Positions 1-42,326 of a DNA stretch of 42,326 nt are shown here, in pieces. The stretch lies in assembly GCA_001770355.1 (NCBI GenBank), contig MEQV01000279.1, positions 1 to 42,326 on the forward strand, given 5' to 3'. The notes below the pieces were generated by a model. It was not told the DNA's origin. It saw only the letters and a program-made list of their open reading frames with translations, and made no database searches. Source of the stretch: Betaproteobacteria bacterium RIFCSPLOWO2_02_FULL_62_17 (GTDB lineage Bacteria > Pseudomonadota > Gammaproteobacteria > Burkholderiales > SG8-39). Every line of letters starts with the position of its first letter. Position 1 is the stretch's first letter. The position numbers and the translations under genes were made by a program.

Positions 1-590
1 GTGTCGCCGCTGCGCGTCACCGTGAAGGTGACCTGGCCGCCCTCGGTCACCGTCGTCGGACTGGGCGTCAGACTATAGGTGGTCGCCAAGGTGTACTGGT
101 AATTTGCTTCTTGGGCCGGATCGAATGCGGAAAGCGCTTCAATTGATCCTGTCGCCGATTCCAACGTCCAATCCCCGCCGACCGCTGTGGCTCCGGTAAT
201 ATCGGTGGATGCAGCCACATCTGCGCCTGTGGCTAACGCAAGCTGCTCCACGAAACGTTCTCCAGTTGTCCCGCTCGCGACATCACATCCGTAAAGCAAT
301 ATGTCCCCAAACTCGGAGAGCGCGGCGCCGATGCCGGAGAGTTGGTTCTCGTATTGCGGGAGCGTAGCTTCGCTAAGGACAGTTGACCCCAGATAAAGTG
401 CGCCCTCCGAGCCATGCGACAGGATGTGAATCGAATCAATGTCGCTTCGATCTTCAAGCGCTTCGGCAATCTGCACCACGCCGTCCTGGTCGGGGTCTAG
501 CAGGACGACCTCGATACTTGGGTCAAGCGCGGCGACGAGCAGCTCCCAGTCGGCAAGGTGCGTATCGATGAAGGCGATCTCGCGTGGCAT
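1..590 (-). CDS. Large secreted repeat protein, N-terminal DUF4347-like module (3' end runs off the window edge)
   Basis: Absent from the ORF track because no stop lies in the window. I checked the minus frame codon by codon from ATG (complement of cat 588-590, preceded by GGCGGAGGGAAG) down to base 3 and found no in-frame stop. Translation MPREIAFIDTHLADWELLVAALDPSIEVVLLDPDQDGVVQIAEALEDRSDIDSIHILSHGSEGALYLGSTVL... matches my memory of the DUF4347 N-terminal module of giant T1SS substrates. It lies directly downstream of the ABC and MFP genes on the same strand. Confidence 0.6.
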   Translation of the reverse strand, partial: MPREIAFIDTHLADWELLVAALDPSIEVVLLDPDQDGVVQIAEALEDRSDIDSIHILSHGSEGALYLGSTVLSEATLPQYENQLSGIGAALSEFGDILLYGCDVASGTTGERFVEQLALATGADVAASTDITGATAVGGDWTLESATGSIEALSAFDPAQEANYQYTLATTYSLTPSPTTVTEGGQVTFTVTRSGD

Positions 591-803
591 CTTCCCTCCG
601 CCAAGTATCAAAAGTAGCTTGCACGGACTCTACGCGCTATGTTGCATGGAAGGTTGCGCTACTCTTGTTCGCCATCAACCGGCGTACGTGACACCGGCGA
701 AAGCACGCTCGCAGACGCGGAGCGCGATGCCAGTCGCAGTTCTGGTCGTAATACTTTAGTAGGGGGTCGGCAGCGCCACCCCGCTCGCCTCACGCACCAA
801 CCC

Positions 804-2114
804 CTACAACGGCTCCCGCCCCGCCCTTCTCAGGTAATTCGTCACCGGCGCCAGCAGGTAATCGAGAACCGTCCTCTCGTCGGTGATGAAGAATACCTCT
901 GCCGGCATGCCCGCCTGCAGCTTGATTTCGGGGGCCTTCGCCAGTTCGGTCTCCGGGATCTCCACGTGCGCGACGAAGAACGACTGTCCCTGCCGCTGCT
1001 CGGTCAGCCGGTCGCCTGAGACGTAGGTCACGGCCCCCGTGAGCAGCGGCGTCGTGCGCTGCTTGTACGCGGTCAACCTGACGTTCGCGACGACGCCCGC
1101 CTTGAGGTAATTGATGTCCTCGGGCCGCACGTTCGCCTCGACGACGAGCTTGCGTTCGTCCGGCACGATCTCGGCGAGCACCTCCCGCGGCCCGATCACG
1201 GCGCCCGGCGTGAATACCTGCAGGTTCACCACCTCGCCCGCCGCGGGCGCGACGATCCTCTGCCGCTGCGCCGCGTCCTTGCTCGGCCGCAGGCGCTCCA
1301 GCAGATCCACGAGCTTGTCCGTGCTGTCCCGCAACTCCGCGGCGGCTTGCTTGCGGAAATCGTTCCCGAGGGACGAGGCGCGCAGCCGAAGCTCGACGCC
1401 GCGCTGCCGCGTCTTGGCGAGCTCCGCGGTCCGTTCCTCCATCCTCGAGGTGTATTCGGAGGTCGCGCGCTCGAGGGTCATGACGCGCGTCTTCTGCACG
1501 AAATTCTGCTTCGCCAGCTCCGCGTTCATGGCGAGCTCTTCCTTTTGCACCTCCAGCGCGCGCCGCTCGGCGGCGACCTGCCGCTCGAGCGCCGCGGCCT
1601 CGCGTTCCACCTCCAGGATCTGGCTCGCGAGATGCTTCAGCTCGCTCTCCAGCGCCGTGCGCCGGGTGGCATGCAGCGCGGTTTCGCGCTTCATGATTTC
1701 GGCCACCGCCGGTTCCCCGCCGCGCCTGACGAACTCGTCCGGAAACCGCAGCACCGCCGGATAGGCGCTCTCCGCATCGAGCCGCGAGCGCCGCGCCATC
1801 TCGGAGTCGGCGAGCTTCTGCAGCAGCACCGCCTGCGCGTCGACGCGCACATCTTCGAGCAGGATCAACGGCTGTCCCTGTGCAACGCGATCGCCGTTGC
1901 GCACCAGGATCTTGCTGACGAGGCCACCCTCCTGGTGCTGCACCACCTTTCGATTCAGATCCACCTTGACGAAGCCCGGCGCGATCACCGCGCCTGCCAC
2001 CGAGGCAATCGCCATCCAGCCGCCGCCGCCCACCAGGGCGAGGACACTTACGATCGCGCCGGCGCGAATCACGCCCGCGACCGGCGTCGCCGACCGGGTG
2101 TCGATCCTCAGCAT
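804..2114 (-). CDS. Type I secretion periplasmic adaptor (membrane fusion protein), HlyD family
   Basis: ORF track gives 804..2180 (-). I prefer the internal ATG at 2112-2114 (MLRIDTRS...), which lies 2 nt after the upstream ABC stop (tca 2117-2119). It has one N-terminal TM helix (AGAIVSVLALVGGGGWMAIASVAG), a long coiled-coil middle and a C-terminal barrel segment. This is typical HlyD/PrtE architecture and gene order. Confidence 0.85.
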   Translation of the reverse strand: MLRIDTRSATPVAGVIRAGAIVSVLALVGGGGWMAIASVAGAVIAPGFVKVDLNRKVVQHQEGGLVSKILVRNGDRVAQGQPLILLEDVRVDAQAVLLQKLADSEMARRSRLDAESAYPAVLRFPDEFVRRGGEPAVAEIMKRETALHATRRTALESELKHLASQILEVEREAAALERQVAAERRALEVQKEELAMNAELAKQNFVQKTRVMTLERATSEYTSRMEERTAELAKTRQRGVELRLRASSLGNDFRKQAAAELRDSTDKLVDLLERLRPSKDAAQRQRIVAPAAGEVVNLQVFTPGAVIGPREVLAEIVPDERKLVVEANVRPEDINYLKAGVVANVRLTAYKQRTTPLLTGAVTYVSGDRLTEQRQGQSFFVAHVEIPETELAKAPEIKLQAGMPAEVFFITDERTVLDYLLAPVTNYLRRAGREPL

Positions 2115-2116
2115 CG

Positions 2117-3817
2117 TCAGGTCGTCCCGCCGGTGTGGCCGGGCTCGACGCGCACCAGCCGCGGACCCTGAGAAAGCCACGCCAGCACTTCATCCCTCGG
2201 ACCGAAGCGCGCGATGGTGCCGTCGCGCATGACGAGCAGGCGGTCCACCACCGAAAGCAGCGCCGGGTGGTGTGTGATGAGAACGGTGGTGATCCCGTTC
2301 GTCTTCAGCCAGCGCAGCGCCTGCATCAGGGCGTGCTCGCCCGATGCGTCGAGGTTGGCGTTCGGCTCGTCGAGCACTGCGAAGCGCAGATCGACGTACA
2401 GCGCCCGCGCAAGCGCCACGCGCTGGCGCTGACCGGGCGTGAGCAGCTCGCCCTCGGGCCCAACTTCCGCATCGTAGCCCTGCGGCAGCTGCAGGATCAT
2501 GTCGTGACAGCGCGCGCGCTGGGCCGCCGCAATCACCCGCGGGGAGTCCGGCGGCTCGAGACGCGCGATGTTTTCCGCCACGGTGCCCGAAAACAGCTCC
2601 ACGTCTTGCGGCACATAGCCGATGAAGCGGCCCAATTGTTCCCTTGGCCAGGTCGAAACGTCCGCGCCGTCGACCCGCACCGAGCCGATGCCGGGCTTCC
2701 ACAGCCCCACCATCAGGCGCGCCAGCGTGGTCTTGCCGGCGGCGCTCGGTCCGACCACCCCGAGCAGCTCGCCCGGCTCGATCGAAAAGGTCACGCCGTG
2801 CACCAGCGGCGCGTCACGCCCTGGCACCCGCAATCCCACCCCATCCACGGCGATACGCCCGGCAGGCGTCGGCAGTTCGAAGCTGGCCGCGGGCTCCGCA
2901 CCACGATCGACGACTCTGCGGAGCCGCTGCATCGCGCTCCAGGCATCCACGATCTGCCGCCAATTGCCCACCATCATTTCCACGGGCGCGAGCGCGCGCG
3001 AAAGCACGATGGTCGCCGCGATCATCGCCCCGGAGGTCACTTGCTGCTCGATCACGAGAAGCGCGCCTACCCCGAGCATCAGTACCTGCAGCGCCTGGCG
3101 CCAGAAGCGCGAGGCGCTGGCAATCGCGCCGCCGCGCTCGCTGATGAGGGCGAGCGCGCCGAACGATCTCTCGCTCAGATCGCGCCAGCGCGCCGCCACC
3201 GCGTGCTGCATCCCCATGGCCGCAACGGCCTCGGCGTTGCGCAGCGCAGCTTCGGCATAGCGCCCCGCGGCGCGCCCCTGCCCGCGAACCGCGTCGATCG
3301 CGCGGCGCGAGACGCGCTCGTTCGCCACCGCCAGCAGCACCAGCACGAGTGCCCCCACCACGGAAACGATGCCGAGCACCGGGTGAAACAGGAAGATCAG
3401 CGCGACGAACAGGGGAAACCACGGCACGTCGTAGAGCAGGAACACGTTCGGGCTGGTGAGAAAGGTTTTCACCATCGCGAAATCGCCGAGTCCGGCGGCG
3501 AAGTCGCCGCGCGCGCCGCGGGAGCGCTCGGTCACCAGGCGCGCCAGCAGGTCCGGCCCGTAGGCGCGGTCGAGCACGATCGCCGCCCCGGTCAGCAGGC
3601 GCGCGCGGAAAGCGTCCAGCAGCGCCGAGACCGCGAGCGCCGCGAGCGCCCCGAAGGTGAGGACCCAGAGCGTCTCCTCGTGCCGGGTCGTCAGCACGCG
3701 GTCGTACACCTGCAGCATGTAGAGCGGCGGCACCAGCAGGACGAAGTTGACGATGACGCTGAACAGCGCCGCCGCGAGCACCATCGGTCGTAGCGCCTGC
3801 CAGAAACTGCTCTTCAA
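2117..3817 (-). CDS. Type I secretion system ABC permease/ATPase, PrtD-type (no C39 peptidase domain)
   Basis: 566 aa with an N-terminal multi-TM domain. Walker A GPSAAGKTT, ABC signature LTPGQRQRVALARAL, Walker B FAVLDEPNANLD. The size and lack of an N-terminal peptidase domain fit the PrtD/AprD class. Confidence 0.85.
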   Translation of the reverse strand: MKSSFWQALRPMVLAAALFSVIVNFVLLVPPLYMLQVYDRVLTTRHEETLWVLTFGALAALAVSALLDAFRARLLTGAAIVLDRAYGPDLLARLVTERSRGARGDFAAGLGDFAMVKTFLTSPNVFLLYDVPWFPLFVALIFLFHPVLGIVSVVGALVLVLLAVANERVSRRAIDAVRGQGRAAGRYAEAALRNAEAVAAMGMQHAVAARWRDLSERSFGALALISERGGAIASASRFWRQALQVLMLGVGALLVIEQQVTSGAMIAATIVLSRALAPVEMMVGNWRQIVDAWSAMQRLRRVVDRGAEPAASFELPTPAGRIAVDGVGLRVPGRDAPLVHGVTFSIEPGELLGVVGPSAAGKTTLARLMVGLWKPGIGSVRVDGADVSTWPREQLGRFIGYVPQDVELFSGTVAENIARLEPPDSPRVIAAAQRARCHDMILQLPQGYDAEVGPEGELLTPGQRQRVALARALYVDLRFAVLDEPNANLDASGEHALMQALRWLKTNGITTVLITHHPALLSVVDRLLVMRDGTIARFGPRDEVLAWLSQGPRLVRVEPGHTGGTT

Positions 3818-3950
3818 GCCACCCTCCCTCGGCGGTGCCCTATGTTAACCCGCGAAGGGTGACCCGGATCAAATCTGTAGCCGATCTGTAAGCCCCCGGT
3901 CTCCCGCGATGTGGATAATTTGATCCGGGGCGCCCTGCAGGAGCGAATTC

Positions 3951-5042
3951 ATGGCACTCGTCGAGTTCGGCAGTGTGGCCGCGGACATGCGGCTTACCGA
4001 GGATTCCTACGGCATCGCGGCCCTGCAGGCGTTCGATGCGTTCTTGACGGGATTCGTCGCGGTTCGCGAGGAAATCGTCGGCACCCCGACGCCCTCGACG
4101 GCGGTCCTGCGCCAGTACGACGCCGGCGGCAATTACGTCACCATCACCGTCAACGGCGATCTCGTCGCCGGGCAGGTCGGCTCGTTCGCGGTGGAGGCGG
4201 CCGGGGTCGTCGAAACCGTCTACGGCAGCTTCACGATCGACACGACGACCTACGACATCAGCGGCACCGCGACCGAGGTGCGCGCGAGCCTGATCGCGGG
4301 CAACGCCCTCCTCGTGCGATTCGCCGGCTTGAGCGTGGCGGTCGATAACGGTCTGCCGGACCTGCCCACCGATGACCTCCTGCTCGCGGGCGCGGACAGC
4401 CTTACGGCAGGCGGCGACAACCAGTACCTGCTGGGCTACGCCGGCAACGACACCATGACGGGCGGCGCAGGCAACGACACGCTCGACGGCGGTGCGGGTG
4501 CCGACATGGCGACGTTCTCGGGCGCGGTGGCGCAGTACGCGTTCATCGGCCATCTAGGCGCGATCTACGTAGCCGACCGCGTCGCCGGGCGCGACGGCGT
4601 CGATCGGTTGCAGCAGGCCGAGTCGCTCCATTTCGCCGGCGACGGCAGCCATGCCGCGCTGGGTTCGCTCGATGCCTTCTCTTCGTTGCAATACATCGCT
4701 TCTTACGTCGATCTGATCGCGGCGTTCGGCGCCGATGCCGACGCGGGGTTCGCGCATTTGGTGGATTACGGCAGATTCGAGGGGCGGACTGCGACTTTCG
4801 ATGGGCTCGCCTACATCGCCTCTTACGGCGACTTGATCAATGCGTTCGGGGCGAACGCCGCGGCGGGCGCGAGCCACTACATCAGCTTCGGCCGGAACGA
4901 AGGCCGCACCGAGCACTTCGACCCGGTGCAATACCTTGCGAACTACCCTGACCTGCAGGCGGCCTTCGGCACTAACACGGAACTAGCCACCATCCACTTC
5001 ATCCAGTACGGCTACGCCGAAGGGCGCTCGGATGAGGGATGA
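3951..5042 (+). CDS. Small secreted calcium-binding (RTX-like) protein with three C-terminal 38-aa tandem repeats
   Basis: 363 aa. It has a glycine-rich nonapeptide block GGDNQYLLGYAGNDTMTGGAGNDTLDGGAGAD (nt about 4407-4508). No N-terminal signal peptide is obvious. It is transcribed divergently from the T1SS ABC gene. Confidence 0.6.
   Translation: MALVEFGSVAADMRLTEDSYGIAALQAFDAFLTGFVAVREEIVGTPTPSTAVLRQYDAGGNYVTITVNGDLVAGQVGSFAVEAAGVVETVYGSFTIDTTTYDISGTATEVRASLIAGNALLVRFAGLSVAVDNGLPDLPTDDLLLAGADSLTAGGDNQYLLGYAGNDTMTGGAGNDTLDGGAGADMATFSGAVAQYAFIGHLGAIYVADRVAGRDGVDRLQQAESLHFAGDGSHAALGSLDAFSSLQYIASYVDLIAAFGADADAGFAHLVDYGRFEGRTATFDGLAYIASYGDLINAFGANAAAGASHYISFGRNEGRTEHFDPVQYLANYPDLQAAFGTNTELATIHFIQYGYAEGRSDEG
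4686..5030 (+). repeat. Three tandem ~38-codon repeats inside the RTX-like CDS
   Basis: LQYIASYVDLIAAFGADADAGFAHLVDYGRFEGRTATFDG / LAYIASYGDLINAFGANAAAGASHYISFGRNEGRTEHFDP / VQYLANYPDLQAAFGTNTELATIHFIQYGYAEGRS. Consensus Y(I/L)AxYxDLxxAFGxNxxxxxxH(Y/F)xxxGxxEGR. Confidence 0.8.
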
Positions 5043-5150
5043 GCACCCGCCCGCCGCGAGGATCGCAACCCGTTCACCGCAGTCACTGAAGCGCACCGCG
5101 CGTTCCGGGGCATGCGTCAGAAATCCAACCTCGTATGGCGAACCAGGAAA

Positions 5151-5423
5151 TCAGACTCCGTGACTTGCCAACGCTCGCCGTTGCGCCTGCTGCAACCGGG
5201 CAACCGCAGCATCCAACGCCGATGGCAGCGGTTCCGAACTGCAGTTGGAGAGGAACGCTTGCCGTGGATCGCGCACCGCCCACACATAGGCGGCGCCGGG
5301 AAAGGCTTCGATCAGGGCGCGAATCCGGAAGGTGTGATTGGGAGACGTGAGCAACAGCCGCCCTGCTCTGCCACCGGCCACGCCGGCCAGAAACTCACGA
5401 AAGGTTGTCGATCGCCAATCCAT
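5151..5423 (-). pseudogene. Sulfotransferase-family gene fragment (direct-repeat copy 1)
   Basis: Translation ...GRAGRLLLTSPNHTFRIRALIEAFPGAAYVWAVRDPRQAF... resembles the (L)KSPxHTxRIxxLxxxFPxAxF(I/V)xxVRDP core of Sulfotransfer_3-type proteins. Only about 90 aa remain and the N-terminal part is absent. The DNA at 5147-5387 is repeated at 6160-6494. Confidence 0.45.
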
Positions 5424-5477
5424 TCATGGGGCGGATCAATTGGTTGCCGGAGGCCGGTGAATATCCGGAAGCGGCGA

Positions 5478-5892
5478 TCAGCCCCTGCCGCCCGGAATGA
5501 CCGTGAATCTGGACCGGTCCGGCAGGCGGTAAACCATGAAGTCGCGGTCCACTGTCCAGATCTCCCGCATCTCGGTACGCCAGGCGGCGTAGAGCAACGA
5601 CGCATCGGCGAAATCGCACGGCGGGTCGGCGTATTTGGCCATCCAGCCACGCATGAGTTCCAGCCCGTCGTCGATCGATACAATACGGGTGTCCGTATCA
5701 GCGACCCAATCCAGCACCAGCCTCTGGCGACGCGCGCCAAGCAGGGCACAGGCCTCGGCAAATAACCGCCCAGGTCGTAAGCCACGTTCCTTCGAAACCC
5801 GCGACGAGCGCCGCAATTGCTGCATGATGCCGATCGCGCCGATTGAGCAGCGCTACGATCGCGCCGGCGTCAACGAGGACGCTATTTCGCAC
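5478..5892 (-). pseudogene. PIN-domain (VapC-like) toxin gene interrupted by a single frameshift
   Basis: The N-terminal frame (5698..5892) gives MRNSVLVDAGAIVALLNRRDRHH...LTTWAVI. The C-terminal frame (5478..5825) continues ...AEACALLG...FADASLLYAAW...WTVDRDFMVYR. Joined, they give the four PIN acidic positions (VDAG, AEAC, DASL, DRDF). The frames switch around 5757-5768 (minus strand ggttatttgcc). Confidence 0.6.
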
Positions 5893-6070
5893 CGAGGGCG
5901 CGACGGATGTACTTCCTGCGGTGCTGCGCGAGATCCACAGGGCCCTCCAGGCAGCCTACGAGACCAAGACGCTTCGCCACCTCGAAGTGCGTCCCCTTGA
6001 CCCGGCCGGCCTTGGGCAACGTGGACGTTTTCACGGCGAACTCCAGAATTGATTCGACTCGAGCAGGCAT
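5882..6070 (-). CDS. Putative antitoxin of the PIN module
   Basis: Taken from the internal ATG at 6068-6070 (MPARVESILEFAVKTS...), preceded by GGAGAG. It is 62 aa, and its 3' end overlaps the PIN start (5890-5892) by 11 nt, a typical TA arrangement. The family is not confidently recognised. Confidence 0.45.
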   Translation of the reverse strand: MPARVESILEFAVKTSTLPKAGRVKGTHFEVAKRLGLVGCLEGPVDLAQHRRKYIRRALGAK

Positions 6071-6164
6071 TGTAACTCTCCAAGCTCCGCAAGACGTGGG
6101 AAGAAGCGGCCCCATTCGTCAAGACACCCCGCCGGGATCCATCAGTGCAGTCGCTGCAAGAAAC

Positions 6165-6515
6165 TCAGACTCCGTGACTTGCCAACGCCCGCCGTTGCGC
6201 CTCCTGCAACCGGACGAGCGCAGCCTCCAGCGCCGCTGGCAGTGGTTCCGAATACGCGTCGGCGCGAACCGCGTCCCTGCCACCGCCGCCGCCTTGATGG
6301 CCTCCTGCGCCGCATCCGGATCGAACAGCCGCAGCCGGCGATTGACGGCGGTTGGAGAAGAACACCTGCCGTGGATCGCGCACTGCCCACACATAGGCGG
6401 CGCCGGGGAATGCCTCGATCAGGGCGCGAATCCGGAAGGTGTGATTGGGAGATTTGAGCAGCAGCCGCCCTGCTCTGCCGCCGGCCACGCCGGCTTCGTT
6501 CTCGAGCGTGCACAA
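6165..6515 (-). pseudogene. Sulfotransferase-family gene fragment (direct-repeat copy 2, with about 94 extra bp)
   Basis: ...GRAGRLLLKSPNHTFRIRALIEAFPGAAYVWAVRDPRQVF..., nearly the same peptide as copy 1. The middle stretch translates poorly in this frame, so it is probably frameshifted. The N-terminal part of the gene is absent. Confidence 0.45.
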
Positions 6516-6563
6516 ACGGGCGGGGGGGCGGGACAGTTGGCGGGGCGGTGGCCGAACCGGCGC

Positions 6564-6938
6564 TTACTTGCGCTTGATCAGGAACTCCTCGCGTTGCGCG
6601 CCGGCCTTTTCCTTCTCCGCTAGCCACTTCGGAGTCAACCCCCTCCCCGACCACGTCGCGCCGGACTGAGGATCCTTGTATTTCGGTGCTACCTTGCGCT
6701 TCGCGGCCTTCTTCTTCGGCTTCGCCGCTTTCTTGCCTGCCGGCCGTCCCGGTTTCGCTCCGCTCCCGCCGCCCCTACGCTTTCTCCCCGGCGCCTGCAA
6801 TTCATCGAGCGTAATGCCGTAGTCGGCCATTTTCTGACGAATGTCCGTGATCACCGCGCCTACTTCCTTGCGACGCCGTTTCGCGGCCAAGGTCTGCAGG
6901 CGATTAATTTCGCCAAGAAGATTCTTGTAGGTTTTCAT
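6564..6938 (-). CDS. H-NS family nucleoid-associated protein
   Basis: Taken from the internal ATG at 6936-6938 (MKTYKNLLGEINRLQTLAAKRRR...), with a GGGGAGGGGAG RBS upstream. It has an N-terminal coiled-coil, a K/A/P-rich linker, and the C-terminal motif PKYKDPQSGATWSGRGLTPKWL typical of H-NS/BpH3-like DNA-binding domains. Confidence 0.8.
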   Translation of the reverse strand: MKTYKNLLGEINRLQTLAAKRRRKEVGAVITDIRQKMADYGITLDELQAPGRKRRGGGSGAKPGRPAGKKAAKPKKKAAKRKVAPKYKDPQSGATWSGRGLTPKWLAEKEKAGAQREEFLIKRK

Positions 6939-7051
6939 GCTCCCCTCCCCAAAGGTCAGTAGGCGGCGCCGGTCAGTCAAATTCTACCGCGCGCCCATTT
7001 TCTCCGAAGCAGCCAATTCGGTTGTTGCTCTCGGCCGCGACAATCGCTAAT

Positions 7052-7429
7052 ATGCTCCGTTCATCGATTGAACGTCCCTCTCAAGTCCACGTGTCCTCGC
7101 ACGAAGAAGCCCACCTCCGCATTTTGAACATCGTCAGCGAGCAACCGGAGATCAGCCAGCGCCAATTGGCGGCACGACTGGGTGTCAGCCTTGGCAAGAC
7201 CAATTTTCTGCTGAAGGCGCTGCTCCAAAAGGGATTGATCAAGGCTGGTGACTTCCGACGGGCGCAAAATAAGCTCCATTACATGTACCTTCTGACGCCC
7301 AAGGGCATTGGACAGAAGGTGCATATGACCCGCGCCTACCTCGCCCGCAAGGAGGCGGAATACGAGGCACTGAAGGCCGAAATCCAATCGCTCAAGCGAG
7401 GAATGAATCCCACCGATGAGTTGTACTGA
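7052..7429 (+). CDS. MarR-family EPS-associated transcriptional regulator
   Basis: ...HLRILNIVSEQPEISQRQLAARLGVSLGKTNFLLKALLQKGLIKAGDFRRAQNKLHYMYLLTPKGIGQKVHMTRAYLARKEAEYEALKAEIQSLK. This matches my memory of the TIGR04176-type winged-helix regulators found at the head of EPS loci. The start is uncertain (TTG 7022 or ATG 7052). Confidence 0.75.
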   Translation: MLRSSIERPSQVHVSSHEEAHLRILNIVSEQPEISQRQLAARLGVSLGKTNFLLKALLQKGLIKAGDFRRAQNKLHYMYLLTPKGIGQKVHMTRAYLARKEAEYEALKAEIQSLKRGMNPTDELY

Positions 7430-7561
7430 CAGTCGACGGCTCAATAATGTGATCGACAAGCTCGCGCAGAGCGGCCCGCGGACAGGGGAAAGGGTGGCAC
7501 AGACTGGTCCCCGATGCTCAAACTCGAGAGACGGTGCGGCGTCACGATCCGTAGATATTAG

Positions 7562-9376
7562 ATGAACTCCACTACCAGCCTTCCAACTGTTTCAAGGATC
7601 TGGAATCTGCTCACACCTGTCGAACATCGTAGTGCGGTGGTGTTGTTGGCGATGATGTCGATCGGGATGGTATTGGAGACAATCGGAGTGGGTATGGTTA
7701 TTCCTGCGATCGCTCTTCTCACGCAAAGTCATGTCGCACACAGCTACCCAGTTCTCGAACCGGTCCTTCAAGCGCTGGGCAATCCCAGCCAACAGAGCTT
7801 GGTGATCGGGGGCATGTTGATAATGGTCGGGGTGTATCTCATCAAAGCACTATTTCTGGCTGTTCTTGCCTGGCGGCAGATGCGCTTTGCTTTTGGGGTG
7901 CAGGCGCGCATCGCGCAACAGCTGTTCTCGGTCTATTTGCGGCAGGCTTATGTATTTCACTTGCAACGCAATTCGGCACAATTGATTCGCAATGTCATCC
8001 GCGAGGTGGACTTGTTCACTTTCAACGCGATACTACCGGGGATGATCTTGCTGACTGACTCGCTGATATTGGTCGGCCTATGCGTTTTGCTGGTCGCCGT
8101 CGAGCCATTGGGAACGTTAGCTGTCGTAACTGTGTTGGGTACTGCAGCCTTGGTGTTCAATCGCCTCACTCGAGAACACCTCGCGCGTTGGGGGTTAGTG
8201 CGCCAATATCATGACGGCTTGCGCATTCAGCATCTTCAGCAGGGTTTGGGCGGTGTCAAGGATGCAAAACTGCTCGGACGCGAAGCTGAATTCTTGGAGC
8301 AGTTTCGCATTCATAATGAGCAGAGCGCGCGGGTCGGGCAGTTACAGCAGACCCTTCAACAACTTCCGCGGCTGTGGCTGGAGTTGCTTGCCGTCAGTGG
8401 TCTAGCCGTGCTTGTGATTCTCATGCTGGCGCAAGGCCGTGCACTCGACGCCGTGCTACCTGCGCTGGGCTTGTTCGGGGCTGCAGCCTTTCGTCTCATG
8501 CCCTCGATCAACCGGATGTTTGGTGCGGTACAAGCGCTGCGATACGGCTTGCCAGTGGTTGACGTGCTGCACAAGGAACTCACCCTCGCCACCCAAGAGC
8601 CCCTTGGCACTGACGGCCTTCTCACACCCTTCAGTACATCTCTGGAACTTCATCATATTAGCTATACGTATCCAGACGCCGCGGGACCCGCACTCAACGA
8701 CGTCTCGTTGACGATCAAGCGCGGTGAATCGGTCGGTTTCATCGGTCCCAGTGGTGGCGGTAAGAGCACGTTGGTGGATATCGTATTAGGTCTGCTCACC
8801 CCCAATACCGGCGAGGTGCGAATCGATACCCAGAACATCCAGGCAAATCTACGCAACTGGCAGAACCAGATCGGTTATGTGCCGCAGTCCATATTCCTCA
8901 CGGACGACACCTTGCGGCGCAATGTGGCCTTTGGCTTGCCCAGCGGGCAGATCGATGATGCGGCCGTGCAGCGCGCCATCCAGGCCGCACAACTTGAAGA
9001 GTTTGTGGCCAGCCTTCCCGACGGGCTGGAGACTATGGTGGGTGAGCGCGGCGTCCGGCTCTCGGGTGGTCAACGCCAGCGCGTAGGTATTGCCCGAGCA
9101 CTCTACCACGACCCTGCTGTGCTGGTGCTGGACGAAGCCACAAGTTCGCTAGACGTTCCCACTGAGCACGACGTGATGCTGGGGGTGCGCGCTTTGCAGG
9201 GAATCAAGACCATTCTCATCGTTGCCCATCGTCTCTCCACTGTCGAACACTGCAACCGATTGTACCGACTGCACGATGGCAAGGTAGTGGAAGAGGGGAC
9301 ATGGAACATCGTGGCCAATCAACCCAAACCTGGTGCAGTTTCTGCGCTGGCGGAAGTCCGAGACGAATACGCTTGA
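7562..9376 (+). CDS. Fused TMD-NBD ABC exporter (MsbA/PglK-like half transporter)
   Basis: 604 aa with a six-helix N-terminal domain. Walker A GPSGGGKST, signature LSGGQRQRVGIARAL, Walker B VLVLDEATSSLD, H-loop IVAHRLS. Confidence 0.8.
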   Translation: MNSTTSLPTVSRIWNLLTPVEHRSAVVLLAMMSIGMVLETIGVGMVIPAIALLTQSHVAHSYPVLEPVLQALGNPSQQSLVIGGMLIMVGVYLIKALFLAVLAWRQMRFAFGVQARIAQQLFSVYLRQAYVFHLQRNSAQLIRNVIREVDLFTFNAILPGMILLTDSLILVGLCVLLVAVEPLGTLAVVTVLGTAALVFNRLTREHLARWGLVRQYHDGLRIQHLQQGLGGVKDAKLLGREAEFLEQFRIHNEQSARVGQLQQTLQQLPRLWLELLAVSGLAVLVILMLAQGRALDAVLPALGLFGAAAFRLMPSINRMFGAVQALRYGLPVVDVLHKELTLATQEPLGTDGLLTPFSTSLELHHISYTYPDAAGPALNDVSLTIKRGESVGFIGPSGGGKSTLVDIVLGLLTPNTGEVRIDTQNIQANLRNWQNQIGYVPQSIFLTDDTLRRNVAFGLPSGQIDDAAVQRAIQAAQLEEFVASLPDGLETMVGERGVRLSGGQRQRVGIARALYHDPAVLVLDEATSSLDVPTEHDVMLGVRALQGIKTILIVAHRLSTVEHCNRLYRLHDGKVVEEGTWNIVANQPKPGAVSALAEVRDEYA

Positions 9377-9413
9377 GTCCTTGCGGTGCCCAAGACAAAC
9401 GCACGACAAAGCC

Positions 9414-10436
9414 ATGGAAACTCCATTGCGAAACAATAAATCCATCCTAATCACCGGTGGCACAGGTTCTTTCGGCAAGGCTTTCGTCAAGACGGTACTT
9501 ACCCGCTGTCCGGATATCAAACGTCTCGTGATCTATTCCCGCGACGAACTCAAGCAGTTCGAAATGTCACAACAGTTTCCAAGCGATCAGTACAAAGGCA
9601 TTCGCTTCTTCATTGGTGACGTGCGCGACAAGGACCGCCTGCGCCGTGCGATGGAAGGCATCGATGTCGTTGTCCATGCGGCCGCACTCAAGCAGGTGCC
9701 GGCTGCTGAATACAACCCGTTCGAGTGCATCAAGACCAATGTTCTGGGGGCGCAGAATGTGATCGAAGCCTGCCTCGACACTGACGTGCAACGGGTGGTG
9801 GCGCTGTCCACCGACAAGGCCGCTGCGCCGATAAACCTCTACGGAGCCACCAAGCTCTGTTCGGACAAGCTGTTCGTGGCGGCGAACAACATCAAAGGCC
9901 ATCGCGACGTTCGCTTTAGCGTGGTGCGCTACGGCAATGTAATGGGTAGCCGCGGCTCGGTCATTCCTTTCTTCCTCGAAAAGCGAAGGACCGGGGTGCT
10001 ACCGATTACTGACCTAGGCATGACGCGCTTCAATATCAGCCTGCAGGAAGGCGTCGACATGGTGCTGTGGAGTATCGACAACGCCTGGGGCGGCGAGGTG
10101 CTGGTGCCCAAGATTCCTTCTTACCGTACTGTCGATGTGGCCAAGGCCATTGGCCCGGAGTGTGAGCACTCGATCATCGGTGTACGCCCCGGTGAGAAAA
10201 TTCACGAAGAAATGATCACCGCGAGTGACAGCTTCAATACCGTAGACATGGGCTCCTATTACGCCATTTTGCCTTCCGGCGGCGCATACAGCGTTGCGGA
10301 CTACTGCGCCAAGACAGGCGCAAGGCCAGTTGAGCCCGGCTTCAGCTACAACAGTGGCAGAAACGCGCATTTCTTGTCCGTGGATGAATTGCGCGATTTG
10401 ATCCAGTCGCATATCGATCAAAGCAATGCGGGTTGA
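9414..10436 (+). CDS. pseB: UDP-N-acetylglucosamine 4,6-dehydratase (inverting), PseB/FlaA1 type
   Basis: Taken from the internal ATG 9414 (METPLRNNKSILITGGTGSFGKAF...). It has the Rossmann motif TGGTGSFG and the catalytic YGATKLCSDKLF block characteristic of PseB. About 340 aa. Confidence 0.85.
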   Translation: METPLRNNKSILITGGTGSFGKAFVKTVLTRCPDIKRLVIYSRDELKQFEMSQQFPSDQYKGIRFFIGDVRDKDRLRRAMEGIDVVVHAAALKQVPAAEYNPFECIKTNVLGAQNVIEACLDTDVQRVVALSTDKAAAPINLYGATKLCSDKLFVAANNIKGHRDVRFSVVRYGNVMGSRGSVIPFFLEKRRTGVLPITDLGMTRFNISLQEGVDMVLWSIDNAWGGEVLVPKIPSYRTVDVAKAIGPECEHSIIGVRPGEKIHEEMITASDSFNTVDMGSYYAILPSGGAYSVADYCAKTGARPVEPGFSYNSGRNAHFLSVDELRDLIQSHIDQSNAG

Positions 10437-10445
10437 CGCAGACGC

Positions 10446-11606
10446 ATGATCCCCTACGGGCGCCAGGACATTACTGAAGCCGACATCCAGGCAGTGGTGG
10501 ATGTCCTGCGCTCGGACTTCCTAACCCAAGGCCCGGCCGTTCCCGCGTTCGAACAAGCGGTCACCGACTACTGCGGTGCACAGTATTCCGTGGCCGTAAA
10601 TAGCGCCACCAGCGCCCTGCACATTGCCTGCCTGGCGCTGGGCGTGGGGCCTGGCGACTGGGTGTGGACTAGCCCCATCACCTTTGTGGCCAGCGCCAAC
10701 TGCGCCTTGTATTGTGGTGCGCAGGTGGACTTTGTCGATATTGACCCACGCACCCACAACTTGAGCGTGGAACGCTTGACGCGGAAACTGGCGTACGCGG
10801 AAAAGACCGCACAACTGCCCAGAGTGGTAATCCCGGTACACTTAGGTGGACAGCCCTGCGACATGGCAGGTATCCATGCGCTCGGTGAGCGTTACGGCTT
10901 CCAGATCATCGAAGACGCATCGCACGCGATAGGTGGTAGATATAAGGGCGAGCGCATTGGCAACTGTCGTTACAGTGACATCACCGTGTTTAGCTTCCAT
11001 CCGGTCAAGATCATTACGACCGCGGAAGGCGGCATGGCGCTGACCAATGATGCGCAACTGGCCAAGCGCCTGCGGCTGCTGCGCAGCCACGGCATCACCC
11101 GCGATGCCGCCGACATGACTCATGCTCCAGACGGCCCCTGGTACCACCAGCAGATCGACCTTGGTTTCAATTATCGTATGACGGACTTGCAAGCCGCGTT
11201 GGGTTTGAGCCAAATGCAACGCCTGGATGAATTCGTAACCAAGCGCCATGGCATCGCCCGGCGTTATGACGAGCTACTGTCCGGCTTGCCACTGGTCACG
11301 CCTTGGCAGCATCCGGACAGCTATTCCGGGCTGCACCTGTACGTGATTCGGCTCAAGCTCGCGGAGATCCGCAAATCGCATTGCTCGGTCTTCGAGACGC
11401 TGCGAGCGGCTGGCGTGGGCGTTAACCTTCACTACATCCCGGTCTACCGCCAACCCTATTACGAAAGGATGGACTTCAAGGTCGGACACTGCCCGGAGGC
11501 CGAGCGGTATTACGCCGAAGCCATCAGTTTACCGATGTACCCGGGAATGACGGACGGGCAGCAGGATCGGGTTGTCAGTGCATTGCGCGCGGCCCTGGTG
11601 CAATGA
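10446..11606 (+). CDS. pseC: DegT/DnrJ/EryC1-family PLP aminotransferase, PseC type (UDP-4-amino-4,6-dideoxy-AltNAc transaminase)
   Basis: The N-terminus MIPYGRQDITEADIQAVVDVLRSDFLTQGPAVPAFE is the typical PseC signature as I recall it. It also has ...SFHPVKIITTAEGG (PLP lysine region). It lies directly after pseB. Confidence 0.8.
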   Translation: MIPYGRQDITEADIQAVVDVLRSDFLTQGPAVPAFEQAVTDYCGAQYSVAVNSATSALHIACLALGVGPGDWVWTSPITFVASANCALYCGAQVDFVDIDPRTHNLSVERLTRKLAYAEKTAQLPRVVIPVHLGGQPCDMAGIHALGERYGFQIIEDASHAIGGRYKGERIGNCRYSDITVFSFHPVKIITTAEGGMALTNDAQLAKRLRLLRSHGITRDAADMTHAPDGPWYHQQIDLGFNYRMTDLQAALGLSQMQRLDEFVTKRHGIARRYDELLSGLPLVTPWQHPDSYSGLHLYVIRLKLAEIRKSHCSVFETLRAAGVGVNLHYIPVYRQPYYERMDFKVGHCPEAERYYAEAISLPMYPGMTDGQQDRVVSALRAALVQ

Positions 11607-13243
11607 AGCTCGCCATCGGCACTGTCCAGTTCGGCCTCAACTATGGCATTGCAAATCGAAGCGGCCAAGTCAACCAACGTGAAGCACGATCGATCTTGGG
11701 CTATGCCAAGGCTCACGGCATCGACACTTTGGATACCGCCATCACCTACGGCGACTGCGAAACGCGGTTGGGCGAAATCGGGGTGACTGGCTGGCAAGTG
11801 ATATCGAAATTGCCCGCACTACCGGTTCACGTCCAAGATGTCGAAACATGGGTGCGCGCTCAGGTTCAGGCGTCGCTTGCGCGGTTGCGCATGTCGTGTT
11901 TGAGAGGATTTCTGCTGCATCGGCCAGAGCAACTTCTCGGAAAACATGGAGACGAGATTTATTGCGCGCTGTCCGCGCTTAAACGGCAGGGCCTGATCGA
12001 GAAGATCGGGGTTTCGATCTACAACCCTGGCGAACTTGACCCCCTCGTCCGACGCTTCAACCTGGATCTTGTGCAAGCGCCGTTCAATATTCTCGATCGC
12101 CGTCTGATTACGTCTGGCTGGATGGATCGATTGGCCAGAATGAATATCGAATTGCACGCCCGTTCAGTATTCCTTCAGGGGCTATTGCTCATGCCCAACA
12201 CGAGACGGCCGGACAAATTCAATCGCTGGCAACCGATCTGGCAGAGATGGCAACGGTGGCTTGCAGAGACCGGTTTGACTCCATTACAAGCCTGCCTGCG
12301 CGATGCGTTGCGGCAGACCGGCATTGCGCGAGTCGTTGTGGGCGTCGACAGCCTGGCGCAACTCGAGGAGATTCTGCGGGCGGCCGAAGGCCCTGCCCCG
12401 GACCTGCCGGAAGCACTTCACACCAACGAGATTGATCTCATCGATCCTGCGCGTTGGGAAAAGCATACAACGCAGACAAGGAATATCGTTGCCATCATCC
12501 AAGCCCGGATGAGCTCCTCACGCCTGCCTGGAAAGGTATTGATGCCGTTGGCAGGCAAGCCGGTGTTGGAACACGTCGTCAGCCGTATCCGAGCCTGCAA
12601 GACAGTAGGGAACGTTGTGATTGCGACCTCAACCGACCGCACCGACGACGCCATCCAGGCGTGGTGCGAAACGGAAGGGATCAGCCATTACCGTGGCAGT
12701 CTGGACGATGTGCTTGATCGTTACTACCAGGCAGCAATGATCCACAAGGCAGATGCCGTCGTACGCATTACTGCGGATTGTCCCGCCGTTGATCCGACAA
12801 TTGTGGATGACGTGGTCAAGGGTTTCTTGGCGGGGGGGTACGACTACTACGGACTTTCGGGCGAGTTCCCGGACGGTCTGGATTGCACAGTGTTCTCGTT
12901 TGCTGCGCTCGAGCGCGCATGGCACGAAGCCAAGCTGAAATCCGAGCGCGAGCATGTCGGCCCTTATGTGGAAAAGCATCCGGAACTGTTCAAGATCGGG
13001 GGCTACAAGAAATTTTCGGGCCTGTCGTGCCATCGATGGACGCTGGATGAGCCCCGCGATTACGAATTTCTCCAGGCTGTCTTCGCCAGGCTGTACCAAG
13101 AGGGGGCGCCGTTCCTGACCGCGGAAGTTCTTGCGCTGCTCGACAGGGAGCCAGAACTCATGGCGATCAACAGCAACATCGTCCGCAATGAAGGTTATTT
13201 GAAGTCCCTGGCGGAAGACAGGAAAGAAAATGTACAGCCTTGA
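11603..13243 (+). CDS. Fusion protein: aldo/keto reductase (N-terminal) + SpsF/NeuA-type cytidylyltransferase (C-terminal)
   Basis: aa 1-285 are AKR-like (MKLAIGTVQFGLNYGIAN..., GIDTLDTAITYG). aa about 293-546 read NIVAIIQARMSSSRLPGKVLMPLAGKPVLEHVV...YRGSLDDVLDRYYQAA...VVRITADCPAVDP, which are the SpsF-type CMP-sugar synthetase motifs. There is no stop between the two halves. Confidence 0.7.
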   Translation: MKLAIGTVQFGLNYGIANRSGQVNQREARSILGYAKAHGIDTLDTAITYGDCETRLGEIGVTGWQVISKLPALPVHVQDVETWVRAQVQASLARLRMSCLRGFLLHRPEQLLGKHGDEIYCALSALKRQGLIEKIGVSIYNPGELDPLVRRFNLDLVQAPFNILDRRLITSGWMDRLARMNIELHARSVFLQGLLLMPNTRRPDKFNRWQPIWQRWQRWLAETGLTPLQACLRDALRQTGIARVVVGVDSLAQLEEILRAAEGPAPDLPEALHTNEIDLIDPARWEKHTTQTRNIVAIIQARMSSSRLPGKVLMPLAGKPVLEHVVSRIRACKTVGNVVIATSTDRTDDAIQAWCETEGISHYRGSLDDVLDRYYQAAMIHKADAVVRITADCPAVDPTIVDDVVKGFLAGGYDYYGLSGEFPDGLDCTVFSFAALERAWHEAKLKSEREHVGPYVEKHPELFKIGGYKKFSGLSCHRWTLDEPRDYEFLQAVFARLYQEGAPFLTAEVLALLDREPELMAINSNIVRNEGYLKSLAEDRKENVQP

Positions 13244-14555
13244 AGAACTGAAACAGAGCAAGGGCGTAGCGCTTTACGGGCGCGCAAGATCCCTTATTCC
13301 CGGTGGTACGCAACTTCTCTCCAAGCGCCCCGAGATGTTTGCGCCGGGCGTCTGGCCCTCGTATTACTCCCGGGCCAAAGGTTGCCGGGTCTGGGACCTG
13401 GATGGGCGCGAGTTCATCGACATGTCCATCATGGCGGTCGGTGCCTGCATTCTCGGCTACGCCGATGACGAAGTGGATGACGCGGTCGTTCAGGCACTCC
13501 GCAATGGGGTCAACAGTTCGCTCAACTGTCCTGAAGAAGTCGCGCTGGCCGAGGCTCTCATCGAACTCCACCCCTGGTTCGACATGGTGCGTTACGCCCG
13601 GAGCGGCGGGGAGGCTATGGGGGTGGCCGTACGCATCGCCCGCGCCCACACCCGGCGCGATGTTGTGATGTTCAGTGGCTACCATGGCTGGAACGACTGG
13701 TACCTGGCAGCCAACCTTGCTGACAGTGCGGGCCTGGACGGTCAACTCATGCCCGGCCTTCTGCCGAACGGCGTTCCCAGGGGGTTGCTCGGCACTGCAA
13801 TTGCCTTTGACGCCAACAGCATTGATTCACTTCGCGACAAGATTCGGGGCAAGGAAAACAAAATTGCCGCGATCGTCATCGAACCCGCCCGAGGTGAGGA
13901 CGCTCCAGCGGGATATCTCAAAGCCCTGCAGGAATTGGCGACGGAGATTGGCGCCGTACTCGTTTTTGACGAAATCACCAGCGGGTTCCGCATGTGCGGC
14001 GGTGGCATCCACCGCAATTATGCGGTTCACCCCGACATGGCGGTCTTTGCCAAGTCCATGGCCAACGGTTACGCGATGTCCGTCGTGATGGGGACCGAGA
14101 AAGTGATGCAGTCCGCCCAGACCACCTTCATTTCCAGCACCAACTGGACAGACCGCATCGGTCCCGTCGCCGCTCTGGCAACCCTGAGGAAATACCAGCG
14201 CTTGGGGGTGGAAAAGCATTTGATCGCTACGGGCAATCAGGTCAAGCAAATCTGGCGAAGTGCGGCTGAGGCCCACGGCTTGAAAATCAATGTGACGGGA
14301 TTGCCGTCGCTCGCGGCATTTGCCTTCAAGAGCTCCGATGCGATGGCGTTGAACACGCGCTTCACGATTGAGCTGCTCAGACGCGGATTTCTGGGATTCC
14401 GTCAGTTCAAGCCATCATTGGCGCACCAGCCGGCGGACTTGAGTCAATATCAAACTGCGGTTGATGAGGTCTTTGCACTCATTGCCGCTGATCCCGCCGC
14501 CCGTATAGATACCCCTCTTGCGCACAGCGGCTTTCAGCGATTGACGAAAGAGTAA
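13230..14555 (+). CDS. Class III PLP aminotransferase (glutamate-1-semialdehyde aminomutase-like)
   Basis: 441 aa. ...LIPGGTQLLSKRP..., ...VLVFDEITSGFRM..., ...DMAVFAKSMANGYAMS (PLP lysine context). It overlaps the upstream gene by 14 nt. Confidence 0.75.
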   Translation: MYSLEELKQSKGVALYGRARSLIPGGTQLLSKRPEMFAPGVWPSYYSRAKGCRVWDLDGREFIDMSIMAVGACILGYADDEVDDAVVQALRNGVNSSLNCPEEVALAEALIELHPWFDMVRYARSGGEAMGVAVRIARAHTRRDVVMFSGYHGWNDWYLAANLADSAGLDGQLMPGLLPNGVPRGLLGTAIAFDANSIDSLRDKIRGKENKIAAIVIEPARGEDAPAGYLKALQELATEIGAVLVFDEITSGFRMCGGGIHRNYAVHPDMAVFAKSMANGYAMSVVMGTEKVMQSAQTTFISSTNWTDRIGPVAALATLRKYQRLGVEKHLIATGNQVKQIWRSAAEAHGLKINVTGLPSLAAFAFKSSDAMALNTRFTIELLRRGFLGFRQFKPSLAHQPADLSQYQTAVDEVFALIAADPAARIDTPLAHSGFQRLTKE

Positions 14556-14559
14556 GCGC

Positions 14560-15495
14560 ATGTCCGCTGGGCGACCGACACGAAAGAAATGGCGGGACCA
14601 TGAGGGCTCGCTGGCGGCGTTTGCCAATGGCTTTGACGTCATTGATTGCAAGCCTTGCGGATTCAAGCACATCATCCCCATCCCGACCGAAGAGGAGTTG
14701 GAGAAGGCTTATAAGGAAGATTACTACACGCGGGAAAAGCCGCTCTACATCGAACGCTATCGCGAGGATCTCGACTGGTGGAATATGGTTTACGCACGGC
14801 GCTACGAGATTCTGGAGCGGCATTTGCCTGCCGAGCGGCGGCGCATGTTGGATATCGGCTCAGGGCCAGGCTTCTTCTTGCTCAACGGCGCGAAGCGGGG
14901 TTGGCAGGTCACGGGTATAGAGCCGTCACTCCAAGCGGCCGAGCACGGCCGCGGGTTGGGGCTGGATGTCGAGAATGATTTTTTTTCAGAGAAAACGGCG
15001 TCCCGCTTGGGGTTTTACGATGCGATCAACATGGGAGAGGTGCTCGAACATATCCCAGACCCTGCGGCACTCTTGTCATTGACGTATCGTCAATTGAACG
15101 ATAGCGGCCTCGTTTGCATCGTTGTCCCGAACGACTTCAATCCCTTTCAGCTCGTGCTGCGCGATCACCTCGGATTCGAACCTTGGTGGGTTGCTCCTCC
15201 GCATCATATTAACTATTTCGATTTCGATTCACTTTCAAGGCTTGCGGAGCGGTGCGGATTCAAGGTGCTGCATAAAGAGGCCACCTTTCCAATCGATATG
15301 TTCCTACTCATGGGAGATCGATACATTGGAGACGATAAACTGGGGCGATCGTGTCATGAGAAGCGAATGAATTTTGAAAGAGCTTTGTGCAAGTCAGGCA
15401 GTGGTCGCTTACTTAGTGACTTGTATTCGGAGCTCTCCAAACACGGTATAGGGCGCGAAATCGTACTATTCGCGAGGAAAGCTAGAGAGAGCTAA
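14560..15495 (+). CDS. Class I SAM-dependent methyltransferase
   Basis: Motif I MLDIGSGPGFF and post-I/II blocks ...YDAINMGEVLEHIPDP...GLVCIVVPN. Confidence 0.7.
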   Translation: MSAGRPTRKKWRDHEGSLAAFANGFDVIDCKPCGFKHIIPIPTEEELEKAYKEDYYTREKPLYIERYREDLDWWNMVYARRYEILERHLPAERRRMLDIGSGPGFFLLNGAKRGWQVTGIEPSLQAAEHGRGLGLDVENDFFSEKTASRLGFYDAINMGEVLEHIPDPAALLSLTYRQLNDSGLVCIVVPNDFNPFQLVLRDHLGFEPWWVAPPHHINYFDFDSLSRLAERCGFKVLHKEATFPIDMFLLMGDRYIGDDKLGRSCHEKRMNFERALCKSGSGRLLSDLYSELSKHGIGREIVLFARKARES

Positions 15496-15637
15496 CTTAG
15501 CGTGGCGCGAGTTCCGTCAGCGCTTCCACTGGCCATTGAAGCTGGACTAAGTTTGTCAGCCTACGCAATGACGCTGTTGTTCTAAACCACAGCCTGTTCC
15601 GTTCCACGCCGCGAATAATAAACGGTGAGGTCGTCAT

Positions 15638-16834
15638 ATGAGCCAAATCGGGATCGCAATCCAGGTCGCTGCTCGCAATTGGAGCGGTGGTACTGACTTC
15701 TGCGTCAAAACGCTTGATGGTATTGCTATCTACAAGATAACGAGAGACCGAATCAAGGCGATCATCGACGACATGGGGCTAGATTTGCCCATATTCTACG
15801 TGGCTCCCGCCCGAAAAGAAGAACGCGATATCTTCTCGATGGACACCTCAATAACCACCGGCGCAGCACCAATATTCTTTGGAAGTGAATATGACGTACT
15901 TGACCGTCTGTTGGACTTCGGACGCTTAAATGGGCTTGACTACATATTCCGAATAAACGGCAGTTTCTGGTACCTGAATTCACCATTGTGCTCCAAGATA
16001 TTTAGGCACCAAGCTATTCATCATGCCGATATGATTAAACTTCCCGCGGATTTTCCGCACGGATTTGCGGGGGAATTGATCAGCGTAGAGGCACTTTCGC
16101 GACTGCGTGAGATATGTCGAGGACGGGTGATAACAAACCCTGTCGCGGAAATGGCAAACAACCCCATGTTCACAATATACGACGTAACGCCGTTAAATGG
16201 CGCGATTTCGTCGGCGGAAATTCACAATATTCGCAATAAGCGCCTTCAATATGAGCCGGAACGAGTGGAATATGATTTGGCCACAAATTATGAAGAGGGA
16301 AGTATCGATCACACCCGGTATTTGAAAGCATTATCTTATATTAATGCTGGTGATGTGGTGCTCGACATCGCATGCGGCGCAGGATTCGGTGCCGACATGA
16401 TTGCGCGAAAAGCGGCACGCGTCGTTGGCGCAGATTACAACGAGGGGGTTATAAGGCGTTGCCAGCTTCAATATCGTAGGGCCAATCTCAGTTACGAAGT
16501 GGCCGATGTTACACGATTGGACTGCGCCGATTCGAGCTTTGATGTAGTGGTGTCCATGGAGACAATTGAACACGTTGACGAACAATTGTTTGTCTCCAAT
16601 GTTACACGCGTGCTAAAGATGGGCGGCAAACTCATCCTGTCAACACCGCAAAATCGGTACGGCTTTTGTTTAACTCCGTGGCATATCAAAGAATATAGTG
16701 TGGATCAACTTAGAGACCTTCTGAACCCTAACTTTAAAGTGCACAAAGTTCACGGCATAACTTCGGCTTTAATAAGTGACAACTCGGAAGGTGGGGACAG
16801 GATGTTGGTAGTCGCCATAAGGCGATCTAGATGA
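15638..16834 (+). CDS. Fusion protein: degenerate SpsF-like cytidylyltransferase-fold domain + class I SAM methyltransferase
   Basis: The N-terminal half aligns by eye with the SpsF half of 11603..13243. IGIAIQVAARNWSGGTDFCVKTLDG pairs with IVAIIQARMSSSRLPGKVLMPLAG. FFGSEYDVLDRLL...IFRINGSFWYLNSP pairs with YRGSLDDVLDRYY...VVRITADCPAVDP. The RLPGK and DCP motifs are lost. The C-terminal half has VLDIACGAGFG...VVSMETIEHV. Confidence 0.55.
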   Translation: MSQIGIAIQVAARNWSGGTDFCVKTLDGIAIYKITRDRIKAIIDDMGLDLPIFYVAPARKEERDIFSMDTSITTGAAPIFFGSEYDVLDRLLDFGRLNGLDYIFRINGSFWYLNSPLCSKIFRHQAIHHADMIKLPADFPHGFAGELISVEALSRLREICRGRVITNPVAEMANNPMFTIYDVTPLNGAISSAEIHNIRNKRLQYEPERVEYDLATNYEEGSIDHTRYLKALSYINAGDVVLDIACGAGFGADMIARKAARVVGADYNEGVIRRCQLQYRRANLSYEVADVTRLDCADSSFDVVVSMETIEHVDEQLFVSNVTRVLKMGGKLILSTPQNRYGFCLTPWHIKEYSVDQLRDLLNPNFKVHKVHGITSALISDNSEGGDRMLVVAIRRSR

Positions 16835-17964
16835 GGCGCAATTTTGTCACTGAGCCGTTCTACAACACACGGGACCGCGTCGGGTCATGGGCTCCAACTA
16901 GAGTAATTTCGTATTCTGGAAGCAGAAATGCACTTGGACGGATTCTGCAAGAGGTTTCGCAAATAATCTTAGTAACCGATGAGGTCTTTCAGGAGGATGA
17001 GTTCGTATTAGCTCTAATGGCTAAGTTCAAAGCCAGAATCATGGCGAGTTTAAATATAGAACGTGAACCTCGCTTACTAGACGTGGAGAAAGCTACTATT
17101 GGTATAGCAAGCCCACACGATCTTGTTATCGCGATTGGTGGTGGGTCCGCAATAGACTATGCCAAAGTTCTCTCACTGAAATTGTCCAATATCGCGATTC
17201 CGCCCGATGAGAATACGAGAACCGGTATTCAGCCTATCATTGCCGTTCCAACAACTTGCGGCACCGGTTCGGAGACGTCACGACACGCTGTCATATACGA
17301 TCACCGCGGAAAGAAATTCGCAATTCGTCACTGGGACCTGTCTCCGGCGGTCGCGATCTTAGATACATATTTTTTGCAGACTGCGCCGACATACCTAATT
17401 GTGAAGACTGCTTTCGATGCTTTTGTGCACCACCTAGAAACCTTTTCACTTAAATGTGAGGCCAATCGCTTCACGCGATATATCGCTGTTTATTGGATGA
17501 ACACCATATTGCAGGCGGTTGAGCGCTTCATCACGCACGGGTACTCTGAAGGGTGCATTGCCAACTTGCAATTGGGTTCCGCCTATGGTGGTGTATCGCT
17601 TTCAAATAGTCGTACGGGGTTGATTCACACTCTTGGTGAGAGTATAGCCTCGCAGATTCCTGTGACCCATCCTGATTCGCTATTTCTTTTCTTTGAGCCG
17701 GTTTTCAGTACATATGGCGACTGGTTCGACGCTGAAATACGTGCGATGGGAGTAACGTCATTTACGTCACATGAAATTATCTGCAAATGGCAAGATAATT
17801 TTGCGCGCTGTGCCGCAAATGCACAAGCGGTGGATTGCTCGCTAGTGAATAGATATGAACTCGTTACAGCAGTTTGCAGTGACACAGTAATTTTCCGAGA
17901 GCACCCCGTTAGGCTAGATGGCGAGACTGTAACTCGTATAGTTGATAGTGCTTTGAAATACTAG
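16831..17964 (+). CDS. Iron-containing (group III) alcohol dehydrogenase family protein
   Basis: GGGSAIDYAK, PTTCGTGSETS, DAFVHHLE and GLIHTLG motifs. 4-nt overlap with the upstream gene. Confidence 0.7.
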   Translation: MRRNFVTEPFYNTRDRVGSWAPTRVISYSGSRNALGRILQEVSQIILVTDEVFQEDEFVLALMAKFKARIMASLNIEREPRLLDVEKATIGIASPHDLVIAIGGGSAIDYAKVLSLKLSNIAIPPDENTRTGIQPIIAVPTTCGTGSETSRHAVIYDHRGKKFAIRHWDLSPAVAILDTYFLQTAPTYLIVKTAFDAFVHHLETFSLKCEANRFTRYIAVYWMNTILQAVERFITHGYSEGCIANLQLGSAYGGVSLSNSRTGLIHTLGESIASQIPVTHPDSLFLFFEPVFSTYGDWFDAEIRAMGVTSFTSHEIICKWQDNFARCAANAQAVDCSLVNRYELVTAVCSDTVIFREHPVRLDGETVTRIVDSALKY

Positions 17965-17983
17965 AGACGGCAGGACTTCCAAA

Positions 17984-19111
17984 ATGAATAGCATTCTTCA
18001 CATTCCCACGCAGCTCGATTTTGGGATCGGATCTATCGCCAGATTTCGGTTACCCGCTGGACCCGTGCTCGTGCTCACTGGTAATTCACTAGACGATGAG
18101 ACGAGGGAATACGTAGTAAAGAGCTTGGCTACCGACAAGACTGACTTGATCCTGTTGAGAAAGCCGCGTGGAGAGCCATTTTCTGCGCAAATCGATTGCG
18201 TCTTCTCTGATCTTCCGCGTGAACTAGTTGCTGTTGTTGGTGTTGGTGGTGGGAGTGTCTTAGATTTTGCCAAGGCTGTGGCGATACTCGCTGGTTCTGG
18301 CGGCAAGATAATGGACTATGAGTTTGGAGCTCGCAAGATTGGAACTGTCCTTCCATTATATTTGGCACCTACCACCTGCGGTAGTGGTAGTGAGGTAACA
18401 CCATACTGTGTAATTAACAATAGTGAAACGGGACGAAAATCCACACTTAATCATCCAGCGCTTCGTCCTGTTCAGGCCGCAGTGGATCCTGAGTTTCTGC
18501 GCCATCTGCCAGGTCCAGTGCGCTTGTCCACTGGGCTTGATGCGTTTACTCATTGTCTAGAGGCCGTCCTTACGCGCGCCGAAACAAGGCTTATAAGACC
18601 GATAGCGGAAGCGGGGCTAGCTCTGGGATGGCAAAGGATTCCTCAGGCAACGCACCCCGAACAGAGCTCCGAGGCCTTAGTGGAAATGGCTCAATTATCG
18701 CTATATGGCGGAATTAGCATTGCGCACAGTCGTACCGGCTTAATCCATACGATGTCTGTTGCTTTTGCAGAGTTTTGCGATTTACCCCATGGCTTGCTTA
18801 ATGCGCGCCTTCTCCCATATGCATTGGCACACAACCTTTCTGGTTATGACGGATTGCTAAGAGCATTAGTTCAGCGCTTTAGTGGCAAGACAATAGACTC
18901 GGACGCAGATGCATTGAGGACGTTAACAGGCTGGCTTGCAAGCCTAATAGGAGCGGAGCCGCCCGCCCCAGGCCGGGAAATTCGCAAGCGGCTCAATGCG
19001 ATTGTACGGCGAATGCTCCAAGACAACGGGTTGCCGGGAGTGAGTCACGGAATAATCGACCATAAATCCTTGACATCCCTTATTGAGAGTGTTGCAGATG
19101 CGTCTAGATAA
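17984..19111 (+). CDS. Iron-containing (group III) alcohol dehydrogenase family protein (second, divergent paralogue)
   Basis: GVGGGSVLDFAKA, APTTCGSGSEVT, LDAFTHCLEA and GLIHTMS motifs. Confidence 0.75.
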   Translation: MNSILHIPTQLDFGIGSIARFRLPAGPVLVLTGNSLDDETREYVVKSLATDKTDLILLRKPRGEPFSAQIDCVFSDLPRELVAVVGVGGGSVLDFAKAVAILAGSGGKIMDYEFGARKIGTVLPLYLAPTTCGSGSEVTPYCVINNSETGRKSTLNHPALRPVQAAVDPEFLRHLPGPVRLSTGLDAFTHCLEAVLTRAETRLIRPIAEAGLALGWQRIPQATHPEQSSEALVEMAQLSLYGGISIAHSRTGLIHTMSVAFAEFCDLPHGLLNARLLPYALAHNLSGYDGLLRALVQRFSGKTIDSDADALRTLTGWLASLIGAEPPAPGREIRKRLNAIVRRMLQDNGLPGVSHGIIDHKSLTSLIESVADASR

Positions 19112-19610
19112 CCTGGGAAGGGAGCTTTTTGATCAACGGGCTAAGGCAGTGGAGTTTGCTGCTTTATTAGAACACCATTGTGATTGGATAACTTGTGTTC
19201 CTGACAGCATATTTAAGCGTGTACTGCCTGCACTTAAAGAGTGGCACTACGCGCCACGCGAAAATCATGCAGTTGCGATGGCTTTTGGCGTACGACTGGC
19301 GGGACGACGTCCTGCTGTCTTGATTCAGAACAGTGGGCTTGGCGTATGTCTGGATGCTTTGCTAGGAACCTTTATCCTCTATAAACAAGGATTGTTATTA
19401 GTGATTTCTCATCGCGGAGTTTTGAGTTGGGAAGAATCCCAGCATCATGATTGGGGAAGGATAACTACATCTTTGCTTTCATCGGTTGGTATTCCACAGA
19501 TTTCTTTTGACTCTGATGGTTTGACCGGACTTGTACGCGCGATCACGATGGCACAGGAGGACAACCAAGTTGTAGCGTTAGTCATTCAACGAGGCAACTT
19601 AGATGAATAG
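19098..19610 (+). CDS. ThDP-dependent decarboxylase, alpha (pyrimidine-binding) subunit, phosphonopyruvate/sulfopyruvate decarboxylase (ComD-like) family
   Basis: Taken from ATG 19098. CVPDSIFKRVL...RENHAVAMAFGVRLAGRRPAVLIQNSGLGVCLDALLGTF...LLVISHRG...EESQHH parallels the GVPDSLLK...NEGNAVA...MQNSGLGN...WRGEPG..DEPQH blocks of Ppd/ComD as I remember them. It overlaps the ADH stop by 14 nt. Confidence 0.7.
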   Translation: MRLDNLGRELFDQRAKAVEFAALLEHHCDWITCVPDSIFKRVLPALKEWHYAPRENHAVAMAFGVRLAGRRPAVLIQNSGLGVCLDALLGTFILYKQGLLLVISHRGVLSWEESQHHDWGRITTSLLSSVGIPQISFDSDGLTGLVRAITMAQEDNQVVALVIQRGNLDE

Positions 19611-20070
19611 ACGACCCACCGTGATCAAGAATATCCTTGACCAACATCCAGATGCATTTGTTGTCCTTAGTAATGGTCTAACTTCGCGTGAAGCGTCGCA
19701 TTTCTTTCGTCAGCAGCGCTGCCTCTATATGTTGCATGCAATGGGAGAATCGCTGGCAGTAGGTGTGGGATTGGCGAAAGCGTTGCCGCGACTTCAGGTC
19801 GTCGTAATCGAGGGCGATTACAATGCCCTGATGGGATTAGCGGCTTGGAGCTTGATGCCACTGTCGAATCTACGGTACTACGTCCTTGATAATCGCAGTT
19901 CCGAAACAACTGGCGGTCAGTCGGTGCCGCGCTTGCCATTCGTGCCAGCATGGTGCTCTGTCGTGCAGATGGCGTCTGGAAGATCAGATGCGCCTAATCC
20001 ACCGCCTCCAAGGGACATTTGGCACGAGTGTAGAGCTTGGTTGGTTTCCAACCGGTACTTGCAGGAGTAA
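19603..20070 (+). CDS. ThDP-dependent decarboxylase, beta (diphosphate-binding) subunit (ComE-like)
   Basis: NGLTSRE..., MGESLAVGVGLAKA, then a ThDP-binding motif variant GDYNALMGL...(27 residues)...VLDN followed by ETTGGQS. It overlaps the alpha subunit by 8 nt. At 155 aa it is short for the family. Confidence 0.65.
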   Translation: MNRRPTVIKNILDQHPDAFVVLSNGLTSREASHFFRQQRCLYMLHAMGESLAVGVGLAKALPRLQVVVIEGDYNALMGLAAWSLMPLSNLRYYVLDNRSSETTGGQSVPRLPFVPAWCSVVQMASGRSDAPNPPPPRDIWHECRAWLVSNRYLQE

Positions 20071-20078
20071 CTATAATT

Positions 20079-21146
20079 ATGATCCGGACAATTCTTCCGA
20101 CTGCAACAGGTGCCATAGAAATTGGCGATGCTCTACCAACTTATCTAATTGCAGAAATCGGTCTAAACCATACCGGTAATGAAGAGTTAGCGCGGACGAT
20201 GATCTATCAAGCAGCGCTTAGCGGGGCTAGCTTCGTCAAGTTCCAGAAACGTTCCCCCGTAGATCTTGCTACCGCTAATTTCCTTGATGCGCCATTCGCA
20301 AAATGTCCAGTATTAGGTCGTACCCAACGTGAGGTGCGCCATCGCTTGGAATTGTCACTGGAGGCATATCAGCGCCTAAGGTGTTATGCAGAAAGTTTGG
20401 GGCTAATCTTCTTTGCGTCGGCTTTTGACATACCGAGTCTCGACTTCCTTCTGCAGGCTGATGTGAAGATCGTAAAGATTGCTAGCCATAGTCTTACCAA
20501 TGGGCCGCTATTACGGAGACTAGCGCAATTAAGGCTACCGGTAATTGCCAGCGTTGGCGGCAGCACCAGTCACGAACAAGATATGGCGCTCGGCATACTA
20601 CGAGATAATCCCGTTGTACTGTTGCACTGTGTAAGTGCATACCCAACGCCTGATCATATGGTAGCGCTCGATACTATCGCGGCGTTAAGGGAAAGATATA
20701 AAATCCCGGTGGGCTTTTCTAGTCACGAGGTAGGAATAGATATCTCGGTCGCCGCATCAGTACTCGGAGCTTGCATGATTGAACGTCACTTTACGCTCAA
20801 TCGTGCGATGATTGGGTTGGATCAATCGATTAGCCTCGAACCAGCCGAATTCGCAGAAATGGCAATTAAAGTTCGGCGGCTACAAGCTGCGCGCGGCGTT
20901 TCCAAAGGTCTGCAAGATGGGGAAAAAGCGGCTAAGTACGCATATCATGTTGCGGTGTGTGCAAATCAACCAATTAGAGCGGGCACCGTCATAGCAGCGG
21001 AAATGCTGGTATGCAAACAACCATTGATTGATCCCATGCGATATTTTACCGGTCTTGAAGTTGAATCTGTCATAGGCTTGACCGCGAAGATCGATTTGGT
21101 GGGTGATACCGCAATTCCGCGAGATTCAGTTAGCGCATACAGATGA
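20079..21146 (+). CDS. NeuB-family nonulosonic acid synthase with C-terminal SAF domain (PseI/LegI/NeuB type)
   Basis: Taken from ATG 20079, with AGGAG just upstream. IAEIGLNHTGNEELARTMI...GASFVKFQKR... is the TIM-barrel part and the C-terminal ...VCANQPIRAGTVIAAEMLVCKQP is SAF-like. Which nonulosonate it makes cannot be told from sequence alone. Confidence 0.8.
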   Translation: MIRTILPTATGAIEIGDALPTYLIAEIGLNHTGNEELARTMIYQAALSGASFVKFQKRSPVDLATANFLDAPFAKCPVLGRTQREVRHRLELSLEAYQRLRCYAESLGLIFFASAFDIPSLDFLLQADVKIVKIASHSLTNGPLLRRLAQLRLPVIASVGGSTSHEQDMALGILRDNPVVLLHCVSAYPTPDHMVALDTIAALRERYKIPVGFSSHEVGIDISVAASVLGACMIERHFTLNRAMIGLDQSISLEPAEFAEMAIKVRRLQAARGVSKGLQDGEKAAKYAYHVAVCANQPIRAGTVIAAEMLVCKQPLIDPMRYFTGLEVESVIGLTAKIDLVGDTAIPRDSVSAYR

Positions 21147-21153
21147 AATCTCG

Positions 21154-22416
21154 ATGAAAGAATTGGCAATTCTTTTTGTTGGTGGAGGTATTGAAACGCT
21201 TCCTGGTATTCGACTTGCAAAGTCGTTTGGGCTTCATGTTCTAGTTTCCGATCGCAGACCAGATGCACCATGTATGGTGGAGGCTGACGCCGCGCTGATC
21301 GCTAATACCTACGATGTTGACGAAAGCATTGCTGTTGCGAAGCGTTATCACCGTGAAGTCCGACCAATTAACGGGGTAATGTGCATGGCAACGGATGTTC
21401 CATTGACTGTGGCGAGCATTGCGGCGGAACTTGGTCTTCCTGGAATCTCTGTCGATTCGGCCCGATTGGTCAGCGACAAGCTTCTGATGAAGGACCACTT
21501 AGTGGCAGCCGGTCTTCCGGTGCCTTGGTATGCGGCCGTTCGGAGCCTAGGGGAGCTGAGACAGATTGTCTCTGACCGCGGGTATCCGTTGGTGCTCAAA
21601 CCTGTCGATAGCCGTGGTGCGCGTGGAGTGCTGCGTCTCTTGGAAGGCATAGATTTAGATTGGGCTTTCTTCACCTCTAAGTCTTTCTCGCCCACTGAGC
21701 GAGTGATGGTGGAGGAGTTCTTGGGCGGACCGCAGATCAGCACGGAGTCCATAGCAGTTCAGGGCGAGGTATTTACCTTGGGGTTTTCCGACCGTAACTA
21801 CGAGTTTCTAGATCGCTACGCCCCCAATATTATCGAGAACGGTGGGGATCTGCCAAGCGTCTTACTGGCCGCAGACCAGAAAAGCATTTGTGACACATTG
21901 CATGATGCTGCAAGGAGCTTTGCAATTGTAAATGGTGTCGTTAAGGGGGATATGGTTCTCTCCGATGGAAAGCCCTTCATTATCGAGGTTGCGTTGCGCC
22001 CATCGGGTGGATATTTCTGTTCACATCAAATTCCCTTGAACACTGGTGTCGATTTGGTTGCTAAGGCGATTCGTCTAGCCCTCGGGCAGCCCATTGATCC
22101 AATAGAATTACGTCCTAGGTGTAATCGTGCGGTTTGCCAACGCTATTTCTTTCCAGAGCCAGGCTGGGTCGATGCGATTTATGTTCCTAATTGGATATCG
22201 CAAGATTCAGATATCGCTCTTTTCGAGTTAAGGGTGAGTCCGGGGGATGTGGTTCCAAAGCCAATAAGCCATCCCGCAAGAGCCGGGGTCGTAATTGCGA
22301 CTGGCAAAGACAGAGCGGATGCAAAGGAACGAGCGGAGCGCGCCATTCGTGAAACCGTGATTACTACTAGTTCAGATTCGATATCGAGTTCCTCAATCTC
22401 TTTGACCGCGAACTAG
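21154..22416 (+). CDS. ATP-grasp domain ligase
   Basis: Taken from ATG 21154. A pre-ATP-grasp Rossmann-like N-terminus (ILFVGGGIETLPGIRLAKSFGL), then ...DKLLMKDHLVAAGLPVPWY...YPLVLKPVDSRGARGV...VMVEEFLGGPQISTESI..., the typical ATP-grasp core. Confidence 0.7.
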   Translation: MKELAILFVGGGIETLPGIRLAKSFGLHVLVSDRRPDAPCMVEADAALIANTYDVDESIAVAKRYHREVRPINGVMCMATDVPLTVASIAAELGLPGISVDSARLVSDKLLMKDHLVAAGLPVPWYAAVRSLGELRQIVSDRGYPLVLKPVDSRGARGVLRLLEGIDLDWAFFTSKSFSPTERVMVEEFLGGPQISTESIAVQGEVFTLGFSDRNYEFLDRYAPNIIENGGDLPSVLLAADQKSICDTLHDAARSFAIVNGVVKGDMVLSDGKPFIIEVALRPSGGYFCSHQIPLNTGVDLVAKAIRLALGQPIDPIELRPRCNRAVCQRYFFPEPGWVDAIYVPNWISQDSDIALFELRVSPGDVVPKPISHPARAGVVIATGKDRADAKERAERAIRETVITTSSDSISSSSISLTAN

Positions 22417-22432
22417 AGAAGCAGCTCCACGA

Positions 22433-23284
22433 ATGGTCAAGTTTATCGCCGAGGTATCTAGTAATCACCATCGCGAGTTTCTTCGGGCACTCGCATTTGT
22501 CGATGCGGCCGCTCGTTCTGGGTGCGATGCCGTGAAGTTCCAGCTCTTCAAGATCGACCAATTGTTTTCCCCAGAAATCCTTGCGCGATCAGAGAAGCAC
22601 CGTAAACGCAAGGAATGGGAATTACCTTTGGAGTTTGTACCCAAACTGGCGCAACGGTGCCGCGAGTTGGGAATTGAATTCTCCTGCACACCATTCTATT
22701 TAAACGCAGTTTCGGAACTTGAACTCCACGTAGCATTTTTTAAGATCGCCTCCTATGAATTGCTCTGGGACGGGCTGCTGGCTGCGTGCGCGAGAACCGG
22801 GAAGCCAGTAATTCTCTCGACCGGTATGGCAACTATTGACGAGATTAAACACGCTGTTGAAGTGCTTCATATGCACGGATGCAGCGCTCCGACACTTCTT
22901 CACACTGTTTCGGCCTATCCTGCGCCTTGTGCTGAAGCTAACCTTGCTGCAATTGAGACTATTCGTCAGGTGACAGGTTGCGAGGCAGGTTGGTCCGATC
23001 ACACGGTGGAGCCCGCCGTGATCCACCGGGCGATTCATCGATGGGGCGCGAAGGTAATTGAATTTCATCTCGATCTGGATGGAAAAGGTGAAGAGTTTGA
23101 CGCGGGACACTGTTGGCTGCCAGATCAGATCGCCGCCGTAATTCAGGATGTGAAGAAGGGTTTTGAAGCAGACGGTAATGGCATCAAGGAACCCGTTTCC
23201 TCTGAGCTGTCTGATCGAATGTGGCGCGCGGACCCATCCGACGGGTTGCGGCCGCTGAAGGAGATTCGCGAGCAGTGGAATTGA
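22433..23284 (+). CDS. NeuB-like TIM-barrel protein lacking the SAF domain
   Basis: MVKFIAEVSSNHHREFLRALAFVDAAARSGCDAVKFQLFK...FKIASYEL...PVILSTGMATIDEI...LLHTVSAYPAP...GWSDHT. The NeuB-family barrel blocks are present, the protein is only 283 aa, and IAEVSSNHH stands in place of IAEIGxNHxG. Confidence 0.65.
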   Translation: MVKFIAEVSSNHHREFLRALAFVDAAARSGCDAVKFQLFKIDQLFSPEILARSEKHRKRKEWELPLEFVPKLAQRCRELGIEFSCTPFYLNAVSELELHVAFFKIASYELLWDGLLAACARTGKPVILSTGMATIDEIKHAVEVLHMHGCSAPTLLHTVSAYPAPCAEANLAAIETIRQVTGCEAGWSDHTVEPAVIHRAIHRWGAKVIEFHLDLDGKGEEFDAGHCWLPDQIAAVIQDVKKGFEADGNGIKEPVSSELSDRMWRADPSDGLRPLKEIREQWN

Positions 23285-23309
23285 TCGAATTGGGGTATAG
23301 CGATCTTGC

Positions 23310-24296
23310 ATGAATGCCCTGATTGTCTGCCATGCGGGCGCGGGGTTGGGTCTTGGGCATTTGACGCGGTCCCTTGTCGTAGCTCGTGCCTTACGTCAAG
23401 ACCTTGGCGCCCATGCACACCTTCTGATTCAGGGAGATCCGGTTCAGCGCGCCGATCTGGGTGAGTTTGAGCATCATTTTCTGGGAGTTGCGGAAAATCT
23501 GCTCTATGCAATCCGGCAGCAGGTCCAGCACGTCGATGCCCAAGTCGTGATTCTTGATTTGCATCCTCGCCTGGTGCCAGCGGATATCGGCGGGCTCTTG
23601 GAGGATTTGAGGCACGGTAAGTGCAAAGTCATCAGCGTAGATGGCCTCGTGAATCATCGCAGCAAATTGGATTTGGTCTTTATCCCGTCGTTTTGTTTTT
23701 CCCCACCGGAAGGCTTGATCGGGGCGGCGCCGATTCTGTCTGGATGGGACTGCTTTCTGCTGAATGTGAAGCGACCGCCGATGGAATGGCGACCCGGTGG
23801 GCGAGTTCTCGCCTTGACCGGGGGCAGCGATGCAACTGGCTTAGGCAAGACATTACCAACGCTACTGGACGAGGCGCTTCCCAGCGACACCGAGCTGCAC
23901 TGGGTTACGGGGCCTTTTGCACAAGGGCCGGTTTGGCCTGTTTTCCCTCGGCTGCGGATATCCAATCATCAATCCCCCTCTGATCTGAATGACCTGATGG
24001 CAGACGCCAACTATGCGGTCACAATTTATGGCGTAAGCTTTTTCGAATTGCTTCATTACGGCGTGCCGACTGTCGTGTTCTCGCCATACGATGGTAAAGA
24101 CGATGCAGAGCTGGCCATAATTGCGGCGCTGCGTGTTGCACTCGTGGCGACGGGTGAAACGGACGCCGTTGGCAAACTGAACAAATTGATGGCAGATCAT
24201 GAGTTGGCTGCCTCCCTGTCACGGCGCGCGAGACAGAGAATGTCGGTTCTGGGTAGGCGGAAATTCACGCAGGCGGTGGCGGAATTGTTACGCTAG
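23310..24296 (+). CDS. PseG/MurG-like GT-B fold protein (candidate UDP-sugar hydrolase or glycosyltransferase)
   Basis: The N-terminus MNALIVCHAGAGLGLGHLTRSLVVARAL resembles the RADASxxIGxGHxMRCLxLA start of PseG/SpsG. The C-terminal half has a GT28-like ...LTGGSDATGL...ADANYAVTIYGVSFFELLHYGVPTVV. The assignment is moderate only. Confidence 0.5.
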   Translation: MNALIVCHAGAGLGLGHLTRSLVVARALRQDLGAHAHLLIQGDPVQRADLGEFEHHFLGVAENLLYAIRQQVQHVDAQVVILDLHPRLVPADIGGLLEDLRHGKCKVISVDGLVNHRSKLDLVFIPSFCFSPPEGLIGAAPILSGWDCFLLNVKRPPMEWRPGGRVLALTGGSDATGLGKTLPTLLDEALPSDTELHWVTGPFAQGPVWPVFPRLRISNHQSPSDLNDLMADANYAVTIYGVSFFELLHYGVPTVVFSPYDGKDDAELAIIAALRVALVATGETDAVGKLNKLMADHELAASLSRRARQRMSVLGRRKFTQAVAELLR

Positions 24297-24298
24297 TC

Positions 24299-26272
24299 AT
24301 GGCTCAAGGTTATCTCCTCTTTCACCTTAATCTCGCCTTCTCGTCGATCCCGGCTGAGGCACGCCCAGAGGTGATCCGTAAGTGCTATTGGCCGCTGCTT
24401 CGTTTGGCAGAGGACACCGGAATTCCAATTGGTATTGAACTGACAGGCTGGACGCTGCGCCAGATCGCCACGCTGGATCATTCCTGGGTAGAGCGCTTCC
24501 GCCAGATGCTTGCTGGCCGGCAGTGCGAACTGATCGGAAGCGGCTGGTCCCAGATCATTGGTCCGCTGGTGCCGTACGACGTGAATCGCCGGAACCAGAA
24601 ACTGGGGCTGGAGACCTATCGGGAGGTGCTGGGGGTCACACCCAAGGTCGCGCTGGTGAATGAAATGGCCTTTTCAACCGGAATGGTGGACGTGTACGTC
24701 GAATCCGGTTACGAGGGCATCGTCATGGACCGGGACAACGTGCGCCTAGCGCTGGGTCTGGATCATGCGCCAATTTCGGCAACCCCGACACATGCGATGG
24801 GGTGCGGAGATTTTCCGCTGCCCGTTCTTTGGTCGGACTCAATACTCTTTCAGCGGTTACAGCGGGTCGTGCACGGGGATATTCCGGTCTCCGAATATAT
24901 GGCGTACGTCGGGCGACGCGCAGATCAGGACAATGCTCCCCTGCCCATCTATTGCAATGACGCAGAGATATTCGACTATCGGCCAGGGCGATTTGTGGCC
25001 GAGTCGCGACTGCACCCTGAGGGGGAATGGCAACGCCTTAAGCGCGTATGTCACGGGCTGCAGGAGTACCTTGCGCTGACATGGCTGAGTCCCGGCGAGG
25101 CGCTGGAGCTACAAGCGGCTACGCCAAAACCGAATGGGAGACGATTGACGTCAGTGTGCCAGCCGATTCCCGTCAAGAAACAGGCTAAGTACAACATTGC
25201 GCGCTGGGCAGTGACGGGCAGAGATGATCTCTGGCTGAATACGTCTTGTCACCAGATTCATCAGGCATTTCGTGAAAGCGGCACCGAGCAAGACGACAGT
25301 TGGCGGGAACTCTGCGAATTATGGGCCAGCGATCTGCGTACCCACATCACCGACGCTCGATGGAATGATGCAGTCGTGCGCGTTTCCGCATTGCGGTGTC
25401 AATTGGGCCTAGAGCGAATCCAGAGTAGCGGCACCGACACTGTGGAATCCAATCGACTCCCTAGTGGCATCGATTTCCCGAAAGGCGTGCAGATTACCCA
25501 GAACGAGGAAGGCATTCTGTGGACCATCAAGACGCCTTACATTCACCTTGTCTTGAACGCGCGTCGCGGCCTGACAATAAGATCGCTGGCGTTCAAGTCC
25601 CATGACTTCGCGCCAGTTGTGGGAACGTTGCCGCAAGGCTACTTCAGTTCCATTGAGCTGGGTGCAGACTTCTACTCTGGCGGCGTGATCATCGAGATGC
25701 CCGGCGAGCGCGTTCGCGTGACCGATCTCGAATGGGTGTTACCAAACATCCGGCAGCGAGGCACCGAGATATTGATCAGTGCAATGATTCCACTAGTAGA
25801 AGGTAACTTGGAGAAAACAATCACGGTCGGTGTTGATACCGAGCGGGTCACGTTGACGTACGACTTTCAGCCGTCCAAGCGCCCGCAGGGAATCGTTCGC
25901 GTCGGCATCATCACACTCCTTCCCGAGTCGCTTTCGTTACCCCTTGCCGTGCGCTGCGCAAACGGCGGGCAGAAAACCGAATTCTTCCAACTTGACGATG
26001 TCGTTAATCATGGCGGCGCCGCCTCGACATTGGTCTCCAGCACCGCCGCTTTCGGCGCCACGGACGGACGTCTTGTGATCGAGGATGCCCGAAGCCGTTG
26101 CCTTGTACTGACCTGGAATCCCGCCGACTGCGCTGCGATACCCATGCTGCAACATCAATGCTCGCGAGATCGCTATTTGGCCCGGCTTTCGTTCTCTCTG
26201 TGTGAGTTGGATGACACATCGCGAACGGGAGGCAGGTTAATGCGGTTTTCGGTTGCGTTGAGCACGGCGTGA
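24299..26272 (+). CDS. Glycoside hydrolase family 57-like protein
   Basis: LLFHLNLAFSSI... at the N-terminus, ELIGSGWSQII, VNEMAFS (candidate nucleophile Glu) and CNDAEIFDYRPG (candidate acid/base Asp, compare DGEKFGxWPG) resemble the conserved GH57 regions from memory. 657 aa. Confidence 0.4.
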   Translation: MAQGYLLFHLNLAFSSIPAEARPEVIRKCYWPLLRLAEDTGIPIGIELTGWTLRQIATLDHSWVERFRQMLAGRQCELIGSGWSQIIGPLVPYDVNRRNQKLGLETYREVLGVTPKVALVNEMAFSTGMVDVYVESGYEGIVMDRDNVRLALGLDHAPISATPTHAMGCGDFPLPVLWSDSILFQRLQRVVHGDIPVSEYMAYVGRRADQDNAPLPIYCNDAEIFDYRPGRFVAESRLHPEGEWQRLKRVCHGLQEYLALTWLSPGEALELQAATPKPNGRRLTSVCQPIPVKKQAKYNIARWAVTGRDDLWLNTSCHQIHQAFRESGTEQDDSWRELCELWASDLRTHITDARWNDAVVRVSALRCQLGLERIQSSGTDTVESNRLPSGIDFPKGVQITQNEEGILWTIKTPYIHLVLNARRGLTIRSLAFKSHDFAPVVGTLPQGYFSSIELGADFYSGGVIIEMPGERVRVTDLEWVLPNIRQRGTEILISAMIPLVEGNLEKTITVGVDTERVTLTYDFQPSKRPQGIVRVGIITLLPESLSLPLAVRCANGGQKTEFFQLDDVVNHGGAASTLVSSTAAFGATDGRLVIEDARSRCLVLTWNPADCAAIPMLQHQCSRDRYLARLSFSLCELDDTSRTGGRLMRFSVALSTA

Positions 26273-26299
26273 TCGCAGTCATTTACTCCCGCGTCCCAA

Positions 26300-28093
26300 A
26301 TGAGCCGTATCCGAGCCGACGACACTGAAAAGGTCTTTCTTGCCACGACGGCGTTAGAAGAATTCTGGGACACCACGAAGCCCATTGTATTCCTGGGGGA
26401 GTGGTGTCTGCTCTACGGCCGCCGCTCATATTGGGAGCCGCTCGACGGCCGACTTCTGGAAAGCCCGTTTGACAACAGCGAAGCGGCTCGTGCCGCCTAC
26501 CATTACGTCAATGAGATCTACGAGAGGCTGTTGCCCTCGCTGGGAAATGTCCTAAATACAATCCATGGAACTCGGCACGGCCCCCGTTATTGGAGAATCG
26601 TACTTGGACCATGGCTTGCGTTCTATATAACCGTTTGCTACGACAGGTACTGTCACCTAAAACACGCGCTCGAGCAATACCCAGATTGCACCACAATGGT
26701 GCTGTCGGAGAACTCATTCGTAGTCCCTTCCGATACGCTGGACTTCCATTATCTGACCCGAGAGGATTCGTTCAATCTCCAGATTTACACAAAGCTTCTT
26801 ACGGCGCTTGGCAAGGCTTTCCCACGGAAGGAAGCGCAAATAGTACGAAGCTCTGTGTACGCAACGCTTAACGGTAGGTCATGGAGGCGTAAAGCTGCGG
26901 TCTATCTCGCAAGAATATGTTCGGGTCTCGGTCACAGAGCACGCCAATCAATTGTTCTTAGAGACTCCCTTTTTTCCAAGCTCTTTCAATTGCGACTCTT
27001 AATCAAAACTATGGGTAAAGCTTTACCAATTTGGGGGCAATTACCGAAACCAGAATTGAGTGCATGCGATAAAAATATCCGCCAGAAACTGAACAATATC
27101 TGGATAGGTGATGGCGAGTTCGAACGATGTTTGACGGCGATCTTAATGTTAGATATGCCCAAGTGTTTTATTGAAGGGTATGAATCTGTTCTTAGCGACG
27201 GTAAGAAACAATATCCACGACAATGCAGCGCGATATTCAGCGCGAACTCTTGGTATTTCGATGAGCCATTTAAGCAGTGGGCTGCCGCCTCAGCTGAGAG
27301 GCGTGTGCTATTACTGGGAACTTCCCATGGAGCAAACTATGGGGGGATGGCTATTATGCCAGGTGAGGATCATGAAACAGCGATAGTCGATCGTTACTAT
27401 TCATGGGGATGGGAGCGAACTAATTGTGCGGCCACAGTTGTGCCTTTCCCCGCAACCAAGTTAGTGGGGAGAAAGGCAAGTGGCGCCAGCAATCGCAAAA
27501 CAGGCCTCCTTTGGGTAATTACGGAGTTTCCGAGGTATCCGATACAGTTTTTGTTGCAACAGCATTTTAGCGAATACACTTCGTGGCAAGCCCGCTTTGC
27601 CAATACTTTGCTTCGCGACGTAACGTCGGCTATCCGCTTGCGTCCTCATCGCGATGGCGAGCCGGAGATTGTTCAGCGTCTCAATAGATTCATTCCAGGA
27701 GTGACGATCGAAACATGGGGCGTTCCGTTCCACGAGAGCGTGGCGAATTGTCGTCTCTATGTATGCGATCACTTTTCCACGACGTTCGCCGAGGCACTCG
27801 CAGCCAATACGCCGACGATCCTGTTTTGGAACCCCAAGTCATACGAATTGAGACCGGAGGCTCAGCCCTATTATGACTTGCTGCGACAAAACGGTATTCT
27901 TTTCGATACGCCAGAGGGCGCCGGGGTGGCTGTTAACCGAGTTTATGATGACGTTGAAACTTGGTGGCATGCACCTGCACGGCAGAGTGCGGTCGCGACG
28001 TTTTGTCGACAGTTCGCAAGGAACTCCGCTGATGCGTTTGAACTGTGGCTCGCCGAATTCAAGCGGATAGCAAATGCGGCAATTCCTGACTAA
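26300..28093 (+). CDS. LIC12162-family putative transferase (O-antigen-region protein of unknown mechanism)
   Basis: 597 aa and soluble. The N-terminus ...VFLATTALEEFWDTTKPIVFLGEWCLLY matches my recollection of the TIGR04331 (LIC12162) family, which is seen next to NeuB-type genes in Leptospira-like O-antigen loci. From memory only. Confidence 0.4.
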   Translation: MSRIRADDTEKVFLATTALEEFWDTTKPIVFLGEWCLLYGRRSYWEPLDGRLLESPFDNSEAARAAYHYVNEIYERLLPSLGNVLNTIHGTRHGPRYWRIVLGPWLAFYITVCYDRYCHLKHALEQYPDCTTMVLSENSFVVPSDTLDFHYLTREDSFNLQIYTKLLTALGKAFPRKEAQIVRSSVYATLNGRSWRRKAAVYLARICSGLGHRARQSIVLRDSLFSKLFQLRLLIKTMGKALPIWGQLPKPELSACDKNIRQKLNNIWIGDGEFERCLTAILMLDMPKCFIEGYESVLSDGKKQYPRQCSAIFSANSWYFDEPFKQWAAASAERRVLLLGTSHGANYGGMAIMPGEDHETAIVDRYYSWGWERTNCAATVVPFPATKLVGRKASGASNRKTGLLWVITEFPRYPIQFLLQQHFSEYTSWQARFANTLLRDVTSAIRLRPHRDGEPEIVQRLNRFIPGVTIETWGVPFHESVANCRLYVCDHFSTTFAEALAANTPTILFWNPKSYELRPEAQPYYDLLRQNGILFDTPEGAGVAVNRVYDDVETWWHAPARQSAVATFCRQFARNSADAFELWLAEFKRIANAAIPD

Positions 28094-28184
28094 CAGACAA
28101 ACGCCTATGCAGTCCGGCATTCTTGGTGCTTGGAATCCGCGCACTCAGCCTGCACGCGCAGCCTTCCGGGTCCTGCCGTAACTC

Positions 28185-29105
28185 ATGAGCAGTAGCGTTC
28201 CCAGCAATGTGAGGGCCCTAGTCATTTGTTTTTATCCGGACAGAGAACTTCTATGGACCTTGGTCACGAAACTTTGTGTGCAAGCTTCTGACGTATGGAT
28301 CCTGAATAATGGAGGAATAAGTGCTGAACTGGAAAGAGAACTCAAGTCCTTTTCGAATCTCTGCATGCACACTTTTGAAAGTAATGTTGGGATTGCAACG
28401 GCCTTGAATTACGGTTTTATGTTCGCCGCGCGGGATGAGGTTGAGTTCGTGGTCACCTTTGACCAAGACAGCCAACCCGCCGAAGATCATGTTAGTGCCC
28501 TTGTGCAGACTTGGAGAACACTAGCGCAACAAAAGACTTTCAAAGTTGGGGCAATCGGCCCCTCCTTCTTTGACGACCGGGAAAGCATCGTTCAGTTTCC
28601 ATTTTTTCGAACGCATGGCTTAAGGGTAAGAAAAATCTACTTCCAGGCGGGGCGCAGCGCGACACCAGTAGATGTTCTCATTACGTCAGGCATGCTTGTT
28701 CCGGTTTCCATGTGGCGAGAAGGGCTCAAGTTCAGAGATGACATGTTTGTTGATCTCGTGGATTCCGAATGGTGTTTTAGAGCTGGTGCGGCCGGATTCT
28801 CAAACTTCGGTTGCTTCTCGGTCAGAATGCGGCATCATTGTTCGGACGCAGCAACGACAGAATTATTCGGTTTGCGCCTGCTAAAGTACAGTCCCATTCG
28901 ACGCTACTATTATTTTCGCAATTCGCTGTATGTCTGTGCACGCTCTTATGTCCCACTGGCACACAAAATCAGACTCTTGATGGGATTGGCGGTTCGATTG
29001 CTGACGATGCCGCTGATCGATGATGCCCCGGTTCTTTCGTTGGCGTATGCTTTGCGCGGATTGCGTGACGGCATCGTAGGCAACAGTGGCAAAGCGAAAG
29101 GCTAA
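28185..29105 (+). CDS. Family 2 glycosyltransferase (rhamnosyltransferase-like subgroup)
   Basis: ALVICFYPD...VWILNNGG...VVTFDQDSQP...LITSGMLV. This is the pattern typical of WbbL-like GT2 enzymes. Confidence 0.7.
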   Translation: MSSSVPSNVRALVICFYPDRELLWTLVTKLCVQASDVWILNNGGISAELERELKSFSNLCMHTFESNVGIATALNYGFMFAARDEVEFVVTFDQDSQPAEDHVSALVQTWRTLAQQKTFKVGAIGPSFFDDRESIVQFPFFRTHGLRVRKIYFQAGRSATPVDVLITSGMLVPVSMWREGLKFRDDMFVDLVDSEWCFRAGAAGFSNFGCFSVRMRHHCSDAATTELFGLRLLKYSPIRRYYYFRNSLYVCARSYVPLAHKIRLLMGLAVRLLTMPLIDDAPVLSLAYALRGLRDGIVGNSGKAKG

Positions 29106-29142
29106 AAAGCCTTTGCCAGGCAGGGCATACGGAGCACCGTAG

Positions 29143-30042
29143 TTGCGCAAGTCCGAACTGTGTAGGAAGGATATCGGACCAGACTATGTTTGGCACAAAA
29201 TGTCCGTGATTCGAAAAGTCACCCATATTCTGCGAACGCAAGGCGTTCCAGGATTGATGTATGTCGCCGATTCCCGGATACGCGGGTTATTGGCTTTGCG
29301 CGCCAAGTCATATCAGCGTTTCGAGAGATTCTTTCGCGACAAGAAAGGTATGGAGATCGGCGGCCCAAGCCAGGTCTTCACCCGACGGAACATATTCCCT
29401 GTATATCCAATAGCCGGGCAGCTCGATAATTGCAATTTTTCCGGAAATACCGTTTGGGAAGGCAGTATTGAAAGCGGGCAGACATACCAGTTCGATCCGA
29501 GGAAATCAGCTGGGCGGCAGTATATCGCCGAGGCAACGGCCATGGGATGCGTACCTTCCGGCACTTATGATTTCGTGCTTTCGTCACACGTTCTTGAGCA
29601 TTCCGCGAACCCGATCTTGGCTTTGACCGAGTGGATACGCATATTGAAAGATGAAGGCGCGCTGGCGATGCTGTTGCCGCACAAAGACGGAACTTTTGAT
29701 CACCGACGACCCGTAACAGCGATGGAACACTTGATTGACGATTTTAATAAAGGCGTAGGCGAGGATGACCTTGCACACCTGCCAGAAATACTGGCCTTGC
29801 ATGATTTGGAACTTGATCCAGAAGCCGGGAATCTGGCGGCGTTCCATGCGCGCTCCGCGCGTAACTCCGAGAACAGGTGCTTACACCATCATGTCTTTGA
29901 TACGCGTCTTGCTGTCAGTCTTATCGACTATATGGGTTTACAAATCAAGACGATTGAGACGATTCGACCAATGCACATTTTGGTTGTCGCACAAAAAGTG
30001 GGCGCCGGAAATTCAGCAGATAATTCTTCCTTTGCAGGCTAA
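29143..30042 (+). CDS. Class I SAM-dependent methyltransferase
   Basis: GMEIGGPS (motif I-like), FVLSSHVLEHSANPILALTEWIRILKDEGALAMLLPH. The start is uncertain (TTG 29143 with GGAG 8 nt upstream, or ATG 29200). Confidence 0.6.
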   Translation: MRKSELCRKDIGPDYVWHKMSVIRKVTHILRTQGVPGLMYVADSRIRGLLALRAKSYQRFERFFRDKKGMEIGGPSQVFTRRNIFPVYPIAGQLDNCNFSGNTVWEGSIESGQTYQFDPRKSAGRQYIAEATAMGCVPSGTYDFVLSSHVLEHSANPILALTEWIRILKDEGALAMLLPHKDGTFDHRRPVTAMEHLIDDFNKGVGEDDLAHLPEILALHDLELDPEAGNLAAFHARSARNSENRCLHHHVFDTRLAVSLIDYMGLQIKTIETIRPMHILVVAQKVGAGNSADNSSFAG

Positions 30043-30445
30043 TCGGTGCCAATCGGACTGCGTATTGTCCTCACTTAGGACGTTTTGCCCTTGCGACAAT
30101 GCGAATTGCTGCGGCATTCGCTTCTGTTTGCAGTTGCGTGGTCCCGGTGTTGCTTGATTGCGGGCCATTGGCGAATTGGGGCTCAGGCGAGGAGATGCTA
30201 CAAATGAACCCTTGGGGACCTTTTGACGAGTGCAGCCGCCCCTGACCACGGGAAAAGGTCTCGCATGACGCTGCGCGGTTCCATATATGGGGGCCAGATG
30301 GCTCAGACCCGTCCGATATTAGAGAGTCGCGCTAAACAGACTTGCCACCCTGCTCCCGGGCCGGGCACGCGAACATCAAACGCAATCCTGCTTGCCAAGA
30401 ATTCGGTACACCCTCAATGAATACTCCCATTGCGAAGCAGTGGTG

Positions 30446-31891
30446 ATGGCTGCCTATTCGTCATTGCTCCGACACGCGACTCTGGTCCTATTGCCGTTAC
30501 CGGGCCTTTATACGGTGCTTCTGATCGGTGCGTTTGATTGGCTCGCGTATTGCGCAGCGTTGTCATGGGTGTTGTTCATTTACTTAGTATGGCGATGCGA
30601 GCAAGGATTTTTCGCAGTCGCTATCGGCATGTTGCTTGGGCAGTTCGCGGCCACAGTATCAAATGCTCATATCGAATCGGGCGGGTACATTCTTGAACAA
30701 TTCACTTTTGGATACCCCACTGGCTCCACTGTCAGGCTCGTTATGTACAACGCGCTCTTCTTTGTCTCAGCATTGTGGACATACAATCTTGTCAAGCACC
30801 TTTTCCCCATCAATGCCTCCCGGCCGTCCGGATTCAGCCGAGCCGAACGTCTGATCCGCTTGGCTATATATGTTTCAGCAGGCCTACTTTTTGCCGTCCT
30901 ACTCTTCGCATTGTTTGCATTTGGTTCGCCTCTGCTTCAGGAACTAAGCCGCTTTGAATATTTCGATAATTATCCTCTAATCAAGAGTCTGGCCGCCAAA
31001 CTTCCGATACTTGCATTTGCCTGCGGTATTGTGGCTGCTCATTATCGTGGCCGCCATGCTTTGGCAACCCGATATATGCTGGCCGGCATAATACTCATGA
31101 ATATTCTGACGGGGGACAAATTCTCAGGAATTATTCTTGCAATCTTTATGTACTTGATGCCGATCATGGTCGTGCAGGCGCAAAGACGTGTCACATCACT
31201 TTTCACCTTTGGACGGATCACCTTGGCATCGGTAGTGATGGTTTTCTTACTGATGCTGATCATCTATCATTATTCCAGGACCTACGGATTTGATGCGAGC
31301 GCTGCTGCACAATTCGTCTTTGATCGTATGTTCGGCTTGCAGGGTCATGTATGGTGGGGCATAGATCAGATCAATCTCCGTAAACAGCAGATCGTCGGCA
31401 CCGATTTGTCGACATTGTTTGTACCCTCTGGCGATGTTAGGGATTCGGGCGTGAATGTCCTTATGTATGCCGTTAGCCCCGCCAGCCTTGTAACGTCCTA
31501 CATTTCTAGCGGAGTCCGTTTTACTTCCGGAAATCCTGCGATAGGGCTTTATACGCTGGGTAGTCTAGGTTTATTGTTCTATCAGTTGCTCACCGGAATA
31601 TTGTTTGGTTTGCTCTCTTACTATCTTGTTCGTCACATCTCTCTAAGACAAATAGCGCGTGCCCTCATAATGGCCATGATCTACATAATTCTGCTTGATC
31701 CGCTGGCGATGGGTGAATGGTATATTGTGTTCACAAGTTATTTCCTGAAATACGTGGTGTTAATTGTGTTAATTAGCTTTTTTGTCGCATTGAAACTTCG
31801 TGGTCCTTACGGATTGAAGCCGCTTGACCTGGCCCAGGCGACCATTCAGTCTCGTCTACCCGTGGCCGGGTCAAACGTAAACGTCCGATAA
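30446..31891 (+). CDS. Polytopic inner-membrane protein, Wzy-like O-antigen/repeat-unit polymerase candidate
   Basis: About 480 aa of mostly hydrophobic helices (10 or more predicted by eye). It is AT-rich and is the only such protein in the cluster. No family motif was recognised, so a Wzx-like or ligase-like role cannot be excluded. Confidence 0.45.
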   Translation: MAAYSSLLRHATLVLLPLPGLYTVLLIGAFDWLAYCAALSWVLFIYLVWRCEQGFFAVAIGMLLGQFAATVSNAHIESGGYILEQFTFGYPTGSTVRLVMYNALFFVSALWTYNLVKHLFPINASRPSGFSRAERLIRLAIYVSAGLLFAVLLFALFAFGSPLLQELSRFEYFDNYPLIKSLAAKLPILAFACGIVAAHYRGRHALATRYMLAGIILMNILTGDKFSGIILAIFMYLMPIMVVQAQRRVTSLFTFGRITLASVVMVFLLMLIIYHYSRTYGFDASAAAQFVFDRMFGLQGHVWWGIDQINLRKQQIVGTDLSTLFVPSGDVRDSGVNVLMYAVSPASLVTSYISSGVRFTSGNPAIGLYTLGSLGLLFYQLLTGILFGLLSYYLVRHISLRQIARALIMAMIYIILLDPLAMGEWYIVFTSYFLKYVVLIVLISFFVALKLRGPYGLKPLDLAQATIQSRLPVAGSNVNVR

Positions 31892-32144
31892 TCCTATGAC
31901 GTGAGATGATGGCGAATTGATGCTAAGCGGATTGGAGGGATCAACCGGCGGCGGGCGCGCCGCCGAACGTCGGGCACCTAGCTCTGCGTGCGTTAGAGCT
32001 GCCAAGCGCCATTTTTGAGGCGGGGCTGACCGGACTTCGGCGAACTCGTAGCAGCACTGGCATCGGCGTTGCCGCACAAGCACACACTTCCTCAGTAGTT
32101 TGGCACCCCGATTTCTCCTTTTCTATTTGCACGTTCTGAGGTTC

Positions 32145-32999
32145 ATGGCGCCAGAACAATCAAGGGTCGGCGTAGTGATAGTGACACACAACAGCCAGCC
32201 CTTTATCAGTACGAATGTCGCCTGCTTAATGGGTCAGATTCGCCCGCCCGACGCCGTGATTATTGTAGATAGTTTGTCAACAGATCCTGAATACCTTAAC
32301 CACTTGCGAGATCGGTATGGCCGAATTACCCTGATCTTAGAGTCTGCTAACATCGGTTTCTGCAGAGCCAATAATATTGGAGTCCAGCGCCTCATTGACT
32401 CCTACGACTATATTTTGTTCTTGAATCCGGACGCCTTTCTTCAGTCTTCGGATTTCATAGACAAGGCTCTGCGGTACATGGAGCAACCACAAAATTCACG
32501 CGTTGGCGCCCTCACCGGCAAATTGGTCGGGTTCGACATCAGCGCGGGCAAACCCACTGGTCTGATCGACTCGACCGGAATTTTTCGAACGTGGTATGGA
32601 CGCTGGTACGACCGGGGACAAGGCCAGCGCTTGAGTAGCGCGTTCGATGAGGGGCCGACCGAGGTGCCTGCGATATGTGGTGCGCTGATGTTTTGCCGCT
32701 CGAAGGCACTGCGCGAAATTCTGCTCGGTGAGGGTGAGATATTCGACGAAAATTTCTTCATGTACAAAGAGGATATCGACCTGTCACTTCGACTTAGAGG
32801 GGCAGGATGGACCATAATTTATTCGTCGTCTCTTGTGGCCTGCCATTGCCGCGGCTGGAGCCGCGATCGAGCGAGAATGTCGAACGAGGCGAGATTGCGT
32901 TCCGCTAGAAATGATTTACGTCTTTGCGTCAGGACTCGGTCGCCATACGTTCTCTACGCACTGGCCAAGTACGCGTTTGTCCGGTGGTTCGAGCGTTAA
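32145..32999 (+). CDS. Family 2 glycosyltransferase
   Basis: Taken from ATG 32145. VGVVIVTHNS...VIIVDSLSTDPE...ANIGFCRANNIG...LFLNPDAFL...MYKEDIDLSLRL. Confidence 0.75.
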   Translation: MAPEQSRVGVVIVTHNSQPFISTNVACLMGQIRPPDAVIIVDSLSTDPEYLNHLRDRYGRITLILESANIGFCRANNIGVQRLIDSYDYILFLNPDAFLQSSDFIDKALRYMEQPQNSRVGALTGKLVGFDISAGKPTGLIDSTGIFRTWYGRWYDRGQGQRLSSAFDEGPTEVPAICGALMFCRSKALREILLGEGEIFDENFFMYKEDIDLSLRLRGAGWTIIYSSSLVACHCRGWSRDRARMSNEARLRSARNDLRLCVRTRSPYVLYALAKYAFVRWFER

Positions 33000-33014
33000 G
33001 CGCGTTGGCAGTCG

Positions 33015-34028
33015 TTGGCTTGCATTTGGGAACACTTGACAGTGGAAAGCTCTGTACGCGTGATTTCAAGAACCGAAAACGTCGCGCTGGTCATTCCAAC
33101 GCTTAACGCTGTGCGCTGGTGGGGCGAGCTCCATCGGTCACTGTTAGCCCAATCCGTGCGGCCCGAGCAAGTGATCATCGTGGACTCCATGTCAGACGAC
33201 GGTACAGCGGACCTGGCAAGAGCCGCTGGATACAGGGTAGCGCCCGTCCGACGTAGCGAATTCGATCACGGGGCGACCCGGCAGTTCGCAGTGAACCTCG
33301 CGGAGCGCGCCGGCGCTGTCGTGTTCCTTACGCAAGATGCGGTCCTCGTGGAGCCCGATGCTTTGCAGCTGCTTCTTTCAGCGCTTGACGATCCGAGCGT
33401 GGCGGTGGCGTATGGCCGTCAGCGTGCGAGGCCACACTCGGGCGACATCGAGGCCCACGCGCGCGCTTTCAACTATCCGGCATTTTCACGCGTCACTTCG
33501 CTTGCCGATGTCGCGCAGATCGGCCTCAAGGCCGCCTTTTGCTCCAACTCCTTTGCCGCCTACCGGCGCGAAGCACTGATGCAAGTGGGAGGTTTCCCCT
33601 CCGATACGATTTTTGGAGAAGACACTCTGGTTGCGGCAAAACTGCTATTGCAAGGATGGAAGGTGGCGTACTGCGCCGACGCCTGCGTGTACCATTCTCA
33701 TGACTACTCCTATGCTCAGGAATTCAGACGTTACTTCGATGTCGGCGTAATGCACACCAGGGAGCGGTGGCTGATCGACCAGCTCGGAGAGCCCGCGAAC
33801 GAAGGAGCGCGCTTCGTCCGATCCGAAATTCGCTTTCTCATGAAAACGTCGCCTTGGCTTATTCCTTCCGCGCTGCTGCGTTCGGCAATCAAGTATTGCT
33901 CCTATCAGCTTGGCCGGAGGGAACATCTCCTCCCGCGGGCGCTCAAGAAGACGATCAGCCTGAATCGAAATTTTTGGATCCGGGAGAATGCGCGCGCCGG
34001 CGGGAACGGCACGATGCCGCTGGCCTAG
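33015..34028 (+). CDS. Family 2 glycosyltransferase
   Basis: VALVIPTLNA...VIIVDSMSDDGTADLA...FDHGATRQFAV...VFLTQDAVL...FCSNSFAAYRR...GEDTLVAAKLL. The start codon is uncertain (TTG 33015). Confidence 0.7.
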   Translation: MACIWEHLTVESSVRVISRTENVALVIPTLNAVRWWGELHRSLLAQSVRPEQVIIVDSMSDDGTADLARAAGYRVAPVRRSEFDHGATRQFAVNLAERAGAVVFLTQDAVLVEPDALQLLLSALDDPSVAVAYGRQRARPHSGDIEAHARAFNYPAFSRVTSLADVAQIGLKAAFCSNSFAAYRREALMQVGGFPSDTIFGEDTLVAAKLLLQGWKVAYCADACVYHSHDYSYAQEFRRYFDVGVMHTRERWLIDQLGEPANEGARFVRSEIRFLMKTSPWLIPSALLRSAIKYCSYQLGRREHLLPRALKKTISLNRNFWIRENARAGGNGTMPLA

Positions 34029-34083
34029 GAGTTCAAACCGGGTGGCCGGATTTCGCAGCGTCTGCGGGGAGCCGCGGCCCGGC

Positions 34084-36141
34084 TCAGTAGGCGCCCCGCC
34101 TGTTTAGCACGACGTTGACTGTCTTGAATAGTATCGCGATGTCGTACCAGAGCGACCAATTCTGCACGTACCAGGCATCGAGGCTCACTCTTTCCGCATA
34201 GCTCGTGTCGTTGCGGCCGCTGATTTGCCACAGGCCGGTAATACCGGGCAACACCTGCAAATAAAGCATGGCGCATTCGCCATAGCGTTGCAGCTCCTCG
34301 CTGACAATCGGGCGCGGGCCTACGAGGCTCATCTCGCCCTTGATGACGTTGATGAGTTGCGGCAGCTCATCGAGACTCGTTTTCCGCAGAAAGCGACCCA
34401 AAGCGGTGACCCGCGGGTCGTTCTTCAGCTTGAGGTCTTTCTCCCATTCCGAGCGGGCTTGCGCGTCCTTGGCCAGCAGTTCCTCGAGGACGCGATCGGC
34501 ATCCGGCCGCATGGATCGGAACTTCAGGCATTGAAAGGGCCTGCCATCGCGTCCGATGCGGGTGTGACTATACAAGGCCGTGCCACCGGTCCGACGTATC
34601 AGGATCGCCAGCGCAAGCAGCACCGGGGAAAGCAACACGAGGAGCGCGCTTGCGGCAACGAGATCGAACAGCCGCTTGGTCCATCGGTAGCTGCGACGGG
34701 ACAGATTGTTGCGGATGGTCAGGAATAGCACCTGGTGACTGAAGAAGTGCGATAGCTGCGTGCCAAAAAGGGGCAGTCCGCGAATGGCAGGAATGACGTG
34801 GATGTTGTGCTCGGTCGCGGCGAGTTGCTGCACCAGCGTTTGCATCTTCGGCGTACTGAGGGTCTCCAGGGCAAGAATGAGCTGCGGCTTGCCCAATTCG
34901 GCGAGCAATGCTTCCAGGCCGTTTCTCGGCGCGAGAATCGGATAGGCTTCGCCTTCCATTTCGATCCTCTCGGAATTAGCGGCGTTATCGTTCTCGAGCT
35001 CGATGAATGCATCGATTCGGTAGCCCATGCCGTGCTCGCTCTTGAGCGCGAGACATGCGTCACGGGCGTTCTGTCCCGTACCGAGGATAACCGCCGGGCG
35101 CTGCCACAAATCGAGCGCCTCAAGGATGGCTTTCGCGACAGCACGCGCCAGGGGCAAAAGGACGAACGTGAACGCCCAGACCCACAGGTACGTGCCGCGT
35201 CCCGCATCCAGCCCGGCATAGAAGACGGTAGCGCCAGCCAGAAGGAACATGAAGCTCAGCGTCCTTAAGATATCCCTCAGTTCGTCCCAAAAGGGGCGGC
35301 GCCGAGCGTAGTGTTCCAAGCCCGTCCAGAACCAGCCTACCGTGATCGCGACAAGCGCGCAGTGCACCGCGAGAGTCTTGATGTCGTAGCGCACCCATGC
35401 CGGGACATCGTCGGCCAGCGGAAATCCCAGCAGGGCAAAGACACCGAGAAGAACGAGTGTGTCCGCCCCGGCCAGAGCAAGTTTCTGGATCCACCGAAAC
35501 TTTGCCCCGCCGGGCGCGCGGGCGGGCGACGGATCGGCGCTTTGCGGCGCGGCTGACCCATTGAGCGCCCTCCTCCGGAAGGAACCCAGCAGAAGCAGCG
35601 TGGCGAGCGCCACGGCGAACACCGAACCAGCTTCAAGAAAACCGACGTACGCCGATCGGTTCCTGGCCAGCCGGTCACGCTCTGCCGCGGGCAGCGGTCG
35701 TACCGTCCCGGCCGGATAGCAAGTCACCCTTGACGCGGCGGGGTTTGCGCGGCTTTGCCGTTCGCTCTCCTGGCAGGTCAGCAGCGCGAGCGACGGATTG
35801 ACTGATTCATAGGTGATAACTCCATTCGCCATTCGGACCGATGCAGTATCGAGATGTGACTCTCCGAGCCATTGCATTTGCGCATCGCCAAGGCCGCCAA
35901 GACAACTGCTCTCCACAATGCGGCATACCGCGCAACTGCCTTGAATGGCCGCGATCTGCGTCGCGATCGACTGAGAGCACCGGCTGCTACTCTGACCACG
36001 TTGCAGGATTTTTAACTGGATTCCTGCTGAAGCATCCACCACCACGTATGGATAGTAGAGCGTCGGGCCGAACGAGTCCTTGAGTCCCGTCGCAATGAGC
36101 AAGACAAGAGACAAGGCTATCGCCGGCAGGTGGGTTTTCAT
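34084..36141 (-). CDS. Polyprenyl-phosphate hexose-1-phosphate transferase (WbaP/bacterial sugar transferase family) with extra N-terminal domain
   Basis: The C-terminal 200 aa read KRLFDLVAASALLVLLSPVLLALAILIR...CLKFRSMRPDAD...DPRVTALGRFLRKTSLDELPQLINVIKGEMSLVGPRP, the canonical Bac_transf domain. It is preceded by a WbaP-like TM bundle and a Rossmann-like linker. At 685 aa it is about 200 aa longer than usual. Confidence 0.8.
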   Translation of the reverse strand: MKTHLPAIALSLVLLIATGLKDSFGPTLYYPYVVVDASAGIQLKILQRGQSSSRCSQSIATQIAAIQGSCAVCRIVESSCLGGLGDAQMQWLGESHLDTASVRMANGVITYESVNPSLALLTCQESERQSRANPAASRVTCYPAGTVRPLPAAERDRLARNRSAYVGFLEAGSVFAVALATLLLLGSFRRRALNGSAAPQSADPSPARAPGGAKFRWIQKLALAGADTLVLLGVFALLGFPLADDVPAWVRYDIKTLAVHCALVAITVGWFWTGLEHYARRRPFWDELRDILRTLSFMFLLAGATVFYAGLDAGRGTYLWVWAFTFVLLPLARAVAKAILEALDLWQRPAVILGTGQNARDACLALKSEHGMGYRIDAFIELENDNAANSERIEMEGEAYPILAPRNGLEALLAELGKPQLILALETLSTPKMQTLVQQLAATEHNIHVIPAIRGLPLFGTQLSHFFSHQVLFLTIRNNLSRRSYRWTKRLFDLVAASALLVLLSPVLLALAILIRRTGGTALYSHTRIGRDGRPFQCLKFRSMRPDADRVLEELLAKDAQARSEWEKDLKLKNDPRVTALGRFLRKTSLDELPQLINVIKGEMSLVGPRPIVSEELQRYGECAMLYLQVLPGITGLWQISGRNDTSYAERVSLDAWYVQNWSLWYDIAILFKTVNVVLNRRGAY

Positions 36142-36525
36142 CGAATCGAAAAGTGCGCTAATCGCGGCGACTTAGTGTAGGACTTTCTTGGAGTATGCCG
36201 AAGCGCAAGCCAGCGCGCACACGCCACCCCCCTTGCGGGCAGCTCGGCATCGCGTTGTCAGCGCTGAATGCGCCTGGCAGAGAGTTGCCGATACTTTTCG
36301 AAAGCGGGCGAGCGCTTCTTTCCGCGGGTTCAGCAGACGGCGATTCCGCCCAAATGGCGATCGCCCACCGGCAAATTTTCGCACAGGATTTGCGGCACCG
36401 CCAATCGAGCGCCGCTCGCCAGCACAAGAAGTTGGTCACAGACTTGGCCCCGGTGGTCCCGGAGGACAGCGTGTCTACGCAATCGCCGATATGCACGCTG
36501 TGCGTGCCTTACAATTCGACAGCAA

Positions 36526-36693
36526 ATGCTTCTCATCATTGACAGCGCGGACTTCATCGGCGCCAACTTTGTCCTGTCTACGATCGGTCTCACGGGCGAG
36601 CCGGCGGGCAATCTTGACAAACCCAGCTTTACGGGCAATCTGCGAGGCCACGAGGCGTTGCGCCGCGATGCGCGCCATGTGGACGCAGTATGA
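36526..36693 (+). pseudogene. Remnant of dTDP-glucose 4,6-dehydratase gene (rmlB N-terminal about 55 codons only)
   Basis: [55 protein letters not shown] aligns by eye with the RmlB N-terminus (MxILVTGGAGFIGxNFV...NxDKLTYAGNLxxLxxLxxDxRYxFV). The GGAG glycines are mutated to DSAD. The ORF stops at an ATGA overlap with rmlA. Confidence 0.6.
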
Positions 36694-37565
36694 AGGGCAT
36701 CATTCTCGCGGGTGGCTCGGGCACGCGCCTGTATCCGGTGACGCAGGTGGTGTCCAAGCAATTGCTGCCGGTCTACGACAAGCCTATGGTGTATTACCCA
36801 CTGACGACGCTGATGCTGGCTGGCATCCGCGACATCCTCGTCATTTCGACTCCGCAGGACACGCCGCGCTTTGCCGAGTTGCTCCGCGATGGGAGCCAGT
36901 GGGGATTGCGGCTGGCCTACGCCGTGCAGCCCTCGCCCGGGGGGCTGGCGCAGGCCTTGCTTATCGGGCGCGAGTTCGTCGGCCGCGACCCGGTGGCGCT
37001 GATCCTGGGCGACAACCTCTTCTACGGTCACGAGCTGACCGGCCTGCTCGAGCAGGCCGGGGGGTGCGCAAGAGGGGCCACCGTGTTTGCCTATCCGGTC
37101 ACCGACCCGCAACGCTACGGGGTGGTCGAGTTCGATGCGCGTGGGCGCGCCATGAGCCTGGAGGAGAAGCCACGCCAGCCGAAATCGCGCTACGCCGTGG
37201 TGGGCCTGTATTTCTACGACAACCGGGTGCTCGAAATCGCCGCGGGCCTCAAGCCCTCGGCGCGCGGCGAGCTCGAGATCACCGACGTCAATCGCCGCTA
37301 CCTCGAATGGGGCGAGCTGGAAGTGCGCACCATGGGCCGCGGCTTCGCTTGGCTAGACACCGGCACGCACGAGTCGCTGCTGGACGCTTCGCAGTTCATC
37401 GAGACGATCGAAAAGCGCCAGGGGCTGAAGATCGCCTGCCCGGAGGAAATCGCCTACCGCATGGGCTACATCGACGCCGCACGACTCGAAGCGCTGGCGC
37501 AGCCGCTAGCCAAGAGCGGCTACGGCGAGTACCTGCTGCGCGTACTGGCGGAAAAGGTGTACTGA
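36690..37565 (+). CDS. rmlA: Glucose-1-phosphate thymidylyltransferase
   Basis: [57 protein letters not shown]... is a textbook RmlA/RfbA sequence. 291 aa. Confidence 0.92.
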
Positions 37566-38110
37566 TGGTGGTGACGCGCACCGCGATCCCGGAGGTCCTG
37601 TTGCTGGAGCCGAAAGTGTTCGGCGACGCGCGCGGCTTTTTCTTCGAGTCCTTCAACCGGCGCACTTTCGCCCAGGCAACCGGCGTCAATGTCGAATTCG
37701 TGCAGGACAATCACTCGCGGTCGGTGAGAGGCGTCCTGCGCGGATTGCATTACCAGTTGCGCCAGCCGCAGGGCAAACTGGTGCGCGTAATTGCGGGTTC
37801 GGTGTTCGACGTGGCGGTGGATATCCGGCGGAGCTCACAAACCTTCGGCCGCACGGTCGCGTTCGAGCTTTCGGCGGCACGCAAGAGAATGGCGTGGATC
37901 CCGCCGGGGTTCGCACACGGCTTCTACGTCACCTCGGATTACGCCGAATTCCTGTACAAGACCACCGACTACTACGATCCGTCGTCGGAGCGCTCGATCC
38001 GGTGGAACGACCCTGCGCTCGCGATCGCTTGGCCCATCGAGGGAAGCGCGATCGTGGCCGAGAAGGATCGCAACGGCGTTTTACTGAAAGACGCGGAGAT
38101 GTTCTCCTAG
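37565..38110 (+). CDS. rmlC: dTDP-4-dehydrorhamnose 3,5-epimerase
   Basis: [31 protein letters not shown]...LRGLHYQ...GKLVRVIAGSVFDVAVDIR...PPGFAHGF are canonical RmlC motifs. ATGA overlap with rmlA. It is the in-frame C-terminal part of the artefactual 640-aa ORF 36188..38110. Confidence 0.9.
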   Translation: MVVTRTAIPEVLLLEPKVFGDARGFFFESFNRRTFAQATGVNVEFVQDNHSRSVRGVLRGLHYQLRQPQGKLVRVIAGSVFDVAVDIRRSSQTFGRTVAFELSAARKRMAWIPPGFAHGFYVTSDYAEFLYKTTDYYDPSSERSIRWNDPALAIAWPIEGSAIVAEKDRNGVLLKDAEMFS

Positions 38111-38159
38111 CAATCCTCTTCCGACCAGGCGCGCCCCGACATCGCCCACCGGGGCGAAG

Positions 38160-39380
38160 CTAAACGCGCCAACCTCTCCGGAGCCGCCGGAACCCAGCGG
38201 CCACCAGCCCGAGCTTTCGCGAGCTCTCGGGATCACTTTCGGCGTTGCGCAGCGATTGGCGCATGAAGACGTACAGCAGCAGGAGAAAGCCTGCGACCAA
38301 CGTCGCGAGCACGGCTACCAGCGCCCGCTTCGGCTTCGATTTCCTTTCCGGCACGACAGCCGGGTCAACGACCTGAATCACCGCCCCCTCACGCGCTTCG
38401 TCGAGCCGCGCCATCTCGTATTGCTTCGCCATCAGATCGAACAGCGTCTCCTGGTACTTGAAATCGCGGTAGCGGTTCAGGTATTCGGCGCCTGGTGCGT
38501 TCTTGCTCGGCTGATCGCGCTCGGCTAGCGAAAGCTGCGCGCGAAGCGAAGCCAGTTCCCGCTGCGCTAGTCGCAATTGGGGATTTTCCTCGGTGAGGGA
38601 TCCGCGCATGGTCGCAAGCCGAACTTCCTGCGCGGTGACCTGCGCCTTGAGGCGCGCGATGCCCTCGACCATCGCCTGCGGCGCTGAGCGGATCAGGCTC
38701 TCGCCGGCGCCCGTCTGGCCTAGGGCCAATTCCGCTCTTTTCAGGTTTTCTTGCGACTGCTGTAGCTGCTTCTCGAAGAACACGCGCCGCTGCTGTGCTT
38801 CGGTGATTGCCAGCGAGCCGGTGAGCTTGTGCAGCTCTTCCACATAGGCGTTGGCGATGTCCGCGGCGCGCTTGGGATCCTCGTCGTCCACTTCGATCGT
38901 GATCAGGCCGTCCTTGCCGGAGGACGCCTTGGTCGCACCCTCCAACGCCTTGCGGGCGTCCTGCCGGAGCTTCGCTTCATACACTTGCATCAGGTCGAAG
39001 CGTTCGATGAGGCGGTCGGCGACGGTGCGGCTCTTGATGAGGGCAATGTAAGTATCCGCCGGGTTCTTGATGTTGAGCCCGGCCGCACCGGCAAGGCCGC
39101 CCAACGCCCCAAGCTGCGAGGCGAGCATCGCGGCCGCGCCCTGTTGTTGTTGCGGGGGCAGGATGCGGGTGGTGGCGGTGAAGGTGGGCGGGATGATGAA
39201 CGCAATGCCGAGCGCCACAAGGCCCGCGAGGAGCGGCCCGAAAATCAGCAGCCGCGCGTTCTCGGCGACCACGAGCAGCAGGTCAAGGAGGCTGATCTCG
39301 TCTTCGCCACCCTCTGGCGCGAAGGCGCCCGGCTGGTCCTGCGAAGCAGTGGTGGCGGTCTGAGAGGGGATTTCGCTCAT
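38160..39380 (-). CDS. Polysaccharide co-polymerase / chain-length determinant (Wzz-like, no kinase domain)
   Basis: EISLLDLLLVVAENARLLIFGPLLAGLVALGIAFIIPPTFTATTRI is the Wzz N-terminal motif plus TM1. It is followed by a long coiled-coil periplasmic region, then ...KPKRALVAVLATLVAGFLLLLYVF (TM2). No Walker motifs. Confidence 0.75.
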   Translation of the reverse strand: MSEIPSQTATTASQDQPGAFAPEGGEDEISLLDLLLVVAENARLLIFGPLLAGLVALGIAFIIPPTFTATTRILPPQQQQGAAAMLASQLGALGGLAGAAGLNIKNPADTYIALIKSRTVADRLIERFDLMQVYEAKLRQDARKALEGATKASSGKDGLITIEVDDEDPKRAADIANAYVEELHKLTGSLAITEAQQRRVFFEKQLQQSQENLKRAELALGQTGAGESLIRSAPQAMVEGIARLKAQVTAQEVRLATMRGSLTEENPQLRLAQRELASLRAQLSLAERDQPSKNAPGAEYLNRYRDFKYQETLFDLMAKQYEMARLDEAREGAVIQVVDPAVVPERKSKPKRALVAVLATLVAGFLLLLYVFMRQSLRNAESDPESSRKLGLVAAGFRRLRRGWRV

Positions 39381-39624
39381 GGGTCGGATCGGTGCGGCGC
39401 CTTGCGTTCCGTATTCGCCAGGGAAGGTGCAATGATACCTTGGCTTGGCGGATCCCCGCCGCCAGGGGCAACGCGGGGCGCTGCAAAGGGTGGATACCGG
39501 CTTGACCTGGTAGAGGAGCTGGCTGCGCCGCCTGTCAGGCGCCGGAAGTGTGTTTCACGCGGCAGCGCTGGCCGGCGGGGAGCTGAGGGTATAGCACCGG
39601 GAAGGATGAAGCCAGTACGAGACT

Positions 39625-39897
39625 TCAGGTCCTGATGAGCCGAAGATCGGTCTCGAATTTGCGAGGTTTGCCGATCTCGATTCGACGGAACTCCGGATGC
39701 AGCGGATTGAGCAGGTAGTTGGTTTCGGCGGCGATCACGGCACTTGGCACCGCAAGAACCGCTGCACTTTGCTTTCTGACCCATTGCGTTCCAATGGCCT
39801 GCCGCTTTTCGCGGAGCGCGAGGTCCCGCCAGTCCGAGGGAAGATCCTCGACCCCGATGCGGTCTATCGTTACCGCCGCCGGAATGCGCGCCTCGAT
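39625..39897 (-). pseudogene. Duplicated 3' fragment of the RES toxin gene (codons about 64-154)
   Basis: DNA 39621-39897 matches 40917-41196 with four substitutions and one in-frame 3-nt indel, by my hand alignment. The fragment lacks the N-terminal part carrying the Arg (GGRWN) and Glu (LAMLEML) of the R-E-S triad. Confidence 0.75.
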
Positions 39898-40074
39898 TGA
39901 AGTACCGCGCCTGGGCGGTGCTCGTTGATTCGGGCGTCGTGATCGCGCCGACTTCGAAATCTACCGCACGAAGGCCGGCCGAGGGCTTGAAATTCTGCCT
40001 CAGGAAGACTGAGTAAGCGGGCGCGGCTGCGCGCCCCAGGGGCGTCTTGGCGGGATCGGGGTCAGAGCAAGTAA

Positions 40075-40099
40075 TCGCGGGTCAATTTACTCTGACCCC
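40075..40099. repeat. 25-nt direct repeat, copy 1 (tcgcgggtcaatttactctgacccc), part of a hairpin
   Basis: The identical 25-mer recurs at 40892-40916. Here it forms the 3' arm of an inverted repeat, ggggtcagag (40058-40067) / ctctgacccc (40090-40099). Confidence 0.85.
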
Positions 40100-40389
40100 A
40101 TTCCTACGGAACGTCGTGTCCTGCGTCGCGCCGCCGGAGCGGGCGTCGGCATTTCATCCTGCGGCAACGGCGGATTCCCGAGGCGCTGGATCTTTTGCAG
40201 CACGGCCCTCGCCCTGGCCATGTCGGCGCGTGCCGCCCTGCTCTTGAAATACTCTTCAGTCGCCACGGCGGAGGCCTTTTCGGCGATCGCCGAGAGCATG
40301 AACTGGTTCATGGACACGCGATCCTGCCTGGAGAGCTTCTTCACGTGCTCCATCAAGGAATTCGGAAGTCTCAGCGCATACTGGCTCAT
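40087..40389 (-). CDS. Ribbon-helix-helix (Arc/HicB-annotated type) antitoxin
   Basis: MSQYALRLPNSLMEHVKKLSRQDRVSMNQFMLSAIAEKASAVATEEYFKSRAARAD... is the xxFTLRLPxSLxxxxxxxAxxxxxSxNQFxxxAxAEK pattern of the small RHH antitoxins that pair with TIGR00305-type PIN toxins. It lies 13 nt downstream of the PIN gene. Confidence 0.7.
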   Translation of the reverse strand: MSQYALRLPNSLMEHVKKLSRQDRVSMNQFMLSAIAEKASAVATEEYFKSRAARADMARARAVLQKIQRLGNPPLPQDEMPTPAPAARRRTRRSVGMGSE

Positions 40390-40401
40390 CTCAGTGCTCC
40401 C

Positions 40402-40842
40402 TTACGCATCGAGGCGGACACGATGCCGCAACACGAACGCCCCCGGCGCGACCACCTCAACGCCGAACTTGCCGGCCGCGGGCATGAAATCCCTCTCGTT
40501 GAACGTCAACAGCGTCTTTGCCATGGCATTCACAGCCGTCTCCAGGACCATCTCGTCGCCGGGATCGCTCAACTGCGGCCTCCAGCGAAAGTGCAGTTTT
40601 ACGGCGTGCACCCGCAGCGCAATTGCGTCCAGCAGCGCGGTCACGTCGGCGCGGGACAGGCGATGCATCCGCCGCACCCTCGGATCGAGCAGTGTGCTCT
40701 CGTACTCGACGAACAACGGCACCGACACCGACGGCCGGATCCTGCCCTCAACGATGCCCCGCAGCACGATAAACGAAGCACCCCGCGCGCTGCAGACCGC
40801 TGCCACGAGAACGTTCGTGTCCACGACCAGCCGCTCAATCAT
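40402..40842 (-). CDS. PIN-domain toxin (TIGR00305-like)
   Basis: MIERLVVDTNVLVAAV...PLFVEYESTL...SDPGDEMVLETAVNA...LLTFNERDF. The PIN acidic residues are in the expected order. 146 aa. The toxin is upstream of the antitoxin, as is typical for this subfamily. Confidence 0.8.
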   Translation of the reverse strand: MIERLVVDTNVLVAAVCSARGASFIVLRGIVEGRIRPSVSVPLFVEYESTLLDPRVRRMHRLSRADVTALLDAIALRVHAVKLHFRWRPQLSDPGDEMVLETAVNAMAKTLLTFNERDFMPAAGKFGVEVVAPGAFVLRHRVRLDA

Positions 40843-40891
40843 ATCCCCAATGATATCACGTCAGAGTCCGCTTGACCCGATGCACTCCATG

Positions 40892-40916
40892 TCGCGGGTC
40901 AATTTACTCTGACCCC
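40892..40916. repeat. 25-nt direct repeat, copy 2
   Basis: Identical to 40075-40099. It lies 4 nt from the RES stop codon (40921-40923) and about 50 nt upstream of the PIN start. Confidence 0.85.
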
Positions 40917-40920
40917 GACT

Positions 40921-41385
40921 TCAGGCACTCCTGATGAGCCGAAGATCGGTCTCGAATTTGCGAGGTTTGCCGATCTCGATTCGACGGAACTCCGGATGCA
41001 GCGGATTGAGCAGGTAGTTGGTTTCGGCGGCGATCACGGCACTTGGCACCGCAAGAACCGCTGCACTTTGCTTTCTGACCCATTGCGTTCCAATGGCCTG
41101 CCGCTTTTCGCGGAGCGCAAGGTCCCGCCAGCCCGAGGGAAGATCCTCGACCCCGATGCGGTCTATCGTTACCGCGGCCGGAATGCGCGCCTCGATCATC
41201 ACGTAGCGCGCCCGCGGAGGTTCGTCCTGGAGCAGCATTTCGAGCATGGCGAGGGACTGGCTTGCCGCCGTGTATACGAGGCGGACGCCTTTCCGGTTCC
41301 ATCGTCCGCCGTAGAGTCGCGCACCCTCGCCGGAAAACGCGGATCTGGCGAACCGGGCGGTGGTCAGCCGCCAGACCGTCAGCAC
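40921..41385 (-). CDS. RES-domain toxin (NAD+-targeting, MbcT/ParT-like family)
   Basis: ...RLYGGRWNRKGVRLVYTAASQSLAMLEML...AVLAVPSAVIAAETNYLLNPLHP. The Arg, Glu and Ser signature positions are present. 154 aa. It lies 8 nt after the Xre-type antitoxin. Confidence 0.85.
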   Translation of the reverse strand: MLTVWRLTTARFARSAFSGEGARLYGGRWNRKGVRLVYTAASQSLAMLEMLLQDEPPRARYVMIEARIPAAVTIDRIGVEDLPSGWRDLALREKRQAIGTQWVRKQSAAVLAVPSAVIAAETNYLLNPLHPEFRRIEIGKPRKFETDLRLIRSA

Positions 41386-41393
41386 GGCGGCCG

Positions 41394-41852
41394 TTACGCG
41401 AACACGCCGTGTTCGATCCGGCCCAGCGTGTCGAGCACGCTTTCGGCGCCGATCTCGGTATCCAGCAGGCTGATGGGCATCTTTCCTGCGAGCGCCGAAT
41501 TGGGCGATTTAAGCCAGTCGAGAGCGGCTGCGGGAGCTTCGAACACCTCATTGGCGCGTCCGACCGCTCGAGCCAGGCGCAGGAGCTTGGCCGATTCCTC
41601 GCTGCTCAGCACGCCCTCGCGCTTCCTGCGGGCGAGCGTACGTTCCGGAATACCCAAGGCCCGGGCAATCTCGGGTTGCGACAGTTTGATCGCTTTGCGC
41701 AGGGATTCGACCGCGGCCGCAGGAATCCCCCTTCGGATCGTCTCGATCCAGTCGAACGTCGAATGCGCTCCGGCGCGCAGAACTTTCCGGCCGCCGAGCA
41801 GGTGCTCGACAGAGCGGAAGCTTTCGGGAGCGGGTGCCGCAAGACTCGCCAT
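41394..41852 (-). CDS. Xre-type antitoxin with DUF2384 toxin-binding domain (MbcA/ParS-like)
   Basis: ...VESLRKAIKLSQPEIARALGIPERTLARRKREGVLSSEESAKLLRLARAVGRANEVF...ALDWLKSPNSALAGKMPISLLDTEIGAESVLDTLGRIEHGVFA. This is an HTH plus the characteristic C-terminal domain. GGAGGG RBS upstream. Confidence 0.85.
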   Translation of the reverse strand: MASLAAPAPESFRSVEHLLGGRKVLRAGAHSTFDWIETIRRGIPAAAVESLRKAIKLSQPEIARALGIPERTLARRKREGVLSSEESAKLLRLARAVGRANEVFEAPAAALDWLKSPNSALAGKMPISLLDTEIGAESVLDTLGRIEHGVFA

Positions 41853-41876
41853 GACTGCCCTCCAAGGGTTGCCACT

Positions 41877-41906
41877 TGGCGGATAGTATAGTCAATTCTG
41901 GCGGAT
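41877..41906. promoter_or_regulatory. Candidate operator: two direct tggcggat 8-mers spaced 22 bp apart upstream of the Xre-RES operon
   Basis: tggcggat occurs at 41877-41884 and 41899-41906, which is 25-55 nt upstream of the antitoxin start (41852). TA antitoxins commonly autoregulate through such repeats. No experimental or comparative support. Confidence 0.25.
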
Positions 41907-42034
41907 GCCGCGAGTTCCGCGCTCGCGCTCGCGCTCGGCCGCATTGAGCTAGTAGTGCGGAGAGCACTCCCCAGCGCTCCTACGCCACACGAGCCCGTCA
42001 AGGCAAGGCGCGCGCATGAGGGTCGCGGCGCATT

Positions 42035-42265
42035 TCACGCCACGAGGGATATTTCCCGGTGCGCGCCGCCCGACTCGACGATCAATGCACCGTGGTCCCC
42101 GGTCAGTCGTTCGTTGGCGTTCAGCAACTCGACGCCATAGACGCGGTCCCGGGCGGCAATGTCAATGTTCACGTCATCGCTGATCTTGAGCGTCGTCACC
42201 TGCCCCAGTTTCTCGTGGAATCGTATGTAGGCAACATTGCCTTTCGGATCGTAACTGAGTTTCAT
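42035..42265 (-). CDS. DUF2283-family small protein
   Basis: MKLSYDPKGNVAYIRFHEKLGQVTTLKISDDVNIDIAARDRVYGVELLNANERL matches the YDxExDxLYIxF...D...GxxxGIEIL pattern of DUF2283. These proteins are often the downstream partner of a DUF4258 gene, which would lie beyond the right edge. Confidence 0.6.
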   Translation of the reverse strand: MKLSYDPKGNVAYIRFHEKLGQVTTLKISDDVNIDIAARDRVYGVELLNANERLTGDHGALIVESGGAHREISLVA

Positions 42266-42326
42266 GAGAGTAGATGGCTAGGCCGGATCAAGGTGGGCTA
42301 CGGGTATGGCCTCTGTCTTTTCGGGC

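Follow-up and report, generated by a model that had tools for sequence, protein, structure and literature searches.

Split ThDP-dependent decarboxylases of the phosphonopyruvate decarboxylase (Ppd) family are known from several settings. In methanogens, ComD and ComE are the separate alpha and beta subunits of the sulfopyruvate decarboxylase that serves coenzyme M biosynthesis, and in Bacillus subtilis RhiE and RhiF (PDB 9IZ3/9IZ4) form a two-subunit PYR and PP architecture that serves the synthesis of rhizocticin. Rhizocticin is a peptide antibiotic, and its pathway is finished by ATP-grasp ligases. The RhiEF aldehyde is handed to a C-C bond-forming enzyme, the HMGL-type aldolase RhiG, and a 4-hydroxy-2-oxo acid is made (PMC8942020). 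Adjacent alpha and beta genes of the same superfamily also occur in the AEP clusters of Nitrospira and others, linked to PEP mutase (PepM), where an AEP transaminase gene (TIGR03301, 352 bits) comes next and a PepM-cytidylyltransferase fusion often lies in front. Since split Ppds such as RhiEF are documented in bacteria (PMC12141560; PMC8942020) and alpha and beta share one ORF in only 3 of about 62 loci of our PepM-linked control set, the first-pass annotation took too narrow a view in equating the split form with the archaeal coenzyme M arrangement. The ppd gene normally occurs in ppm neighbourhoods (PMC6697681).

The window analysed here is the whole stretch of 42,326 nucleotides of contig MEQV01000279.1 from Betaproteobacteria bacterium RIFCSPLOWO2_02_FULL_62_17. 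It holds a split pair of this kind, similar in size to the PepM-linked one, within a core of four genes:

17984..19111, plus strand: Fe-ADH2, an iron-type alcohol dehydrogenase, first core gene (Pfam Fe-ADH 95.6 bits, ADH_Fe_C 60.9 bits)
19098..19610, plus strand: ThDP decarboxylase alpha subunit (PYR domain, 170 aa; matches to TIGR03297, TIGR03845 and RhiE)
19603..20070, plus strand: ThDP decarboxylase beta subunit (PP domain, 155 aa; matches to TPP_enzyme_C, TIGR03297, TIGR03846 and RhiF)
20079..21146, plus strand: NeuB1, a non-canonical NeuB-family enzyme of 355 aa, last core gene (Pfam NeuB 222 bits)

The two overlapping ORFs that had been read as N- and C-terminal halves of the family are present as PYR and PP halves. 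Alpha runs from ATG 19098 to TAG 19610 and overlaps beta by 8 nt (ATGAATAG), with a GAGG located 8 nt upstream of the beta ATG. Since all alpha homologues start with MR.D..GR, the start of alpha is ATG 19098 and not TTG 19083. The DNA is identical (100%) in four independent assemblies, so the split is no assembly artefact. The alpha homologues form 55 clusters of about 170 aa each, and alpha and beta are unfused in every cassette locus (about 20 loci, several phyla), many of them with the same 8-nt overlap. Beta of the window is 76% identical to that of locus L008, which is on par with the neighbouring genes. By these comparisons, the alpha and beta genes are real and under constraint.

In profile searches, alpha scored 78.6 bits on TIGR03297 (Ppd) and 69.6 bits on TIGR03845 (ComD), while beta scored 56.9 bits on TIGR03297 and 52.8 bits on TIGR03846 (ComE). 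The pair, at 135 bits in total, did not reach the Ppd equivalog cut-off of 312.5 bits, and both subunits remained below half of the ComD (147.95) and ComE (221.5) cut-offs. A PepM-linked split control gave 128.8 and 172.2 bits on TIGR03297, 301 in total, so the window pair has less than half of its score. The Pfam matches were marginal too, sub-threshold for alpha on TPP_enzyme_N (16.4 vs 26.8) and barely above threshold for beta on TPP_enzyme_C (24.9 vs 21.9 bits). The top PDB matches were RhiE for alpha (9IZ3_A, E 1e-28 with a profile, about 33% identity) and RhiF for beta (9IZ3_B, E 3.5e-12), which makes the split B. subtilis RhiE/RhiF the closest solved structure. The pair has separate subunits, as ComDE does, together with Ppd-type PYR and PP domains, the cofactor-activating Glu and a GDx...N motif. 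Placed on a phylogeny, as the first-pass annotation had proposed, it falls into a monophyletic clade of its own (NJ bootstrap 100/100), apart from the PepM-linked Ppds and RhiE. Identity is 39-99% inside this clade and falls to 24-37% in comparisons with PepM-linked Ppds, RhiE and 9U8Q. Judged by sequence, alpha and beta are a distinct, always-split subfamily of the Ppd/ComDE/RhiEF family.

The catalytic residues are well kept. In alpha, the cofactor-activating Glu55, QNSG, R106 and H116 are invariant among homologs. We aligned 18 beta sequences of the subfamily with 25 controls; the Mg-binding D...N and the E-T-T-G-G-Q segment align with RhiF. The ThDP motif of the window beta had been flagged as a variant, GDY...DN. 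It is indeed present as GDY(x26)N, but the DN is the norm across the Ppd family, RhiF and the PepM-linked Ppds included, and the GDY is a quirk of the lineage. The subfamily form is GD[GYFA]-x26-N: tyrosine is found in the window and L012, phenylalanine in L008 and L010, alanine in L006, and the other 13 have GDG. The change from GDG to GDY might lower the affinity for ThDP. What sets beta apart from RhiF and the Ppds is the subfamily motif LHAMGE (LHxMGE), a C-terminal PNPPxP and a C-terminus that is about 30-45 residues shorter than in Ppds.

To describe the linkage, we used 21 distinct loci from several phyla (the window, 18 from scans, L090 and L091). The alpha-beta pair is followed by NeuB1 in every locus long enough to show its neighbours, and in 19 of the 21 the gene immediately upstream of alpha is an Fe-ADH2 ortholog, giving the conserved order Fe-ADH2 - alpha - beta - NeuB1. 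The 3' end of Fe-ADH2 overlaps the alpha start by 14 nt. Fe-ADH2 reached no NCBIfam equivalog; its best matches (ErcA, 4-hydroxybutyrate DH, PsrA and SarD) all scored about 100-127 bits. The cassette is also present in the cultured strains Desulfuromonas acetexigens, Maridesulfovibrio hydrothermalis and Kordiimonas. In the Acidobacteriota locus L019 the four core genes are found alone, with zero glycan genes among 10 flanking ORFs scanned. Because the four genes stand alone there, the module would need just common metabolites.

NeuB1 has the NeuB barrel and aligns through the SAF region of the canonical enzymes. All PEP- and metal-binding residues of NeuB/PseI/LegI are kept, and so are E25 and E234. 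Nevertheless, NeuB1 stays below the NeuB/PseI equivalog cut-offs (TIGR03569, TIGR03586), and the residue set of canonical nonulosonic acid synthases (E25, E134, E234, R314) is incomplete. The substitutions G133H, E134S and R314Q, invariant in 18 of 18 full-length orthologs, remove two residues tied to catalysis or hexosamine binding, and R314 is essential in bacterial NeuB (PMC8208679). On these residues, NeuB1 is no ordinary nonulosonic acid synthase; we predict a PEP-dependent aldehyde-condensing enzyme.

The genes around the core in the window are the following:

9414-10436, plus strand: PseB (NCBIfam 519.7 bits, cut-off 407.75)
10446-11606, plus strand: PseC (NCBIfam 574.2 bits, cut-off 423.5)
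11603..13243, plus strand: fusion of an aldo-keto reductase with a CMP-ulosonic-acid cytidylyltransferase (Pfam Aldo_ket_red, CTP_transf_3; NCBIfam KidO-like, KdsB/PseF-like)
13230..14555, plus strand: class-III (GSA/GntE-like) aminotransferase (Pfam Aminotran_3 134.9 bits; NCBIfam PRK06209 224 and GntE 216 bits, both below cut-off)
14560-15495 and 15638-16834, plus strand: two SAM-dependent methyltransferases (Pfam Methyltransf_23, Methyltransf_11, Methyltransf_25)
16831..17964, plus strand: Fe-ADH1, a second, accessory Fe-ADH paralog (Pfam Fe-ADH 104.8 bits)
21154..22416, plus strand: ATP-grasp ligase of the L-amino-acid-ligase (LAL) type (Pfam LAL_C2 55 bits and ATP-grasp_3)
22433-23284, plus strand: NeuB2, a short NeuB (Pfam NeuB 212.8 bits; E134 and R314 kept)
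23310-24296, plus strand: weak PseG-like gene (TIGR03590 48 bits, N-terminal half only)
24299..26272, plus strand: GH57-like protein of 657 aa (Pfam Glyco_hydro_57 44 bits, N-terminal part only)

PseB and PseC, the first two enzymes of pseudaminic acid (Pse) synthesis, are both past the equivalog threshold. NeuB2, which travels with PseB and PseC, is likely the true Pse synthase, given its residues. Thus the window shares PseB, PseC, a PseI-like NeuB2 and the cytidylyltransferase with the pathway PseB, PseC, PseH, PseG, PseI and PseF. In contrast to that pathway, the PseG-like gene does not reach the equivalog level (48 vs 153.55 bits), and no PseH is present: none of the window ORFs scanned matched the GNAT family. 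GNAT was absent from seven contexts with listed Pfam matches, four of which (the window, L006, L009 and L091) have PseB and PseC, and the contexts without GNAT carry a LAL-type ATP-grasp instead. The top PDB match of the ATP-grasp is the L-amino acid ligase 3VOT, whereas the GH57-like protein gave no NCBIfam match and no significant PDB match. A Pse gene set without PseH, together with the ATP-grasp, the GH57-like gene and the four-gene core, implies an N-acyl group other than acetyl.

The ATP-grasp lies alongside the core in the window and in 12 of the 20 other loci, and the GH57-like gene is found wherever the ATP-grasp is present, L011 excepted. Most of the loci belong to pseudaminic-acid polysaccharide synthesis or to islands for flagellin glycosylation, with PseB and PseC, no PseH and the LAL-type ATP-grasp. 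In L006, L008, L009, L021 and L091 the gene ahead of the Fe-ADH encodes a methyltransferase. Fe-ADH1, 34% identical to Fe-ADH2, is limited to the window, L008 and L010. The Acidobacteriota loci, and partly L015 and L023, miss at least one of ATP-grasp, GH57-like gene and Fe-ADH; therefore, ligation to Pse is not the sole use of the module.

The reading we favour, though tentatively, is that the module converts a small 2-oxoacid into an aldehyde, extends it with PEP to a short 3-deoxy-2-ulosonic-type acid and supplies this acid for ligation to the amine of a Pse precursor. Alpha and beta would form an active, obligately heteromeric (alpha2beta2-type) ThDP-dependent 2-oxoacid decarboxylase that does not serve PEP-mutase-derived phosphonopyruvate and provides the middle step of the linked Fe-ADH2 - alpha - beta - NeuB1 module. 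Its substrate would be a small, common C3-type 2-oxoacid, with hydroxypyruvate or 3-phosphohydroxypyruvate as favoured candidates, and its product a C2-type aldehyde. Fe-ADH2 may form the oxoacid from the matching 2-hydroxyacid. NeuB1, with its altered aldehyde pocket, would then condense the aldehyde with PEP to a short 4-hydroxy-2-oxo (3-deoxy-2-ulosonic) acid. This would parallel RhiEF followed by RhiG in rhizocticin synthesis, but with a predicted PEP-dependent NeuB homolog in place of an aldolase, no ppm nearby and glycan decoration instead of a peptide antibiotic. The sequence of the three core reactions is a proposal. An aldehyde reductase expressed together with NeuB1 would consume the aldehyde in competition with it, unless Fe-ADH2 works ahead of the decarboxylase or on the C2 keto group. 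Where the core lies in a glycan locus, as in the window, the acid may be tailored by the adjacent reductase, aminotransferase and methyltransferases. The ATP-grasp would join it to the 4-amino group of the PseB/PseC product, replacing the acetylation by PseH, and the pathway would end in a pseudaminic acid whose N7-acyl chain is unusual, consistent with the absence of PseH and the presence of the ATP-grasp.

We also considered an Ehrlich-type order in which NeuB1 acts first, making a 3-deoxy-2-ulosonic acid from PEP and an aldehyde. Alpha and beta would decarboxylate it to a 2-deoxy aldehyde, which Fe-ADH2 reduces or the class-III aminotransferase aminates; the net two-carbon homologation would yield a deoxy-polyol, 2-deoxy sugar or amino-alcohol substituent. 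NeuB enzymes give 2-oxoacids, ThDP decarboxylases give aldehydes and Fe-ADHs reduce them, and since these chemistries connect, the chain of substrates and products would be unbroken and no outside oxoacid would be needed. The shorter C-terminus of beta could open the pocket, and the extra Glyphos_transf and NTP_transf_3 genes of the M. hydrothermalis locus fit a CDP-activated alcohol phosphate. However, the closest characterized relatives (Ppd, ComDE and RhiEF) all use C3 substrates, and a decarboxylated product leaves the co-conserved ATP-grasp without a carboxylate made by the pathway. Precedent is also wanting, as we know of no natural ThDP decarboxylase acting on ulosonic acids. We regard this order as rather unlikely.

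If the enzyme were a true phosphonopyruvate decarboxylase and an unlinked PEP mutase supplied it, the product would be phosphonoacetaldehyde, which could be turned into 2-hydroxyethylphosphonate by the Fe-ADH or into 2-keto-4-hydroxy-5-phosphonopentanoate by NeuB1 and end up as a glycan phosphonate. TIGR03297 as the top family match and RhiEF as the top structure speak for it, and two branches are known after Ppd apart from transamination, one through an Fe-ADH (PhpC) and one through an aldol step (RhiG) (PMC8942020). The neighbourhood points the other way. The first-pass annotation had seen no PEP mutase or ComA/B/C-like genes in the locus, and this was borne out: PEP_mutase, ComA, ComB and ComC had zero Pfam matches among the plausible window ORFs, and a tblastn search with a verified PepM query (195.6 bits on Pfam PEP_mutase) found nothing in the window at E<=10. 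The linkage to ppm, also suggested for checking, gave PepM within about 10 kb in 0 of the 21 cassette loci, compared with 21 of 66 control loci (L024-L089, the PepM-linked-type Ppd set; Fisher p=0.0023), although ppd normally sits in such neighbourhoods (PMC6697681). The pair also lacks an adjacent AEP transaminase or PntC-type gene, which the controls have, and it scores below half of true split Ppds from within a separate clade. Altogether, a phosphonate route is decidedly unlikely.

More improbable still is a bacterial ComDE, that is, a sulfopyruvate decarboxylase whose sulfoacetaldehyde is reduced to isethionate, aminated to taurine or lengthened by NeuB1 to give a sulfonated substituent of the glycan, with Fe-ADH2 possibly supplying sulfopyruvate from sulfolactate. 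The split architecture is that of ComD/ComE, the JGI annotation labels the homologs as ComDE-type sulfopyruvate decarboxylase, and the TIGR03845/TIGR03846 matches are nearly as good as those to Ppd. Yet these scores are far under the ComD/ComE cut-offs, the genes are bacterial and outside any coenzyme M context, and ComA, ComB, ComC, Ldh_2, cysteate or sulfolactate genes were not among the Pfam matches of the window and seven other contexts. Fe-ADH2 matches the sulfoacetaldehyde reductase SarD at 104 bits, but this is no better than a dozen other Fe-ADH families. The sulfotransferase remnants once supposed at 5.1-6.5 kb were not found: the region gave no Pfam match at E<=1 and no PKxGTT motif, and holds a direct repeat of about 240 nt in GC-rich DNA that is probably non-coding. 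Finally, the scarcely credible case that a frameshift split a single-chain Ppd and GDG->GDY disabled it, leaving a broken or inactive remnant, would suit the sub-threshold scores in Pfam and NCBIfam as well as the non-canonical GDY, but this reading is effectively refuted by the conservation of the split and its overlap in about 20 loci of several phyla, the invariant catalytic residues, relatives with GDG, GDA or GDF in otherwise the same sequence, and the four identical assemblies.

The separate clade, the poor Ppd and ComDE scores, the missing PepM linkage and the NeuB1/Fe-ADH linkage all make recruitment to a different 2-oxoacid, one of two alternatives offered by the first-pass annotation, the better-supported one. 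Instead of a phosphonate or sulfonate pathway, the evidence points to an undescribed route by which sugars of the pseudaminic-acid type would acquire a side chain. A chemical analogy for the favoured product comes from Treponema denticola. Its flagellin glycan is reported to be a pseudaminic-type nonulosonic acid with a 2-methoxy-4,5,6-trihydroxyhexanoyl group (PMC13439194). This acyl group is a methylated 3-deoxy-aldonic acid, and by analogy it belongs to the product class predicted for the module. Since T. denticola is not among the 80 best alpha-bearing genomes, where the cassette was looked for, the likeness is one of chemistry only.

It is possible, although we would not call it probable, that the Fe-ADH, the split ThDP decarboxylase and the R314Q NeuB paralog make up an unrecognized, horizontally mobile small-molecule pathway. 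It would lead from a hydroxyacid through an oxoacid and an aldehyde to a PEP-extended 3-deoxy-2-ulosonic acid and feed a new class of decorations, N-acyl or linked in another way, on the pseudaminic-acid-type sugars that flagellins and polysaccharides carry. Its NeuB paralog would be the first NeuB-family enzyme known to use a small non-sugar aldehyde. If this is true, the pipeline names 'sulfopyruvate decarboxylase', 'phosphonopyruvate decarboxylase' and, for NeuB1, 'sialic acid synthase' would all mislead, and genome-mining counts of phosphonate or coenzyme-M-like capacity would come out too high wherever they are based on Ppd/ComDE matches without ppm. The NeuB and Ppd families would gain new substrates. 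The module would also explain bacterial non-acetyl acyl chains on pseudaminic and legionaminic acids, and such acyl chains affect flagellar assembly as well as phage and immune recognition.

The decarboxylase is encoded by two overlapping ORFs, alpha and beta, the PYR and PP halves of a ThDP-dependent 2-oxoacid decarboxylase of the Ppd (phosphonopyruvate decarboxylase)/ComDE (sulfopyruvate decarboxylase)/RhiEF family. Together with the genes on either side they form a four-gene core (the cassette). A second NeuB gene lies further downstream:

17984-19111: Fe-ADH2, the Fe-ADH found directly upstream of alpha in 19/21 cassette loci
19098 (ATG) to 19610 (TAG), + strand: alpha, 170 aa
19603 (ATG) to 20070, + strand: beta, 155 aa
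20079-21146: NeuB1, a NeuB homolog directly after alpha-beta
22433-23284: NeuB2, a short NeuB

The overlap between alpha and beta is 8 nt long (ATGAATAG), and the beta start is preceded, at a distance of 8 nt, by a GAGG. We placed the alpha start at ATG 19098 and not at TTG 19083, since MR.D..GR begins all homologs. At its other end alpha shares 14 nt with the stop region of the Fe-ADH gene before it, and from this the genes look translationally coupled. The identical DNA was present in four independent metagenome assemblies, so an assembly error does not account for the split. A frameshifted single-chain Ppd was ruled out because the split is conserved among homologous loci.

Both Pfam matches were weak, with alpha at 16.4 bits on TPP_enzyme_N, under the threshold, and beta at 24.9 bits on TPP_enzyme_C. 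On NCBIfam, alpha scored 78.6 bits on TIGR03297 (Ppd) and 69.6 bits on TIGR03845 (ComD), and beta 56.9 bits on TIGR03297 and 52.8 bits on TIGR03846 (ComE), all far under the curated cut-offs (312.5 for TIGR03297, 147.95 for TIGR03845 and 221.5 bits for TIGR03846). RhiE/RhiF, the split phosphonopyruvate decarboxylase of B. subtilis (9IZ3; PMC12141560), is the nearest solved structure, with profile E-values of 1e-28 (alpha) and 3.5e-12 (beta). Across 31 aligned alpha homologs, Glu55 (which activates the cofactor), R106, H116 and the QNSG segment are invariant. In beta, both Mg-binding residues (Asp and Asn) are conserved, and the ETTGGQ segment aligns with HESTGGQ of RhiF. With these matches and cofactor residues, the first-pass annotation was correct in describing the ORFs as the N- and C-terminal parts of a Ppd/sulfopyruvate decarboxylase. 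It had also pointed to a variant GDY...DN motif. GDY is indeed present in the window beta, but we ruled it out as a defining variant of the family: among 18 aligned subfamily beta sequences, the third residue is Tyr in the window and L012, Phe in L008 and L010 and Ala in L006, while the other 13 carry GDG. DN instead of NN is normal also in RhiF and in Ppds linked to PEP mutase (PepM). Four features do set the subfamily apart. Its beta has a C-terminal [TA]PNPPxP motif, a chain ~30-45 residues shorter than in Ppds, and LH[AG]MGE at the position of the Ppd GSMG; its alpha has RGELxWEExQH at the position of the Ppd WRGxxGxDAxEH.

A protein search gave 55 clusters of alpha homologs of ~170 aa. 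We then scanned one genome per GTDB species, and the best 80 genome matches were split into a cassette group and a control group. Among the matches listed, the cassette group shares 42% identity or more with the window alpha and includes an uncultured 'delta proteobacterium' (78%), a Saccharibacteria MAG, Rhodothermales, Desulfobulbales, at least seven Acidobacteriota, Maridesulfovibrio and Kordiimonas lipolytica; the 66 control loci, mostly Nitrospira, show 31-44% identity. In the MAG labelled Candidatus Saccharibacteria (L011), one contig holds the full cassette, whose alpha shares 64% identity with that of the window, and more NeuB genes. This is unexpected in a reduced-genome lineage and could reflect a binning error or gene transfer. 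A neighbour-joining tree built from a subsample (43 alpha sequences) recovered the cassette group as monophyletic in 100/100 bootstraps. Alpha identity is 39-99% inside the group and 24-37% to controls, RhiE and 9U8Q.

The control loci are genuine phosphonate loci. Control alpha and beta reach 128.8 and 172.2 bits on TIGR03297, an AEP transaminase (TIGR03301, 352 bits) comes after them, and a PEP mutase-nucleotidyltransferase fusion (Pfam PEP_mutase 195.6 bits) lies within 10 kb in 21/66. Within the same distance, PepM was linked in 0/21 cassette loci (Fisher p=0.0023). A verified PepM query found none in the window at E<=10 and only chance-level fragments in two cassette loci, and no annotated cassette context held a ComA, ComB or ComC family member. 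This bears out the earlier remark that PEP mutase and ComA/B/C genes are missing nearby. The view that the split form is the archaeal coenzyme M arrangement was too narrow. Alpha and beta share one ORF in only 3 control loci, RhiEF is split, and split Ppds have been remarked on (PMC8942020), so they also occur outside archaeal coenzyme M synthesis.

We compared 21 distinct cassette loci by tblastn of the window proteins against all fetched loci and by Pfam-annotated contexts. Alpha-beta is followed by NeuB1 in every one with enough flank. Where Fe-ADH is missing upstream, L015 has a cytochrome c7-like gene, and K. lipolytica (L023, 6366-10354) has an SDR in its place and a full-length ALS-like ThDP enzyme upstream; alignment of the L023 alpha ORF starts only at residue 54, and this ORF is possibly truncated or frameshifted. 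Alongside the core, the window and 12 of the 20 other loci have an L-amino-acid-ligase-type ATP-grasp (best PDB match 3VOT) and a 650-aa GH57-like protein, for which a PDB sequence search returned nothing significant. PsrA, SarD, 4-hydroxybutyrate DH and FucO all scored ~100-127 bits with Fe-ADH2; such near-equal scores do not discriminate its substrate, and the assignment from family scores was dropped. In an Acidobacteriota genome (L019) the four-gene core stands alone between two IS1595 transposase genes (3821-4744 and 14681-15604), and glycan genes are absent from the 10 flanking ORFs scanned. Another one (L020) has a repeated pair of 518-aa and 300-aa genes (11150-13612 and 16431-18893) between beta and NeuB1, which may be an insertion sequence; mobile elements surround the core in these Acidobacteriota.

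We aligned NeuB1 with N. meningitidis NeuB and PseI, with reference sequences taken from PDB alignments. The PEP and metal residues E25, K53, Q55, K129, S132, Y186, S213, H215, E234, H236 and D247 are kept in 18/18 full-length orthologs, and so are the replacements G133H, E134S and R314Q. Three glutamates, E134 among them, are proposed to be catalytic, and R314, the sole conserved catalytic residue of the SAF domain, is reported to be essential in bacterial NeuB (PMC8208679). Judged by its sequence, NeuB1 is no ordinary nonulosonic acid synthase. In NeuB2, despite a shortened C-terminus, E134 is retained and an Arg lines up with R314; the gene co-occurs with PseB and PseC. By inference, the nine-carbon sugar is the product of NeuB2, and NeuB1 would condense PEP with a different aldehyde. 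The short NeuB proteins (NeuB2 and its orthologs in L006, L009, L012, L016 and L023; 283-310 aa) miss most of the SAF domain, and their tails end in a conserved 'G..LRP' aligned to the essential R314 of canonical NeuB.

PseB and PseC of the window passed their NCBIfam equivalog cut-offs (519.7 against 407.75 bits and 574.2 against 423.5 bits, respectively). Three more genes round out a pseudaminic-acid-type pathway: NeuB2, a weak PseG-like gene, and a fusion of an aldo-keto reductase with a cytidylyltransferase. The window is recognisable as a polysaccharide locus by its LIC12162-family and GT2 transferases, its Wzz and its initiating sugar transferase. The cassette also occurs in flagellin glycosylation islands, which have adjoining flagellin and Maf (MptE-like) genes, e.g. 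L001, L008 and L090 (Desulfuromonas acetexigens). The seven Pfam-listed cassette contexts include PseB and PseC in four (window, L006, L009 and L091), ATP-grasp in all seven and a GNAT/PseH acetyltransferase in none. In Maridesulfovibrio hydrothermalis (L091), the cassette is preceded, at 3383-5983, by genes for a TagF-like glycerophosphotransferase (Glyphos_transf) and one more nucleotidyltransferase (NTP_transf_3), which hints at a CDP-activated alcohol phosphate in this species.

The GC content is 62-69% in the flanking parts of the window and 47-57% across the glycan operon (14000-34000), with a minimum of 47-50% at 16-22 kb, the stretch that holds the Fe-ADH/alpha/beta/NeuB1 core. This drop suggests that the glycan locus was acquired horizontally. 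An H-NS-type gene with a C-terminal Histone_HNS domain (6564-6980, -) and a divergent MarR/winged-helix regulator (7022-7429, +) lie directly upstream of the low-GC operon and are candidates for the silencer and regulator of the island. Two ABC exporter genes (fused membrane and ATPase domains) and an RTX calcium-binding-repeat protein gene (2117-3817, -; 3951-5042, +; 7562-9376, +) may represent a type I secretion substrate and its exporter beside the glycan locus. At 36188-38110 (+), the C-terminal 170 residues of a 640-aa ORF form a dTDP-4-dehydrorhamnose 3,5-epimerase (RmlC) domain and the N-terminal 460 have no Pfam match; the ORF may be over-extended or a fusion. Sulfotransferase remnants, previously suspected at 5.1-6.5 kb, were not confirmed and we ruled them out: the ORFs at 5.1-6.6 kb have no Pfam match even at E<=1 and no PKxGTT (5'-PSB) motif. 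The region instead holds a ~240-nt direct repeat, whose two copies (5145-5387 and 6159-6494) show 81-91% identity and lie ~1.0-1.1 kb apart. It has 65% GC, and the long ORFs across the repeats are Arg-rich, without Pfam match, and look non-coding.

As the likeliest mechanism, we tentatively propose that the three conserved chemistries (oxidoreductase, 2-oxoacid decarboxylase and PEP-aldehyde condensation) form one short chain, and put the mechanism as a whole at somewhat below an even chance. Alpha/beta would decarboxylate a small 2-oxoacid to an aldehyde. Fe-ADH2 could supply the oxoacid from the matching 2-hydroxyacid, in which case gene order would equal reaction order. NeuB1 would then condense PEP with this aldehyde, yielding a 4-hydroxy-2-oxo acid, which adjacent methyltransferases, the aldo-keto reductase domain and a class-III aminotransferase could tailor. 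Finally, the ATP-grasp ligase would couple the tailored acid to the PseC-made 4-amino group, replacing PseH acetylation. As a precedent, RhiEF passes phosphonoacetaldehyde to the RhiG aldolase, giving 2-keto-4-hydroxy-5-phosphonopentanoate (PMC8942020). Since the nearest relatives use X-CH2-CO-COO- substrates, a C3 oxoacid is favoured; by this analogy our leading guesses are hydroxypyruvate and 3-phosphohydroxypyruvate, and oxaloacetate or pyruvate would be possible. The cassette was also sought in Treponema denticola, which has a known hexanoyl-bearing glycan, and this species was not among the 80 best genome matches.

The order could also be reversed, with NeuB1 acting first, alpha/beta decarboxylating its product and Fe-ADH reducing the aldehyde. 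This gives a clean substrate-product chain, but we consider it unlikely, as a Ppd-type pocket must accept a larger acid and the ligase is left without a pathway-made carboxylate. A true Ppd supplied by an unlinked ppm is disfavoured by linkage within the loci compared, by scores and by phylogeny, and we regard it as quite improbable. The same three lines of evidence make a true sulfopyruvate decarboxylase more doubtful still. A dead remnant is excluded by the conservation data, and we give it next to no weight.

We found no description in open-access full text of the linkage of this decarboxylase with flagellin, nonulosonic acid or NeuB, or of all four enzymes together. We see the decarboxylase as belonging to a known enzyme family, placed in a conserved module that is new. 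Since the cassette is present in the cultured D. acetexigens and M. hydrothermalis, the prediction is testable.
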